From a virus, in the IMG/VR virus record IMGVR_UViG_3300020281_000010: DNA of 64,000 nucleotides; one strand, 5' to 3'. Both the position numbers and the translations under genes were made by a program. The notes under the pieces were generated by a model that ran no database searches, was not told the origin of the DNA, and worked only from the letters and a program-made list of their open reading frames with translations. Position 1 is the stretch's first letter. Each line of letters begins with the position of its first letter. Of this stretch, positions 1-64,000 are shown piece by piece.

Positions 1-2
1 AC

Positions 3-3000
3 TATAAAGGTGTTTGGACTCCAGGTGAGCGTGTAACTGGTGAGGTTTCTCGTGCTTCTGGTTTGATTGACAATCTCTCAATCGCTCGTGGTACTCTTAA
101 TATTGACTCTCTAACCAACACACCTGGTCAGTTTATTGATGACGTTGGTAAACCTTCTGAGATCGTCCAGAAAATTCAGGACTCTTACTTCTATCAGAAC
201 TTCTCTTACGTTATTAAGTCTGAAACACCTATTAACCAGTGGAGAAAACCAGTTCTTGAGACAAACCACCCTGTTGGTTTTAACCTCTTCGGTGAATTGG
301 CAATCACAGGTGGTAAGGATATTTCAGGAAGAAAAGTTGTTTCTGATCTGATTAAAGAAGTTAATATCAACGCATTTACTAATATTAACCAGATTACATC
401 ATTTGCTAACGCACAACCAATCTATACTCAGTTTAACAACACTGAGGTGCTCTTCAGACAGAAGAGATTAACTAACTCTGAGGAAATTCTAACTTCTATC
501 GTTAAGAAGATTGATAACGTTTCAGATGATTTTGATGGTGTAAGAACTCAGTTCCCACTGAATGTTGAGGGTAGTTCTATCACTGCAACTGAAGATCAGA
601 TGTTTGTTCTTCTTAATGGTGTTGCACAGTCTCCTGGAGATTCATTCTCTACTTCAGGTCCTTCTATTGTGTTCTCCGAACCTCCAAAGGCACCTTCTAG
701 AATTAAGTTTAGAAATATTACCTTTGCTCAACTACAAATCACTCGTTTAACATTCAGTGTTATCGGTGGTATCTTCCCGTTGACTGGTAACAGAGTTAGA
801 GGTCTTGTTTCAGAGGCAACTGCAACTGTAATCGATTCTGGTACTGATTACATTGATGTTATTAACATTGAGGGCACTTTCCAGTCTGGTGAGTCAGTTC
901 TTAACAGTGCTACTGGATTCAACTCCACTCTTGATACTGTAAATCCTGTCACATCTAAGACTATCTTTGAACAGGGTGAGAGAATTACCAACCTACAAGG
1001 TAAGTTTGCAATTATTGAAGAAAACAACCTTGATGATGGTACTATCAACGATTCTCTAGTTGTTTCTAGAACATCTGGTACTGCTAAGTTTGAAACTGGT
1101 GAATTTGAAATCAAGTTCAACGATGTCATCTATTCTGCAAGATCTAACATTGCAGCAACTGTTTCTACTATCTCTCCTTATCAGGATGAGGTTTCAGAGC
1201 AGATCATTGATACTGTTGACTTGTCACCTTCATCTAGTTTCTTTGCTCTTGTCTTCCAGAGAGTTCCTTCAATTACATATCCGAACGTTATTCTTGATGA
1301 CATCGGTGAGACTGTTATTAACCCAACTGAACTCTATGATGCTGAGTCACCTAACAACCAAGACTTCCTAGATTTCGAATCTGTTAGAAACCAAGAGATT
1401 CGTTATGACGGTCTAGTTGGTACTGACTTTGCACCTGGCACTAACATCAGACTTAAGAAGATCTACTTCGGTAACTCATCTATTAGAACTGTACCCGACA
1501 CCCGTGCTAACAACGCTGCAGAGGCACTAGTTAAGAACGCTAAATTCATCGCTGAAGAAGCGGTGGGTAGGATGTTGGCTTTCTACCCCTCCTTTACCGT
1601 TCCTACAGGTAAAGTTAATTGTGAGGACGACATCGTTGATATGCTCAATCTAATTGCTTGGCAACTTGAGCACGATGGTAACTCTGAAGTCTGGGATGCT
1701 GCAAACTTCTATGTTCAGAACAATACCATCTATCACGTTGATGGACAGGTTCCTCAGACTGTATATGCAATGAATCAGGCGAGAGATCTCGCTAACCAGT
1801 GCATCAATATGATTGACATCACCACAGAGCACACATCATTGTCTCAGTGGAAAGATCTTACCATTACTCCTGAATATGAGGTTGTAAGTAATAGTCACGG
1901 TGACGCTAGAACCTTGTTGCTTGCTAACAAATGGTTCATTGCATATGAGTCACTTCACTATGCTAAGACCCAAAACCCAGGATATAACGTATCTGGTGGA
2001 GATGAGCATTGTCTCTCTGACATCGTAGATGTTGTTGAAGCACTTGCTTATAACGTTGCCCACGGTGGTAATGATTTCATCTGGGAAGCAACAGACAGAA
2101 TTCTTCACTACGGTGTAACATCTGGTGATAGAGACACTATTGTCAACTCCTTTACGAAGGCAAAGGCAATGTCTCTTGATATTATGAGAAATATTGCTGT
2201 TACCAAGGCAGGATCACACGGTTGGAACCAAGTAACTATTTCTATCACTGCTGACCCTGCAAACCCAACTTGTCAGGCAGTTGCTGCTTCTATCACAACA
2301 TTGATGGATATTCTCATCAATGCTCTTGGTACAACTGCATCTCCAGGAACTAGAGCAGCATTCCAAGCAGCAGTTACTCAAACTGCTCCTCAGGCAGACT
2401 ATTCACAAGGTAGAACAACAATTCCTAATGCAAACGCTTGTGTTGCTCAGACATCTGCTGTTGCAAACTTCTTCAGAATCATTACTGATACTTTACAAGA
2501 TCCTACTGGTGCTGATCCTACTACTTACCAGTGGTCTATTAGTAATGTTCCTAGAATTGCACCTGCGTACACCTTCGAAGAGGGTGAGACAATTCGTTCT
2601 ATCAAGCATTCTTATAAGGACAAATCATCTGGTGGATTCTTCAACTTCGGTCAAACACTGAAAGGTGTATCTTCAGGTGCTGTTGCAGAGATCATTGGAA
2701 CCAATGCAGGTAGTAAGTGGGTCTATACAAAGGGTGTTACTGGTTCATTCACTGATGATGAGTACATTACAAACTCCACAATCACCTATAACAACGTTAC
2801 TGTTGACAAATTGAACCCTGGAACTGGCACTGGATCACTAGAATTCAGTGGTACATCTTCTAGAATCAATCACGCTTCCAATGCTGCATTTGCATTTGGT
2901 GCTAATGATTATACCGTTGAGATGTGGATCTATCCTACAGGCGTATCTGGAACACAGAGACTCTTCGATTTCAGAACTGCATCCAGTAGTAACGCTGCTA

Positions 3001-6000
3001 CAGTGTTCTTACAGGGTACATCACTGAAGTTTGGTATTGCCACAACTGACCATATTACTGCTGCAGGTGCTATTCCTACTGCAAATCAGTGGTATCACAT
3101 TGCTGTTTCCAGAGCATCTAACATTACTAAGTTGTTTGTCAATGGTCAACCTGTTGGTTCTGATTATACTGACGCTTCTGTTTATGGTGACTCACCAATC
3201 GCTGTTGGTGCATCTTGGAACAACGGTGAGACTTTCACAGGTAACATTGATAACTTTATTGTTAGAAAAGGAACCGCCAGCTATTCTAGTGGGTTTATAC
3301 CCCCCACCGTTTACGATTTCCGTGCACTTGACATCTCATTCGGTTTCAATGGCGAAGCACCTTTCCCTGTAGAACTTGCTGCTGTTTACGCGACATATCA
3401 ACAGACTATCATCTCCTCTGCTAACGCTGATGGTGTTGAACTCTGGCGTGAAGAGATTATGACCGAGGAAATTGATGTTTCTCGTGATATTTACAGAGAT
3501 TGTGCTGATATTATTGAAAAGAACCGTTATTGGATTGCAGAAGAAGCAGTTGGTCGTATGAAGGAGAAGTATCCTGCATTCGTCATTCCAGGTGACACAG
3601 GAACATCTACTCAAGGTACTGATAAGTGTATTCGTGACACACATTCATTCATCATTCCTGCAATCGTTAATGATCTTAAATTAGGTGGTAATTTCAATAC
3701 TATCGTTGCAGGTCGTGGATATTTGGAAGGATCAGGTGCTCTGAAGCACGTTAACGGTGAACTTCTACAGTCAATCTACGCCTGGCGTGAAGTTGCCAAA
3801 CTTTGCATCGACATTATTACCAAGAATGAAGATGATTTGACTGGAGAATACACACAACGTGTTCGTATTCCTAATTACTTCTCAACTCCTGCACCTTCAG
3901 CGATCCAGACATTCATTATGGATCTTGTCGATGATATGTTGGATGTGATGGCACCTACTGGTCACAGATTCCGTGACGGTGCTGACCTTCTTTACTTCAA
4001 CCGTGCAGTGATTGCTGATGAAGCAGTCTCTATGATGGAGCAAGAATGGAACGTTATGATCAACTTTATCCAACAGGATAAGATCGACATTCCTAGCAGA
4101 GCGAAGTGTGTTAGAGATATTAGAGATCACATCGTTCCTGCTGTTGCAGGTGACCTCCTAACTGGTGGTAACTCAAATATTCAGGGTATGATTGATTCTT
4201 ACCTTGATTCACAAAGCAATATCAACTACATCGAAGATGAGTTGTTGGCAATGCTTGATGCTCTTGAGCACGTGAAGTTCCTTTCAAATAAAGCACTTCA
4301 GAACCTCTTGGTTGGTAGAAATGAGAACATTGCTAATATTGCAGGTACAACTCCTAATACTGTTGATGATTTCTATCAACTTCAGTATAGTGATCTGACT
4401 GCATACAGAAAAGAGTATGATGCTACTGTCAACTACGATCTGACTGATAGTATTATCACTGAGAGCACCTTCTATCCTCCTGATCCTAAGATCTTCCAAG
4501 GCACTCACAGAGCACTTGATTCTGCCAATATTATTGAAAGAAATGCTCGTACTATTGCTGCTGAGGCAGTTGACATTGTAACCAAGACCTCTGCATTCAA
4601 GCATTACAACTTTAGAGTTCCTGGTGGTAAGGTTCACTGTGAAGACGACATTGTTGATTTCATCAACTCTGTTGCTCACGACTTGAGATTCTCATCTAAC
4701 AGTGAAGTATATGATGCTGCAGCACTCTATCTGAATACAGATATGGGTCTTAAGCACGTCACTGGTCAGTCACAAGAGACAATCTATGCCTATAAGATGG
4801 CAAGAGATATGTCAATTCTCGCGATCCGCAATAAACTTGGGTTTACTCCCTTCGAGGATGTCAACCTTGGCGGTGGCGGACTTGGAGGCGGTGGCGGTGG
4901 TGGTGCTCCTCGCGGTGATTATGATAATAACGCTACTACTAACAAAGACTACGATGCAGGTAACGAGATCCTCAATAATTTGAGATTCATCGCTTCTACT
5001 GCTGTAGGACGTGGATATGCTCAGTATCCTAACCTTACATTTGGTGGTTATGGTTATCAGTCTTGTATCGATGATGTTATTGACATCCTTGAAGCAATGG
5101 CTTGGAACCTCAAGCACGGTGGTAATAACAAGGTTTGGTATGCAACTGAGTTCTACATTACTGATCAGAACGCTATTCAGCACATCAACTCACAGTCTAC
5201 TGAAGTTAGGTACATCTTCGAGCAGGCACGTGACATCGCTATTCAGGTGATGAGACAGCAGTTGGTTGAAGTTAATGGTTACACTGAAGGTTATGCTCAA
5301 TATGACACTACTATTACTATTGACTCTAGCAGTTCATCAACTGGTCAGTTAACTCCTACAAACGCAACTTACAATCCTGCAACAGGTGATTTGACCTTGA
5401 CTAAGACTGGTCACGGTCTAGTGGCAGGTGATGCTGTTCAGATTGCAACTTATGGATTGAAGTTTACTTGTGACTTTGATAGTAATCAATCAGAGCATAC
5501 TTATCCAAGACCTCTTGATCCTTCAAACGGTGCTCTTCTCCCCGTTACAAGTTCTACAAGTTCTACATTTACAGTCAATGTTGGTACAACTACTAACGTT
5601 AACTACGATGTAACCAACGCAATATACAATGAAACAAATGGTGATTTGTACCTTGACATCGGTACTAACAACTTAGATGTTGGTAGACATATCAAATTGC
5701 CTGATAATGCAATTACATTCACTTGCACAATGGATGGCAATGGTTCAAACCATTCATATCCTCGTTCTAGTGACTATGCATCAGGTAAATCTCTAACTGT
5801 TCTTGAGATTGGAGATTCTACATTTACTGCAACTGATGCAGCATATGTTCCTTCAACTGGTGTTCTTACACTTACAGTTCCTAACCACGGGTTCGCTAAC
5901 GGGGACAACATTCAGATTGTTAACAATTCTCTGAACTTCACTTGTGATATGGACAACAACTACACTGTTCATTCATATCCTCGTGTATCTGACCCTGCTG

Positions 6001-9000
6001 CTAACAAGTATCTTCCTGTTGGTAACGTAACTACAAATACATTCACTGTAAACGTTGGTACTACAGGTACAGTTAACTTCACTCCTACAAACGTTGCATA
6101 TAATCCTATAACAGGAAATATGGTTCTCACTTTGGGTGAAGGTCACGGTCTTGTTACTGGATCACATCTTAAGATTCAACCTAACTCACTTACATTTACT
6201 TGTGAGGAAGACGATAACGCAACCAACCACTCATATCCTAGAACTACAACTACAACTCATACAGTTACAGGTGCTGATTATGATGGTACAACTGGTATTA
6301 TGACGCTGACTATTCCTCAGCACGGGTTCTCTAATGGTGATCAAATTAAGATTGCTGACAATGGAATTACATTTACCTGTGCTCAGGATGGTAATAATAG
6401 TAACCACTCTTATCCAAGAAGCAGTGACCCTGCATCAAACTCTTGGTTGGAAATCTCTAACGTAACTGCTAATACCTTCAAGGTTCAGGTTCTCCTTTCT
6501 GATGGTATTCCTTCAACCAATGTTACTGCACATACATTTGTTTCAGCAACATCTGGTGGTGTTACTTGGAAGAAGGATAGAGCATACGATGTTCCTCTTG
6601 AAGTTACTGCTGCTACTGCAACTACAGTCACAGTCAACGTTCTTGCCTCTGGTAGAACTCCTTCAACCAATACAACTACTCACACATTCGTAAGTGCTAC
6701 AACCAACGCAATCTCTGCAGGTGGTAACTATACTCACACATTTACAAGTGCAGTTGCAGACGGGATCAGATTTAAGAATGGTCGAATCAAGGTTAATGTT
6801 AACCCTGCACCTTCTAATCAACAGTATCCTCATACATTCGTATCTGCTGTATCTAACGCTGTACAGGGTGGTGGTAACTATAACCACACATTCGTCAGTT
6901 CTACAACTAACTCAATTAGTTGGATCACAGGTGGTGGTGGAGCAACAAGATGTGCTACACAGGCATCTGCTATCACAACATTGATGGGAATTACTATAGA
7001 TCTGTTCAACAGTGGTACAAGTAACCCACAAAATTACATAGATGGCGTTGCCCGTACGTTGCCTGGCGAGTGGCCTCTAACAGGTGAGCGTGCTGCTGTT
7101 CGTGATTTGACTATTACATATGATCAGGCAGGATCTGGTGCTTGTAACGTTGAGTCTTCAACTATCAGTTCTCTCTTCGATATTGTTATCGGCGTTGTTA
7201 AAGATGCTGCTGCAGGCAATGGTAGTTACTTCACTAACCAAGGTATTACTAGAAACGCACCTGTACAGAACAACACTCTACTGTTTGGTGGTGGTACTTG
7301 CTATAACGTAACATCTGCTGCCAACGTTCTCTTTGATCTTCTTGAGGATACATTAGGATCTGCTCCTGAAATGTATCGTCAAGCATCACGTCTTATTGCA
7401 ATTAACGATCTCTACATCAATAGAGAAGCATACTATAAGACAATGAATCAGTATGCAGGATATACTGGTGATCAAACATTTGGTGATGCTATTAGAAAAG
7501 CATACATTTACGATATGTTGACAGACGGTAATGCTATGACCGTCCAGTTAATCAATAGTTGGTTTGATGCCGAGGGTAATTTCGTCGCATTCCCTAACAT
7601 CTTCAGAACCTATCTAATCTTCCACGCAGAAGCAACCACAGATATGATCACTCATATCCTTAGTGGCACTGCTCCTGAACCTGGAACTTATAATATGGAG
7701 CCTCTCTACAAAGATAGAGAGATGCGTCCAACAATGACCGCTGTACATAAGATTCAGCAGTTGTGGCATTTGGTTTATACTGCTCTTGCAGAATCTAAGT
7801 TGCCAACTGTATATCTCAAGCAAGCGATTGACGTTGGTGTTGATGTAAACTCTGATGGTTCTATCCACAAACCAAATCATCCATTCGAAGCATATGATAG
7901 AGTTAATTACACTGTCTTGGGTACAAATATTGTGGAACTTGACAGAGCGTCATACTACATCCACCCAGACACTACTTCAACCCACATCTACTTGGCAGAG
8001 TACATTGATGGACACAAACTTACATCTCTGACTCCTGGTCTCCCAGGTGAAATTCATACATTCTCTGTCGCCAGACAGACTGGTATCACTAGGATTCCGA
8101 CTACCTTTGGTGATCGTGTTATTCCTACACCTACATCTGGTGGTATTGAACCTGCTGACATCTTCTACGGAACAACATCAGGTGCATATGCTGAAGTTAT
8201 TAGAGTTCAGGATAATCTTGCTACTGTCAACTACAGAGTTAAGTATCTTCCAATCACAGTTACATCTGCTCCTGAAACATTTGTTAATGGTGAGGACATT
8301 GTTAAGACTGGTGCTACAGGTAATGCAGGTAAGATTATCGCTACCGACAACGCAACTTACATCAAAGTACAAATGACCAGTGGTGCATTTGCTGCTACTG
8401 ACAATATTGAGGGCGTAACTTCAGGTGCAACTGCTACAGTTGGCACTGGATTGCACGACAGAATTCTCGTTAACTTCAAGCAAGGTGAATTTATTGCTAC
8501 TGACATTCTTTATTCTAAGGAAGATTCAGGTAAAGCAAACGCTCTCATCGTTAGAAACAATGATGGTGCTTTGATTGATAACCAATCAGGTAGAATTACC
8601 TATGACATTGAAACTGTTAAGGGTGAATTTGCTCCTAATGACGTTATTTACGGTTCTGTTACTGATCAAATTATCGAGGTTGAATCATTCTCAGTCCTCC
8701 CAGGATTCGGTGAGTACATCCATTCTACCGAAATTACTAAGTTTACATACGCAGGATTGATCACTGATACAGGTGTTACTGACACATTCGAAGTTGGTGA
8801 TGTACTACAACTCCAAAACTCTGGTCAGTCTGTTGGTCATACCTTCGTTGTTACTGAACACGACATTCAAAATAACGAAGTTTACCTCGCAAATGAGACT
8901 GGTCGTTTCGTGAGCATTGGTGACAACCTTGGCGTCATCGCAAATGACTCAGCATATCAACTTGCTAAGATTCCACCTGGATCTAACTTCCCAAGCGTTT

Positions 9001-10502
9001 ACACATCTGGTATTACATTAGTCACACAAACTCCAACAACTGCCTACGGTAAGATTGAGAAGATCCAACAAATCGGTCTTCGCTTGATCATCCACCTTGG
9101 TGATACAAATGGAACATTTGTTAAGAATGCTCAGATTGTTGGTGACTTTGGATTCAGAGCAGCGTGTTCAGTTGCTAAGACTCTACGCGGGCGCGTGAAG
9201 AGATTCTTCAGAGGATTTGATGGTGTTCAGCAGAACTTCAAGTTGACCACTGGAAACGGTACTGCATACTTCCCAGATCCTGCAGGTCATATGATGATCT
9301 TCGTGAATGGTATTCTCCAACCTCCTGGTGGTAACAACGCTTACACAGCGTTCTCCGACAATATCCAGTTCACTGAGGCACCTGCTGTTGGATCTACATT
9401 CCACGGTGTGTACGTTGGTAAGTTGAGACAGTTGGATGACATCTCATTCGACTTCGACTCCTTGAGGAACTCCTTCAACTTGAAACTTGGTGGTGTGTTC
9501 TACTCACTTACACTGACTGACGGTGTACAGTCCAACACTATCCTTCCTGAAAACAACATCATCTGTCAGTTGAACGGTGTTATTCAGGAACCTGGAATTG
9601 GTTTTGAGATTGTTGGTTCTAGAATCATCTTCTCTGAAGTTCCTCGTGCAGGTTCAACCTTCGTTGCCTTCTCCTACATCGGTTCTGACGTTGACGTTAT
9701 CGCTGCAACTGTTGTTCCTCCTGTTGAGGCAGGTGACATTCTGCAGATCGAAGGTGAGGATGAGACTAGAGAGGTTGCTCTGATTGAATCTTCTAACTCA
9801 CTTATCACATTCGAATACTCAGGTGCTGTTAAGGGACGTAACGGTGCTGCTCTTGCAACAATCGAGAAGGGTCGTGTTACTGAGGCAATCCTTACAAACT
9901 CTGGTGATGGTTACGATTCACGTCCCAACGTGGATGTGATTTCATCTTCTGGTTTTGGTGCACGTATCAAGGCACTTGTTGGTCTCGCACGCATTGACGT
10001 GAAGAACTCAGGTCAAGGTTATGTACAACCAACTATCAACGTGAACACTACCGTTCCTGATAACTTCTTCGCACCTTCAGGTGTTGGAGTCAACGGTGGT
10101 ATTGACATCTATGATCCTAACTACGTTCCCCCAGGTGAATCTCAGGCACAAGGTGAACAGGCAATCGCTATTGAGTCACAACCAGTTAACACAACTGTTA
10201 ACCAAGGTCAAGTGGCATCCTTCACAGTCATCGCTTCTACAATCCCTGCAGGCGGCACAATCGCTTATCAGTGGCAGAAGAAGAACTACGGTGAAAGTGA
10301 TTGGAACAATATCAACGGTGCTACATCTCCCACATACACAACTCCTGTTACCACACAGGCAGATGGTGGTGATGAATTCAGATGTGGTCTCACCGCAGCG
10401 GGTGCAACACCTACACTTTCCAACTCTGCAGTTCTTACAATCAACATTGGAGCAACTACAGTGGACAACTTCAGTCCTGACCAGATCTTTGATGACAACT
10501 AA
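3..10502 (+). CDS. Giant multidomain virion structural protein (baseplate/tail-associated), 5'-truncated by the window edge
   Basis: The frame is open from position 3 (YKGVWTPGERVTGEVSRASG...), so the ORF-track start at 63 is not the true start. More than 3490 aa, Thr/Gly/Ser-rich. Contains repeated FDG...NGV.Q.PG modules, Cys-containing helical repeats, a LamG-like domain (~2820-3330), FTC...YPR beta modules and a C-terminal Ig-like domain (QPVNTTVNQGQVASF...YQWQ...FRC). Lies among T4-like baseplate genes. Confidence 0.85.
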   Translation, partial: YKGVWTPGERVTGEVSRASGLIDNLSIARGTLNIDSLTNTPGQFIDDVGKPSEIVQKIQDSYFYQNFSYVIKSETPINQWRKPVLETNHPVGFNLFGELAITGGKDISGRKVVSDLIKEVNINAFTNINQITSFANAQPIYTQFNNTEVLFRQKRLTNSEEILTSIVKKIDNVSDDFDGVRTQFPLNVEGSSITATEDQMFVLLNGVAQSPGDSFSTSGPSIVFSEPPKAPSRIKFRNITFAQLQITRLTFSVIGGIFPLTGNRVRGLVSEATATVIDSGTDYIDVINIEGTFQSGESVLNSATGFNSTLDTVNPVTSKTIFEQGERITNLQGKFAIIEENNLDDGTINDSLVVSRTSGTAKFETGEFEIKFNDVIYSARSNIAATVSTISPYQDEVSEQIIDTVDLSPSSSFFALVFQRVPSITYPNVILDDIGETVINPTELYDAESPNNQDFLDFESVRNQEIRYDGLVGTDFAPGTNIRLKKIYFGNSSIRTVPDTRANNAAEALVKNAKFIAEEAVGRMLAFYPSFTVPTGKVNCEDDIVDMLNLIAWQLEHDGNSEVWDAANFYVQNNTIYHVDGQVPQTVYAMNQARDLANQCINMIDITTEHTSLSQWKDLTITPEYEVVSNSHGDARTLLLANKWFIAYESLHYAKTQNPGYNVSGGDEHCLSDIVDVVEALAYNVAHGGNDFIWEATDRILHYGVTSGDRDTIVNSFTKAKAMSLDIMRNIAVTKAGSHGWNQVTISITADPANPTCQAVAASITTLMDILINALGTTASPGTRAAFQAAVTQTAPQADYSQGRTTIPNANACVAQTSAVANFFRIITDTLQDPTGADPTTYQWSISNVPRIAPAYTFEEGETIRSIKHSYKDKSSGGFFNFGQTLKGVSSGAVAEIIGTNAGSKWVYTKGVTGSFTDDEYITNSTITYNNVTVDKLNPGTGTGSLEFSGTSSRINHASNAAFAFGANDYTVEMWIYPTGVSGTQRLFDFRTASSSNAATVFLQGTSLKFGIATTDHITAAGAIPTANQWYHIAVSRASNITKLFVNGQPVGSDYTDASVYGDSPIAVGASWNNGETFTGNIDNFIVRKGTASYSSGFIPPTVYDFRALDISFGFNGEAPFPVELAAVYATYQQTIISSANADGVELWREEIMTEEIDVSRDIYRDCADIIEKNRYWIAEEAVGRMKEKYPAFVIPGDTGTSTQGTDKCIRDTHSFIIPAIVNDLKLGGNFNTIVAGRGYLEGSGALKHVNGELLQSIYAWREVAKLCIDIITKNEDDLTGEYTQRVRIPNYFSTPAPSAIQTFIMDLVDDMLDVMAPTGHRFRDGADLLYFNRAVIADEAVSMMEQEWNVMINFIQQDKIDIPSRAKCVRDIRDHIVPAVAGDLLTGGNSNIQGMIDSYLDSQSNINYIEDELLAMLDALEHVKFLSNKALQNLLVGRNENIANIAGTTPNTVDDFYQLQYSDLTAYRKEYDATVNYDLTDSIITESTFYPPDPKIFQGTHRALDSANIIERNARTIAAEAVDIVTKTSAFKHYNFRVPGGKVHCEDDIVDFINSVAHDLRFSSNSEVYDAAALYLNTDMGLKHVTGQSQETIYAYKMARDMSILAIRNKLGFTPFEDVNLGGGGLGGGGGGGAPRGDYDNNATTNKDYDAGNEILNNLRFIASTAVGRGYAQYPNLTFGGYGYQSCIDDVIDILEAMAWNLKHGGNNKVWYATEFYITDQNAIQHINSQSTEVRYIFEQARDIAIQVMRQQLVEVNGYTEGYAQYDTTITIDSSSSSTGQLTPTNATYNPATGDLTLTKTGHGLVAGDAVQIATYGLKFTCDFDSNQSEHTYPRPLDPSNGALLPVTSSTSSTFTVNVGTTTNVNYDVTNAIYNETNGDLYLDIGTNNLDVGRHIKLPDNAITFTCTMDGNGSNHSYPRSSDYASGKSLTVLEIGDSTFTATDAAYVPSTGVLTLTVPNHGFANGDNIQIVNNSLNFTCDMDNNYTVHSYPRVSDPAANKYLPVGNVTTNTFTVNVGTTGTVNFTPTNVAYNPITGNMVLTLGEGHGLVTGSHLKIQPNSLTFTCEEDDNATNHSYPRTTTTTHTVTGADYDGTTGIMTLTIPQHGFSNGDQIKIADNGITFTCAQDGNNSNHSYPRSSDPASNSWLEISNVTANTFKVQVLLSDGIPSTNVTAHTFVSATSGGVTWKKDRAYDVPLEVTAATATTVTVNVLASGRTPSTNTTTHTFVSATTNAISAGGNYTHTFTSAVADGIRFKNGRIKVNVNPAPSNQQYPHTFVSAVSNAVQGGGNYNHTFVSSTTNSISWITGGGGATRCATQASAITTLMGITIDLFNSGTSNPQNYIDGVARTLPGEWPLTGERAAVRDLTITYDQAGSGACNVESSTISSLFDIVIGVVKDAAAGNGSYFTNQGITRNAPVQNNTLLFGGGTCYNVTSAANVLFDLLEDTLGSAPEMYRQASRLIAINDLYINREAYYKTMNQYAGYTGDQTFGDAIRKAYIYDMLTDGNAMTVQLINSWFDAEGNFVAFPNIFRTYLIFHAEATTDMITHILSGTAPEPGTYNMEPLYKDREMRPTMTAVHKIQQLWHLVYTALAESKLPTVYLKQAIDVGVDVNSDGSIHKPNHPFEAYDRVNYTVLGTNIVELDRASYYIHPDTTSTHIYLAEYIDGHKLTSLTPGLPGEIHTFSVARQTGITRIPTTFGDRVIPTPTSGGIEPADIFYGTTSGAYAEVIRVQDNLATVNYRVKYLPITVTSAPETFVNGEDIVKTGATGNAGKIIATDNATYIKVQMTSGAFAATDNIEGVTSGATATVGTGLHDRILVNFKQGEFIATDILYSKEDSGKANALIVRNNDGALIDNQSGRITYDIETVKGEFAPNDVIYGSVTDQIIEVESFSVLPGFGEYIHSTEITKFTYAGLITDTGVTDTFEVGDVLQLQNSGQSVGHTFVVTEHDIQNNEVYLANETGRFVSIGDNLGVIANDSAYQLAKIPPGSNFPSVYTSGITLVTQTPTTAYGKIEKIQQIGLRLIIHLGDTNGTFVKNAQIVGDFGFRAACSVAKTLRGRVKRFFRGFDGVQQNFKLTTGNGTAYFPDPAGHMMIFVNGILQPPGGNNAYTAFSDNIQFTEAPAVGSTFHGVYVGKLRQLDDISFDFDSLRNSFNLKLGGVFYSLTLTDGVQSNTILPENNIICQLNGVIQEPGIGFEIVGSRIIFSEVPRAGSTFVAFSYIGSDVDVIAATVVPPVEAGDILQIEGEDETREVALIESSNSLITFEYSGAVKGRNGAALATIEKGRVTEAILTNSGDGYDSRPNVDVISSSGFGARIKALVGLARIDVKNSGQGYVQPTINVNTTVPDNFFAPSGVGVNGGIDIYDPNYVPPGESQAQGEQAIAIESQPVNTTVNQGQVASFTVIASTIPAGGTIAYQWQKKNYGESDWNNINGATSPTYTTPVTTQADGGDEFRCGLTAAGATPTLSNSAVLTINIGATTVDNFSPDQIFDDN
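1500..7480 (+). repeat. Six to seven dispersed helical repeats (A..I..N...IA.EAV ... C.[RD]D ... GGN) in the giant protein
   Basis: Core Cys codons at 1620, 2010, 3627, 4107, 4638 and 5064. A degenerate seventh copy lies near 7375 (YRQASRLIAINDLYINREAY). Confidence 0.85.
5340..6930 (+). repeat. Five beta-rich modules (A.Y...TG.L.L....HG....D.I.I.....FTC..D.N...H.YPR ... HTFVSA) in the giant protein
   Basis: Five FTC..D.N...H[ST]YPR motifs (~5466-6420) are followed by five HTF[VT]S motifs at 6531, 6681, 6735, 6831 and 6885. Confidence 0.9.
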
Positions 10503-10505
10503 ATA
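10499..10505 (+). promoter_or_regulatory. Possible gp55-dependent late promoter (CTAAATA variant)
   Basis: Matches the T4-like late -10 core TAAATA and overlaps the giant gene's stop codon. It is very close to the next ATG, so it is uncertain. Confidence 0.35.
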
Positions 10506-10703
10506 ATGGAAGATAATGAATTCTATTGCGAGTGGAAGATGGGAATCCACGAACTTCGTGCATTCTACGATCATCTTAATTACTCGATCAAGATGTGGCC
10601 AGGTTCTCCTGCGAGACCCGCAGAAGAGCAGCAGTATCTTGAATATTGGAAGAAACAAACTTTTGCGATGATCTGTGAATATAACCTTACGGAAATCGAC
10701 TAA
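10506..10703 (+). CDS. Small hypothetical phage protein (65 aa)
   Basis: Fills the gap between two structural genes. Its stop overlaps the next ATG (TAATG coupling). Confidence 0.7.
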   Translation: MEDNEFYCEWKMGIHELRAFYDHLNYSIKMWPGSPARPAEEQQYLEYWKKQTFAMICEYNLTEID

Positions 10704-12439
10704 TGGCAGCAAATGGGAGTTACAATTCAGTAACAGACATACTAACAATTACAGGTGATGGTCTTCCAACTCCTGTAGTTCCTGGTACGTTCCCGAATAG
10801 TGATAATGCTAATACGATTACATCATATACTTTCTCCCATAACTTTACCTATAGAGGTGGGACAAACTCAACAACTTCAGGATCTCTTCCTGTAGGTATC
10901 GTTGGTCTTAGTGCCAATGGAGTTGCCATTTATAATCCTTCAGGTGGATCACTAGGAACTCCTCCACAAGGTTTCAACTGGGTTGCATCAGCAACAAATA
11001 CTGCTGTTGACTTTGGTGAAGACAACTGTGGTGGTTATCCTGAAACAACTGGACAATATCATTACCGTGACTCACATCTTCTGAATTGTTGGAAAGCAAA
11101 TCAGGTGATGGCAGGTTATAACGATTACTACGGTTCAACACAATATGAAGGTGACAATATGCGTCACCCTGATGGTCACTCTAAGATCATCGGTTTTTGC
11201 TTTGATGGGTATCCTATCTACGGACCATACGGATATGATAACCCGACTGATAATACATCAGAAGTCAAAATTATGGTCACAGGATATAAGATCCGTGATC
11301 AGATTGCTGTTAATAGACCTGCATATGATTCAACATACCCTAAAGGTGCATTTATTCAAGACTATGAATACAATGCAGACCTCACTGGAAGACATCTAGA
11401 TGCATATAACGGGCGTTTCTGTCATACTCCCGAATATCCGACTGGTACCTTTGCGTACTTTATGTCGATTCACGATGATCTTTCTGACGATAGAACTTTC
11501 GTTGTCACTGTTTCTGCAGAAGATGATGGCAACAAATACAGACTTGATGGCGTTTTATATCCTGACATAACCTTAACCAAAGGTTCTACCTATACATTTG
11601 ATCAGTCAGACCCCTCTAACGCCACACACAATATTCGTATCTCAGCGACCTTGAACGGACCTTGGAACCTAGGTACAGAATACACTTCAGGAGTGACATA
11701 TCACGGAACTCCTGGTCAGGCAGGTGCTAAAACTGTAATTACAGTTCCTCAAGATGCACCCGCTAATCTATATTATTACTGCCTGAATCATTCAGGTATG
11801 GCGAACAATGCGATCGGTACTGTGATCGCAGATATGAGTTATGAACCCAAGTTTCCATTCATCTTTGGTCTAGTATCAAAAGAACAAGTTAATGTTCCTG
11901 CTAACCAAGGCATCACACAAGAGCAGCAGCAGGGTGGTGGAGATCAAGGTGGTGACGATCCAGATCCACCTTCTTTGGTAATCTCTTTGCAACCAACCAA
12001 TGCTACTGTTAGCAATGGTGGTACTCAAACGTTTACCGTTCTAGCAGAGGTTCAACCACAAGCAGGAACTATTAACTACCAGTGGCAGGTCTCCACTGAT
12101 GGTGGTTTTGCTTGGTCTAATATTACTGGTGCAACATCCAACGTTTTATCCGTTGTAGCACTTTCTTGGATGACTGGGTATAGATATAGATGTGTGCTGA
12201 TAGGTCCTATTGGTGAACCTCAGCAAGCACAAAACTCTCCTCTATCCTCAAACCTCGCTATCTTAACTGTTACTGGTGGAACCAGTGGAGTAGATACGTC
12301 AGGTGTTTTGAAATGGGATAGTAATGTTGGACGTTATGATATGACTGCGGTTCCGCTTGATAGGGATAATAACAATCCTGATTTCACTAGGAACAACTTA
12401 AGATTTGACTTGACCAATTTCGAGTTCGACCTCACATAA
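10703..12439 (+). CDS. YHYH-family virion-associated protein with cupredoxin-like and Ig-like domains
   Basis: YHYH-family motifs GVAIYNP, GQYHYRDS, IIGFCFDGYPIYGPYGY and LDAYNGRF...PEYP.G.FAYF. Then LYYYCLNHSGM, and an Ig-like QPTNATVSNGGTQTF...YQWQ...YRYRC domain. Confidence 0.75.
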   Translation: MAANGSYNSVTDILTITGDGLPTPVVPGTFPNSDNANTITSYTFSHNFTYRGGTNSTTSGSLPVGIVGLSANGVAIYNPSGGSLGTPPQGFNWVASATNTAVDFGEDNCGGYPETTGQYHYRDSHLLNCWKANQVMAGYNDYYGSTQYEGDNMRHPDGHSKIIGFCFDGYPIYGPYGYDNPTDNTSEVKIMVTGYKIRDQIAVNRPAYDSTYPKGAFIQDYEYNADLTGRHLDAYNGRFCHTPEYPTGTFAYFMSIHDDLSDDRTFVVTVSAEDDGNKYRLDGVLYPDITLTKGSTYTFDQSDPSNATHNIRISATLNGPWNLGTEYTSGVTYHGTPGQAGAKTVITVPQDAPANLYYYCLNHSGMANNAIGTVIADMSYEPKFPFIFGLVSKEQVNVPANQGITQEQQQGGGDQGGDDPDPPSLVISLQPTNATVSNGGTQTFTVLAEVQPQAGTINYQWQVSTDGGFAWSNITGATSNVLSVVALSWMTGYRYRCVLIGPIGEPQQAQNSPLSSNLAILTVTGGTSGVDTSGVLKWDSNVGRYDMTAVPLDRDNNNPDFTRNNLRFDLTNFEFDLT

Positions 12440-12442
12440 ATA
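12436..12442 (+). promoter_or_regulatory. gp55-dependent late promoter (ATAAATA)
   Basis: T4-like late consensus about 25 nt upstream of the ATG at 12467. Confidence 0.7.
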
Positions 12443-12466
12443 AAACTGTAGAAAAACCCCACCGCT

Positions 12467-14143
12467 ATGGCTAAGCAAAATCTTAACATTGGTGTGTCAG
12501 CAAATGATGGCACTGGTGATACCCTAAGAGATGGTGCTATTAAACTCAACAACGTTATCAATGAGTTATATACCTTTCTTGGAGACAATACAAACCTGCA
12601 AATTAGTGTCGGAAGTCCGTCAACTAATCAGGTTCTAAAATGGAATGGTTCAGTATTCACTGAAGGTCAACTTTCTATTTCTAATCTTACCGATATTGAT
12701 GTTAGCGGTGTCAGTAACGGACAGGTTCTGAAGTGGAACGAAGCAAACGCTCGTTGGCAAGCAGGGGATGATCTACAAGGTGGTGGAGGCGGTGGTTCTT
12801 CAATAAGTAATCTTTCTAACAACGGATCGGGTAACGTTGTTATTGATACACATTTCCTTCCTAACTCAGATGCAACATACGATCTGGGTTCACCCTCACT
12901 GAAATTTAGAGACCTGTACCTCGATACATCTACCATTTGGATGGGAGATACTGGTATTTCTACTGATTCAGTAACACAAGAATTAAATCGTAGAAAGAGA
13001 CAAGAGCACACTGTTAATAGTATTGACACTGGTGCTACTCGTACTATTGCATCTAAACTTGCTTCTGAAGATTCTACACAAGAAGAGAAGTTTAGACTTA
13101 GATTCTCTGTAATGAAAGCAGGTACTAAGTTGCAAATTGAAGATGCTACTGGTGCCAAAGCAGCAGTCACATTCGGATCCTTTACTGCTGAAGCAGGTGG
13201 GGCACGTGGATATATAACAACAACTGCTGCAGGTGCTGATCAGTCACAAGAATTGTCTGTCGCTAGTGCTGTCAAGATTACATCCTACAACCGTATGGTT
13301 TCTGAGGATGAAGCAGGCAACATTGAGTTGGGTGGACAATCACTGAAGTTCGCTGCAGGTAAAGAACTTAAATTTGATGATGATGGAATCCTTGAACTTC
13401 CTTCAAACAGTTCTATTCGTTTTGGTGCTACTGGCTCTACGAAAGTCATTGCTATGGACAGTAGTGGCAATTTGGATCTTCCTGTTGGCACTGACATTCG
13501 CTTTGGTGGTGATGCTGCTAAATCAATCAAATTCGATGGATCTGGTAACCTCGAAGTTCCAGATACTGCAGAACTTCGTTTTGGATCTAGTGGAACTAAG
13601 AAACTAAAGTTTGATGCTAATGATAACTTAGAACTTCCTACTGATACAGAGATCAAGATTGGAACCAAGAGAATGAAGATTGGTACCAATGGTGAGTTGG
13701 AAATTGCAAACGATGGTACTACCTTTAATGAAGTTGGTGGAGGATTCCAATCTCAGATCAACAATGCTCCTATCGGATCATCAATCATTAAGGGACATAA
13801 TAACGTAACAATCCATAAACCTTCTCCTACTATCCTGTTCAGATTTACTGCTGCAGGACAATCAAGTTATACAGTACAAGGACCAGGGTTCCCTTCATCA
13901 GGTGCTACTAGTAGTCCTACTATCATTTTGTACCGTGGATTTACCTATGATTTGTATAACCAAGCAGGTGGTGCTCACCCACTAGCAATTAGAACATCGA
14001 ATGGTGGTTCTGCATACACAACTGGAATCACTGGTTCTAACACTGGTCTCCAGATCTTCACAGTCCCTATGGACGCACCTAATACTTTGTATTATCAGTG
14101 CACTATCCACCCAGGAATGATTGGAACCATTGACATTAGATAA
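12467..14143 (+). CDS. Baseplate/short-fibre protein with gp9/gp10-like N-terminus and C-terminal cupredoxin-like domain
   Basis: The N-terminus MAKQNLNIGVSANDGTGDTLRDGAIKLN resembles the T4 gp9/gp10 start. Also a fibre motif HFLPNSDATYDLGSPSLKFRDLY, ~21-23-aa repeats at 13365-13710, and C-terminal YYQCTIHPGMIG. Confidence 0.7.
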   Translation: MAKQNLNIGVSANDGTGDTLRDGAIKLNNVINELYTFLGDNTNLQISVGSPSTNQVLKWNGSVFTEGQLSISNLTDIDVSGVSNGQVLKWNEANARWQAGDDLQGGGGGGSSISNLSNNGSGNVVIDTHFLPNSDATYDLGSPSLKFRDLYLDTSTIWMGDTGISTDSVTQELNRRKRQEHTVNSIDTGATRTIASKLASEDSTQEEKFRLRFSVMKAGTKLQIEDATGAKAAVTFGSFTAEAGGARGYITTTAAGADQSQELSVASAVKITSYNRMVSEDEAGNIELGGQSLKFAAGKELKFDDDGILELPSNSSIRFGATGSTKVIAMDSSGNLDLPVGTDIRFGGDAAKSIKFDGSGNLEVPDTAELRFGSSGTKKLKFDANDNLELPTDTEIKIGTKRMKIGTNGELEIANDGTTFNEVGGGFQSQINNAPIGSSIIKGHNNVTIHKPSPTILFRFTAAGQSSYTVQGPGFPSSGATSSPTIILYRGFTYDLYNQAGGAHPLAIRTSNGGSAYTTGITGSNTGLQIFTVPMDAPNTLYYQCTIHPGMIGTIDIR

Positions 14144-14147
14144 GTAA

Positions 14148-16019
14148 ATGCCAAGATCAGTACCAGGAAGCGGAGCGATTATTGAACCAATCTTTAACAG
14201 CATCTATGGTGTTAGAGAGGTTTATGTGGTGGATGGTGGGAGTGGATATAATCCATCTGACCCTCCTCAACTTAAAGTCGGTAACTGTGGTACTCCAATC
14301 AGAGAAGCAGTCTTACAACCAGTAATATCAAATGGTCAGATTGCTTCAGTAAGAGTTTTGGATCCTGGCGAAGGATACGATCCATTTAGAATTGAATTGC
14401 AAACTGAAGGCGCAGGTCACGGTGCAGTAGCAAAAGCGATCCTGTATGAGCAGGATGAGGTTGCACCTGACGGTACTATCATTGCTCCTGCAGGATCTAT
14501 TCAATACATACAAGTTTTGTCTAACGGTGACGAGTATTTCTCATCTCCCACAACTGCTGAAGTAAAAGGTGGTGGTGGATCAGGTGCTGAACTTCGTCCT
14601 GTTGTTGGACTCGTTACTGGTTTGTCACTAGAAAATCCTGGTGCAAACTATGAATTGGGAGACATCAACTTAGTTGTCTCTGGTGGCGGGGGGCAAGGTG
14701 CAACTGGCGTTGCAGAGGTTGATGAATTTGGCGTTGTCAAATCTGTCGATGTTTCTAACGTTGGTGAGTTCTATGAAACTGCACCTACTATCTTACTCAA
14801 CGGTGGTGGTGGATCTGGTGCTGTTGCGAAAGCAAACATCAATCTAGGTTCAATTACATCTATTGATGTTGTCAACCCTGGTGGTGGATATTCGTCTGCA
14901 CCCTCAGTTCTGTTTACACGGAACACTGACTTGACTAAACAGTCAAGAAACCGTCAATCATTTAACTCTAACCTCTATAACATATCTGGTCTACTTGCAG
15001 ACGTAGACGAGAATGATCAAACCATCTATGTACAAACGACTGCTCCTTACCCTGGTTCGGGCAAAATTCTTATCGGTCGAGAAGTTATCAGATATACAGG
15101 TAAAACACTTACCTCATTCACTGGTTGCGACCGTGCTCTTAACTTCCGATATGATCAAAAGGTAACAGTTGATTCACTGGCAGATGTCGGCGGCGTTTCA
15201 GGATACAACTTTAATGTCGGAGACAGAGTTATTAGAACCACAGAAAGTTCTAGTAACAAAATTGCTAGGGTGTATGACTGGATTCCAGAACAGAGAGCAC
15301 TCTTCCTCGTTTTCGAGGTTGATGAACTTGCTTTTATTGACGGTGGATCCTCTCAAGTTAAGTCACAGGTTATTGACTTTACTGGTGGTGTTGCTTCAGC
15401 ATCTGCAACTGGTGTTGAACCACACGTCTTGATCGATGTTGCTGATGCAAGAATTATAACCTTGACTGTTCCTATCAGTTACATTCAAGATAAGGCATTC
15501 GAAGATGATGATGAAGTAGGTGGAGCGGGTGATGGCATCCCCGATTTGGTAAATACTAATACTGACTTTGAGAACGAGATCAGTCTTGATGGTGGTATCG
15601 CTTCCTCTCTGTATGGTATTGAAGAAACTGTTGGTGGTACAAATACCACTTTGTTTGCGGTTGGAGACCAAATGACTGATGGTTCCAATCCTCCATTATC
15701 TCCTACAGTATCTGTAGCAGGTGAACTGGGAGATGGTGATGTGCACCCTGCTGAGGTGCAATTTATTATGCGTAGCACTAATCCTGAAAATGGAAACTTT
15801 ACAGTTGATGAAACTGTTACAGGATCTATCACTGGTATTACTGCTACTGTGAAGTCTTGGGATTCAACATCTCGGACTCTGGTAGTTAAAACTGTAGTAG
15901 GAAATGCAGGTAACTTCCTTTGGAATAACAACGAAACCGTTACTGGTGGTTCGACAGGAACGGTAGGTACACCACTGAAAATTGAGTATCTCTCATACCT
16001 CAGAAACGAACCCGACTAA
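14148..16019 (+). CDS. Baseplate wedge protein, gp7-like (wedge initiator in cyanophage annotation)
   Basis: Repeated V....G.GY...P.V...GGGG.GA motifs typical of cyanophage wedge proteins. Lies immediately upstream of g8. Confidence 0.6.
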   Translation: MPRSVPGSGAIIEPIFNSIYGVREVYVVDGGSGYNPSDPPQLKVGNCGTPIREAVLQPVISNGQIASVRVLDPGEGYDPFRIELQTEGAGHGAVAKAILYEQDEVAPDGTIIAPAGSIQYIQVLSNGDEYFSSPTTAEVKGGGGSGAELRPVVGLVTGLSLENPGANYELGDINLVVSGGGGQGATGVAEVDEFGVVKSVDVSNVGEFYETAPTILLNGGGGSGAVAKANINLGSITSIDVVNPGGGYSSAPSVLFTRNTDLTKQSRNRQSFNSNLYNISGLLADVDENDQTIYVQTTAPYPGSGKILIGREVIRYTGKTLTSFTGCDRALNFRYDQKVTVDSLADVGGVSGYNFNVGDRVIRTTESSSNKIARVYDWIPEQRALFLVFEVDELAFIDGGSSQVKSQVIDFTGGVASASATGVEPHVLIDVADARIITLTVPISYIQDKAFEDDDEVGGAGDGIPDLVNTNTDFENEISLDGGIASSLYGIEETVGGTNTTLFAVGDQMTDGSNPPLSPTVSVAGELGDGDVHPAEVQFIMRSTNPENGNFTVDETVTGSITGITATVKSWDSTSRTLVVKTVVGNAGNFLWNNNETVTGGSTGTVGTPLKIEYLSYLRNEPD

Positions 16020-16026
16020 AACCCTC

Positions 16027-16033
16027 ATAAATA
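16027..16033 (+). promoter_or_regulatory. gp55-dependent late promoter (ATAAATA)
   Basis: Intergenic, about 22 nt upstream of the g8 ATG. Confidence 0.75.
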
Positions 16034-16055
16034 AAGAGAAGGTAGAAACTGTCCA

Positions 16056-17591
16056 ATGGCACTACTTACTGACCAATTTAGAATTTTTACTGCGGAAAAA
16101 TTCATCAAATCACTAGAAGGTCCTGACAAGAACCAGTCGGACATAGCGGCTGGTGCAAATAGGGATCGTCTATATGTGTACATTGGGCGTCCTCAAGAAT
16201 GGGATAACGAGAACAATCCTCCGACCCCCGTTGATTCTTTTCAGGAGTTTTCTGATTCATTCGATGATATGATCTCGATGAAGCGTGTTCTTGCGAACGA
16301 CGCTGTTCAGGTTATTCGTCGTATTGACTGGATCCCACCCGAACAAACCACTGGTGGTTTGGGTTATGTGTACGATATGTATCGTCACGATTATTCATCC
16401 AGTAAAACAGCATCTTCTGGTGCTACCAAACTATATGATGCTGACTTCTACGTTGTTAACTCATCTTATCAAACGTACAAGTGTATCTACAACGGTACAT
16501 CTCCAAGTGATCCTAACGGTAAACCTTCAACGGTTGAACCGACAGGTACATCTACATCTATTATCACAACTGCTGACGGTTATCGTTGGAAGTATATGTA
16601 CACGATCCCTGTGGGTCAGGTGCTGAAGTTCTTCTCAGGTGATTATATGCCTGTGTTGACAGATACTGCTGTTGTGTCTGATGCTGTTGGTGGTGAGATT
16701 GACACTGTTGTTATCCAATCTGCAGGTTCTGGATATAACAACGGTACATATGAAAACATCCCCATCAAGGGTGATGGTACTGGTGGAAGAATCTCTGTTG
16801 TGGTTGACGGTGGTCGTATCGTCTCTGCTACTGTAACTTCTGGTGGTGCTAACTATTCCTTCGGTAAGGTTATTATTGATGAGATCAACGGTATCGGTGC
16901 AGGTACTGGATCTGGTGGTGCTATCGACGTGATCATTCCTCCGAAAGGTGGACACGGTTCAGGTCCCCAAATTGAGTTGGGTGGTTTCCGTGTAATGATC
17001 AACACTAAGTTCACATACGATGAAGGTTCTGGTGATTTCCCAACTGATAACGATTACAGACGTATCGGTTTGGTTCTGAATCCTCTCAAGTTTGGAACTG
17101 AAGAATTGGCAGACGCTATCACTTTGTCTGCTACTAACGCTGTGATTTTCTCGCCCGACTTCACAGGTTCATTTAATACTGACGAAATTATTACACAGAC
17201 TCGTACTGTTGGTGGTCAACAGGTGACTGCTAGAGGTCGAGTTGTGTCTTGGAACTCCACAACAAAAGTTCTTAAGTATTACCAAAACAGAGTTGATGGT
17301 ATCTTCCCTGAAATCTCTGGTAATAAAACAGTCTTTGATGGTGGTAATACAGTTGTTGGTTCAGGTTCTGGTACTTCTGCCGACCCTGACATTAACTTCC
17401 CGATCGTTCCTGGTGAAGCAACTCGTGTTATTAACAACACTGAGTATGACCTAGGTATGTCATTCACATCTGGTTACGCCAAACCCGAGGTGAAAAAAGA
17501 CTCTGGAAAAGTGATCTACATAGACAATAGGAGAGCAATCTCCCGTGCAGGCGACCAAATTGAAGACATCAAGATCGTAGTAGAGTTCTAA
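16056..17591 (+). CDS. g8: Baseplate wedge subunit gp8
   Basis: gp8 motifs ALLTDQFRIFTAEKF, YVYIGRPQEW, VIRRIDW, YKCIYN, DGYRWKYMYTIP and YIDNRRAISR...Q.EDIKIVVEF. Confidence 0.9.
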   Translation: MALLTDQFRIFTAEKFIKSLEGPDKNQSDIAAGANRDRLYVYIGRPQEWDNENNPPTPVDSFQEFSDSFDDMISMKRVLANDAVQVIRRIDWIPPEQTTGGLGYVYDMYRHDYSSSKTASSGATKLYDADFYVVNSSYQTYKCIYNGTSPSDPNGKPSTVEPTGTSTSIITTADGYRWKYMYTIPVGQVLKFFSGDYMPVLTDTAVVSDAVGGEIDTVVIQSAGSGYNNGTYENIPIKGDGTGGRISVVVDGGRIVSATVTSGGANYSFGKVIIDEINGIGAGTGSGGAIDVIIPPKGGHGSGPQIELGGFRVMINTKFTYDEGSGDFPTDNDYRRIGLVLNPLKFGTEELADAITLSATNAVIFSPDFTGSFNTDEIITQTRTVGGQQVTARGRVVSWNSTTKVLKYYQNRVDGIFPEISGNKTVFDGGNTVVGSGSGTSADPDINFPIVPGEATRVINNTEYDLGMSFTSGYAKPEVKKDSGKVIYIDNRRAISRAGDQIEDIKIVVEF

Positions 17592-17595
17592 AACA

Positions 17596-20500
17596 ATGCC
17601 TCAGAATACCAATCTGAATATCGCCCCTTATTTCGACGATTTCGATAAGGCGAATAATTTTTACCGAGTGCTATTCCGCCCTGGGTATCCTATCCAAGCT
17701 CGTGAACTGACGACGCTTCAATCCCTGATGCAAAATCAGATTGAATCGTTTGGTACACATATGTTTAAGGATGGCAGTATGGTCATCCCTGGTCAGATTG
17801 GTTATGACCTTGATGCTAAGGCAGTTATCCTTCAGGGTTCATTCTTGGGTGCAGACGTTGAACAATATAGAAATCAAATTACGGGTACGATTGTTGAGGG
17901 TCTAACAACTGGTATTAAGGCAAAAGTTTTATTCAGTATTTCTTCTACTGAATCTGAGCGTGGTTATATTACCCTATACGTTAAATATCTGACATCTGGT
18001 GGTACTGATTCAGATACAAGAGAGTTCGTTAATAATGAACAGTTGGTTTGTGCTTCTGAAATTACTTACGGTTCATCTCTAATTGAGATCGGAACTCCAT
18101 TTGCACAGTTACTTCCTACAAACTCTACCGCTGTTGGTTCTACTGCTAGTATTGCTAATGGTGTTTACTTTATTAGAGGTCACTTTGTAGATGTAAACGA
18201 ACAAACTATTATTCTTGATCAATATACAAACAATCCTTCATATAGAATTGGTCTAGAAATCTTCGAATCTATTGTTACTCCTGAAGATGATCCAAGTCTA
18301 AATGATAATGCGACTGGTACATCTAACTATTCTGCTCCTGGTGCTCATAGATTTAGGATCAGAACCAGTCTAGTTAAAAAAGTTATCGATGATGATACTG
18401 ATAAAAACTTCATCGAACTTCTTAGAATTAGGAGATCAGCAGTAGAATCTTTTGTTGAAAGATCTGCATACAATGAACTAGCAAAAGAACTTGCTAGAAG
18501 AACATTTGACGAGTCTGGCGACTATACAGTTCGTGATTTCGATGTTCGTGTTAGAGAACATTATAATGATGGTGCGAATGGTGGTGTATATCTTCCTGGT
18601 GAGATTTCTCCTCAAGGTAATGCTGCATCGACTGCACACTATGCTGTAGAGATTGGACCTGGAAAGGCATATGTAAGAGGTTTTGAGTCTGAAACTCTTG
18701 TTCCAACTTTCATCGATTTGATGAAACCAAGGGATACTCTTGCTCTACAAAACTCAATCATCCCGTTTGAGTTGGGTCAGTATATGTTGATGAATAATGT
18801 ACAGGGTTCCCCTATCATCAACGGTAACAATATTACTGCAAACTACCAAGTTGTTGAGTTCAGAGATCAAGCACAAGGCAGTAATCTTTCTAGCAATGGA
18901 CAGATTGTTGCACTTGGTCGTATCGCTGCGTTTGAATATCACAGTGGTACAACTGTAAATGCAACTAGTACAATCTTCAAAGCATATGTTTTTGACCTAC
19001 AACCTCTAACAATCTTTAAGACTGATGCTGCAGTTACACTTACTCAGGGTCACGTTATTAGAGGTAGAACTTCTAAGGCAAAAGCATTTGTTGAAGCAGA
19101 TGTATCTGGTGGACAGATGTTCAAGGTATATCAGGTTTATGGTTCATTCAGAAATGGTGAGATTCTTGAGCGTGATGGTATTGAAATCGGTACTCTAAGC
19201 GATCACTTCGCGTTTGAGGTTACTGATGCACGTTCAATGATCGGTAGAGATCCAGATACAAACAATATTAGATTTGCTGCTGACCTGATGATGGATTCTC
19301 AGGTTGTTATTCTTGGTACTAACTTCAATGTTAGTTCTGGTGGTGCTACTGGTACATTGACTGGTACTCAATCTAATTTCACATTGGATGTCAGACCGAA
19401 TGATGTCTTTACTCAGAATGGTGTAAACTCACTTACTATTGATAGAATTAGCACTGCGTCAACCAATATTGATAATAAGATCACAACTGCAATTACTGCT
19501 ACTTACTCTAGCAATAATATTCCTGCAGGTGATTATGGATTCTTAGTTAGATTGCGTCCTCAAATCTATGATAGAGAGACTGCCGATCTTATGATCGAGA
19601 TGCCTAAAGAATCTATCAACAATATTAGTGATGAATCTGCAATCGTTGCACGTTCTTTTGATGACATCACAGTTACTGGTGCTAACGACTTTACGATCTC
19701 TCTACCTGCTGATGAACAGTTCCTTGCATATGATAAGGATCACTATCAGTTGGTATCTCTTGCACCTACCCCAGGTACACTGATTGACATCGAATCTAGT
19801 CTTGCCTTTAACAGCACTGGTACTCCTAGAACATCATTGACTGTTTCTGGTTTGACAGGTGTTACATCTTGTCGTTTGATTGCTTCTATCTCTAAAAACC
19901 AAGCAGAGAAGAAGTTGAAGAACGCTACTCAGATGGAAGTTATGAAGGTTGAAAGAACCAGTAATTCATCTGATAGAGTTAAGTATGGTCTTACATATGG
20001 TTCATTGTATGGAACTCGTATTGAAGACGAAGAGATTTCACTTGGATCAACAGACGTTTATAATATCCACGCTATCTACGAATCAACTGACAACGAAGCA
20101 GCACAGATTCCTAACTTGCAGATGCAAGATGCAACTATCTTCAAAGAAGGTACTATCATTGAAGGTCAGACATCTAAAGCAAAAGCACGTGTTGTAAACT
20201 TCAACGCTGTGTCTTATGTCTGCCATTTTGTATATGAAAACAATAATCAGTTTGTCTTAGGTGAAACCGTTCGTGGTTTTGATGCTAATGATGAAGTTAT
20301 TAACGGTCTAATTAACGATGCTGAAGGAAGCATCAATGGTGGATCTAAGAATATTACTGATGATTTCTTCCTTGATCCTAACCAGAAAGGTCACTTCTAT
20401 GATATTTCTAAGTTGGTAAGGTATGCAGGATCAACCAAACCTCTTAGAAAGTTGATGATTGTGTTTGATAGATTCACCCACGAAGCAACGGGTGACTATT

Positions 20501-23500
20501 TTGCTGCACAATCTTATGTTGGTATTGACTATGGTAAGATCCCTTCATTCACAGAGAATGGTGTAACAAAAGAACTTAGAGATGTTCTTGATTTCAGACC
20601 TGCTGTTACTCCTGTTCTTTCAGGATCTGGTACTGTTTCATCACCTTACTATGTAAACTGTGCATCACTTGACTTCAAAGACAGAGGATTCTCTTCTGGT
20701 GGTGTTGCAAACAATGCTACGGTTATTGATATTCCAAAACCAGAATCAGACTTCCGTTGTGACTACGATTATTTCTTAGGTAGAGTTGATAAACTATTCC
20801 TAACTGATCAGCAGCAATTCAAAGTTGTTAAAGGTATCTCTGGCGAAGGTCAGGAACTTCCTTCTGATCTGGATAATGCAATGTTGCTTGCAACATTCTT
20901 CCACAAACCATACGGTTACAGTCCTGCTGATGTAAGAATCTCTAGAGAAAACAACCGTCGTTTCACAATGCGTGACATCGGTAAGATTGAGAAGAGAGTT
21001 GATAACCTTGAATATTATACATCTCTCAATATGCTTGAGATGGAAACTGCATCTTTCTCTGTTAAGGATGCTGATGGTTTTGATAAGTTCAAGAATGGAT
21101 TCCTAGTTGACAACTTCTCATCATTTGATTCTGCTGAAACTAGACACGAAGACTTTGCTTGTGCTCTTGACTTCTCTGAAGGTATCTTGAGAGCATCTCA
21201 CTATACAACAAACGTATCTCTTGAGTATAACGATACCGCTTCTGCAGGTATTACTAATCACTCAGTTGGTACACTGACTCTTCCATATAATGAAATTCAG
21301 TTTATTGTTCAACCATATGCATCACGAGTTGAGAATGTAAACCCATTCAACGTGTTTGCTTACATTGGTAGATTGGATCTATTCCCATCATCTGATGACT
21401 GGGTGTCAGAAGAGAGAGAACCTGATAGAGTTGTGAACATTGAAGGTGACTTTACTGCACAGGTTCAAGCACTTGGTGGTGATACCAATACAGGTTTTGT
21501 TCCTACACAGTGGAACTCTTGGAGAACTAACTGGTCTTCTAGCAGCACTTCTTCCTCTCAGCAGTTTATGAGAAGAGGTTCTTGGCCGTTTATCAGAAGA
21601 ATCTTTACCAATACTACTACCACTGTTTCATCGCAAGCAAGATCAGGTATTAGAACTAACGTTGTTCCTAGAATTGATCGTCAGTCTCTTGGTGATAGAG
21701 TTATTGAGCGTACAGTTATTCCGTTCATTAGATCAAGAAATATTGCATTTAAGATTCAGCGTCTGAAACCAAATACAAGATTCTATTCTTTCATCGATAA
21801 CGTTAATGTTAATTTCTACACAACGCCTCGATTGCTCGAAGTTATTAAGAATCCTGTTGATGATACAAGAACAAACAACACTCCTTTCGTTGTAGGAGAG
21901 ACTGCTGTTGGACAGACATCTGGATGTCATCTTAAGTTGATGGATCCTAATACTGGTTTTGATGACGATCTGAACCCTTATGATTCTAGTGAACTTCCTA
22001 GTTCCTATGCTTCAACAACTCCTCTCCTTAATATCGACACTAAGATTATGTCGGAGACAGTTGCAGGTGCATATTATGGTAACCCTCTAGAGGGTGAGAT
22101 CCTTGTTGGTCAAACTTCTGGTGCTCGTGCTGTTGTTAAAACTAAGCGTCTTGTTGCTAACACTAACGGTGACCTTGAAGGTATTATGTGGATTCCTAAT
22201 CCTGGCGTTGATACCAACCCAAGATTTGCTACAGGTACACGTGTTATCCGTCTTACAACTTCACCAACTGACTCTAGAGTTCCTGGTCAGGTTGACTCTG
22301 CTGCAAACGCAAACTACGTTGCATCTGGTGTTATCGAGACTAAACAGACAACTATCCTTGCTGTTAGAAACGCTGACGTTGTTAGAGATACCGTTACTCA
22401 AGACAGAACTGTTAACAGTGTAAGTACATCAGTTAGAGACACAGGTTGGTATGACCCTCTCGCTCAGTCCTTCTTGGTTGAGTCTAAGGGTGGTGCATTC
22501 TTGACAGGTTGTGAACTGTACTTTAATACTAAGGATGAGAGAATCCCAGTATCTGTACAGGTTAGAGAAATGGCAAATGGTTATCCAACAACTAAGGTTC
22601 TTGCATTCTCTGACGTTACACTTCTTCCTTCACAGGTCAATCTATCTGAGAACGGAACTGTATCTACAAGATTTACATTCCCATCACCTGTCTATGTAAC
22701 AGAGAACAGAGAATATTGTTTGGTTGTTCTTTCTGACTCCAACGAATACAAACTCTGGATCTCCAGAATGGGTGAAGACGATATTACAAACGATAGAACG
22801 ATCTCTGAGCAACCATATGCAGGTGTGCTCTTCAAATCACAGAACGCTTCTACTTGGACTGCTGACCAGTATGAGGATCTTAAGTTTATCCTTCATAAGG
22901 CAGAGTTCACACCAAACTCAACTGGTACTGCTGTATTCAATAACGCTGAACTTGCTATTGGTAACGGTGGTATTAGCAGATTGCGTCACAATCCTATCGA
23001 AACACTGAAACCACAACTTAAGATTATTCTTTCTGATCACGTTGCTAACTTTACTATCGGTGCTGAACTTACTCAGACTGATACAAACCCAGTTCCTTCT
23101 GCGATCGTTAGAGAAGTTGTTCAAGGTATTTCAGGTTCATCTAACGCTTACATCATTGTTGATGATGTCAACGGTGAATTTAGAGAAGGTGTTGCATCTG
23201 GACAAAACTATATCTACAGATTGGTATCATCTAGATCTATCGCTAACCTCACTCTAACTGGTGTCACAGGTACATTTACTGTTGACGAACCAGTTACGAA
23301 TGGTAGTGGTGCATCTGGTATGGTTACTGCTTGGAATGCAGGTACAGGTGTCTTGACTATTAAGTCAGTCACAGGTACATTTGCTGATGCTGATCCTATT
23401 ACTCAGACAATCCAAGCATCTACAACTGGTTCTGGTACTATCGGTTCATCTGGTGTCTCACTGAGTGGTGACGATATTAATGATTATGCTTCTGCTCCTA

Positions 23501-24807
23501 TCTCATACTTTAACAAAGCGACTGAAGTTACTATTCATCACGCTAACCACTGTATGCACGATGTTGCAAACAACGTGAAGATTGAAGGAGTTGTCTCTGA
23601 AGTTTCTCCAACAGTTATTGACTCTGCATACCATACAAATGGAATCACTGCATCTGATGGTGTGTCTGGTACTTTCCAGTTACACGTTGCTGATGCTGCT
23701 GCATTCCACACTCTTATCAATGGTGCTGCAGTTTCTACCAGTAACCCTGGTTATATTATTCTTCGCGATCCTGATGTTGGACAAAAACACTTTGAGATCG
23801 TCCAGTACAATGGCATCTCTAGTGATGGTAAGATCCTAACTCTACCTTCAGGTTCTCGTGGTCAGTCAGGAACTGCTGCTCTGGTCCACAATGCGAACAC
23901 TATTGTTGAGTGTTACAACCTTGATGGTATTCCATTGGTTGAAATCAACAAACTTCATACACAGATTGGTTCACCTACACTTGATACCTACAAGATTGCA
24001 GTTACATCTGTTTCTAGCAATGGTATTAGAAACGGTGGATCAGACGTTACAGCAACACAGAACGTCCAGTTTGAACAGTTCTATCCTCAGATTCAGATGA
24101 CTGTTTATCCTGAGACAGAAGTCAATCCTAGAATCAACGTTGTTTCAGCAACTTCTCTCTTAGATGGTAACAATACAAGCGAAGCATCATTCATTAATGA
24201 TGGTGTTTACATCGATTGTATTTCCAACGAAGACAACTACCTTGGATTCCCCAAGATGGTTTGTTCACAAGTCAACGAAGATGCCAAACTATCTGGTTCT
24301 AAGTCATTGGCATTCCAGTTGTTGTTGAGTACAACAAACGAAAACGTGTCACCTATCATTGACCGTGATCGTTGTTCACTCATTACAACTTCAAACAGAA
24401 TCAATGAAATCAATCCTGCTAACTCAAATGCTGAGGACAGAACAGGTGATTTGAATGCTGCTGTTTACATCTCCAAGGTTATGAACCTGCTTCAACCTGC
24501 TAACTCCTTGAGAGTTTCATTCGAAGCGTGGAGACACCCTGATACCGAAATTCACGTAATGTACCGTACGTTGCCTGTGGGCACCTCACTGACATTTGAC
24601 GAAATCGGTTATACATATTTTAACGGTAACGGTAAGGAAGACAAAACTGTTCCTAAGACAGAAGGTATTCTCTATCGTGACCTCGAATACACATTCGAAG
24701 GAACCGAGTTTAGTTCTGCACAGATCAAAATTATTATGACCTCTAAGAACCAAGCGTATGTTCCTGAACTCAAAAACCTTCGCGTAATGGCATTAAGTGA
24801 CCTCTGA
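17596..24807 (+). CDS. Large virion structural protein, VrlC/DUF4815-like
   Basis: N-terminus MPQNTNLNIAPYFDDFD...FYRVLFRPG.PIQARELTTLQS. Also LEYYTSL.MLE, FKNGFLVDNF, DPLAQSF and W...QYEDLKF, all typical of this T4-like family. 2403 aa, directly after g8. Confidence 0.8.
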   Translation: MPQNTNLNIAPYFDDFDKANNFYRVLFRPGYPIQARELTTLQSLMQNQIESFGTHMFKDGSMVIPGQIGYDLDAKAVILQGSFLGADVEQYRNQITGTIVEGLTTGIKAKVLFSISSTESERGYITLYVKYLTSGGTDSDTREFVNNEQLVCASEITYGSSLIEIGTPFAQLLPTNSTAVGSTASIANGVYFIRGHFVDVNEQTIILDQYTNNPSYRIGLEIFESIVTPEDDPSLNDNATGTSNYSAPGAHRFRIRTSLVKKVIDDDTDKNFIELLRIRRSAVESFVERSAYNELAKELARRTFDESGDYTVRDFDVRVREHYNDGANGGVYLPGEISPQGNAASTAHYAVEIGPGKAYVRGFESETLVPTFIDLMKPRDTLALQNSIIPFELGQYMLMNNVQGSPIINGNNITANYQVVEFRDQAQGSNLSSNGQIVALGRIAAFEYHSGTTVNATSTIFKAYVFDLQPLTIFKTDAAVTLTQGHVIRGRTSKAKAFVEADVSGGQMFKVYQVYGSFRNGEILERDGIEIGTLSDHFAFEVTDARSMIGRDPDTNNIRFAADLMMDSQVVILGTNFNVSSGGATGTLTGTQSNFTLDVRPNDVFTQNGVNSLTIDRISTASTNIDNKITTAITATYSSNNIPAGDYGFLVRLRPQIYDRETADLMIEMPKESINNISDESAIVARSFDDITVTGANDFTISLPADEQFLAYDKDHYQLVSLAPTPGTLIDIESSLAFNSTGTPRTSLTVSGLTGVTSCRLIASISKNQAEKKLKNATQMEVMKVERTSNSSDRVKYGLTYGSLYGTRIEDEEISLGSTDVYNIHAIYESTDNEAAQIPNLQMQDATIFKEGTIIEGQTSKAKARVVNFNAVSYVCHFVYENNNQFVLGETVRGFDANDEVINGLINDAEGSINGGSKNITDDFFLDPNQKGHFYDISKLVRYAGSTKPLRKLMIVFDRFTHEATGDYFAAQSYVGIDYGKIPSFTENGVTKELRDVLDFRPAVTPVLSGSGTVSSPYYVNCASLDFKDRGFSSGGVANNATVIDIPKPESDFRCDYDYFLGRVDKLFLTDQQQFKVVKGISGEGQELPSDLDNAMLLATFFHKPYGYSPADVRISRENNRRFTMRDIGKIEKRVDNLEYYTSLNMLEMETASFSVKDADGFDKFKNGFLVDNFSSFDSAETRHEDFACALDFSEGILRASHYTTNVSLEYNDTASAGITNHSVGTLTLPYNEIQFIVQPYASRVENVNPFNVFAYIGRLDLFPSSDDWVSEEREPDRVVNIEGDFTAQVQALGGDTNTGFVPTQWNSWRTNWSSSSTSSSQQFMRRGSWPFIRRIFTNTTTTVSSQARSGIRTNVVPRIDRQSLGDRVIERTVIPFIRSRNIAFKIQRLKPNTRFYSFIDNVNVNFYTTPRLLEVIKNPVDDTRTNNTPFVVGETAVGQTSGCHLKLMDPNTGFDDDLNPYDSSELPSSYASTTPLLNIDTKIMSETVAGAYYGNPLEGEILVGQTSGARAVVKTKRLVANTNGDLEGIMWIPNPGVDTNPRFATGTRVIRLTTSPTDSRVPGQVDSAANANYVASGVIETKQTTILAVRNADVVRDTVTQDRTVNSVSTSVRDTGWYDPLAQSFLVESKGGAFLTGCELYFNTKDERIPVSVQVREMANGYPTTKVLAFSDVTLLPSQVNLSENGTVSTRFTFPSPVYVTENREYCLVVLSDSNEYKLWISRMGEDDITNDRTISEQPYAGVLFKSQNASTWTADQYEDLKFILHKAEFTPNSTGTAVFNNAELAIGNGGISRLRHNPIETLKPQLKIILSDHVANFTIGAELTQTDTNPVPSAIVREVVQGISGSSNAYIIVDDVNGEFREGVASGQNYIYRLVSSRSIANLTLTGVTGTFTVDEPVTNGSGASGMVTAWNAGTGVLTIKSVTGTFADADPITQTIQASTTGSGTIGSSGVSLSGDDINDYASAPISYFNKATEVTIHHANHCMHDVANNVKIEGVVSEVSPTVIDSAYHTNGITASDGVSGTFQLHVADAAAFHTLINGAAVSTSNPGYIILRDPDVGQKHFEIVQYNGISSDGKILTLPSGSRGQSGTAALVHNANTIVECYNLDGIPLVEINKLHTQIGSPTLDTYKIAVTSVSSNGIRNGGSDVTATQNVQFEQFYPQIQMTVYPETEVNPRINVVSATSLLDGNNTSEASFINDGVYIDCISNEDNYLGFPKMVCSQVNEDAKLSGSKSLAFQLLLSTTNENVSPIIDRDRCSLITTSNRINEINPANSNAEDRTGDLNAAVYISKVMNLLQPANSLRVSFEAWRHPDTEIHVMYRTLPVGTSLTFDEIGYTYFNGNGKEDKTVPKTEGILYRDLEYTFEGTEFSSAQIKIIMTSKNQAYVPELKNLRVMALSDL

Positions 24808-25018
24808 TTACATTCCCGTTAAAGGTCATCCCGATTTAGTTCGGGATTCCACCTCTAAAGCGATACTAAATACAAAACCCACACCTCCTGGGACCGCTGC
24901 TAAGAAGCGGAAAAGGACGGATGAAACCATCGATAACTTGAAATCTGACGTAGATGTGCTAAAATCAGATATGTCGGAAATCAAATCCTTACTGAAAACA
25001 TTATTGGAGCAAAAGTAA
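24797..25018 (+). CDS. Small conserved-type hypothetical protein with C-terminal coiled coil
   Basis: GTG start overlapping the upstream stop. IPVKGHPDLVRD...AILNT followed by the heptad IDNLKSDVDVLKSDMSEIKSLL. Confidence 0.75.
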   Translation: MTSDYIPVKGHPDLVRDSTSKAILNTKPTPPGTAAKKRKRTDETIDNLKSDVDVLKSDMSEIKSLLKTLLEQK

Positions 25019-25245
25019 TGCCTGCAGATCAACCTGAATCAGTTGACCAAGATAAACTTCTTGGCGATTTTCAAGAACGCTATAAGCGTCTCATTGAAGA
25101 TAATCAAAGAATGGCGAAGATGATTCGCGCAAATGAACAACAAGCACTTAAACTTCAAGGTGCTATCGAAACTTTAGAATACTGCCTCGGTAAAGGAGAA
25201 GAAGCGGACACTGGACCCGAAGTGGATAACGTAGACGCTGCATAA
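25018..25245 (+). CDS. Small acidic coiled-coil hypothetical protein
   Basis: TAATG coupling to the upstream gene, heptad pattern, and a terminator directly downstream. Confidence 0.75.
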   Translation: MPADQPESVDQDKLLGDFQERYKRLIEDNQRMAKMIRANEQQALKLQGAIETLEYCLGKGEEADTGPEVDNVDAA

Positions 25246-25250
25246 ACCCT

Positions 25251-25271
25251 GGACCCGAAAGGGTCCTTTTT
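25251..25271 (+). terminator. Intrinsic terminator (GGACCC-GAAA-GGGTCC-TTTTT)
   Basis: Perfect 6-bp GC-rich stem with a GNRA loop and U-tract, just after the stop at 25245. Confidence 0.85.
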
Positions 25272-25278
25272 ATTTGCG

Positions 25279-25286
25279 TATAAATA
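25279..25286 (+). promoter_or_regulatory. gp55-dependent late promoter (TATAAATA)
   Basis: Exact T4 late consensus between the terminator and the fibre gene. Confidence 0.85.
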
Positions 25287-25336
25287 TCTGAGAGGCAGAC
25301 TATCTCCGTAATCGGATACCCCACGTGTGTTAAACA

Positions 25337-28300
25337 ATGGCAAATAGAATCCAACTAAGACGTGATGGTGCTCAGCAGTGGGCAAACATCAACCCAATCC
25401 TTGCACAAGGTGAACTTGGAATCGAAATCGATACTTCTCGTATCAAAATCGGTGACGGTGTTACCCCTTGGAACTCGCTGAAATATGAGCGACCATTGGA
25501 GACAGAATCCAATGCTGCAAATACTCTTGTAAAGAGGGACGCTGACGGTAACTTCCAAGCAGGTGCTGTTACTGCAACCCTTATTGGTAATGCCTCAACT
25601 GCCACTAGATTATCTAACGCACGTCAAATTCAACTTTCAGGTCAGGTTACTGGATCAGGTTCCTTTGATGGATCATCCAACTTGACATTGAACACAGACT
25701 TGTCACTTATGACGAGTTTGCCTCATTACGATCCTGCCAACCCTTCTGCTGAAGCACTTTATACAAGAGTTAGAGTTAACTCACAGGGTCGTGTGGTTGG
25801 TGCTGAACTTGCATCTACACTTTCTGACTATGGTATTACTGATGCTCAGGAATTGGATGATGACCTAACATCACTTGCTCAACTTACGAACGTTGGTATT
25901 CTTGTTCGTGCATCGCAAGGAAATATTCTTACCAGACAATTAACTGGTGGTGCAGGAAGAATTATATTCACAGTTCCTGACGGAACATCTCAAAACCCAT
26001 TCATCGACCTTGCAGATACTGCAGTGGTTGTTGGTTCATATAATACGGAATCCCTGACATCCGTCACTGGAAATGCCTCTAGTGAAACTGTTAATGCTAC
26101 TAAATTTACTGTAGACAGGTACGGTCGTTTGACCGCTGCCTTAACTGTGCCTATTGCTACCGCAACTGAGGGCACAAAGATGCCATCATATGATGCAGGT
26201 ACCTCGTATAGTAGATATGACATCATCACAAACGCATCGAAAGTTTACCAAGCACTTCAAGACCTTGGGAGTGGTCTTGGTGCTCCTACTCATACCTCTG
26301 GCGATAATGGAGGTTGGCGCTACCTCGCGGCTGAAGCGACGGAGCAGAAAGGACTGGCATCATTTGCACAGGAAGATTTCGACGTTGACAGCAACGGGCA
26401 CGTCACCATTGCCGCCGCAGCAGTTGACAATACACAACTTCAAAATAATGTAGTTGGATTTGCAGACGGAAATACTCTAGAAACATTTGAACTTGATAAC
26501 GAACTGACTGCCACATCAGGTTATCGTGGTTTCAACTATCTGAATTATGTTAAGGTTAATGATACTAGTGGCAACCTACTGTTTGGCGCTAATAATACAG
26601 GCGATGGTGGGTCTGGTGAGATTGATGTCAACGTCCGTTCCTATTTTTCTGATCCTGATATTACTCTTGATGGAACAGTTGATCAGACACTGGATAAGAC
26701 TGGAGATGGTAATCTAACATTCCAGACAACACAAGACTCTGCTTCAAATAGAAACCTCAGTATTCTTGCTACTAACGCAGGATCAGGAACTTCTAATGTA
26801 ATTATTACAGCAGAAGATACAGTACAGATCAGTGCATCTGATGCTGCAGGTAAGATTTGGATTGAAGATGCTAGAATTCAAGAGAACTATATTGCTACGA
26901 CTAACGCAACTCTTCACCTTGACCCTGGTGATGACAGAGCAAACTCAGGTACAGTTAGAGTTTGGGGTGATTTGCAGGTCGATGGAACTACAACAACTGT
27001 TAACAGCACGACTGTTACTATTGATGATCCTATCTTTACCCTTGGTGGAGACACTGCACCTGGATCTGACGATGGTCTAGATCGTGGTATTGAGTTCAAA
27101 TACTATGATACACAGGCAAGAGTTGGTTTCTTTGGATGGGATGAGGATCTAACACGTCTTGATTCTGGTACTGGTGGTTATGCATTCCTTTATAATGCAA
27201 CAAACAGCAGTGAAACATTTACTGGAACTGATGCTTATATCAAAGCAGGTGCTCTTTCTCTAACTACAAACACTGGATCTACATCAACTACCACAGGTAC
27301 ACTTGTAGTTACTGGTGGTTTTGGTCTTTCTGAGAATGCACATATCGGTGGTGAAGTAACCATCGCAGGTCAGACAGAAATTAATGACACTGTTATTATC
27401 AAATCTGATAACGAAGACTTTAAGATTCAGACTGGAGCAGGTGTAGATAAGTTTACAGTTGATACTGACACAGGTAACACAGTTATCGAAGGTACTCTTG
27501 ATGTACAACTAGAGACCAAAATTACTGATAACCTGATCGTTCAGGCGGACAATAAAAAGTTTGAGATTAAAACCGCAGGTGGTACATCTGTATTCGATAT
27601 TGATACAGATAATGGTAATGCACACAGTGATGGTACTCTTGATGTTGACGGTGGTGTCACATTCAACAGCACTCTTGATGTTGACAACAACACAACATTG
27701 AATGCTGAATTGGATGTTGATGGTAACTCAACCTTCCATAATAATATTCTTCTCGATACAACTGGTAAGACACTGACCATTACAAATGGTTCTGTCAATA
27801 AGTTCCAAGTTACTAGCACAAATGGTAACACTGATATTGAAGGAACTCTAAACGTTGCTCAGTTTGTATATCTTGAAGATAACGATACACCTACAATCTC
27901 TACTGACGGTAACAATAACTTTGTTATCAGTGGTGGTGACTACGGTGCATTTAGATTTGATGGTGGTGGTTACATTGAAGGAGATACTCTATTCAATAAT
28001 GACATCTATATCAACGGTGCTATCAACCAGAAAGACCAAGGTACTGCGACTGAAACATTCAGTACACAGAACTACTTGAGAGTACGATATAAGTTTAGAA
28101 CTGGTACAACTGCTGCATATACTCCTTCCTACGCTACACATAACAACTCTAACTTGAGAGTCTATGGTGGTGCAGGTATTGCTACTGATCTTCATATCGG
28201 TGACGATCTATACATCGGTAAACTTAACTCTGGTGATACTGTTGAGTTTAGTGTACTTGGTGAATCAGGTAACACTGAGATTGGTAGAACTGGACAGGGT

Positions 28301-31210
28301 TCAAACACTGCAGGTACTCTAACTGTTCACGGTGACGGTACATTTAATCGTAATGTTGCAATCAACGGTAACACAACGATTGGTAATGCCAACTCTGACA
28401 CTCTTACAGTCAACTCAGTATCCCAGTTTACTGACAACGTAACTGTTGATGGTGACTTGACAGTCAATACAAATGCCTTGATTGAAGGTAACTTGACTGT
28501 TAACGGAACTACTACAACTGTTAACTCAACCACAACACAACTTGATGATCCTGTCATCACACTTGGTGGAGATACTGCTCCACAGTCATCAGATGCCAAG
28601 GATCGTGGTGTTGAGTTTAGATATTACGATGGATCTGCTAAACTTGGATTCTTCGGTTGGGACAATTCTGCCTCAAGATTTGCTCTTTATCACAACGCAA
28701 CAAACTCAAGTGAAGCATTCGCAGGAACAAGATCAGGTATCGATGCAGGATCAATCAAACTATTCGATACAACCAACGCAACTAACTCAGGGTCTGGTGC
28801 TCTTATCGTTGGTGGCGGTGCAGGCATCGGTATGGATCTTTATGTCGGCGATGATCTCGTTGTCACAGACGATGGGTCCTTCGGTGGTAACCTTTCAGTA
28901 ACAGGAACATTTGATGTTACTAACGATCTCGCAGTTAATAATAATAAGTTTACCGTAGACGCAGGAACAGGTGATACACAAGTAGCAGGTACATTCGGAT
29001 CCTCTGGTGCTGCCACACTGTCCTCTACACTGGCGGTAAGCAGTAACACCACTATTGGTGGTACTTTAGGGGTTACGAACGCTACAACGCTTTCTAGCAC
29101 CCTTGCAGTGACATCCAATACAACCATTGGGGGCACTTTAGATGTTGATGGTGCAACGAACGTCACTGATACGTTTGGTGCTACTGGTGTTGTTTCCCTT
29201 ACCAACAATGGATCTGCAACCACAACAGGTAATTATACTGGCGATGGTGCTCTAAGAGTAACAGGTGGTGCTTCCATTGGACAGAATCTTGTCGTTTCAA
29301 ATGATGTTCGCATCTATGGCAATTCTGTTATCGACGGGACTGTAAGTTATGCAGGCATTCAGACCTATTCAGAAAAAGCAAGATTCAATAACAATGCAGA
29401 TGCAGTCAGTGCATCTAGCAATGTCGCTTCAATTTTCACAGCAGGTGGATTAGCAGTATCCAAGAAGGCATACATTGGTGATGACCTAGACGTTGGTGGT
29501 GGTACATTCACCGTTGACGGTCCTACAGGTACTACTGCAATCGGTGGTAACTTGGGAGTTACTGGTAATACCACACTCTCAACTGTCACCGCTTCAGGTG
29601 TTGCTGATCTTCAATCTACCGTAACTATCGGTGGTAACCTTGCTATCGGTAACAACAAGTTCAACGTTAACTCTTCTAACGGTAACACTGACATCGATGG
29701 TTCACTTGATGTTCTTGGTGCAACTGTTATTGATGACACACTGAATGTCACTCAGGCAGTTGACTTTGACAGCACACTGAATGTCGATGGTGGAACCACA
29801 CTGAACGCTGCTCTTGTAAACAACAGCACTTCATTGTTGAAAGATGACGTTATCGTTCGTGGTGCTTCTAAGACACTGAAACTTCAGAATGGTAACAGTC
29901 AGGACAAGATTACTCTTGAGTCCACAACTGGACACATCACTATGGCAGGTAACCTGACTACATCAGGTACTGGTGCATTTACAGATGCTGTCACAATGGG
30001 CAGCACCTTGGGTGTTACTGGAATGATCACTGGTAACTTGACTGGTGATGTCACAGGAACTGCAACAAACGCCAACAATATTGACGTTAACAATACAAAT
30101 AATAACACTACATTCTATCCAACATTCTCTGCCTCTAACACAGGGCACACAGGAATGTTTGTTGACTCTGCCAACCTCACATACAACCCATTCTCTAACA
30201 CTCTGAGTGTTACTAACTTCGTTTCTACAACGAACTTCGAAGTTCAGGGTAACTTGACTATCACTGGTAACATCCAGTATGCACAGTCACAGGTTGGTGA
30301 CATCAGTAACCACACAACCAATGCTCTTGCTGAAGGTTCAAACAATCTTTACTTCACTGATGAGAGAGTTGATGATCGTGTTGCTGCTCTGATCGTTGGT
30401 GGTACAGGTATTACTGCCACATATGATGACAACGGTAATATGTTGACCTTGAGTGCTACTCAGGCAGACATCAATACTGATAACATCACAGAAGGATCTA
30501 CTAATCTCTTCACCACTGCTGCTAGAACCAGATCACACTTCACATATGGAACTGGTATTACACATAGTTCTGGAACTCTATCAGTCACTCAGTCAGATAT
30601 TAACACTGATAATATCACTGAGGGTTCAACAAATATCTTCTATACCAATGCTAGGTTTGATACCCAGTTAGCAACTAAGGATACAGGAGATCTTGCTGAA
30701 GGATCTAACCTTTACTATACAGACGCTCGTGCTGATGCAAGAATTGCTGCAGCAACTACAAGTGATCTGACTGAAGGATCTAATCTTTACTACACAGATG
30801 CTAGAGCGGACGCGAGAATCGCTGCTGCATCTACCAGTGACCTTTCTGAAGGAACAAATCTTTATCATACAACTGCTAGAGCACGTGCTGCTATCAGCGC
30901 AGGTGGAGATCTCTCATACAACGCCTCTACTGGTGTAATGAGTGTCACTCTTCCGACTGTATTCTCTGGCAACTACAACGATCTATCTAACCTACCTTCG
31001 CTCTTCTCTGGAGCATACAATGATCTGACTGGTAAACCAACCCTCGGAACCGCTGCTGCTACAGCGTCAACTGATTATGCTACTGCTGCACAAGGTGCTA
31101 AGGCAGATACTGCACTTCAGGCAGAAACAATCACCTTAGCAGCACTTAAAACTGCTGCTGCAAACTCCGCTACTTACGCTGCGTTCCAAGCTGCAATCGC
31201 TGCTCTCTAA
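25337..31210 (+). CDS. Long tail-fibre-like protein (1957 aa)
   Basis: Mtd_N-like N-terminus (RIQLRRD....W...NPILAQGELG.E.DT..IKIGDG.TPWNSL.Y). Extensive 12-aa LDVDG-type beta repeats, a duplicated DDP..TLGGD...DRG.EF.YYD block, TEG.NLYYT repeats and an Ala-rich C-terminal helix. Confidence 0.8.
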   Translation: MANRIQLRRDGAQQWANINPILAQGELGIEIDTSRIKIGDGVTPWNSLKYERPLETESNAANTLVKRDADGNFQAGAVTATLIGNASTATRLSNARQIQLSGQVTGSGSFDGSSNLTLNTDLSLMTSLPHYDPANPSAEALYTRVRVNSQGRVVGAELASTLSDYGITDAQELDDDLTSLAQLTNVGILVRASQGNILTRQLTGGAGRIIFTVPDGTSQNPFIDLADTAVVVGSYNTESLTSVTGNASSETVNATKFTVDRYGRLTAALTVPIATATEGTKMPSYDAGTSYSRYDIITNASKVYQALQDLGSGLGAPTHTSGDNGGWRYLAAEATEQKGLASFAQEDFDVDSNGHVTIAAAAVDNTQLQNNVVGFADGNTLETFELDNELTATSGYRGFNYLNYVKVNDTSGNLLFGANNTGDGGSGEIDVNVRSYFSDPDITLDGTVDQTLDKTGDGNLTFQTTQDSASNRNLSILATNAGSGTSNVIITAEDTVQISASDAAGKIWIEDARIQENYIATTNATLHLDPGDDRANSGTVRVWGDLQVDGTTTTVNSTTVTIDDPIFTLGGDTAPGSDDGLDRGIEFKYYDTQARVGFFGWDEDLTRLDSGTGGYAFLYNATNSSETFTGTDAYIKAGALSLTTNTGSTSTTTGTLVVTGGFGLSENAHIGGEVTIAGQTEINDTVIIKSDNEDFKIQTGAGVDKFTVDTDTGNTVIEGTLDVQLETKITDNLIVQADNKKFEIKTAGGTSVFDIDTDNGNAHSDGTLDVDGGVTFNSTLDVDNNTTLNAELDVDGNSTFHNNILLDTTGKTLTITNGSVNKFQVTSTNGNTDIEGTLNVAQFVYLEDNDTPTISTDGNNNFVISGGDYGAFRFDGGGYIEGDTLFNNDIYINGAINQKDQGTATETFSTQNYLRVRYKFRTGTTAAYTPSYATHNNSNLRVYGGAGIATDLHIGDDLYIGKLNSGDTVEFSVLGESGNTEIGRTGQGSNTAGTLTVHGDGTFNRNVAINGNTTIGNANSDTLTVNSVSQFTDNVTVDGDLTVNTNALIEGNLTVNGTTTTVNSTTTQLDDPVITLGGDTAPQSSDAKDRGVEFRYYDGSAKLGFFGWDNSASRFALYHNATNSSEAFAGTRSGIDAGSIKLFDTTNATNSGSGALIVGGGAGIGMDLYVGDDLVVTDDGSFGGNLSVTGTFDVTNDLAVNNNKFTVDAGTGDTQVAGTFGSSGAATLSSTLAVSSNTTIGGTLGVTNATTLSSTLAVTSNTTIGGTLDVDGATNVTDTFGATGVVSLTNNGSATTTGNYTGDGALRVTGGASIGQNLVVSNDVRIYGNSVIDGTVSYAGIQTYSEKARFNNNADAVSASSNVASIFTAGGLAVSKKAYIGDDLDVGGGTFTVDGPTGTTAIGGNLGVTGNTTLSTVTASGVADLQSTVTIGGNLAIGNNKFNVNSSNGNTDIDGSLDVLGATVIDDTLNVTQAVDFDSTLNVDGGTTLNAALVNNSTSLLKDDVIVRGASKTLKLQNGNSQDKITLESTTGHITMAGNLTTSGTGAFTDAVTMGSTLGVTGMITGNLTGDVTGTATNANNIDVNNTNNNTTFYPTFSASNTGHTGMFVDSANLTYNPFSNTLSVTNFVSTTNFEVQGNLTITGNIQYAQSQVGDISNHTTNALAEGSNNLYFTDERVDDRVAALIVGGTGITATYDDNGNMLTLSATQADINTDNITEGSTNLFTTAARTRSHFTYGTGITHSSGTLSVTQSDINTDNITEGSTNIFYTNARFDTQLATKDTGDLAEGSNLYYTDARADARIAAATTSDLTEGSNLYYTDARADARIAAASTSDLSEGTNLYHTTARARAAISAGGDLSYNASTGVMSVTLPTVFSGNYNDLSNLPSLFSGAYNDLTGKPTLGTAAATASTDYATAAQGAKADTALQAETITLAALKTAAANSATYAAFQAAIAAL
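30315..30895 (+). repeat. Seven [TA]EG.N.[YF].T..R repeats near the fibre C-terminus; the last three are tandem with a 72-nt period
   Basis: DLAEGSNLYYTDARADARIAAATTS / DLTEGSNLYYTDARADARIAAASTS / DLSEGTNLYHTTARARAA at ~30688-30895, plus four looser copies upstream. Confidence 0.9.
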
Positions 31211-31216
31211 TAACCA

Positions 31217-32011
31217 ATGGCAAATCCTACATCTAAAGCAGAACTCAAAGAGTATGCACTCCGTAGACTGGGTAAACCAGTCTTGGAGGTTAACGTATCA
31301 GACGATCAGATTGATGATTCTATCGATTATACAATCGAGAAGTTTCAGGAATTTCATTATGGTGGATCAGAAAGAGTATATCTAAAGCATCAGTTTACTG
31401 CTGATGAGATTACTGCATTTCAATCAGATACTACTGAGACCGTAGGTTCTACAGAGTTCAAGACGCAGAATAATTATTTGACATTGCCTGACCACATTTC
31501 TTCAGTGAACGGTATCTTCACCTTCACTGATAAGGGTACTCGCAATATGTTTGATATTCGTTATCAAATGAGATTGAATGATCTGTTTGATTTTACATCA
31601 ACACAGTTCTATCACTACTATATGATTCAGACACACCTTGAAACAATTAACTTCTTGTTAGAGGGAATGAAACCAACTAGGTTTAATGCCTCCCAAGGTC
31701 GTCTTTACATTGACTTCGATGCAAAGACTGATGTTGTTGATGGTGGGTACGTTATCATTGACTGTGTTCGTGCTCTTGATCCTGCAAATTGGAGCAAGAT
31801 TTATGGATCTATTTGGGTGAAAGATTATGCAACTGCAATGATTAAAAAATACTGGGGTACCAACCTTACGAAGTTCCAAAACGTGCAACTTCCTGGTGGT
31901 GTCACCTTGAACGGAGAAAAAATCTATAGTGATGCGGTTACTGAACTAGAACAACTAGAAGAAAAACTCCGTACCACATACGAAATGCCACCTCTAGATA
32001 TGATAGGGTAA
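31217..32011 (+). CDS. g13: Neck protein gp13
   Basis: MANPTSKAELKEYALRRLGKPVLEVNV.DDQIDD and WGTNLTKFQNVQLPGGVTLNGEKIY...PPLDMIG. Confidence 0.95.
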   Translation: MANPTSKAELKEYALRRLGKPVLEVNVSDDQIDDSIDYTIEKFQEFHYGGSERVYLKHQFTADEITAFQSDTTETVGSTEFKTQNNYLTLPDHISSVNGIFTFTDKGTRNMFDIRYQMRLNDLFDFTSTQFYHYYMIQTHLETINFLLEGMKPTRFNASQGRLYIDFDAKTDVVDGGYVIIDCVRALDPANWSKIYGSIWVKDYATAMIKKYWGTNLTKFQNVQLPGGVTLNGEKIYSDAVTELEQLEEKLRTTYEMPPLDMIG

Positions 32012-32877
32012 TGCCATTAAATTCTTTTTTCACACAAGGGACAAGCGGCGAGCAACAACTCGTTGAAGATCTTGTCGTAGAACAAATTAAAATGTTCGGG
32101 GTAGAGGTTTATTACATCCCTAGAACATTAGTTTCTGAGGATACAGTCCTTGGAGAGGATTCATTGAACTCATTTGATTCTGCATATCAAATCGAAGCAT
32201 ACCTAGAAAACGTACAAGGGTTTGGTGGAGATGGAGATCTGTTCAGTAAGTTTGGTGTGAGAATTGCTGACCAAGTTAACTTTGTTATTGCACGTAAAAG
32301 ATTTCAAGATCTAGTAGATGATAATACAACACTGGTTGTAGAAGGTAGACCAAACGAAGGAGATTTGGTTTACTTCCCTCTTGCTAACAAACTATTTTCT
32401 ATTCAATATGTTGAGCACGAGCAACCATTCTATCAATTAAATAAGATCCACGTATGGGGTCTCAAGTGTGAACTCTTCGAATACAGTGGAGAAGACCTCG
32501 ATACTGGTGTCGAAGAAATCGATGTTATCGAGAGAAACCTTGCACAAACTATTACCGTCAACTTCGCTACTGGCGGCACTGGTACATTTACAGTTGGTGA
32601 GGAAATCGCAGGTGGTACATCTAATGTTACTGCCGAAGTTAAGTCTTGGGATTCTACCAACAGACAACTACAAGTGTACAACAGGTCTGGTATTTTCACC
32701 ATTCCTGAAACAGTAACTGGTCAAACTTCAGGTGCTGCCTGGACTACTGCAAGTTACAATACACTAAATAATACGAACTCAGAGTTTGATGCCAATGCTG
32801 ACTTTGAGACCCTTGGGGACTCTATCATTGACTTCAGTCAAAGTAATCCCTTTGGTGAAATTGGAGGTGCTAGTTAA
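32011..32877 (+). CDS. g14: Neck protein gp14
   Basis: EQQLVEDLVVEQIKMFG..VYYIPR, RPNEGDLVYFP, FYQL....VW.LKCELFEYS and IIDFSQSNPFG. Confidence 0.95.
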   Translation: MPLNSFFTQGTSGEQQLVEDLVVEQIKMFGVEVYYIPRTLVSEDTVLGEDSLNSFDSAYQIEAYLENVQGFGGDGDLFSKFGVRIADQVNFVIARKRFQDLVDDNTTLVVEGRPNEGDLVYFPLANKLFSIQYVEHEQPFYQLNKIHVWGLKCELFEYSGEDLDTGVEEIDVIERNLAQTITVNFATGGTGTFTVGEEIAGGTSNVTAEVKSWDSTNRQLQVYNRSGIFTIPETVTGQTSGAAWTTASYNTLNNTNSEFDANADFETLGDSIIDFSQSNPFGEIGGAS

Positions 32878-33674
32878 TGTTAGGAACGTATTCTTACAAC
32901 GAAATCTTTAGAAAGACTGTTATTGCTTTCGGTACACTGTTCAATAATATTGAAATCAAACGTACTGAAGGTAGTAGAACCGAGGTTATGAAAGTACCCT
33001 TGGCATATGGTCCTAAAGATAAGTTCCTTGCACGTCTTAGGCAAGTAGGAGATCTGACAACTAAAGATGCTGTTCAGATTACACTACCTAGAATCTCTTT
33101 TGAGATCTCTGGATTTGCTTATGATGCTACCAGAAAGGTATCACCAACACAGGTGATTCGTTATACAGGTAGTGATAGTAAGACTAGAAAATCGTTTATG
33201 CCAGTCCCATATAATGTGGACTTTGAGTTAGCGATTATGGCAAAGAACCAAGATGATGGTTTACAGATTCTTGAACAGATCTTGCCATTCTTTCAACCGA
33301 TGTTTAACATCACCCTGAATCTTCAGGAAGCAATCGGTGAGACTAAGGATTTCCCAGTCACACTGAACTCAGTAGTTTATGAAGATGACTACGAAGGTGA
33401 TTACACCACACGTAGAACTCTGATTTATACATTATCGTTCTCTGCTAAAACATATGTTTACGGTCCTGTCTCTGACGTTACCGATAAACTTATCAAGAAA
33501 GCGATCGTGGATACCGCTGCAGACAGCAAACGTACTGCTGCACGTGAGATGAGGTACACAGTTCAACCTGATCCTCTTACTGCTGATCCTGATGATAACT
33601 TCGGATTTAATGAACTCTATAGTGAATTCTCAGATGGAAAATCAAGAAACCCAGTCACAGGAAACGACGAGTAA
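32877..33674 (+). CDS. g15: Tail sheath stabiliser / completion protein gp15
   Basis: YNEIFRKTVIAFGTLFNNI, KVPLAYGPKDKFL, LPRISFE, PVPYN..FEL and QILEQILPFFQP. Confidence 0.95.
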   Translation: MLGTYSYNEIFRKTVIAFGTLFNNIEIKRTEGSRTEVMKVPLAYGPKDKFLARLRQVGDLTTKDAVQITLPRISFEISGFAYDATRKVSPTQVIRYTGSDSKTRKSFMPVPYNVDFELAIMAKNQDDGLQILEQILPFFQPMFNITLNLQEAIGETKDFPVTLNSVVYEDDYEGDYTTRRTLIYTLSFSAKTYVYGPVSDVTDKLIKKAIVDTAADSKRTAAREMRYTVQPDPLTADPDDNFGFNELYSEFSDGKSRNPVTGNDE

Positions 33675-34080
33675 ATACGACGGTATTGAAGATGCTCTTG
33701 ATGTGGAAACATCTCTGGTCAAACCAGGTGAACCACAAAAGAAATCAATCGTACCAAATGTTACTGATCAACAGATCAAAGACTATGAGTATTCTCGTGG
33801 AAACTTCTACTCACTGATCGAGAAAGGTCAAGAGGCAGTTGATGGTATTCTTGAATTAGCACAAGAGTCTGACTCACCTAGAGCATACGAAGTTGCAGGT
33901 AATTTAATTAAGAACGTTGCTGATACTGCTGATAAGTTGGCAGACCTTCACAAGAAAATGATAGAGATCGAAGAAGGTCCTAAGGGTCAGGCAGCAAAAA
34001 ACGTTACAAACAATACGATGTTTGTTGGTTCAACAGCAGAACTTGCCAAGTTCTTGAAGCAACAGAAATCTGATAAATAG
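33634..34080 (+). CDS. g16: Terminase small subunit gp16
   Basis: DYEYSRGNFYSLIEKGQEA..GILELAQESDSPRAYEV...and NNTMFVGST.EL. Nearest in-frame ATG is 33634; the start is uncertain. Confidence 0.9.
   Translation: MENQETQSQETTSKYDGIEDALDVETSLVKPGEPQKKSIVPNVTDQQIKDYEYSRGNFYSLIEKGQEAVDGILELAQESDSPRAYEVAGNLIKNVADTADKLADLHKKMIEIEEGPKGQAAKNVTNNTMFVGSTAELAKFLKQQKSDK
34073..34079 (+). promoter_or_regulatory. gp55-dependent late promoter (ATAAATA)
   Basis: At the g16 stop, about 25 nt upstream of the ATG at 34104. Confidence 0.7.
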
Positions 34081-34103
34081 TAAAAACAAGTATTACCAAG
34101 TCG

Positions 34104-34655
34104 ATGTCTGTATTAAATGTATTAGATACTACGACAGTGAGTGGATCAGGTACCGCTTATATTGTCGTCAAAACTGGTGTTGTACGGGCATATGCTGCTA
34201 GTGCTTCTTCCATTCAGTTCGATGCGGGTCCTGCTATTACCTTGGCAGCAGGCGAAGCAATTCTTCTTTCCTGTGGAAAGTCAAAGAACGTTAGTGTCCA
34301 CGCTGCGACTAACGCGGACCCTTGTGTATTCAGCGTTGGTGGGGCGGGCGTCGGTTCAGGAGCAGGAGGAAGACATACTTTTGCTGTTGGCGATTATATT
34401 CAAACAGTTGATGGTGGAGATACAAACGGATTTGGTTCCGACTTTGTATCTGCTGCTTCAGGTGGTAAAAAAGTAACTGCTGTGACTGACCTGACTATCA
34501 CAACAGATATTGATGCCTCTGGTGCAAGTGCTGCATATACTTTGAGTGATGCAGACATCATTGCAAACACAGTTCCTCAAATCCAGAGAACTGTAAAACT
34601 CACAGCAGGTTCCGCTAACGTCATCGTCGAACAAGTACAAATTGTTGGTGGTTGA
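34104..34655 (+). CDS. Hypothetical Gly/Ala/Thr-rich beta protein, probably virion-associated
   Basis: 183-aa ORF behind a late promoter, with structural-protein-like composition. Confidence 0.7.
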   Translation: MSVLNVLDTTTVSGSGTAYIVVKTGVVRAYAASASSIQFDAGPAITLAAGEAILLSCGKSKNVSVHAATNADPCVFSVGGAGVGSGAGGRHTFAVGDYIQTVDGGDTNGFGSDFVSAASGGKKVTAVTDLTITTDIDASGASAAYTLSDADIIANTVPQIQRTVKLTAGSANVIVEQVQIVGG

Positions 34656-34657
34656 TA

Positions 34658-35344
34658 ATGGAGAAGCAGGCACCTCAAAAAACTAAGGAGAATCCTAAGG
34701 ATCAAGCGATCAAGAAGACCAAGCAACTTCTAGACCGCAGGCAACTTATGATTAATCTTAGGAAGTTGCAACTCCAGAGAAAATCAGTTCAAAACAAGGG
34801 TACTACCGATATGACGCTACAAACACAATCATATGCTATACTAAGTTTCGGAGAGTTTATCTCTGAGGGTGGTCTCGCCCGTGCTATGCAAAAGTCCAAC
34901 ACCAAAGTGACTGGACATATCAGTGCTGACCGTGGATCTTCTGAAAAGGAGAACCGTAGTAAAAGAAAAGGACTTGAGAAAGACCTTAAGAAGCACGGTA
35001 TTGGTCACAAGAAAGGTGTCGGAGAATATAAATATGATTCAGGTGAGACAGGTCGTGAGGTTTCATACCACACTTCCAAACCCGACAAAATGTCGAAACG
35101 TAGATTCGGCAAGGTGATGCGTCGTCTTGGTCGTAAGCACGGACAAGAATCTGTGATTACTAAAGACAAGGACAAGTCTGCTAAACTTCACTATACAGAG
35201 AAGGGAAGCAAGGCGAAATCTGATAGCATCGGTAAAACAAAAGTCGGAAAACATCCTGAAGGATATGGTGAAACATCATCCACTAAGGTGCGTTCAGGCA
35301 AACTTCCCTCTAAATCTAAGGATAGAAAGTTTCATTATGGCTAG
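34658..35344 (+). CDS. Highly basic hypothetical protein; C-terminal part DUF3293-like; candidate head-internal protein
   Basis: ATG at 34658. Very Lys/Arg-rich. GHISADRG...N...K.L...L...G....G.G.Y....E.S...LG....QESV resembles the DUF3293-like fold (recalled, tentative). Internal SFGEFISE motif. Confidence 0.6.
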   Translation: MEKQAPQKTKENPKDQAIKKTKQLLDRRQLMINLRKLQLQRKSVQNKGTTDMTLQTQSYAILSFGEFISEGGLARAMQKSNTKVTGHISADRGSSEKENRSKRKGLEKDLKKHGIGHKKGVGEYKYDSGETGREVSYHTSKPDKMSKRRFGKVMRRLGRKHGQESVITKDKDKSAKLHYTEKGSKAKSDSIGKTKVGKHPEGYGETSSTKVRSGKLPSKSKDRKFHYG

Positions 35345-35480
35345 TCAAAACGACAACGGGCAGTGGGTATGTCAGTATTGCGGACTCACTTCACCTCAAG
35401 GGCATTGGCGTCCTAAAACTTGGATCGAAAAGCACGAAATGAATTGTGCATCTAACCCTAAAAACAATAAAGAGAAATGA
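35337..35480 (+). CDS. 47-aa zinc-finger-like mini-protein (C-x2-C...H-x3-C)
   Basis: MASQNDNGQWVCQYCGLTSPQGHWRPKTWIEKHEMNCASNPKNNKEK. The ATG at 35337 overlaps the upstream gene end and the stop overlaps the next ATG (ATGA). Confidence 0.7.
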   Translation: MASQNDNGQWVCQYCGLTSPQGHWRPKTWIEKHEMNCASNPKNNKEK

Positions 35481-36013
35481 AATCTTTCAGAGAGTTCCAC
35501 GAAACCAAAGATGATCCCATCGAAGAAGGTGTGGGACTCGCTGTAGCGCGAGCAATCGACAAGACTAATCCTCCTTTGGGTAGACCATCCAGAAGAAGAA
35601 AGATCTCTCACGCATTGAAGATGAGAGAAATCATTAGAGATACTAAGAGAAACAAACAGAAAGACGATCCTTATTCAGCAGGTAAGGTTGCTAAGGCAGC
35701 ACTTGGTGGAAAGGATAGTAAGAAGAAAAAGAAACCAGAAAAATCTCCTGTTAACTTCCTACAGGACAAGGACGTAAAAGAAAGTGCTTGGCAAAGAAAG
35801 GAAGGCAAGAATCCTAGTGGTGGACTGAACGAGAAAGGACGTAAGTCCTATGAAAGAGAGAACCCTGGTTCAGATCTTAAAGCACCACAACCAGAAGGCG
35901 GTCCTAGAAAGAGATCATTCTGTGCTCGTATGGGTGGAATGAAAGGACCAATGAAAGACGATAAAGGCAAACCTACACGTAAGGCACTCGCACTTAGAAA
36001 GTGGAAGTGCTAA
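35477..36013 (+). CDS. Basic hypothetical protein with a T4 capsid-targeting-like N-terminus and DUF6321-like C-terminal domain
   Basis: Starts MKSFREFHE. C-terminal AWQRKEGKNPSGGLNEKGR...RKRSFCARM.GM...ALALRKWKC (family assignment recalled, tentative). Confidence 0.7.
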   Translation: MKSFREFHETKDDPIEEGVGLAVARAIDKTNPPLGRPSRRRKISHALKMREIIRDTKRNKQKDDPYSAGKVAKAALGGKDSKKKKKPEKSPVNFLQDKDVKESAWQRKEGKNPSGGLNEKGRKSYERENPGSDLKAPQPEGGPRKRSFCARMGGMKGPMKDDKGKPTRKALALRKWKC

Positions 36014-36072
36014 TGGATGAAAGAAGGAAACCTATAGGTAGAGCAAAATTCCACCTCAAGGTGACTGACCAT

Positions 36073-36116
36073 TTCGCAAAGAGTTTCTTGACATATATAA
36101 TATTCTACCCTAAATT
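36073..36116 (+). promoter_or_regulatory. Overlapping sigma70-type promoters upstream of the petE/PTOX/gnd/zwf island
   Basis: TTCGCA(36073)-N17-TATAAT(36096) and TTGACA(36088)-N17-TAAATT(36111). Confidence 0.55.
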
Positions 36117-36143
36117 CTTCTAGTAACCTTTGGAGATGACTTT

Positions 36144-36401
36144 ATGCAATTCGAGCAAAAGGTCTGCGAAAAATGTGGTGCTACTTGGTTGAACGGTCAA
36201 CACCGTTGGACTGGTACAGGTGCTGAGGGGAATGAACTAGACTTAGCAGGTTTAGTGTGTAATAATATAGATACAACAGACCCAGACTACACCAAATGTA
36301 TTAACCCTATGCGAGGGCAGACAGGAGGTGATACGTGGGAATATAGACGTGGTTTTATTGACGGTGCACTTAGTCAGTTCCCTAAAAACAGGGATTCCTG
36401 A
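36144..36401 (+). CDS. Hypothetical Cys-containing phage protein (85 aa)
   Basis: GGAG 8 nt upstream of the ATG. CEKCGATWLNGQH.W.GTG...DLAGLVC...C.NP..G...GDTW pattern. Confidence 0.75.
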   Translation: MQFEQKVCEKCGATWLNGQHRWTGTGAEGNELDLAGLVCNNIDTTDPDYTKCINPMRGQTGGDTWEYRRGFIDGALSQFPKNRDS

Positions 36402-36458
36402 CAGACTGTAAACACAGTTGGTGACTGGTGTAAATACCAGTAGTTGATAAAATTATTA

Positions 36459-36782
36459 ATGAAGTTCATTTTTGCATTAATTGCTACAATGTTCTTGGCA
36501 CTGCCTGTCTATGCTGTAGATGTTACAATGGGAAGTGGCGGAAACCTAGTTTTCGAACCTAGCGATATTTCTATATCCGCAGGTGATACTGTTCACTTTG
36601 TGAATGGTATGTTGCCCCCACACAATATCATTGTCGAAGGTCGTGCAGATCTATCAAGAGAGTCACTTATGTTCTCTCCTGGTGAATCTCAGGACATCAC
36701 ATTCACTGATCCTGGTGACTATGAATTCTTTTGTGGTCCACATCAAGGAGCAGGAATGACTGGAACAATTCACGTAAACTGA
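36459..36782 (+). CDS. petE: Plastocyanin
   Basis: Signal peptide ending VYA, then V.MGSGGNLVFEP..I.I.AGDTV.FVN..LPPHN and Y.FFCGPHQGAGM.G.I.V with all four Cu ligands. Confidence 0.97.
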   Translation: MKFIFALIATMFLALPVYAVDVTMGSGGNLVFEPSDISISAGDTVHFVNGMLPPHNIIVEGRADLSRESLMFSPGESQDITFTDPGDYEFFCGPHQGAGMTGTIHVN

Positions 36783-37123
36783 TGACTCAAACACCAGAAA
36801 AACCATCTATAACAGATGTAACTAATTCCCAAAAAGATTGGGAAGATTTTTGGAACTCTGAAAATATCGACGCAGATTTTTGGATGCCCGAACTCGGAGA
36901 TGATCCTATGGCACATCGTTTCAAAGAAATTCTACCACATCATCCTACACGTGATGAAGTGGATGAAATGATCGAAGCAAAGATTCGGCGTCACAACCGT
37001 AACGCTTCGATGGTAAGTATGGTGCTCGGAATTATGTTCCTTGCAGCATTTGTAGATGGTTTTCTGAGAGTGATTGGAAAAATTGCACCTTTCTTAGGTA
37101 TAGACGTTTCTATTATGGGATGA
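36782..37123 (+). CDS. Hypothetical protein with a C-terminal transmembrane segment
   Basis: The ATG overlaps the petE stop. Hydrophobic MVSMVLGIMFLAAFVDGFLRVIG follows IRRHNRN. Confidence 0.7.
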   Translation: MTQTPEKPSITDVTNSQKDWEDFWNSENIDADFWMPELGDDPMAHRFKEILPHHPTRDEVDEMIEAKIRRHNRNASMVSMVLGIMFLAAFVDGFLRVIGKIAPFLGIDVSIMG

Positions 37124-37136
37124 TCCCATATTTTAT

Positions 37137-37316
37137 ATGCAAGACACCAAGTACAATATCCTCTGCCAAGAGGATTACAAATTGATTATCGACGCTTTAT
37201 GGAAGCGTCAACGTTGCTTCATCGCAGGCGATAGAATGTACAAAGAGTACGGTAGTCTAATTAACGAGATGGAACGCAGACAAAGTTCTGCTATTCCAAG
37301 GAGAGTTTGGGAATGA
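37137..37316 (+). CDS. Small hypothetical protein (59 aa), missing from the ORF track
   Basis: Read by hand: MQDTKYNILCQEDYKLIIDALWKRQRCFIAGDRMYKEYGSLINEMERRQSSAIPRRVWE. Fills the gap before PTOX exactly. Confidence 0.7.
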   Translation: MQDTKYNILCQEDYKLIIDALWKRQRCFIAGDRMYKEYGSLINEMERRQSSAIPRRVWE

Positions 37317-37319
37317 CCT

Positions 37320-37829
37320 ATGAAAACTCTAAACAAAATAACGCTTGACGTTACTATCACAATTATTGACTTCCTCTACAGAGGTCGTCACTTTCCAAGA
37401 TTTTGGGTGCTTGAGGAGATCGCTCGGGCACCCTATTTTGCTTTTTTGAGCGTACTGCATTTAAGAGAATCTCTGGGACTTCGAACAGAATCCCACTTCT
37501 ATTTGATGAGAGAACACTTCGAACAGTCAGTCAATGAAACAGAACATCTTGTTTATATGGAATCTAGGGGTGGTAATTCTTATTGGATTGATCGTTTTGT
37601 TGCCCGACATCTGGTACTTATCTATTATTGGGTTAACGTGGTTTACTATTGGTTATTTCCTGTCTCTGCCTATCATCTCTCGTACCTGATTGAGAAGCAC
37701 GCTGCTGAAACTTACCGTAAGTATTTGGCATTTGTGGATGGTCAGGATACCAAGATAGAAGAGATTATGCAGGATGAAATCAATCATTCAAATGAACTAC
37801 ATAAAGCAATGGAACTGATTTTACAATGA
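37320..37829 (+). CDS. ptoX: Plastoquinol terminal oxidase (PTOX, AOX family di-iron)
   Basis: RFWVLEEIARAPYFAFLSVLHLRESLG, NETEHL..ME..GG, IEKHA.ETY and DEINH di-iron motifs. Confidence 0.95.
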   Translation: MKTLNKITLDVTITIIDFLYRGRHFPRFWVLEEIARAPYFAFLSVLHLRESLGLRTESHFYLMREHFEQSVNETEHLVYMESRGGNSYWIDRFVARHLVLIYYWVNVVYYWLFPVSAYHLSYLIEKHAAETYRKYLAFVDGQDTKIEEIMQDEINHSNELHKAMELILQ

Positions 37830-38848
37830 GAGTAGGACTAATAGGTCTAGGTCGTATGGGCGAGGGTATGTCTCGTCGTATGATGAAAGATGGTATCGAG
37901 GTTTGGGGTTACAGACGTAACTACGAGAAGGCACAAGAAGCGTATGAAAAAGGATACGTGGACGGTGTTGCTGTTGACATTGATTCTCTCGTATCACAAG
38001 TAAAACAAGGTGGTTCACCTGGCATCTTTATGATGGTTGTGCCTGCCGAAACAGTTGAGGAGACACTAAATGAGTTACTACGGTTTTGTAGTGAGGGAGA
38101 TATTATTATTGATCACGGCAATAGTAATTTTAAGGACAGTCGTAAAAGAGCAGAGCGCCTTGAAAAATTGGGCATCCAATATATTGACTGTGGTACTAGT
38201 GGTGGTGTCTTTGGTTTGGAGCGTGGATACTGTCTTATGGTTGGTGGTACAACTACAGCAGTATCTGTGTGCTCCCCCATTTTCCGCGCTCTTGCACCAG
38301 GGATGTCCGCTGCGCCCAGAACAGATAAATGGTCTAAGGCAACCAGTCCTGAATTCGGGTGGTTACATTGTGGATCTTCTGGCGCAGGTCATTTCGTGAA
38401 GATGGTTCACAATGGTGTTGAGTATGCAATGATGCAAGCATACGCTGAAGGATTTAATATCCTTCACGAAGCAAACGCAGGTTCTAAGTATGTCAAGGAA
38501 GGTGATGCTGAGGTCGCTCCTATGGAGCATCCAGAAGATTATTGCTATGACATTGACGTTGCTGAAGTTGCTGAGTTATGGCGTCGTGGTAGCGTGGTTG
38601 GTTCTTGGTTGCTTGACCTTACCGCTGATGTACTACGCGGCGATCACGAACTTAGCAAATTCGATGGGGGAGTATCAGACAGTGGTGAAGGTCGTTGGAC
38701 TGTTCACGCTGCTGTGGATCTTGGGGTACCCACTCCTACGATCAGTACAGCACTCTTTGAAAGATTCTCATCAAGAAAATTGAATGATTTTGCTAACAGA
38801 TGTCTTAATGGTATGAGGTATATGTTTGGAGGTCACAATGTTAGGTAA
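37826..38848 (+). CDS. gnd: 6-phosphogluconate dehydrogenase (short, decarboxylating)
   Basis: GLIGLGRMG, IIDHGNS, DCGTSGG, GHFVKMVHNGVEY and VSDSGEGRWT. Confidence 0.97.
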   Translation: MRVGLIGLGRMGEGMSRRMMKDGIEVWGYRRNYEKAQEAYEKGYVDGVAVDIDSLVSQVKQGGSPGIFMMVVPAETVEETLNELLRFCSEGDIIIDHGNSNFKDSRKRAERLEKLGIQYIDCGTSGGVFGLERGYCLMVGGTTTAVSVCSPIFRALAPGMSAAPRTDKWSKATSPEFGWLHCGSSGAGHFVKMVHNGVEYAMMQAYAEGFNILHEANAGSKYVKEGDAEVAPMEHPEDYCYDIDVAEVAELWRRGSVVGSWLLDLTADVLRGDHELSKFDGGVSDSGEGRWTVHAAVDLGVPTPTISTALFERFSSRKLNDFANRCLNGMRYMFGGHNVR

Positions 38849-38940
38849 TGTCTTACTATGGACATCAGTACCCTTTGTATGTGCCACCCTCGCATTTGCT
38901 AGATATAGGGGTGAAATATCGTATTATGAATCATCAGACT

Positions 38941-40290
38941 ATGAAGGAAACGGAACCGCTCACTAAAGGCATTGTAATTTTTGGTGCTACTGGTGACCTT
39001 TGTAAGAAAAAGTTAATTCCCGCACTCTACAAACTATGGGAAAAAGAATTGCTGCCAGATCACTTCGTTATCACAGGTGCAGCACGACGAGTGAGGACAA
39101 CACAACAATGGATTAAAAGTCTGGGTATGGAATATCCAGAAGAGTTCTGCAGGATGTTGGACTATCAATCGTGTGATCTGGAGCACGTCGAGTCCCTACA
39201 AAAATTACCAAATTATTTGGATGATAACACCTACTTCCTTTCTGTACCACCAGAGCGTTACGAAAGTGCGATCACTAATCTCAAAGATGCAGGTTTACTT
39301 GAAGACCCCGATCAAAGTCGATTGGTTATCGAGAAACCCTTTGGGCACGATTATAAATCTGCTGATCGTTTACAGTCTGTGGTGGAGCGATCTTTACGCG
39401 AGAAACAAGTTTATCGCATTGACCATTATCTTGGCAAAGATACTGTTAACAATATACTTGCTACTCGATTCAGTAATATACTTCTCGAACCACTTTGGAA
39501 TAGGAATTACATAGAAGAGGTACAGATCTTTGCAACTGAAACTATCGGTTGTGATGGTCGTGCACAATACTATGACACAGCAGGTGCTGTCAGAGATATG
39601 CTGCAGAATCATATGATGCAGTTACTTGCTCTGATTGCAATGGAACCTCCTTGTCGTTTGAGTTCTACAGAGATTCGTAGAGAGAAGACAAAGGTTCTTG
39701 CTGCTGCACGTCTGGGTCAGAAGTTGGTTCTTGGTCAATATATTGGATACCAAGATGAAGAGGGTGTTGCACAACACACTAAAACACCAACGTTTGCCTC
39801 TGGCGATATTTACATTGATAACTGGAGATGGCAGGGTGTTCCTTTCTACTTTATGACTGGTAAGAAGATGCCTTATCAGTGTGTAGAGATCGTTATCAAA
39901 CTCAAAGAACCACCTCAGGTTCTATTCGAAGGACATAAATTTAATGATCGTATTGTAATCAGACTACAACCAACACCACACTTGGATATTCGTATGGATA
40001 TGAAAGCACCAGGTTTGGGTGAAGAGGTTGAGACTGCTACATTGACTCATCCATATCCAACAGAGAACTCTATTGATGGATATGAGAGATTGTTGTTTGA
40101 AGCAATCAATGGCAATCAATCACACTTTGTACACGCAGAGGAGATCATTGAGTCTTGGCGTATTGTGGATGATTTGATTTGTACTGGTGAGAAATGTCCT
40201 ATCCGTACTACACCTTACATCTATCATCAGGGTTCTTGGGGTCCACAACACAAGACAGAGTTTATTACTAACTGGGATTATCCACAATGA
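38941..40290 (+). CDS. zwf: Glucose-6-phosphate 1-dehydrogenase
   Basis: IFGATGDLCKKKLIPALY, EKPFG, YRIDHYLGK, RDMLQNH and RWQGVPFY..TGK. The start is uncertain (in-frame ATGs at 38848, 38926 and 38941). Confidence 0.97.
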   Translation: MKETEPLTKGIVIFGATGDLCKKKLIPALYKLWEKELLPDHFVITGAARRVRTTQQWIKSLGMEYPEEFCRMLDYQSCDLEHVESLQKLPNYLDDNTYFLSVPPERYESAITNLKDAGLLEDPDQSRLVIEKPFGHDYKSADRLQSVVERSLREKQVYRIDHYLGKDTVNNILATRFSNILLEPLWNRNYIEEVQIFATETIGCDGRAQYYDTAGAVRDMLQNHMMQLLALIAMEPPCRLSSTEIRREKTKVLAAARLGQKLVLGQYIGYQDEEGVAQHTKTPTFASGDIYIDNWRWQGVPFYFMTGKKMPYQCVEIVIKLKEPPQVLFEGHKFNDRIVIRLQPTPHLDIRMDMKAPGLGEEVETATLTHPYPTENSIDGYERLLFEAINGNQSHFVHAEEIIESWRIVDDLICTGEKCPIRTTPYIYHQGSWGPQHKTEFITNWDYPQ

Positions 40291-40502
40291 ATCTAGTTCT
40301 CAGGACTCACGAAGACTACGGTGATCCTGTATGGGGAGTTATTATTATGCTTCTAATACTCCTCATAATCGTCACTTGGTATATCGTCTATATACTAAAA
40401 GAATCATTCAAGGAACTGGAAGATGATCCCCCCGAGTCGGAAGAGTTGCTACAACTTCAGAGTAGTAGAGATCAACAGAGTTCTGGACGGAGACACGATT
40501 GA
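40287..40502 (+). CDS. Small single-pass membrane protein
   Basis: ATGA overlap with the zwf stop. Hydrophobic VWGVIIMLLILLIIVTWYIVYIL. Confidence 0.65.
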   Translation: MNLVLRTHEDYGDPVWGVIIMLLILLIIVTWYIVYILKESFKELEDDPPESEELLQLQSSRDQQSSGRRHD

Positions 40503-40875
40503 TGTAACAATCGATCTCGGTTTTGATCTATATAAAAAAGAGCGAGTAAGAATCGCGGGTGTTGACACCCCTGAGAAGAGGACTCGTAACTTAGAAGAGA
40601 AAGCACTTGGAATTGACGCAACAAACTGGCTCAAAGAAAAACTGGAGTCAACTCTCTCTGGTGATGATCAGTTGTCTATTAGGACTGAACTTGTTGGTGG
40701 TGTCGGTAAGTATGGTCGCTTACTCGGTTGGTTATATGTCGGGGATGAAGATGTGTCCCTTAATGAGCAAATGATTACTGAAGGATATGCTTGGGCATAT
40801 GACGGAGGTACAAAACAAAAGGATTTCGAAGAACTCAGAGAAATCCGTAGATCTTATGGAACTTTAACAGAATGA
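40423..40875 (+). CDS. Thermonuclease (SNase)-like nuclease
   Basis: RVLDGDTIDV.IDLGF...RVRIAGVDTPE and GKYGRLLGWLY...SLNEQMI.EGYA..YDGG.K. Confidence 0.9.
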   Translation: MIPPSRKSCYNFRVVEINRVLDGDTIDVTIDLGFDLYKKERVRIAGVDTPEKRTRNLEEKALGIDATNWLKEKLESTLSGDDQLSIRTELVGGVGKYGRLLGWLYVGDEDVSLNEQMITEGYAWAYDGGTKQKDFEELREIRRSYGTLTE

Positions 40876-41075
40876 GAAAGGAACTTATCGAGGCAGTTAA
40901 ACTACACGCCTTAGGAAACATTGAAAAACATAAGATGAACGTAGAGGTTTATCTTGCTAACCCTGTCGGTATCGGAGAGCATCCTGATATTATGGCAGCA
41001 ATCGAAAGTGAGTTGGATCAGATCTCACACTACCACGATCAACTAGAGGTACTAGAAAAATACATCGAAAAATAA
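40872..41075 (+). CDS. Conserved-type hypothetical protein (NP.GIGEHPD motif)
   Basis: ATGA overlap with the upstream stop. EVYLANPVGIGEHPDIMAAIE.EL pattern. Confidence 0.75.
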   Translation: MRKELIEAVKLHALGNIEKHKMNVEVYLANPVGIGEHPDIMAAIESELDQISHYHDQLEVLEKYIEK

Positions 41076-41351
41076 ATGGAACCATACCCACTCCCAGTAG
41101 AATTTTGGTTTGTTCTACTGGGAATTGCTGTCTCTTTAGGACTACAAGCAATGCTTATACTCAAAGAGTATGGCGGTTACTCAAAAAGACCTAAGACAGG
41201 ACACCCTGAGATAGATGAACTCAAGGGTGGAGAGAAACTGATGTCTGTAAAATTCAGGGAGATAGAGGTTAGTAACGAGGAGTATGAAGGGTATCAAGAA
41301 TTAAAAGAACGTATAGATAGTTTGAAACGGAAAGAAGCAGATGAGTCTTGA
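41076..41351 (+). CDS. Hypothetical membrane-anchored protein
   Basis: N-terminal hydrophobic helix followed by KRP..GHPE....KGGE.LM.V.F. Abuts both neighbours. Confidence 0.7.
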   Translation: MEPYPLPVEFWFVLLGIAVSLGLQAMLILKEYGGYSKRPKTGHPEIDELKGGEKLMSVKFREIEVSNEEYEGYQELKERIDSLKRKEADES

Positions 41352-42987
41352 TGCGTATCTAGGCAATCCCAATCTAAAAAAAGCAAACGTACCCACTAAC
41401 TTCACACCTAAACAGGTCAAAGAGTTTATCAAGTGTGCGGAGGATCCTATTTACTTTATCAAGAAGTACATTAAGATCGTGTCTCTGGATGAGGGTGTCA
41501 TTCCATTTAACTTGTATGACTTTCAGGAAACGATGGTCAACAGGTTTCACAATAATAGATTTAATATTGCAAAACTACCAAGACAGTCTGGTAAGTCTAC
41601 CGTGGTTACAGCGTACCTTTTGTGGTACGTGATTTTTAACGATAACGTCAATGTCGCAATCCTCGCAAACAAAGCAGCGACTGCCCGAGAGATGTTGGGA
41701 CGTTTACAACTCAGTTACGAGAACCTTCCTAAATGGATGCAGCAAGGTATTATTGGCTGGAACAAAGGGTCAGTGGAACTGGAGAACGGAAGTAAACTCC
41801 TTGCTGCATCTACTAGTGCTAGTGCTGTCAGGGGTATGTCTTTTAACGTCATATTTCTGGACGAATTCGCGTTCGTTCCGAACAACATTGCAGATCAGTT
41901 TTTTAGTTCTGTTTATCCTACTATCTCATCTGGTAAGTCTACCAAAGTTATTATCATCTCTACTCCACACGGGATGAATATGTACTACAAACTCTGGCAC
42001 GATGCAGAGCGTGGTACGAATGAGTATGTCCCAACAGAGGTACATTGGTCTGAGGTTCCAGGAAGAGATGCTGAATGGAAAGCACAGACTATCCGTAACA
42101 CAAGTGAACAACAATTCCGTGTTGAGTTCGAATGTGAGTTCCTGGGCTCTGTTGATACTTTGATCTCTCCAAGTAAGTTGAGAGTGATGACCTATGAGGA
42201 TCCCATTGAAAGACAGAATGGTCTCGATGTATTTCAGAAACCAGAAGAAGGACATAATTATACTATGACAGTGGACGTAGCGAGAGGTATTGATGGAGAC
42301 TACTCAGCATTTACCGTATTTGATACGACAACCGTACCATATAAATTAGTAGCAAAGTATAGAAATAATGAAATTAAACCCCTACTCTTCCCTGATATTA
42401 TTTGTCAGGTTGGAAGAGCATATAACCACGCTTACGTTCTTGTAGAAGTAAATGACATCGGTGGTCAAGTTGCAGATATTATACAATATGACCTTGAGTA
42501 TGACAATCTACTGATGGCAGCAATGCGTGGTAGAGCAGGACAGGTTGTCGGTCAAGGATTCTCTGGTGGTAAGGTACAACTTGGTGTCAAGATGTCAACC
42601 GCAGTTAAGAAGGTTGGTTGCTCTAATATGAAAGCACTGATTGAGGATGACAAACTATTGTTGTCTGACTATGACATCATTGCAGAACTAACTACATTCA
42701 TTCAGAAGGGTCAGTCTTGGCAGGCAGAAGAAGGTTGCCACGATGACCTTGCTATGTGTCTGGTAATGTTCTCGTGGTTGGCAGTTCAAGATTATTTTAA
42801 GGAACTCCACGATAACGATATTCGTGCTAGAATGTATCAGGAACAACGCGAAGCGATTGAAGCGGATATGGCACCGTTCGGATTTATGGATGATGGTCTC
42901 AGTGATGAGGCATTCGTAGATCCAGAAGGACAGGTCTGGCATACCGATGAATATGGCGATCGCTCTTATATGTGGGAGTACCGATGA
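41341..42987 (+). CDS. g17: Terminase large subunit gp17
   Basis: PRQSGKST Walker A, IFLDEFAF Walker B, IISTPHG, VDVARG, DYSAF and HDDLAM nuclease motifs. Normal length, no intein or intron seen. Confidence 0.98.
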   Translation: MSLDAYLGNPNLKKANVPTNFTPKQVKEFIKCAEDPIYFIKKYIKIVSLDEGVIPFNLYDFQETMVNRFHNNRFNIAKLPRQSGKSTVVTAYLLWYVIFNDNVNVAILANKAATAREMLGRLQLSYENLPKWMQQGIIGWNKGSVELENGSKLLAASTSASAVRGMSFNVIFLDEFAFVPNNIADQFFSSVYPTISSGKSTKVIIISTPHGMNMYYKLWHDAERGTNEYVPTEVHWSEVPGRDAEWKAQTIRNTSEQQFRVEFECEFLGSVDTLISPSKLRVMTYEDPIERQNGLDVFQKPEEGHNYTMTVDVARGIDGDYSAFTVFDTTTVPYKLVAKYRNNEIKPLLFPDIICQVGRAYNHAYVLVEVNDIGGQVADIIQYDLEYDNLLMAAMRGRAGQVVGQGFSGGKVQLGVKMSTAVKKVGCSNMKALIEDDKLLLSDYDIIAELTTFIQKGQSWQAEEGCHDDLAMCLVMFSWLAVQDYFKELHDNDIRARMYQEQREAIEADMAPFGFMDDGLSDEAFVDPEGQVWHTDEYGDRSYMWEYR

Positions 42988-43094
42988 GTGTAGAAACAAT
43001 GATGGGGTCCCTAGCGACGACACTATTCATCTTAGTGTTATTTTCGTTTGGATTCGTAATGGGTTATGCAGCGAGGAAAAGTGAAGAAGAGTGA
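42984..43094 (+). CDS. 36-aa membrane peptide, missing from the ORF track
   Basis: MSVETMMGSLATTLFILVLFSFGFVMGYAARKSEEE. ATGA overlap with the g17 stop. Confidence 0.55.
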   Translation: MSVETMMGSLATTLFILVLFSFGFVMGYAARKSEEE

Positions 43095-43251
43095 ACTAAT
43101 TCATTATCGCCTCCAAGCAATGCTCAGAGAAAATACCTTCAGCGATCTAGCATACTTAGGTGTTAGGGAAGGAGAGCATTGGTATAGTGTCGGTGGACAC
43201 GAGGTACCAGTCAATGCAATAGAAGAACTGGAACGAGCAGATGAGTCTTGA
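43081..43251 (+). CDS. Small hypothetical protein
   Basis: Probable GTG start (MKKSELIHYRLQAMLRE...), preceded by GAGG. Overlaps both neighbours. Confidence 0.65.
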   Translation: MKKSELIHYRLQAMLRENTFSDLAYLGVREGEHWYSVGGHEVPVNAIEELERADES

Positions 43252-43474
43252 AGATGAACTGAGTCTAGAAGCATTCCTATTCGTAGATAGACAGTGTAGG
43301 AAATGCTTGAGAACTCTGTCCCTGACTGATAATTTTTATAAGACACGTAAAGACAGAGGACAGAATCCCTCTGCATATTCGTATGAGTGCAAATACTGTA
43401 CTAAGAAAAGAGTAAGTAAGACAAGAAAGCAAAAACCTAAACTACGAAAGGAGTCTGACTATCCTGACTGGTAA
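43241..43474 (+). CDS. Small Zn-binding protein (C-x2-C...C-x2-C), like the N-terminal DNA-binding part of HNH/endoVII endonucleases
   Basis: RQCRKCLRTLSLTDNFYKTRK......YSYECKYC. No nuclease domain follows. Confidence 0.7.
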   Translation: MSLEDELSLEAFLFVDRQCRKCLRTLSLTDNFYKTRKDRGQNPSAYSYECKYCTKKRVSKTRKQKPKLRKESDYPDW

Positions 43475-43513
43475 TGTTCACGTTCCGTTTCCCCGCTTGA
43501 ACAGTAGGTTTAT

Positions 43514-43520
43514 CTAAATA
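43514..43520 (+). promoter_or_regulatory. gp55-dependent late promoter (CTAAATA variant) for g18
   Basis: Intergenic, about 39 nt upstream of the ATG. An AAGGAG RBS lies at ~43546-43551. Confidence 0.65.
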
Positions 43521-43558
43521 ATATCAGCAATAGATTGAGATTTTCAAGGAGCTAACCA

Positions 43559-46339
43559 ATGGCATCTACCCAACTTTCACCAGGGGTCGTTGTTCTTGAA
43601 AAGGATCTGACTACGGTTGCTAACGCGACTCTAGATAATGTTGCAGTGATAGTCGGTTCCTTTGAAAAGGGTCCCGTTAATAAGATTGTAGACGTAACTA
43701 GCGAGAAAGAACTTCTTGCAGTCTTCGGTCGCCCTAACGATTACAACTACGAATACTGGTATTCAGCAGCACAATTCCTGTTGTACGGTGGTACACTTAA
43801 AATTGTCCGTACAAACAGTTCTTCACTTAAGAACGCTATTGACACAGCACAGACTGTTGTCACTACTTTCTCTGGTGCAGACACAACTCTTACAGTTACA
43901 TCAGCGACAGACTTCGCGACAAGCGATTTGATCTTGATCGACGCTGAAATTCTAAGAGTGACTAACGTCTCAGGTAACGACCTTACTGTTCAACGTGGTC
44001 AACTTGCAACTGCAGCAACTTCACACGCAGCAGGCGCATCTATCACTCTGATCGAAGAATCAGGTAATAGCACAACGATGAACCAAGGCGGTACTCTTGC
44101 TGCAGGTGGTACAACACTGACGGTTACTTCTGTTGCTTCTCTTGCTGTTGCACTAAACGATCACATCTTGATCTCTGACGAGATTCTCAAGGTGACTGCT
44201 ATTAGCGGTAACGATCTGACTGTTGAGCGTGGTAAGTTGGAAACAACTGCTGCTGCACAGACTGATGGTCAGACTATCAAGCGTTTGGTGGTTACTGCAG
44301 GTAAGACAACAATCAACGAACAAACATCAACTGGTGTTAGTGCTCCTCTTGTTAGAAATCTCGAAGAGTATGAAGGTAATGTTGAAGGCGCTTCTAACTC
44401 TTGGAAGTATGCTGCTAGACACCCTGGTCTCTATGGTAACTCACTTAGAGTTGTTATCACAGACGCGGGTGCTGACCAGATCCTTTCACTTGCACAACCT
44501 ACCACTGCTGAGTGGGAATTCTCAACTACAACTGACGTAAGTTATAGCGGTGCTAACGCAGGCGCTAAGATCTTCGGTTACAGAATCGTAGTTACAATGG
44601 ATTCCGCATCCATCGCAGGTGACTTTGAAAACGGACAATACTGGAGAGCAGAAACAGATGCTTCATCTCCTGTAAGTATTCCTGTTCAAGGTCAAGTCGT
44701 TGCTTACGATCCTCTTACAAGAAAGATCGAGATTGATGTTAACTACTCACTCTCATCTGACGTTCTTGAAGTTGGTGACGTAATCGCACTTTGGAGTGCA
44801 GAGACTGGTGGATCTAGAACTGGTGACAAGGGTACTGTTGAAGCAGTTGAAAGACAACTTCTTACAATTACTAACGCATCACAAGAAAGATTCGAAGCAA
44901 ACTACACTGTATCTGATGACAACGCATCAGGTTCACCTAACATTAACATTGCTTCTGTAAGATCAGAATACGACGAAAGATATTTTGGCGGCAATCAGAA
45001 GTGGGCAAACGTTGCTCCTAGACCTGGCACATCACCTTGGGTTCAAGACCGTGGTGGTTCTAAGGACCAAATGCACATCCTCGTCCTTGATGGAGATGGC
45101 AAACTCACTGGTACACCTGGTGCGGTTCTTGAGAAGTTCCTCTTCGTGTCTAAGTCAATGGATGCCAAAGGCGTTCAGGGCGAGACCATCTTCTACAGAG
45201 ACGTTATTAAGAACATCTCACAATACATCTACTGGGGTGCACACGAGACTTCAAGCATCTTTGATGTTGATTCTGGTGCTAACGGTGACTTCGGTTCATC
45301 TGGTGTTTCAAGACACTTTGACTTGATCAAGCAAACTGCTGCTATCAAGACTACTGAAACTGCACTCGGTCGCGAGATCATCGGAACTTCAAACGGTTCT
45401 ACTGCTAGATACCACCTCCAAGGCGGTACTGACGGTTACACTCTTTCAAGATCTGAGATCCTCGGTTCATACGACCTCATCGCTGACAAAGAAACCATTG
45501 ATGTTGATTACATCTTGATGGGTCCTTCGATGGCAGACACTAGCGACACAATCGCTAAAGCACAGAAGATCATTGACATCGCTGCAACCCGTAAGGATTG
45601 CTTGGCATTCGTTTCACCTCCACGTAATGACGTGATTGGTCTTAGCGATACCAACATCATTGTTAACAGAACTATCGATTACTTCGATAAACTGTCTAGC
45701 ACATCATACGCTGTCTTTGATAACAACTACAAGTACATCTACGACAAGTACAACGATAAGTATCGTTACATTCCTTGTAACGCTGACCTTGCAGGTCTAA
45801 CACTTAGCGCAACTCTGAATTCAGAAGCGTGGTTCTCTCCTGCAGGATTCAACAGAGGACAGTTGAGAAACGCAATCAAACTTGCTTACTCACCTCTGAA
45901 GGATCACAGAGATAGATTGTACGCAGCAAGAATCAACCCTGTGGTTGCATTCCCTGGACAAGGTATTGTCCTCTTCGGAGACAAGACTGCACTTTCATAC
46001 CAATCTGCATTCGACAGAATCAACGTTCGTCGCTTGTTCTTGGTACTTGAGGATGCAATCTCAGAAGCAGCAAAGACTCAACTGTTCGAATTGAACGATG
46101 AGTTCACTCGCGCTTCCTTCAAGAACATCGTGGAACCGTTCCTCCGTTCGGTTCAGTCACGTCGTGGCATCATCGATTTCTTGGTTGTCTGCGACAGCAG
46201 CAACAACCCACCTGAGGCGATTGACAGAGGCGAGTTCTTCGCGGAGATCTTCGTGAAACCAACACGCTCTATCAACTACATCACTCTTACATTCACCGCT
46301 ACTAGAACTGGTTCTAGTTTCGCTGAAGTTACTTCCTGA
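43559..46339 (+). CDS. g18: Tail sheath protein gp18, enlarged (926 aa)
   Basis: SPGVVVLEKDLT, FEKGPVN, L...FGRP, WFSPAG.NRG, LY..RINPV..FPGQG..LFGDKT, FDRINVRRLF and KP.RSINYI.L.F.A.R. Confidence 0.97.
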   Translation: MASTQLSPGVVVLEKDLTTVANATLDNVAVIVGSFEKGPVNKIVDVTSEKELLAVFGRPNDYNYEYWYSAAQFLLYGGTLKIVRTNSSSLKNAIDTAQTVVTTFSGADTTLTVTSATDFATSDLILIDAEILRVTNVSGNDLTVQRGQLATAATSHAAGASITLIEESGNSTTMNQGGTLAAGGTTLTVTSVASLAVALNDHILISDEILKVTAISGNDLTVERGKLETTAAAQTDGQTIKRLVVTAGKTTINEQTSTGVSAPLVRNLEEYEGNVEGASNSWKYAARHPGLYGNSLRVVITDAGADQILSLAQPTTAEWEFSTTTDVSYSGANAGAKIFGYRIVVTMDSASIAGDFENGQYWRAETDASSPVSIPVQGQVVAYDPLTRKIEIDVNYSLSSDVLEVGDVIALWSAETGGSRTGDKGTVEAVERQLLTITNASQERFEANYTVSDDNASGSPNINIASVRSEYDERYFGGNQKWANVAPRPGTSPWVQDRGGSKDQMHILVLDGDGKLTGTPGAVLEKFLFVSKSMDAKGVQGETIFYRDVIKNISQYIYWGAHETSSIFDVDSGANGDFGSSGVSRHFDLIKQTAAIKTTETALGREIIGTSNGSTARYHLQGGTDGYTLSRSEILGSYDLIADKETIDVDYILMGPSMADTSDTIAKAQKIIDIAATRKDCLAFVSPPRNDVIGLSDTNIIVNRTIDYFDKLSSTSYAVFDNNYKYIYDKYNDKYRYIPCNADLAGLTLSATLNSEAWFSPAGFNRGQLRNAIKLAYSPLKDHRDRLYAARINPVVAFPGQGIVLFGDKTALSYQSAFDRINVRRLFLVLEDAISEAAKTQLFELNDEFTRASFKNIVEPFLRSVQSRRGIIDFLVVCDSSNNPPEAIDRGEFFAEIFVKPTRSINYITLTFTATRTGSSFAEVTS

Positions 46340-46367
46340 TTCAAGAGACTAACCTAGGAGACAAACA

Positions 46368-47042
46368 ATGGCAGAATCACAACCAGGACAGGTGGAACAG
46401 AGCGCAATACGCGCTCCCATCTTTTCCTTCCGAGATCAAGTAAAGGACTTTGCACGTCCCAATCTATTCCAAGTAGAAATCTATGCACCTCCAATCCTTC
46501 AGGATGGAGTATCACCCCAATCTGGTGGTGTTGCAGGATCATCAGCAGATGCTTCCGAGAACTCTGCAGGTGGATCTCAACTCAACGCATCCGAAGCATC
46601 CGCTTTCGGTACCTTCCTTGTGAAGGCAGCAAACATCCCTGCATCTACAGTGGGTGTTGTTGAAGTACCTTACAGAGGAAGAATCCTCAAGGTAGCAGGC
46701 GACAGAACCTTTGAACCTTGGACAGTTACTGTTCTTAATGACCAGTCCTTCAAGTTCAGAGCATTCTTCGAATCTTGGTCAACCAACATTCAAGCACTGC
46801 AGCAGAACTTCCAGAACGCTAACACTATCGCTGATTATCAAGCGACAGCAAAGGTTAGACAGATGGATAGAAAAGGTAAGATCATTCGTACTTACAAGTT
46901 CGAAGGCATCTGGCCATCTAACATTTCTGCAATCGACCTTGACTGGGGAACCAACGATACTCCTGAGGAGTACACTGTTGAATTCCAAGTACAATACTGG
47001 ACCTACGACACAGACATCAACACTGGAAACGCGGGCGGTTAA
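46368..47042 (+). CDS. g19: Tail tube protein gp19
   Basis: ARPNLFQV, FLVKAANIPAS.VG.VEVPYRGR.LKVAGDRTFEPWTVTVLND and EEYTVEFQVQYW. Confidence 0.97.
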   Translation: MAESQPGQVEQSAIRAPIFSFRDQVKDFARPNLFQVEIYAPPILQDGVSPQSGGVAGSSADASENSAGGSQLNASEASAFGTFLVKAANIPASTVGVVEVPYRGRILKVAGDRTFEPWTVTVLNDQSFKFRAFFESWSTNIQALQQNFQNANTIADYQATAKVRQMDRKGKIIRTYKFEGIWPSNISAIDLDWGTNDTPEEYTVEFQVQYWTYDTDINTGNAGG

Positions 47043-47061
47043 ATAGGTTAAATTGAAACCG

Positions 47062-47069
47062 TATAAATA
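47062..47069 (+). promoter_or_regulatory. gp55-dependent late promoter (TATAAATA) for g20
   Basis: Exact consensus, intergenic. Confidence 0.85.
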
Positions 47070-47095
47070 GTTGGGAAGAAAATTCTAATAATTAG

Positions 47096-48721
47096 ATGTC
47101 CCAACTTTTTGGTTATTCTCTTGAACGTGCCAAGAAGGACTCTGCAAAGGGTCCTTCTTTCGTGCGTAAAGAGTCAGATGATGCAGCGACCCCCGTTGCA
47201 GGTGGTGGTTATTTTGGTACCGCCATCGATCTTGATGGAACATACAAAGATGAAAACGACCTGATTCGTCGATACCGCGCAATGTCGATCCACCCTGAGT
47301 GTGATCGTGCTATCGATGATGTGGTTAATGAAGCAATCGCAGGTGAGTTAGATGACACTCCTGTGGATGTTGAGTTGTCAAATCTCAAGGTCAGTGCAGG
47401 TATCAAGAAGAAGATTAGAGAAGAGTTTCATAACGTTCTCCGTCTTCTTGACTTTGATAAGAAAGCATATGACATCTTCCGTCGTTGGTATATTGACGGA
47501 AAGATCTATTACCACAAGATGATTGACCCCAAGAATCCTAGGGGTGGTATTACAGAACTCAGATACATTGATCCTAGAAAGATCAGAAAGGTAGTTGAAC
47601 TAGAGCGTCCTAAAGATAAGACATTTGTTGATCCAAGGACAATGGAAGCACAGATTGCTCCTAAGTCCGCAGAGTATTACGTTTACAACCCTAAGGGTCT
47701 CCGAGGAATGGAGACTGCAGGTATCAAGGTTGCCCCTGATGCAATCTCTTTCGCCCACAGTGGTTTGAAAGATATGAATAAGAATGTGATTATGTCACAT
47801 CTTCATAAAGCAATCAAGGCGCTCAACCAACTGAGGATGATCGAAGATAGTCTTGTTATTTACAGACTGTCAAGAGCACCTGAGCGTCGTATTTTCTATA
47901 TTGATGTTGGTAATCTTCCTAAGCAAAAGGCAGAACAATATCTCCGCGAGGTTATGTCTCGTTATAGAAACAAGTTGGTTTACAACGCAGACACAGGAGA
48001 GATCAGAGATGACAGAAAATTTATGTCGATGCTCGAAGATTTCTGGTTACCCAGAAGAGAAGGCGGGCGAGGAACTGAGATCACTACGCTCCCAGGTGGA
48101 CAAAATCTTGGAGAACTTGAGGATGTCAAATACTTCCAGAAGAAACTCTATCGTGCATTAAATGTACCTGAGTCACGTCTGGAATCTGAATCCACTTTCA
48201 ACTTAGGTCGCGCAGCAGAGATCACACGTGACGAGATTAAGTTCCAAAAGTTCGTAACTCGTCTGCGTAAGAAGTTCTCTGAACTACTTCACGATCTACT
48301 CAAGACACAACTCATTCTGAAAGGTGTTATCAGCATTGAAGAGTGGGATGATATGGCAGAGCATATTCAGTATGACTATGTTGCTGACAACTATTTCTCT
48401 GAACTCAAAGAGAAAGAGATCCTTACAGAGCGTCTAAACCTAGTTCAGACAATGGATCCTTTCGTTGGTAGATACTTCTCTGCTGAATATATTCGTCGTC
48501 AAATTCTTAAGCATACTGATGCGGAAATCAATGAGATCGATGATCAGATTGAGAAAGAAATTGAGGAGGGCAAGATCCCTGATCCTGCCGCTGTTGATCC
48601 TATGACAGGTGAACCTATGGCACCTGGAGCAGAAGGAATGGAGGGAGAAGAGATGGAAGAAGAGGGTCCAACAGGTGTTGAGTCTATTCCTCCTGCAGAC
48701 TATAAACGCGGAGAATTCTAA
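47096..48721 (+). CDS. g20: Portal vertex protein gp20
   Basis: HPECDRAIDDVVNEAI, FRRWYIDG, AIKALNQLRMIEDSLVIYRLSRAPERRIFYIDVGNLPK and EDFWLPRREGGRGTEI.TLPGGQNLG. Confidence 0.98.
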   Translation: MSQLFGYSLERAKKDSAKGPSFVRKESDDAATPVAGGGYFGTAIDLDGTYKDENDLIRRYRAMSIHPECDRAIDDVVNEAIAGELDDTPVDVELSNLKVSAGIKKKIREEFHNVLRLLDFDKKAYDIFRRWYIDGKIYYHKMIDPKNPRGGITELRYIDPRKIRKVVELERPKDKTFVDPRTMEAQIAPKSAEYYVYNPKGLRGMETAGIKVAPDAISFAHSGLKDMNKNVIMSHLHKAIKALNQLRMIEDSLVIYRLSRAPERRIFYIDVGNLPKQKAEQYLREVMSRYRNKLVYNADTGEIRDDRKFMSMLEDFWLPRREGGRGTEITTLPGGQNLGELEDVKYFQKKLYRALNVPESRLESESTFNLGRAAEITRDEIKFQKFVTRLRKKFSELLHDLLKTQLILKGVISIEEWDDMAEHIQYDYVADNYFSELKEKEILTERLNLVQTMDPFVGRYFSAEYIRRQILKHTDAEINEIDDQIEKEIEEGKIPDPAAVDPMTGEPMAPGAEGMEGEEMEEEGPTGVESIPPADYKRGEF

Positions 48722-48724
48722 ATA
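48718..48724 (+). promoter_or_regulatory. gp55-dependent late promoter (CTAAATA variant)
   Basis: At the g20 stop, about 22 nt upstream of the ATG at 48746. Confidence 0.6.
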
Positions 48725-48745
48725 TTAAGTACGAGGACATTTATT

Positions 48746-48940
48746 ATGCCATCAATTCAAGCGAAAGAAATCGTCAACAAAATCTTTTCAGGATCGAAAG
48801 ATCTCAGTAGTGAAGTTGATGATGCGATGAAAGCAATTACCGCTGATGCTCTAGAAGCAAAGAAAAAGGAAATTGCAGGTGACTGGATGCAACCTGAAAC
48901 TCAAGAGGAACCAAATGAAACTGATCACGGAACAGATTGA
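48746..48940 (+). CDS. Small acidic prohead core-type protein (position of T4 g67/g68)
   Basis: 64 aa between portal and protease; the call rests mainly on synteny. Confidence 0.6.
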   Translation: MPSIQAKEIVNKIFSGSKDLSSEVDDAMKAITADALEAKKKEIAGDWMQPETQEEPNETDHGTD

Positions 48941-49565
48941 AGACGTTCAAATCCTTTCTGAGGAGAAGAACGGTAAGAAAAATCTATACATAGAAGGAAC
49001 ATTCCTACAAGGCGAGATTAAAAATCGCAACGGAAGAATGTACCCTATCAACACACTCCGTAGAGAAGTTGATAAATACAATGAATCTTTTGTTAAAAAT
49101 GGTCGCGCCCTTGGCGAACTGGGACATCCTGACGGACCAACAGTTAACCTCGACCGTGTATCACATTTGATCACATCGCTAGTCCAAGAAGGTAATAACT
49201 TCAGAGGAAGAGCAAGAATCCTAGATACTCCTATGGGTAACATCGCTAAGAACCTTTTGGGTGAAGGCGTGAAACTAGGTGTTTCATCACGTGGAATTGG
49301 TTCACTCCAAGAGACTCGTGACGGAGCAAAAGTAGTTGCTGATGATTTTATGTTGGCAACCGCAGCAGACATTGTTGCTGATCCCTCAGCACCAGATGCT
49401 TTTGTAAATGGAATTATGGAAGGCAAAGAATGGGTCTGGAATAACGGAATCATTCAAGAGTCTGAAATTAACCAGATGAAGAAGCAAATTGACAATGCTG
49501 CTAGTCGCAAGATTCTTGAAGAGCGGAAGATTTCCGCGTTTTCAAAATTCTTAAACTCCCTGTGA
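48915..49565 (+). CDS. g21: Prohead protease gp21
   Basis: ATG at 48915 (MKLITEQIE). IEGTFLQGEIKNRNGRMYP, ALGELGHP, VSSRG.GSL and DIVADPSAPDAFV.GIMEGKEW. Confidence 0.97.
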   Translation: MKLITEQIEDVQILSEEKNGKKNLYIEGTFLQGEIKNRNGRMYPINTLRREVDKYNESFVKNGRALGELGHPDGPTVNLDRVSHLITSLVQEGNNFRGRARILDTPMGNIAKNLLGEGVKLGVSSRGIGSLQETRDGAKVVADDFMLATAADIVADPSAPDAFVNGIMEGKEWVWNNGIIQESEINQMKKQIDNAASRKILEERKISAFSKFLNSL

Positions 49566-49566
49566 G

Positions 49567-49574
49567 TATAAATA
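49567..49574 (+). promoter_or_regulatory. gp55-dependent late promoter (TATAAATA) for g22-g23
   Basis: Exact consensus. An AAGGAG RBS precedes the ATG at 49614. Confidence 0.85.
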
Positions 49575-49613
49575 TTTTTACGAATAGCAAAGACTACTAA
49601 GGAGACAACTCTA

Positions 49614-50606
49614 ATGTCACAAGAGAATGAAGTAATGGCATCCGAAGAAAAGCAGGAAGTCACCGAAGCAAAATTCGACGGTGCTGTTGCTGACGGTTCT
49701 TCTTTGGGTGGCGTTGAGAATCTCGGAGGTCCTACACCTCAGAACTCAAAACCTGATGATGAGTCAAACAAACTGAAGACTCCATCACAAACACAGGCAG
49801 CATCACCAAAGACAAAACCTTCCGATGCTTCACCTAAGAAGCACGAATCAGTTGAAGCAGAAAATGCTGAAGGCGATGATCTTATTGAGATCGACCTTTC
49901 TGCTGATGTTGCTGCTCTTACAGAAGGCGAAGACCTTTCTGAGGAGTTCAAAACTAAAGCAGCAACTATCTTTGAAGCTGCTGTCGTATCAAGACTGAAT
50001 GAAGAACTAGAGCGCGTTCACACTGAATACGCTGCTACTCTTTCAGAGGAAGTCGAAAGTATTAAGTCTTCCCTTGCTGAGCAGGTAGATGAGTATCTTA
50101 CATATGCTTGTCAGCAATGGATCGATGCTAACCAACTCGCTGTTGAAACTGGTCTCAAAGCAGAGATCGCAGAGAGCGTAGTTAGCGGACTTAAAAAAGT
50201 TTTCGTCGAGAACCACATTGAGGTTCCCGAGGAGAAAGCAGACATCATTACCGATATGGTGACTGAACTAGATGAGATGGAAGCAAAACTCAACGAACAA
50301 ATTGATAAGAACATTGCACTTACAAATGAAGTTGCATCGTTCGCTAAGAATGGGATCGTGAGCGAGGTCGCAGAAGGTCTTGCATCTACCGAGAAAGAGA
50401 AACTTCAAGGTCTCTCTGAAGGTGTTGAGTTTGAAGATGAAGAGTCATTCCGCAGCAAAATCGAGACTCTTAGAGAGTCGTACTTCTCTAGCAAGCCTCA
50501 GGCAGCAGCAGAGACGATCGCTGAGGATGTACAACCTGTTGTGGATACAGAAATGACGGATTCAATGTCTAAGTACGTTGATGCACTCCGTCGTTGGACT
50601 AAGTGA
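49614..50606 (+). CDS. g22: Prohead core scaffold protein gp22
   Basis: Acidic and helical. LSEEFK.KAATIFEAAV, VD.YL.Y....W...N.LAVE.G and EK...L.EGVEF. Confidence 0.95.
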   Translation: MSQENEVMASEEKQEVTEAKFDGAVADGSSLGGVENLGGPTPQNSKPDDESNKLKTPSQTQAASPKTKPSDASPKKHESVEAENAEGDDLIEIDLSADVAALTEGEDLSEEFKTKAATIFEAAVVSRLNEELERVHTEYAATLSEEVESIKSSLAEQVDEYLTYACQQWIDANQLAVETGLKAEIAESVVSGLKKVFVENHIEVPEEKADIITDMVTELDEMEAKLNEQIDKNIALTNEVASFAKNGIVSEVAEGLASTEKEKLQGLSEGVEFEDEESFRSKIETLRESYFSSKPQAAAETIAEDVQPVVDTEMTDSMSKYVDALRRWTK

Positions 50607-50657
50607 TTTAGTCATTAAAACTATTTTTCCCTATAAACCCAAAGAGGTATAAAGCAA

Positions 50658-52025
50658 ATGTTCAAATCCGAGCATCTGCAGGAGAAGTGGTCACCCGTTC
50701 TTAATTGTGAGGGTCTTGATTCCATCAAGGACAACTACAAAAAGGCGGTCACCGCAATCCTGCTCGAAAACCAAGAATCATTCCTGAAGGAAGAAAGAGG
50801 CATCCTCACCGAGGCAGCACCTACTAACTCTACAGGTTCTTCAAGCAGTGCAGCAGGTTTCTCTGCTGACGCTACAGCAACTGGTCCTGTTGCAGGTTTC
50901 GACCCTGTTCTGATCTCCTTGATCAGACGTTCAATGCCTAAGCTTATTGCTTATGACATTGCAGGCGTTCAACCTATGACTGGTCCTACTGGTCTGATCT
51001 TCGCAATGAGATCTAGATACGGTACTGACAGAGCATCTGGTACAGAAGCATTCTTCAACGAAGCAGATTCACAATTCACAGGTACTGACGCCGCAGGTAC
51101 TAGCGGTTTCGGTTCTGCAGGTTCTGCTCAGGCAGGATCAAACCCAGGTCTTCTTAATGACTCTGGTACATACACCAACGGTACAGGAATGAGAACTGAT
51201 GAGTCTGAGACTCTCGGTACTGGTTCTAATGCCTTCGCTGAAATGAACTTCAGCATTGAGAAAGTTACTGTGACTGCGAAGTCCAGAGCACTCAAGGCAG
51301 AGTACAGTTTGGAACTTGCTCAAGATCTTAAGGCAGTTCACGGTCTGGACGCTGAATCTGAGTTGGCAAACATCTTGTCTACTGAGGTTCTTGCTGAGAT
51401 CAACCGTGAAGTTGTTAGAACTGTGTACAAGGTTGCAAGACCTGGTTCTCAGTCAAACACAGCAACTGCAGGTATCTTCGATCTTGACGTTGACTCCAAT
51501 GGTAGATGGTCTGTTGAGAAGTTCAAAGGTCTTCTCTTCAACATCGAAAGAGATATGAATGCCATCGGGCACGAGACAAGACGCGGTAAGGGTAACATCC
51601 TGATCTGTTCTGCTGACGTTGCATCTGCATTGTCAATGGCAGGCGTTCTTGACTACACACCCGCACTTTCAGGCAACAGCAACCTTCTTCCTGACGATAA
51701 CAGCAGCACCCTTGCAGGTACTCTTAACGGTAGAATCAAGGTTTACGTTGATCCTTACTCTGCTAACGTTAGTGACAGACACTTCTACGTTGCAGGTTAC
51801 AAAGGTAGTTCTGCATATGATGCAGGTCTGTTCTACTGTCCTTATGTTCCTCTCCAAATGGTTAGAGCCGTTGGTCAGGACACCTTCCAACCAAAAATTG
51901 GATTTAAGACAAGATACGGTCTTGTTGCAAACCCATTTGCTGAAGGTACAACTCAGGGTAGTGGCGCTCTTACTGCTAACGCTAACCGTTACTACAGACG
52001 TAGTTTGGTTGACAACCTTATGTAA
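50658..52025 (+). CDS. g23: Major capsid protein gp23
   Basis: L.EKWSPVL, LLENQE, LIRRSMPKLIAYDIAGVQPMTGPTGLIFAMR, KSRALKAEYSLELAQDLKAVHG and FQPKIGFKTRYG. Confidence 0.99.
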   Translation: MFKSEHLQEKWSPVLNCEGLDSIKDNYKKAVTAILLENQESFLKEERGILTEAAPTNSTGSSSSAAGFSADATATGPVAGFDPVLISLIRRSMPKLIAYDIAGVQPMTGPTGLIFAMRSRYGTDRASGTEAFFNEADSQFTGTDAAGTSGFGSAGSAQAGSNPGLLNDSGTYTNGTGMRTDESETLGTGSNAFAEMNFSIEKVTVTAKSRALKAEYSLELAQDLKAVHGLDAESELANILSTEVLAEINREVVRTVYKVARPGSQSNTATAGIFDLDVDSNGRWSVEKFKGLLFNIERDMNAIGHETRRGKGNILICSADVASALSMAGVLDYTPALSGNSNLLPDDNSSTLAGTLNGRIKVYVDPYSANVSDRHFYVAGYKGSSAYDAGLFYCPYVPLQMVRAVGQDTFQPKIGFKTRYGLVANPFAEGTTQGSGALTANANRYYRRSLVDNLM

Positions 52026-52048
52026 GCAATCGCTTATATTCAAACAAC

Positions 52049-52077
52049 AAAAGGGACCCTTCGGGGTCCTTTTTTTA
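52049..52077 (+). terminator. Intrinsic terminator after g23 (GGACCC-TTCG-GGGTCC-T7), possibly bidirectional
   Basis: C(UUCG)G tetraloop with a 6-bp stem extended by A-tract/T-tract pairing. Confidence 0.9.
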
Positions 52078-52109
52078 TTAAATACTGTATAATTAAGATA
52101 CACTATCAT

Positions 52110-52277
52110 ATGTCAGGACGTAACTACGTGACTAAAGATGAGATGAACGTCAAAGTTCTAAAACTAAAAACCGAACTCTTCAACGGAACCTATCACGGAG
52201 CATCTAAAGACTGGGAGGATGGTGCACACTTTATGCTTAATCGTGTTCTCCATTTACTCCAAGAGTATCGTGCATAA
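52110..52277 (+). CDS. Small hypothetical protein (55 aa), missing from the ORF track
   Basis: Read by hand: MSGRNYVTKDEMNVKVLKLKTELFNGTYHGASKDWEDGAHFMLNRVLHLLQEYRA. Confidence 0.75.
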   Translation: MSGRNYVTKDEMNVKVLKLKTELFNGTYHGASKDWEDGAHFMLNRVLHLLQEYRA

Positions 52278-52280
52278 ATA
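52274..52280 (+). promoter_or_regulatory. gp55-dependent late promoter (ATAAATA) for g3
   Basis: About 28 nt upstream of the ATG at 52309. Confidence 0.7.
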
Positions 52281-52308
52281 AAAATGGCGAAACACCACAA
52301 GATAGATA

Positions 52309-52872
52309 ATGTCTTTTCAAACGCAAATAAGCAACAGGAATTTCCTCTCACCAGGTGGGTTTCGCTTTACACTTGCTAAGTATCCTAAGGTTAGTTACTT
52401 AACGCAAATGGCAAACATACCAAACATCTCTTTAAGTTTGGTAGAACAACCTACTCCATACAGAGATACCTACATTGAGGGTACTCTGGACTACGGTCGT
52501 TTCAATCTACAGTTTCTTGTAGATGAAGATATGGAGAACTATCTGATCCTACATAACTGGATGCGTGGTCTCGGTGTTCCCGAAACCTTTGGCGAACGTC
52601 AAGAGTTCATTGATTCAAACGAATCAGTCAATACCGCAAAAGCATTAGGAGAAGATCTAATCTTCGCAGACGGTACACTGACTGTCTTGAATTCTAATTT
52701 CCAACCAATATACAATGTTCTCTTCAAGAACTTGAAACCTGTAGAACTTAGCACATTAGAATTTGATGGCACTCTCAGTGACCAAGAATATTTCCAAGCA
52801 ATAGCATCATTTGATTACCTATCATATGAGATCCAAAGTCTCTCTGGTGATAGGAAGAAAAACTTAAAGTAA
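52309..52872 (+). CDS. g3: Tail tube terminator / completion protein gp3
   Basis: NRNFLSP.GFRF.L...PKV.Y..Q.ANIP, F.VDEDMENY..LHNWM.GLG and DGTL.VLNSN. Confidence 0.9.
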   Translation: MSFQTQISNRNFLSPGGFRFTLAKYPKVSYLTQMANIPNISLSLVEQPTPYRDTYIEGTLDYGRFNLQFLVDEDMENYLILHNWMRGLGVPETFGERQEFIDSNESVNTAKALGEDLIFADGTLTVLNSNFQPIYNVLFKNLKPVELSTLEFDGTLSDQEYFQAIASFDYLSYEIQSLSGDRKKNLK

Positions 52873-52875
52873 ATT

Positions 52876-53298
52876 ATGGCACTACTTGAAGAGTTGCAGG
52901 AGTCCTGGTCTAAGGACTCTATTTTTAATGAGGCAGATTTGGGCAACGAGTCATTAATTATACCAAGTCTACATCAAAAGTATCACATCTACTACAACAA
53001 ATACAAACTAATCCTTGAGGATGAGAAACTCAAACTCAAGAGGATTTACCGTGAGCAGTGGTTATGGTATAGCGGTAAGAAGACAGATGATAAGGGACAG
53101 GTCTTTGACCTTAAGGTACTCAAGGGAGATCTAAACACCTTCCTAGATTCTGATGAAGAGATTCAGAAGCAATCACTCAGGGTAACTTATTTTGAAACCT
53201 GTATAAATTATATTGAGAACATCTTAAAGATGATTAACAATCGCGGATTCCAAGTGAAGAATGCGATTGATGCAAAGCGGTTTGAATTCCCTGTCTAA
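52876..53298 (+). CDS. uvsY: Recombination mediator UvsY
   Basis: W.KDS......L..ESL.IP.LHQKY, W.WYSGK, KVLKGDL...LDSD and I.NRGFQVKNAI. Directly upstream of uvsW. Confidence 0.9.
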   Translation: MALLEELQESWSKDSIFNEADLGNESLIIPSLHQKYHIYYNKYKLILEDEKLKLKRIYREQWLWYSGKKTDDKGQVFDLKVLKGDLNTFLDSDEEIQKQSLRVTYFETCINYIENILKMINNRGFQVKNAIDAKRFEFPV

Positions 53299-54758
53299 TG
53301 GTAACCATTGAAAAGAAGAATGAAGCGTTCCTGAAAATCAGGGCGGAACTCAGTGTACATAAGGAGTTATCTGACTACTTTACATTTGAGGTCCCTGATG
53401 CAAAGTTCCTTAAAACCCAAAAGAGATACAAGTATTGGGATGGAAGAATCCGTCTTTACTCTCCTGGGACTGGGGAACTACCTTTAGGTCTCTTTCATTA
53501 TCTTGAAGAATGGTTACAGAAAAAGCAATACGAATATAAAATAGAAGACAACAAATATTGTGGTATCCCAGGTGAAGTCAACACACTTATCACACCCGAG
53601 GCAGTTAATGGTTTTGTTAGATCTCTGGGTACTCCTTTCAAGGCGAGAGATTACCAACTCCAAAGTGTTTATTCAGCACTTCGGCACAACCGTAGATTAC
53701 TACTCTCTCCCACTGGATCTGGAAAATCTTTCATAATCTATTGTCTTCTCAGGTGGCACCTGCAGTACAAGAGAGAGATATTGATTATTGTACCCACAAC
53801 CTCACTGGTTGAACAACTTTATAAGGACATTGAACAGTATGGATTCTACGCTCGCGACACCATTTACAAGATCTACGGAGGAAGAGAACGTTATACAGAG
53901 AGTCCTGTCGTCATATCTACGTGGCAATCTATCTACAAGGAGTCTAAAAATTACTTTAATAGGTTTGATGTTGTTATCGGCGATGAAGCGCACCTCTACA
54001 AAGCAAAGTCGCTAACAGGAATCCTCAACAAATGCCACAATGCCAAGTACAGAATTGGATTGACTGGCACCCTTGACGGTATGCAGTGTCATCAACTGCA
54101 ACTGGAAGGTATGTTTGGCAAGGTAAATAATGCTATACGCACAAAGGATCTGCAGAAGAAAGGTCATCTGACTGAACTGAAGATAAACATCCTGCTGTGT
54201 AAACATAATTATACTCGCTTCGCTGACTATCAAGATGAGATTAATTATATCATAACTCACGAGAAAAGAAATAAAATTATTACTGGTCTTGCGCGAGACT
54301 TACCTGGGAATACACTGATTCTATTCAACTACGTGGAGAAGCACGGAGAACCTCTTTACGAAATGATAAATAGTAAAGGAGGAGACAAACGTATCTTCTT
54401 TATACACGGAAAAGTTCCGACTGACGAACGAGAAGAAGCACGCCAGATTTGTGAGAACACAGACAATGCAATCATCCTTGCATCGTACGGGACGTTCTCA
54501 ACTGGTATCAATATAAAAAACTTACATAATGTAATATTTGCATCTCCATCAAAGTCTAGGATTCGCAATCTTCAGTCTATTGGTAGAGCATTACGGAAGC
54601 ACGACTCGAAAGGTCAAGCAACCCTATATGATTTTGCTGATGATATAAGCAATGGTCATTTTAATAATGCAACTTTGAACCATTTAGTTGAACGTATTCG
54701 TACTTACAAGGATGAGAAGTTCGACTATTCAATCACAAAGATCAAACTAGGAGAATAG
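53298..54758 (+). CDS. uvsW: SF2 DNA/RNA helicase UvsW
   Basis: WDGRIRL, RDYQ, SPTGSGKS, DEAH, GLTGT, YGTFSTGINI and LQSIGR.LR. Confidence 0.97.
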   Translation: MVTIEKKNEAFLKIRAELSVHKELSDYFTFEVPDAKFLKTQKRYKYWDGRIRLYSPGTGELPLGLFHYLEEWLQKKQYEYKIEDNKYCGIPGEVNTLITPEAVNGFVRSLGTPFKARDYQLQSVYSALRHNRRLLLSPTGSGKSFIIYCLLRWHLQYKREILIIVPTTSLVEQLYKDIEQYGFYARDTIYKIYGGRERYTESPVVISTWQSIYKESKNYFNRFDVVIGDEAHLYKAKSLTGILNKCHNAKYRIGLTGTLDGMQCHQLQLEGMFGKVNNAIRTKDLQKKGHLTELKINILLCKHNYTRFADYQDEINYIITHEKRNKIITGLARDLPGNTLILFNYVEKHGEPLYEMINSKGGDKRIFFIHGKVPTDEREEARQICENTDNAIILASYGTFSTGINIKNLHNVIFASPSKSRIRNLQSIGRALRKHDSKGQATLYDFADDISNGHFNNATLNHLVERIRTYKDEKFDYSITKIKLGE

Positions 54759-54759
54759 T

Positions 54760-55203
54760 ATGTCTCTAAATTACATCAAACCAGACGAGGAATTCTTTGG
54801 ATGTATGAAACTTACATCTGGAGAGGAACTGCTTGGACGTATTGTTGTTGTGGAAGAGCATAAAGGTTTCTACTGTGCTTTCATTCAAGACCCCGCCAAG
54901 GTGCATTCTCAGGATAAAATTATCGACGACAAGCGGGCGGTGGCAGTAGGTCTCAAGAGATGGATGGTTTTCTCTGATGAAGATTTCTTTATCATTCCTG
55001 AAGAGAGAATCATAACGATCGCGCCGATGTCGCAGGACGCGGTAATGATGTATAAGTTTTTCGTTAAGCAAGAATTAAAAAGATCACCCAACCCCGACAA
55101 TATCCCTGATTCGAGTATTGAACTCACTCAAGAAATGGGACTGCTCGGTACATTAGAAGAAGCAAGAAAAAGACTTGAACAACTGTTTAATGGTAATAGC
55201 TAA
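54760..55203 (+). CDS. Conserved T4-like hypothetical protein between uvsW and g55 (Sm-like beta fold suspected)
   Basis: KLTSGEELLG.I...P....W..FSDED.F.I....I.T pattern and synteny. Confidence 0.7.
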   Translation: MSLNYIKPDEEFFGCMKLTSGEELLGRIVVVEEHKGFYCAFIQDPAKVHSQDKIIDDKRAVAVGLKRWMVFSDEDFFIIPEERIITIAPMSQDAVMMYKFFVKQELKRSPNPDNIPDSSIELTQEMGLLGTLEEARKRLEQLFNGNS

Positions 55204-55232
55204 GAATATCCTTTGCAACCCTGACAGTGTTG

Positions 55233-55261
55233 ATCATAATTGTTTCAGAGGGTGTTGTCAA
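55233..55261 (-). promoter_or_regulatory. Antisense sigma70-type promoter
   Basis: On the minus strand: TTGACA (55261-55256), N17, TATGAT (55238-55233). Confidence 0.6.
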
Positions 55262-55276
55262 GGGTATCAATATCCA

Positions 55277-55305
55277 TTGACGAAAACCCTGTTGTCTGTT
55301 ATGAT
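55277..55305 (+). promoter_or_regulatory. sigma70-type promoter for g55-pcyA-g47-g46
   Basis: TTGACG (55277), N17, TATGAT (55300), 23 nt upstream of the g55 ATG. Confidence 0.75.
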
Positions 55306-55328
55306 TTCAATATGAATTAAACCTACCG

Positions 55329-55811
55329 ATGGCATTAATGGCAGCACGGAGAACTAAAAATCAGCACTATGTAGATAACCAGAAGTTCCTTGCTGCTATC
55401 GTGGATTATCGTGACCGTGTAGAGATTGCTAAAGTTCGTAATAAACCCAAACCTAGGATCAATGAATACATTGGAGAGTGTTTCCTAAAGATCGCAACCC
55501 ACCTTTCATATAGACCTAACTTCATCAACTATATGTACAAGGAGGATATGATCAGTGATGGCATTGAGAATTGTGTTCAGTATATTGACAATTTCGATCC
55601 TGCTAAAAGCAGGAATCCTTTTGCATATTTTACTCAAATCGTTTACTATGCATTCCTAAGAAGGATTGCTAAAGAGAAGAGACAGATGGATATTAAAGAT
55701 AAGATTATTGAGAAGTCAGGTTTTGATCAGGTCTTCCACTCTGATGGTGATGGAGATACTGCACAACTGAATAGTATCAAGTCCCGTATTGAGATGAACA
55801 ATCGTTACTAA
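55329..55811 (+). CDS. g55: Late-transcription sigma factor gp55
   Basis: HYVDNQKFL, EYIGECFLKIATHLSYRPNFINYMYKEDMISDGIENC.QY..NFDP.KS.NPFAYFTQI.YYAFLRRI.KEK. Confidence 0.98.
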   Translation: MALMAARRTKNQHYVDNQKFLAAIVDYRDRVEIAKVRNKPKPRINEYIGECFLKIATHLSYRPNFINYMYKEDMISDGIENCVQYIDNFDPAKSRNPFAYFTQIVYYAFLRRIAKEKRQMDIKDKIIEKSGFDQVFHSDGDGDTAQLNSIKSRIEMNNRY

Positions 55812-56482
55812 TGATTATCGATCAACTTGCATCTGTCATTCGCTTTGCGATTGAAGATCTAGATGCTGTACAAGTTGAAACAGATTATGAAGAAATTATC
55901 AAAGATGATCTTGTCATAAAGAATGAGATCTACAAGTGTGAAGGTCTTCGTAAGTTACACCTTGAAATAGCAAAGACAGATAAACTAGATGTACTCCACT
56001 GTGTATTCTTCCCAGACTTCGAGTACCCTATACCTATTTTTGGTGCAGACATTATTGCAACTAGGAATACAGTCACTGCTGCTATTGTAGATGTTTCTCC
56101 TGTACATAATACTGGTAACATTTACTACAGTATAGCACCACTAGCAAACTCATATCATTTTACGCACAAGAGACCACTACCACTATGGGGTGAGATCTTC
56201 TCTCCATTCTGTAAGTTTCAGAGATTACATCTTCAGAATGAGCAACAGGATTTTATTAACTTGGTCAATAACATTCTTCTGATATATTGTGACTGGGTGA
56301 AGAGATCTAAAAAGGATGACAAGTGGGTGAATAATATGTTAAGATTGGATGACCAGATCTGGTACTGTAAATCCCAGAAACAAAACAAGAAGACTCTTGC
56401 AGTTCTGACCCAATGGTTTGGTAAAGAGTTTGCAGAGAAATACATCGATAAGATGCTCTTCGATACACCTAGACTCAAATGA
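55811..56482 (+). CDS. pcyA: Phycocyanobilin:ferredoxin oxidoreductase
   Basis: RKLHLEIA, LDVLHCVFFP, P.P.FGADI, AAIVD.SP, LPLWGEIFSPF and Q..YC..QKQN.KT..VL..WF...AE.Y....LFD. Confidence 0.9.
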   Translation: MIIDQLASVIRFAIEDLDAVQVETDYEEIIKDDLVIKNEIYKCEGLRKLHLEIAKTDKLDVLHCVFFPDFEYPIPIFGADIIATRNTVTAAIVDVSPVHNTGNIYYSIAPLANSYHFTHKRPLPLWGEIFSPFCKFQRLHLQNEQQDFINLVNNILLIYCDWVKRSKKDDKWVNNMLRLDDQIWYCKSQKQNKKTLAVLTQWFGKEFAEKYIDKMLFDTPRLK

Positions 56483-56673
56483 ATCTATCTTTTGATGATG
56501 AAGAACTTCAGTGTCTTCGCGTCTGTGTAGGCAATGCACCTGCACCTTACAACATTACTAAGAAGGAGATTCTTAAACGTGTTGTAGAAAAGGTTGGAGA
56601 ACCAATCAAAGAACACCACGAAGGTCTCACACTTGCAGAATACGATCTAACACCCTATGGAATTGACCCCTGA
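56479..56673 (+). CDS. Small hypothetical protein
   Basis: ATGA overlap with the pcyA stop; packed tightly between neighbours. Confidence 0.65.
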   Translation: MNLSFDDEELQCLRVCVGNAPAPYNITKKEILKRVVEKVGEPIKEHHEGLTLAEYDLTPYGIDP

Positions 56674-56884
56674 AATTATTGAAAAGATCCAAGAGGCAAT
56701 GCGTCACACAAAAAAGGATGGCACTGTCAACTGGAAGGATGGAGATGAGATTGAGGTAAATCTAGCAGGTACATTTGCTGCTGATAGATTCATTGTGATT
56801 AAGAACAAAACAAAAGATCCAGTAATCTCTGCTCAACCTCATCCTGACTATGATTATGAAAAGAAGGAGTGGAAGAAAAAATGA
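56657..56884 (+). CDS. Small hypothetical protein (AGTFAAD[RK]FIVIKN type)
   Basis: The stop overlaps the g47 ATG; typical cyanophage small-gene composition. Confidence 0.75.
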   Translation: MELTPEIIEKIQEAMRHTKKDGTVNWKDGDEIEVNLAGTFAADRFIVIKNKTKDPVISAQPHPDYDYEKKEWKKK

Positions 56885-57927
56885 AGGTTCTCTTGATTAC
56901 TGATCAACACTTCGGTGTTCGTAATGATCATCCTGTCTTCCTAGAGAAGTACAGAGAGTTCTATACGAATACTGTAATTCCTTATATTAAGAAGCATAAA
57001 ATCAAGCAAGTATTTTGTCTTGGTGATACATTCGACAAACGTAAGTCTATCAACTTTGCATCTCTAGATGCTGCAAAGGAGATGTGGTTTGACCCGCTCA
57101 AAGAGATGGGTGTACAGATGGTTATGCTTATCGGTAATCACGACATCTATTATAAGAATACTCTACGTGTGAATGCACCCAATCATCTACTGGGTGAGTA
57201 TGATAATGTTACTGTCATTGAGACACCAACAGAACTGACGTTTGATGATAAGAAAATTCTATTCCTACCTTGGATCTGTCCTGACAATAAGGACACTAGT
57301 GATGCAATCATCGATAACTCTAAGGCAGACATTGTTCTTGGACACTTAGAACTCAATGGATTTGAAGCAGTTCCAGGGCACGTGATGGAACACGGTGAGG
57401 ATCCTGCAAGGTATGAGAGGTTCCCTCTAGTCTGTACTGGTCACTATCATATGAAATCTAGGAGAGGTAATATTCAATACCTCGGTAATCCGTACCAACT
57501 CTACTGGAATGATTACGGTCAGAAGCGTGGGTTTCATATCCTAAATACTGATACATTAAAGTTAACGTTTGTTAAAAATCCATACGACATATTCTGCAAA
57601 TTATATTATGACGATTCTAGAAATGATTACGATGATATTCCAGACTTGTCTCCACTCAAAGGAGCATTCGTCAAACTAATCGTTCAGAATCGATCTAATC
57701 AAAAGTGGTTTGATCGTATGATTAAAGCAATTCAACAGGCAGATGTAGCAGATCTAAAAATTATTGAGGATCTGACACTAGATGCACCCGAGGTTAATGA
57801 AGACGTGAAGATGGAAGATACGATGAGTATCTTAGAGACTTACGTTATGGACTTGGAAGAATCTGTTGATAAGAAAAACGTCGTTAACATTCTGAAGTCC
57901 TTATACGTGGAGTCTCTCAACCTATAA
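56881..57927 (+). CDS. g47: Recombination endonuclease subunit gp47 (Mre11/SbcD-like)
   Basis: ITDQHFG, LGDTFD, IGNHD, GHLELNGF, GHYH and YLGNPYQLYWND. Confidence 0.97.
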   Translation: MKVLLITDQHFGVRNDHPVFLEKYREFYTNTVIPYIKKHKIKQVFCLGDTFDKRKSINFASLDAAKEMWFDPLKEMGVQMVMLIGNHDIYYKNTLRVNAPNHLLGEYDNVTVIETPTELTFDDKKILFLPWICPDNKDTSDAIIDNSKADIVLGHLELNGFEAVPGHVMEHGEDPARYERFPLVCTGHYHMKSRRGNIQYLGNPYQLYWNDYGQKRGFHILNTDTLKLTFVKNPYDIFCKLYYDDSRNDYDDIPDLSPLKGAFVKLIVQNRSNQKWFDRMIKAIQQADVADLKIIEDLTLDAPEVNEDVKMEDTMSILETYVMDLEESVDKKNVVNILKSLYVESLNL

Positions 57928-58199
57928 TGTTCATTCTCACAGACGAAAAAACTGGCGGTGTGTATGCTGTAACTCCTAAAGGGAAAGAGAATCCTAAGGG
58001 TCCAAAAGCAGTGCAGATCTTTGTTGACAAGGATGATGCAGTACGTTATAATTTAATGCTAGAGGCAAACGATTATGCCCGTAAGTTAGATGTGCTTGAG
58101 GTTGACTTCGATCTCGTGGTACAGAACTGTCTTGCACATCGTTATGACTATGTTATTGTAAAACCAAATCAGGTAGTGGTACCACCCGAAGACGATTAA
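57927..58199 (+). CDS. Hypothetical protein between g47 and g46
   Basis: GVYAV....V.IF...DDA.RY...LEA.D pattern; TAATG coupling. Confidence 0.75.
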   Translation: MFILTDEKTGGVYAVTPKGKENPKGPKAVQIFVDKDDAVRYNLMLEANDYARKLDVLEVDFDLVVQNCLAHRYDYVIVKPNQVVVPPEDD

Positions 58200-58201
58200 C
58201 T

Positions 58202-59920
58202 ATGATTGTATTTGAGAAACTTCGATGGCGAAATTTTTTATCAACTGGAAATAATTTTACTGAACTAGATCTCATCGATACTTCCTCAACTCTTGTTGTT
58301 GGTCCTAACGGTGCAGGTAAGTCAACGATGTTGGATGCCCTGTGTTTTGGATTGTTCAATAGACCTTTTCGTAAGGTGTCCAAATCACAGTTGGTAAATA
58401 CTATCAACGAAAGAGATACCCTCGTTGAGATAGACTTTAGTATTGGATCTGTTTCGTACAAAGTCGTACGAGGGATGAAACCTAATGTATTTGAGATTTG
58501 GAGAAATGGTTCCCTCGTGGATCAAGACGCTGCCAATCGAGACTATCAAAAATACCTTGAACAATCAATACTTAAACTTAACTTCAAGTCTTTCACTCAA
58601 GTTGTTATACTTGGAAGTTCAACTTTTGTTCCTTTTATGCAGTTGTCTGCACCGCATCGAAGGGAGGTTATCGAAGATCTACTGGACATTCAGATCTTCT
58701 CGCAAATGAATATGCTCCTCAAGGAGCGGATGAAAGATAATAGAGAACAACTGAAAGAGTGTGAACATCAGTTGCAACTTGCAGAACAAGCAATCAACGC
58801 TCAAAAGAAAACTGTTGATAAGTTGTCAGCAGTAAATGATGAGCGTATTACTAGACAGCAAGAAAAATTCAAAGAGAATGAAGATAGAATGATGGAGATC
58901 AAAGGAGAGATCTCTCTCATTGAAACTCGTGTGGTCGGACTCAAGTCTATGCAAGAGGAGTTGCTGAAGCACGAAGGTATGCTGATGAAGCAAAATAAAA
59001 TCAAATCTAAACTGGAAGACAAAGGTAAGAAGTCTCTCAAAGATAAAGCATTCTTTGAAAAGAATACAACCTGTCCTACCTGCTCTCAGGACATTGAAGA
59101 ATCATTTAGAAATATGAAGGTTTCTATCTATTCAGAGAAATACGAAGAGATGCGTAAGGCAGTGTCTGAACTTGACACACAGATTGCAGATACTATGTCA
59201 CTTTGTACAAGCATTCGGAAAGAGACAGATCAACTCACTGAAGATCAATTTGAGATCCGCCGTTTGTATAACGAAGAAAAGAATTTGATGAAGGAGAACA
59301 GTGAGATCTTATCTCACGTTCAACGTCTAAATACATTGCCTGACATCAAGAAGGAGAGAGATCAACTAGTTGTACTCCAACAAACTTATGACGAGAAGGA
59401 AGAATCTTGTTCTAAAGTTACAAAGGAAACCTTGGATTACAAACTGGTTGGTAACCTCCTCAAGGACGGTGGTATCAAGGCAAAGATTATCTCAAAATAT
59501 ATTCCTATCATCAACCAAAGGATCAATAAGTACCTAGGTGATATGGATACCTTCGTGAATTTTACCCTTGACGAAGAGTTCAGTGAGGTGATAAAGTCTC
59601 GACATCGCGACAAGTTCTCCTATGCCTCATTCTCTGAAGGCGAAAAGCAGAAGATTGATCTGTCACTCCTATTCACTTGGAGATACGTTGCGAAACTAAA
59701 AAACTCTGTTGCCACTAATCTCCTCATCCTAGATGAGGTATTTGATTCATCACTAGATAATCAAGCAACTGATGAACTCTTAAAAATTCTTAAGAGTCTA
59801 GGTAGTGAAACAAACTTCTTTGTTATCTCACATAAAGGTGAGGTTCTTCAAGATAAGTTTGAAAAACAAATCCGTTTTGAAAAGATCAACGGTTTTAGTA
59901 AATCATTCAGTTACGAATAA
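58202..59920 (+). CDS. g46: Recombination ATPase subunit gp46 (Rad50/SbcC-like)
   Basis: WRNFLSTGN, GPNGAGKST, CPTC zinc hook, FSEGEKQKIDL, LILDEVFD and VISH. Confidence 0.98.
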   Translation: MIVFEKLRWRNFLSTGNNFTELDLIDTSSTLVVGPNGAGKSTMLDALCFGLFNRPFRKVSKSQLVNTINERDTLVEIDFSIGSVSYKVVRGMKPNVFEIWRNGSLVDQDAANRDYQKYLEQSILKLNFKSFTQVVILGSSTFVPFMQLSAPHRREVIEDLLDIQIFSQMNMLLKERMKDNREQLKECEHQLQLAEQAINAQKKTVDKLSAVNDERITRQQEKFKENEDRMMEIKGEISLIETRVVGLKSMQEELLKHEGMLMKQNKIKSKLEDKGKKSLKDKAFFEKNTTCPTCSQDIEESFRNMKVSIYSEKYEEMRKAVSELDTQIADTMSLCTSIRKETDQLTEDQFEIRRLYNEEKNLMKENSEILSHVQRLNTLPDIKKERDQLVVLQQTYDEKEESCSKVTKETLDYKLVGNLLKDGGIKAKIISKYIPIINQRINKYLGDMDTFVNFTLDEEFSEVIKSRHRDKFSYASFSEGEKQKIDLSLLFTWRYVAKLKNSVATNLLILDEVFDSSLDNQATDELLKILKSLGSETNFFVISHKGEVLQDKFEKQIRFEKINGFSKSFSYE

Positions 59921-60498
59921 TGTTTAGTCATCCATTTTTTACTAGTAACAATGGGTATGCCAAGCACGATGAGTTGAAGTTTGATCTTCTAGAAAATCGT
60001 GACAAGATCTGTCAAGATTACAATATTTTCTATGGCACTGGGTACTCAACTGTTCATACTAACCCTGAATATCATCTATTGTATCCAGACTTTGCAGATT
60101 GGGTACTCCAGAATATTCACCCTTTTGATGAAGAACTCCAGATTGAGCAGATGTGGGTCAACGTCAATCCTAAAGGTGGGTTCCAAATGCGTCACAACCA
60201 CGCAGATGCAGATATGGCAGGGACTTACTATGTCAAGGTACCACCAGGCGACACTGGAGACATATATTTCTATCATCCCAACCATACTGTCGAAACGTTA
60301 AATAGAATACAACCTTATTGGGCATACACACATTGTCAGATCCCAAGAGAGCGTGATCTATACTTCTGGCCAGGTTATAATGACCACGAAGTCAGGCAAA
60401 ATTATGAGAACCAAGAACGATGGTCAATCAGTTTTACTTTGAAAATACCCCAGAAAGTCCGAGAAGTAAGATTTCCAAATTTACCCAAGACTTCCTAA
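59920..60498 (+). CDS. Putative 2OG-Fe(II) oxygenase (TIGR02466-like)
   Basis: MWVN.NPKGG...HNH...MAG.YY..VP..D.GDI.F...and L.FWP....H.V..N.....R.SISF. Confidence 0.75.
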   Translation: MFSHPFFTSNNGYAKHDELKFDLLENRDKICQDYNIFYGTGYSTVHTNPEYHLLYPDFADWVLQNIHPFDEELQIEQMWVNVNPKGGFQMRHNHADADMAGTYYVKVPPGDTGDIYFYHPNHTVETLNRIQPYWAYTHCQIPRERDLYFWPGYNDHEVRQNYENQERWSISFTLKIPQKVREVRFPNLPKTS

Positions 60499-61055
60499 CT
60501 CCCTTGCAACATTGTAAGACGGAGTTATTTCCTACAACTCTGTATGTTTTTTCACATAATAATGACTCGATTATTAAAGAGATTGAGTCAATACCTGACG
60601 ATCCTGAGGTTCTATCCCACCTCTCACCAGGTGCAAAACCAAGTATTATCGAAGGATCCCACAACGGGATGTATGGTCTTCAACTATTCAAAAGATATGA
60701 ACTACCAACCTTCAGTCAGTTCGTACACGACTGTCTGGAAAAAGTATATCCAGAGTCACAAATTTTCCAGTCGTGGATAAATAGATTACCTAAGGGGTCT
60801 AAGCAAGCAGTTCATACTCACGCGAACTCGGTTGTATCTGGAGTCTATTATCACGAGACCACATCCGATATGGGTGGTATCGTTTTTATGAATCCAAATC
60901 CATTCTCCAAGATGGCAATGTGGGGTACTGAAGAAGGCAGGTTCTTTCCTGCTACACCCAATACTCTAGTTTTGTTTCCATCTTGGTTGGAACATAAAAC
61001 ATCTGAGAACAGATCTAATATGCCACGAGTATCCATAGCATTCAACGCGAAGTAG
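60420..61055 (+). CDS. Second putative 2OG-Fe(II) oxygenase (TIGR02466-like)
   Basis: ELFPT.LY, SWIN...KGS.Q..HTH.NS.VSGVYY, LVLFPSWLEH and RVSIAFN. The start may be the TTG at 60504 rather than the ATG at 60420. Confidence 0.8.
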   Translation: MVNQFYFENTPESPRSKISKFTQDFLTPLQHCKTELFPTTLYVFSHNNDSIIKEIESIPDDPEVLSHLSPGAKPSIIEGSHNGMYGLQLFKRYELPTFSQFVHDCLEKVYPESQIFQSWINRLPKGSKQAVHTHANSVVSGVYYHETTSDMGGIVFMNPNPFSKMAMWGTEEGRFFPATPNTLVLFPSWLEHKTSENRSNMPRVSIAFNAK

Positions 61056-61110
61056 ACAGTTAATAAAGTGTCCACTCAACCCTTACGCAACCACGTAGGG
61101 GTTTTATAAT
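61055..61110 (+). promoter_or_regulatory. Early-type promoter with upstream boxes (GACAGT-N7-GTGTCCAC...TATAAT)
   Basis: TATAAT at 61105, an imperfect inverted repeat at 61080-61101, and the same box spacing as the cobS promoter. Confidence 0.7.
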
Positions 61111-61132
61111 GTGTACATAGACAAGGAAACAA

Positions 61133-63313
61133 ATGACCGTAAACACAGGAGTCAAAGGTACACTCGCTAAGTTGCTCGCAACTGAAGACCTTATCATTGA
61201 GCACAAGAACTGCCAGACAGCATCATTCGATGTCAAGCGTCGTGTTCTTACACTTCCTATCTGGGACAAAGCAAGTGAGACTGTATATGACTTGCTCGTA
61301 TCTCACGAGGTAGGTCACGCTCTATTCACTCCTTCTGAGTGGACAGAGAATCAGTTCAAGTGCCCTCAGTCCTACGTCAACGTTACTGAAGATGCTCGCA
61401 TCGAGAAGTTGATGAAGCGTAAGTATGCAGGTCTTCCAAAAACTTTCTACAGAGGTTACGCTGAACTAGATGCTCAAGATTTCTTCCAAGCATCTGACTC
61501 ACACAAACTAAACCTTATCGATCGTATCAATCTTCACTTCAAGATCGGTAACTACAGAGACATTCCTTTCTCTGCAGAAGAGCAAGTATTCGTAAAGAAG
61601 ACTGGTAACGCTGAGACCTTCCAAGAAGCGTGTGACGTTGCTAACGAGATCTTCGAGTTTATGAAGGAGAAGCAAGAGCAGATGGAAACAGTTGCTGCTC
61701 CTGCTCCTAAGGAAGGTGCTGAGTCAGGTGCACCTGCAGGTGACTTCATCCCTGCTGATTCATCTAACAATGATCAGGAAAAGTTCCAAGAAGAAATCAA
61801 TCCTGAGGCAGACATCGATTCTCCTCAAGAAGAATCTGAGGTAAAGCAAGGTGAATCACAAACACCACAGCAACCAACTGGTGCTTCAAACGAAGGTTCT
61901 AATGAGAACTACAAACCAGATCCTATGGAAGCATTGACTGACAAAGCATTCCAAGAAGCAGTCAAGGAACTTGTAGACAGCACATACGACTCTGAGTACA
62001 TTCAGATTCCTGTTGTTGACCACAAAAAACTTGTTGTTGGTTGGGAAGACGTTGTTCAAAAGTCTGAAGATTTCTGGAATGCTACTGAGTGTGAGCACGA
62101 GAAAGCAGATCTTGCTAAGTCTGTGACTGAGTACAATGACTTTATCAAAAAGTCTCAGAAAGAAATCAACTTCCTGATCAAAGAGTTTGAGTGCAGAAAA
62201 GCAGCAGACTCCTATGCACGTTCACTTACATCTAAGACTGGTGTTCTCAACACTACTGTGTTGCACCAGTACAAGTACAACGATGACATCTTCAAGCGTG
62301 TGACTGTTGTACCTGATGGTAAGAACCACGGTATGATCTTTCTTCTTGACTGGTCAGGTTCTATGGCAGGTTGTTTGTTCGATACTGCCAAGCAAGTCCT
62401 ACAACTTGCACACTTCTGCAGGAAGATCAACATCCCATTCCGTTGCTATGCTTTCAACTATGCTTGGAATGCATTCCACAATCAGGATCTACCTCAGTCA
62501 GAGCGTTTCATCCCACAGTACGGTGACATCTCTTACGCTAACGGATTCTGCCTTGTAGAAATGCTTTCCTCTGAAGCAAAGAAGAAGAAAGACTTCGAGC
62601 GTTCTTGCTTGACATTCTGGAGAAACGTTGCATCTAACTGCAGCGGTAACGGTCACTGGTATGGTCGTCACTACAACTTCCAACACTGCCCTGGTCTTGG
62701 TCTTAGTGGCACTCCACTCCTTGAGGCAATCTCTGCAATGCATACTGTCATCCCTCAGTTCAAGAAAGAGACTGGTGCTCAGAAAGTATCTCTCTCAGTC
62801 TTGACTGACGGTGAGTCTGGTCCTGCATCCTACTTTGCTGAGCGTACAAACCTCTTCTCTGGAAGGTTGTTTGAGAATACATACGGACGTAGGTGCCAAC
62901 TTCGTGACCGTAAGATCGGCAAGATCTATGAGAAAGAAGATCATCCTTCTTACCAACTCAACGTCTTCCTTGAGAACCTCAAGGATAGGTTCCCTGAGGT
63001 AACTACTATCGGGTTCCGTCTCATCTCTCCTCGCGACACAGCATCTTACCTTCGTCAACTTGGTTATATGGGTTGCCTTAAGAGAGTTGATATTGCTCAC
63101 GATAAGTTCAAGAAGGAGAAGTTCGTAGAGATCACTGAGTCTAAGTACGATGTACTCTATGTTCTTCCTACAAACAATCTTGAAGAGTCTGAGTCTATCG
63201 ATGTTGCTGACGGTGCAGAACTCAAGCAGATCCGTGCCGCCTTCAAGAAACTTTACAAAGGCAAGAACAGCAACAAGAAAATGCTTTCTTCTCTTAGTAA
63301 GACAATCGCATAA
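61133..63313 (+). CDS. HExxH metallopeptidase-like plus vWA (CobT-like) domain protein
   Basis: ASFDVKRRVLTLP.W, SHEVGHALFT, NVTEDARIE, an acidic linker, MIDAS FLLDWSGSM, LSGTPL and VLTDGE. Confidence 0.85.
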   Translation: MTVNTGVKGTLAKLLATEDLIIEHKNCQTASFDVKRRVLTLPIWDKASETVYDLLVSHEVGHALFTPSEWTENQFKCPQSYVNVTEDARIEKLMKRKYAGLPKTFYRGYAELDAQDFFQASDSHKLNLIDRINLHFKIGNYRDIPFSAEEQVFVKKTGNAETFQEACDVANEIFEFMKEKQEQMETVAAPAPKEGAESGAPAGDFIPADSSNNDQEKFQEEINPEADIDSPQEESEVKQGESQTPQQPTGASNEGSNENYKPDPMEALTDKAFQEAVKELVDSTYDSEYIQIPVVDHKKLVVGWEDVVQKSEDFWNATECEHEKADLAKSVTEYNDFIKKSQKEINFLIKEFECRKAADSYARSLTSKTGVLNTTVLHQYKYNDDIFKRVTVVPDGKNHGMIFLLDWSGSMAGCLFDTAKQVLQLAHFCRKINIPFRCYAFNYAWNAFHNQDLPQSERFIPQYGDISYANGFCLVEMLSSEAKKKKDFERSCLTFWRNVASNCSGNGHWYGRHYNFQHCPGLGLSGTPLLEAISAMHTVIPQFKKETGAQKVSLSVLTDGESGPASYFAERTNLFSGRLFENTYGRRCQLRDRKIGKIYEKEDHPSYQLNVFLENLKDRFPEVTTIGFRLISPRDTASYLRQLGYMGCLKRVDIAHDKFKKEKFVEITESKYDVLYVLPTNNLEESESIDVADGAELKQIRAAFKKLYKGKNSNKKMLSSLSKTIA

Positions 63314-63356
63314 GTGGCACACTGACCTACCATCTGTGCCACAGATGCCCTATACT
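63301..63356 (+). promoter_or_regulatory. Early-type promoter with upstream boxes (GACAAT-N7-GTGGCACA...TATACT)
   Basis: TATACT at 63351, inverted repeats at 63314-63347, and an A/C-rich leader before the ATG at 63386. Confidence 0.65.
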
Positions 63357-63385
63357 TAATTCATACAAACAAACACACTAAACAA

Positions 63386-64000
63386 ATGCCTTTCGATCCC
63401 ATCCCTTACACAACCGAAGACTTCTTCAACTATCTTGTAGAGAACTTCGGACCAGAAGTTTCTGTTCCTAATCTTCTCGCTGCTTCCGATCACTTCGGAT
63501 GTTCTCTTGCTACTGTCAAGAAACGTATGAAGCAGTACAAAACTGGATACAACAAGTGGCAACTCACAGTTGCTGAGGCACGTAAGCAATTCGAGGCAGC
63601 AGTTGCACCACAAGTATCTCTTGTTCCTGCAGCAGACCCTAACTACGTTCCTTTCGGTAACTACAGCACAATCAAAAAAGTTATCAAGAGCAAAGCGTTC
63701 TACCCTACCTACATCCAAGGTCTGTCAGGAAACGGTAAAACTCTTGGTGTTGAGCAAGCGTGTGCTTCTCTAAATAGGGAGTTGATTCGCGTTAACATCA
63801 CGATTGAAACCGACGAAGATGATCTTATTGGTGGGTTTCGTCTTGTTGATGGTAATACTGTCTGGCACAATGGACCAGTCATCGATGCTCTGGAGAAAGG
63901 AACTGTGCTGCTTCTAGACGAAGTAGACCTTGCATCAAACAAGATTCTCTGTCTCCAGTCTGTTCTTGAAGGCAAAGGTGTATTCCTTAAGAAGATTGGT
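63386..64000 (+). CDS. cobS: CobS/MoxR-like AAA+ ATPase, 3'-truncated and therefore missing from the ORF track
   Basis: Read by hand: MPFDPIPY...FYP.YIQGLSGNGKT (Walker A)...IRVNITIETDEDDLIGGFRL...GPVI.A.E.G..LLLDE.D (Walker B)...LQSVLEGKGVFLKKIG. Confidence 0.9.
   Translation, partial: MPFDPIPYTTEDFFNYLVENFGPEVSVPNLLAASDHFGCSLATVKKRMKQYKTGYNKWQLTVAEARKQFEAAVAPQVSLVPAADPNYVPFGNYSTIKKVIKSKAFYPTYIQGLSGNGKTLGVEQACASLNRELIRVNITIETDEDDLIGGFRLVDGNTVWHNGPVIDALEKGTVLLLDEVDLASNKILCLQSVLEGKGVFLKKIG

Follow-up and report, generated by a model that had tools for sequence, protein, structure and literature searches.

Phycobiliproteins (PBPs) are known as cellular antenna proteins, whose canonical subunits use an N-terminal X-Y hairpin to pair. 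Similar in architecture to the phage domains described here is the core-membrane linker ApcE, in which a PBP-fold domain with a long insertion is likewise embedded in a large multidomain protein. ApcE binds its bilin without a lyase and through a Cys at a different position, with its insertion located between helices B and E; this lyase-free attachment demonstrates that a bilin can be attached to a PBP domain built into a larger protein. As a cellular antenna component, ApcE carries only one such domain and has kept its allophycocyanin contacts, whereas the phage domains are organized in arrays. To our knowledge, no PBP-like domain has been reported in any part of T4 gp7, and full-text literature searches did not return a published description of phycobiliprotein-like virion domains.

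The window, which is the complete 64,000 nt stretch of viral DNA that was analyzed (IMG/VR record IMGVR_UViG_3300020281_000010), opens with a single reading frame on the plus strand (3..10502) whose 5′ end is open, encoding the last 3499 aa of a giant virion or baseplate protein, whose counterpart in the closely related G001 is 6919 aa long. The ORF occupies the gp7 position with YHYH, gp9/10-like and gp8 genes downstream, and shares this place beside the gp8 and gp9/10-like genes with the T4 gp7-type wedge proteins of cyanomyoviruses. It is matched by phrog_701 and phrog_18802 (virion structural protein), while phrog_2885 (baseplate wedge subunit) matches the window part at residues 8–178 only and no gp7 model was matched in a Pfam search of the ORF. 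Isolate homologues carry the depositor labels gp7, baseplate wedge initiator or structural protein, and the database names for domain-bearing proteins are limited to "structural", "tail" or "hypothetical" protein. The PBP-like repeats belong to a giant virion protein of the baseplate region in a marine, T4-like cyanomyovirus. As stated in the initial annotation, the genome also encodes the phycocyanobilin:ferredoxin oxidoreductase PcyA (55811..56482, plus strand), which scores 225 bits against the NCBIfam equivalog cut-off of 206.

Within the C-terminal 3499 aa, six helical repeats, each about 100 aa long, are clearly recognizable and are followed by a degenerate seventh, in agreement with the six to seven copies counted initially. 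The six full copies score 114–140 bits each with the repeat profile, the seventh (7374..7589) was recognized by a family-wide profile (E 5.7e-5), and a profile search of all six frames of the window found no further copies. All are encoded on the plus strand, namely core 1 (1503..1805, helices A–G, site NCEDD at 1617), core 2 (1890..2189, HCLSD at 2007), core 3 (3489..3821), which is the most PBP-like copy with a full KCIRD site at 3624, core 4 (3963..4301, KCVRD at 4104), core 5 (4506..4829, HCEDD at 4635) and core 6 (4941..5255, SCIDD at 5061). The motifs quoted in the initial annotation are all present, and the positions it gave are those of the Cys codons, both for the first-site motifs and for the second-helix Cys residues at 2271, 2439, 6951, 7143 and 7299. 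Compared to the best copy, the repeats share 20–34 % identity with N13, I17, A18, C48, D51 and N69 invariant, a similarity that at the sequence level is far beyond chance. Cys and Asp of the first site are kept in six of the seven cores and Arg in two, so the full C-x-R-D site is found in the window only in cores 3 and 4, while cores 1, 2, 5 and 6 retain Cys and Asp only. The seventh core has lost all three residues, and the Cys is absent from one core 3 orthologue.

Homology to PBPs was assessed by profile-to-sequence comparison in both directions. The Pfam model PF00502 scores 35.3 bits against the whole protein (cut-off 22.2) and 23.7 bits against core 3 alone, whereas core 1 alone stays under the cut-off with 15.3 bits. 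The relative G001 scores 21.9–22.5 bits and seven homologues carry a precomputed PF00502 match, while a 24-core protein reaches only 16.8 bits and a 21-copy protein is not matched. Conversely, when three repeat profiles were searched against PDB sequences, the lowest E values were 1.2e-3, 8.6e-5 and 2.6e-3, and PBPs accounted for 55 of the 57 matches of the first profile, all 60 listed (of 87) of the second and 52 of the 54 of the third. Sequence identity to PBP β subunits is only about 15 %, and core 3, whose B-E loop has the length found in PBPs, forms ungapped 50-aa alignments with them. With these β subunits (CpeB, CpcB and cryptophyte β chains; PF00502) the phage domains share the register N..(I)..A..P..PGG..C.(R)D..Y.L..GG across helices B and E, the Cys on Cys82/84 and the Asp on Asp87.

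An AF2 model of core 3 with its helix H (pLDDT 86.3, pTM 0.84) predicts a globin-like fold composed of helices A, B, E, F′, G and H, which corresponds to the A-to-H fold of the β subunits. The combination of single-repeat structure prediction and Foldseek search that had been suggested at the outset places PBPs first, as they fill all rows listed (ranks 1–50) with a TM score of about 0.70. VIA alignments gave Z scores of 15.8 for phycoerythrin β (rmsd 2.8 Å, 152 residues), 14.5 for allophycocyanin and 14.0 for the PBP-like domain of ApcE (rmsd 2.2–3.0 Å), compared to at most 11.8 for other globins. Globin-fold sensors such as the RsbR N-domain, globin-coupled sensors and the bilin domain of photocobilin have the same general fold (Z 10.2–11.8), but remain below the PBP scores, give no sequence signal and do not possess the C-x-R-D motif. 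As a lead only, the language-model look-alikes were RsbRD_N clusters with a score of 0.88.

It is very improbable that this resemblance is convergent or accidental and that the repeats constitute an unrelated helical family. The E value of a single sequence against PBPs is marginal at 0.028, middling structural scores are common for helical folds and some family members do not match PF00502; however, PBPs come first and almost alone with each of three independent profiles, with the Pfam model and with both structure aligners, the register is the same throughout with the repeat Cys on Cys82/84, and significance grows as the profile is broadened. The repeats are genuinely related to phycobiliproteins, and the initial proposal of globin-fold PBP domains recruited into a virion protein is upheld by the PF00502 score above the gathering cut-off together with the PDB profile matches and both structural comparisons.

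In contrast to PBP β subunits, the phage domains are embedded and nested in a virion protein about 6900 aa in length, four of the six window copies carry another residue in place of Arg86, and any chromophore is putative. Moreover, they lack the X-Y hairpin: profile and structure alignments begin at PBP residues 25–35, the model begins with helix A, and some relatives leave no room for a hairpin, as one core is immediately succeeded by another. Lack of the hairpin argues against α-β pairing and disc assembly, and together with the covalent nesting makes assembly into (αβ)3 phycobilisome discs unlikely.

The nesting became apparent from an AF2 model of cores 1 and 2 with two H helices (pLDDT 80.4), in which core 2 is placed after helix G and before helix H of core 1. 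VIA aligned allophycocyanin over residues 1..338 of this model (123 aa, rmsd 2.1 Å) and ApcE over residues 134..288 (rmsd 2.2 Å), with core 1 as the outer and core 2 as the inner domain of nest 1. As shown by this model, the domains are nested by insertion of a later domain into the G-H loop of an earlier one, in contrast to ApcE with its insertion between helices B and E. Insertion at this loop results in n cores followed by n H helices, so that each Cys helix belongs to a core far upstream, and the "second Cys helices" described initially are displaced H helices. The helix H of core 2 (2259..2345, plus strand) carries a conserved N-terminal Cys757 (codon 2271), and C263 is invariant in alignment A5; the helix H of core 1 follows at 2427..2513 (plus strand) with N-terminal Cys813 (codon 2439). 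Both assignments derive from the AF2 model and VIA. Between the nests lies a Laminin_G_3/concanavalin-like domain (2865..3257, plus strand; PF13385, 70.3 bits), and core 3 has its own helix H without a Cys at 3897..3950 (plus strand; AF2 helix 145–162), which VIA aligns to the end of the phycoerythrin β chain.

Further downstream on the plus strand, a β-repeat array with the motif FTC..D....H.YPR (5310..6932; phrog_5342, phrog_1276) precedes three Cys-capped H helices (6939..7373) with Cys codons at 6951, 7143 and 7299. Judging from the order CChhCCCChhh and from relatives, in which the counts of cores and Cys helices are equal, the first of these helices would belong to core 6, the second to core 5 and the third to core 4, with core 4 as the probable outer and core 6 as the probable innermost domain of nest 3. 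By analogy to the core 2 junction, the β-repeat array would be inserted between helices G and H of core 6. Of 23 relatives for which the sampled segment extends to the helix-H Cys, 22 have it at a constant 28–32 residues past the innermost core.

The initial annotation claimed both bilin-attachment Cys positions, which holds firmly for the first site only. In the model, the second Cys immediately precedes helix H, as β-153/155 does in PBP β subunits, and this match is positional only. A profile restricted to the 29 positions of the Cys-capped helix gave seven weak matches against the PDB, none of them a phycobiliprotein, and the link of the second site to β-153/155 therefore has no support from sequence statistics. 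Furthermore, the helix-H Cys is conserved in the cyanomyovirus subfamily and not in the whole family; many family members are without it, and divergent members with more than 20 copies show no detectable Cys-capped H helices.

The domain family comprises 1022 sequence clusters, and a single protein can hold as many as 34 copies. The 187 top-scoring proteins provide 1017 domain copies, otherwise only 20–35 % identical, in which the site reads K-C-x-R-D-(V/I)-G-Y, with Cys (97 %), Arg (89 %) and Asp (100 %) as the best-conserved positions, and is followed by Y-x-L-x-x-G-G in the register of CpcA. A search of 50,697 phage records found the domain limited to cyanophages, and among isolates to Synechococcus and Prochlorococcus phages; it was not found in about 390 non-cyanophage relatives picked by major capsid protein similarity. 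The 21-copy protein is encoded on an uncultured T4-like contig. By its gp13, this contig is closest to Microcystis phage Mel-JY01 and Flavobacterium phage immuto, both of which are without the domain, and a query from this contig matched cyanophage records and one uncultured "Marine virus" only.

Such a cyanophage-restricted distribution of domains derived from a host antenna protein, combined with the missing X-Y hairpin, which should prevent normal α-β monomers, would also suit mimics of host PBPs that bind linkers, lyases, NblA or proteases and carry no pigment. We consider this improbable, as a baseplate protein meets the cell surface while phycobilisomes are cytoplasmic, and as mimicry would keep surfaces, whereas it is the buried bilin-site triad that stays conserved.

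Our preferred reading, to which we assign a probability of roughly 45 %, is that the Cys84-equivalent pocket still binds a ligand, likeliest a bilin, which is attached before assembly and renders the virion chromophore-bearing. The bilin would come from host synthesis or from the phage PcyA and be attached in the infected cell, and the resulting baseplate with a few dozen chromophores may serve light sensing during adsorption or photoprotection. Our literature searches found no report of pigmented cyanophage particles. The window itself provides counter-evidence to a bilin, as Arg is lost in four of its six cores and the whole site in the seventh. This decay would fit a somewhat less probable, yet serious alternative, in which the PBP fold was captured once and now serves as a rigid helical block of the baseplate or fibre with an insertion-tolerant G-H loop and no chromophore, and in which the kept Cys, Arg and Asp residues contribute to folding, disulfides, metal binding or interdomain contacts. 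The presence of as many as 34 copies side by side in giant structural proteins, the alternation of the domains with lectin-like and β-repeat modules and the many domain-bearing phages without any bilin reductase are in line with such structural reuse. It is however difficult to reconcile with the conservation of the triad among otherwise divergent copies, as we know of no structural role of Cys84, Arg86 and Asp87 in PBPs beyond holding the bilin. An intradomain disulfide is unlikely as well, since the two Cys residues should be far apart in the PBP fold judging from phycocyanin geometry.

Structural reuse also leaves unexplained that the domain co-occurs with the phage T-type lyase CpeT. Among 17 cyanomyovirus genera, twelve have both, four have neither, one (ACG-2014f) has the domain without CpeT and none has CpeT without the domain (Fisher p 0.002). 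As three of the four domain-negative genera form one capsid-protein clade, this association reflects only about two independent loss events. If the domains do bind bilins, CpeT would be a candidate enzyme for the Cys atop helix H, since T-type lyases are specific for Cys-β155 (PMC2327270). A general link between PcyA and the domain was considered and rejected: a bilin reductase occurs in only five of the 13 domain-bearing genomes (18 genomes checked), and P-SSM2 has a reductase and no domain. Heme oxygenase is absent from G001.

The cyanophages P-HM1, P-HM2 and S-PM2 attach only in the light, while P-SSM2 adsorbs in the dark. A further-reaching version of the bilin reading, which we regard as unlikely, would have the virion carry its own bilin photoreceptor, with chromophorylated nested domains, CpeT acting on the helix-H Cys and the baseplate as a light sensor gating adsorption. 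If true, it would explain the light-only attachment of these three phages as well as the retention of a T-type lyase in cyanomyoviruses. As a separate observation on three phages only, domain matches number 11 in S-PM2 and six in P-HM2, both with light-only adsorption, and P-SSM2 has neither domain nor CpeT.

New in this work are the domain nesting with displaced H helices, the family-wide conservation of the site, the restriction to cyanophages among isolates and the association with CpeT. The PBP fold with strongly conserved bilin-site residues hereby turns out to form a large family of virion-protein domains. Bilin binding, if true, would mean pigmented virus particles, provide a phage substrate for the hitherto unexplained phage lyase CpeT and offer a molecular candidate for the long-standing puzzle of light-dependent adsorption. 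Even without bilin binding, the family represents a clear capture of a host light-harvesting fold, rebuilt as nested structural arrays, and a useful case of domain insertion at a single loop.

The window opens inside a giant plus-strand frame (3..10502) that contributes 3499 aa here and whose equivalent in the close relative G001 spans 6919 aa; all repeat copies lie within the C-terminal half, which is the part covered by the window. Neighboring genes encode YHYH, gp9/10-like and gp8 proteins; the neighborhood also holds two more giant ORFs and genes for the neck proteins, gp15, the terminase, sheath, tube and portal proteins, and the major capsid protein. In isolates, counterparts of the giant protein go by the annotations gp7, baseplate wedge, structural protein or tail fibre. 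The genome is that of a T4-like cyanomyovirus, its capsid protein being nearest to that of Synechococcus phage S-WAM1 with 83% identity by tblastn and 87% in the tree alignment.

Auxiliary genes comprise PTOX, gnd, zwf and pcyA. A metabolic block at 37320-40290 encodes a plastoquinol terminal oxidase of the AOX family, 6-phosphogluconate dehydrogenase and glucose-6-phosphate dehydrogenase, and the 80 best genome matches of the zwf product include no cyanobacteria, with 35-40% identity to Bacteroidota, Bacillota and Proteobacteria. Two overlapping ORFs at 59920-61055 (192 and 211 aa) each match the 2OG-Fe(II) oxygenase family PF13759 and may represent either a tandem pair or a duplication with a frameshift. 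The ORF at 34652-35344 gives a weak S-adenosylmethionine lyase match above the cut-off (34.6 bits vs 28).

The Cys motifs quoted in the initial annotation were each found in the window, where their positions mark the Cys codons. Each of the six full copies of the core, which comprises phycobiliprotein-like helices A to G, scores 114-140 bits with a profile built from them, and a family-wide profile adds a degenerate seventh copy at 7374-7589 (E 5.7e-5); a six-frame profile search of the window yielded no further copies. Within the window, the Arg of the C-x-R-D motif at the helix-E Cys (Cys82/84 equivalent) is kept only in cores 3 and 4, and the site reads C-x-(D/S)-D in cores 1, 2, 5 and 6.

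The proposed homology to phycobiliproteins is borne out by the Pfam family PF00502, which gives 35.3 bits on the whole protein, against a cut-off of 22.2, and 23.7 bits on core 3 by itself; the same match is precomputed for seven metagenomic homologues. Searched against PDB sequences, core 3 alone returned phycobiliproteins in 18 of 19 matches, all weak, with alignments running ungapped across 50 residues and placing the Cys on Cys82/84. The profile of the six window copies found phycobiliproteins in 55 of 57 matches (best E 1.2e-3), and a broader 45-copy profile that included very divergent copies gave 87 matches with a best E of 8.6e-5, all 60 among the matches listed being phycobiliproteins. 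When the profile was built from the inner domain in full, phycobiliproteins made up 52 of 54 matches, mostly beta subunits. That the signal rises as the profile broadens is how homology behaves, unlike chance.

An AlphaFold2 model of core 3 and its flanks (166 aa, 45-row alignment) consists of six helices with a pLDDT of 86.3 and a pTM of 0.84. Foldseek against the PDB bears out the suspected phycobiliprotein fold, the best 50 matches all being phycobiliproteins at a TM-score of ~0.70 over ~156 columns. When the model was compared with 48,161 representative chains using VIA-align, phycoerythrin beta ranked at Z 15.8 (rmsd 2.8 Å, 152 residues aligned), far-red allophycocyanin at 14.5 and the bilin domain of the core-membrane linker ApcE at 14.0, whereas other globin-fold proteins reached at most 11.8. 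As the structural alignment spans phycobiliprotein residues 25-184, the modelled phage domain comprises helices A to H and, in contrast to phycobiliproteins, lacks the X-Y hairpin. Judged by sequence profiles and predicted structures, we consider fold and homology to phycobiliproteins established to the limit of computation.

The domains are nested. In relatives, a run of n cores has behind it an equal number of short Cys-capped helices, at intervals of ~36 residues where these are packed closely, and the distance from the last core to the first such helix is a constant 28-32 residues. Nest 1 was modelled by AF2 from window residues 495-850 (pLDDT 80.4, pTM 0.70). Allophycocyanin aligns with model residues 1..338 over 123 residues (rmsd 2.1 Å), covering core 1 and the last helix, and ApcE aligns with residues 134..288 (rmsd 2.2 Å), covering core 2 and the first helix, so the second domain interrupts the first one in the loop that joins helix G to helix H. 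Along the window the elements follow the order C C h h C C C C h h h (C, core; h, Cys-capped helix), core 3 having its own H helix without Cys that escapes the Cys-capped-helix profile. By analogy, cores 4, 5 and 6 would form a three-deep nest. An array of ~85-aa beta repeats at 5310-6932, carrying the recurring motif FTC..D....H.YPR and matching the tail-fibre families phrog_5342 and phrog_1276, would on the same grounds lie between helix G and the Cys-capped helix H of core 6, and thus looks like a 540-aa insertion in its G-H loop. The giant protein also carries a lectin-like Laminin_G_3 domain between the first and second nests (2865-3257) and a C-terminal Hoc/Ig-like module (phrog_613, phrog_4069; 10149-10442).

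Among 50,697 phage records, the only ones with a domain match are phages of Synechococcus or Prochlorococcus plus a single-cell "marine virus"; the window query matched 337 records and a very divergent uncultured contig 146, with the same host restriction. A capsid-protein search gave ~470 cyanomyovirus records and ~390 non-cyanophage relatives; the latter, Sinorhizobium phage phiM12 included, gave no domain matches. A viral structure library likewise returned cyanophage proteins only, labelled "structural", "tail" or "uncharacterized", and a full-text literature search found no published description of phycobiliprotein-like domains in phage virion proteins. L017, an uncultured T4-like contig of marine origin, has a gene (5567-18721) for a 4384-aa protein with 21 tightly packed cores at a period of ~108 aa, in which Cys-capped H helices were not detected. 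Its gp13 is nearest to those of Microcystis phage Mel-JY01 (50%) and Flavobacterium phage immuto (40%), both of which lack the domain. Although assigned to a Porticoccaceae MAG, the contig L016 (NZAB01000134.1) has a giant-protein homologue followed by YHYH, gp9/10, gp8 and DUF4815 in the order of the window, and is probably a mis-binned cyanomyovirus contig.

In 17 cyanomyoviruses from different genera we scored the presence of the domain, of the T-type lyase CpeT and of bilin reductase. Domain and CpeT are both present in 12 and both absent in four (P-SSM2, RB11-B, S-SM2 and S-H34); ACG-2014f has the domain without CpeT, and CpeT without the domain was never seen. The association is significant (Fisher p 0.002, 17 genera). 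However, a single clade adjoining ACG-2014f in the capsid-protein tree holds three of the four negatives, which leaves about two independent events behind the association. The occurrence of bilin reductase does not follow that of the domain in this sample. T-type lyases target Cys-beta155 (PMC2327270), and the phage helix-H Cys is predicted to take the same topological position. In S-MbCM100, a TAA stop interrupts the CpeT-like match (NC_023584.1 13426-13854), possibly a broken or split gene. Adsorption of P-HM1 and P-HM2 requires light, according to a paper that credits light-dependent adsorption of S-PM2 to Jia et al. 2010, while P-SSM2 adsorbs in the dark (PMC6628666). The domain is present in the light-dependent adsorbers and absent in P-SSM2; with three phages, this is no more than a lead.

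Searching 1.84 billion representatives exhaustively with the profile extended the family to 1022 proteins, of which 655 reach E ≤ 1e-10; many are giant, and they have up to 34 matched stretches. The Cys-capped H helix belongs to the cyanomyovirus subfamily and was not detected by profile in arrays of >20 copies. The 187 top-scoring proteins supplied 1017 near-full copies, among which the best-kept positions are N13 (92%), C41 (97%), R43 (89%), D44 (100%), D55 (94%), N61 (83%), Y71 (99%), Q/E84 (96%) and T88 (82%). The consensus K-C-x-R-D-(V/I)-G-Y ... Y-x-L-x-x-G-G shares the register of helix E in C-phycocyanin alpha (CpcA). A purely structural role of the domains is a serious rival explanation and quite conceivable, yet conservation falls precisely on the bilin-holding residues of phycobiliproteins, which favours chromophore binding. 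Binding of a chromophore by the phage domains, at a probability of roughly 45%, is therefore the functional reading with the best support.
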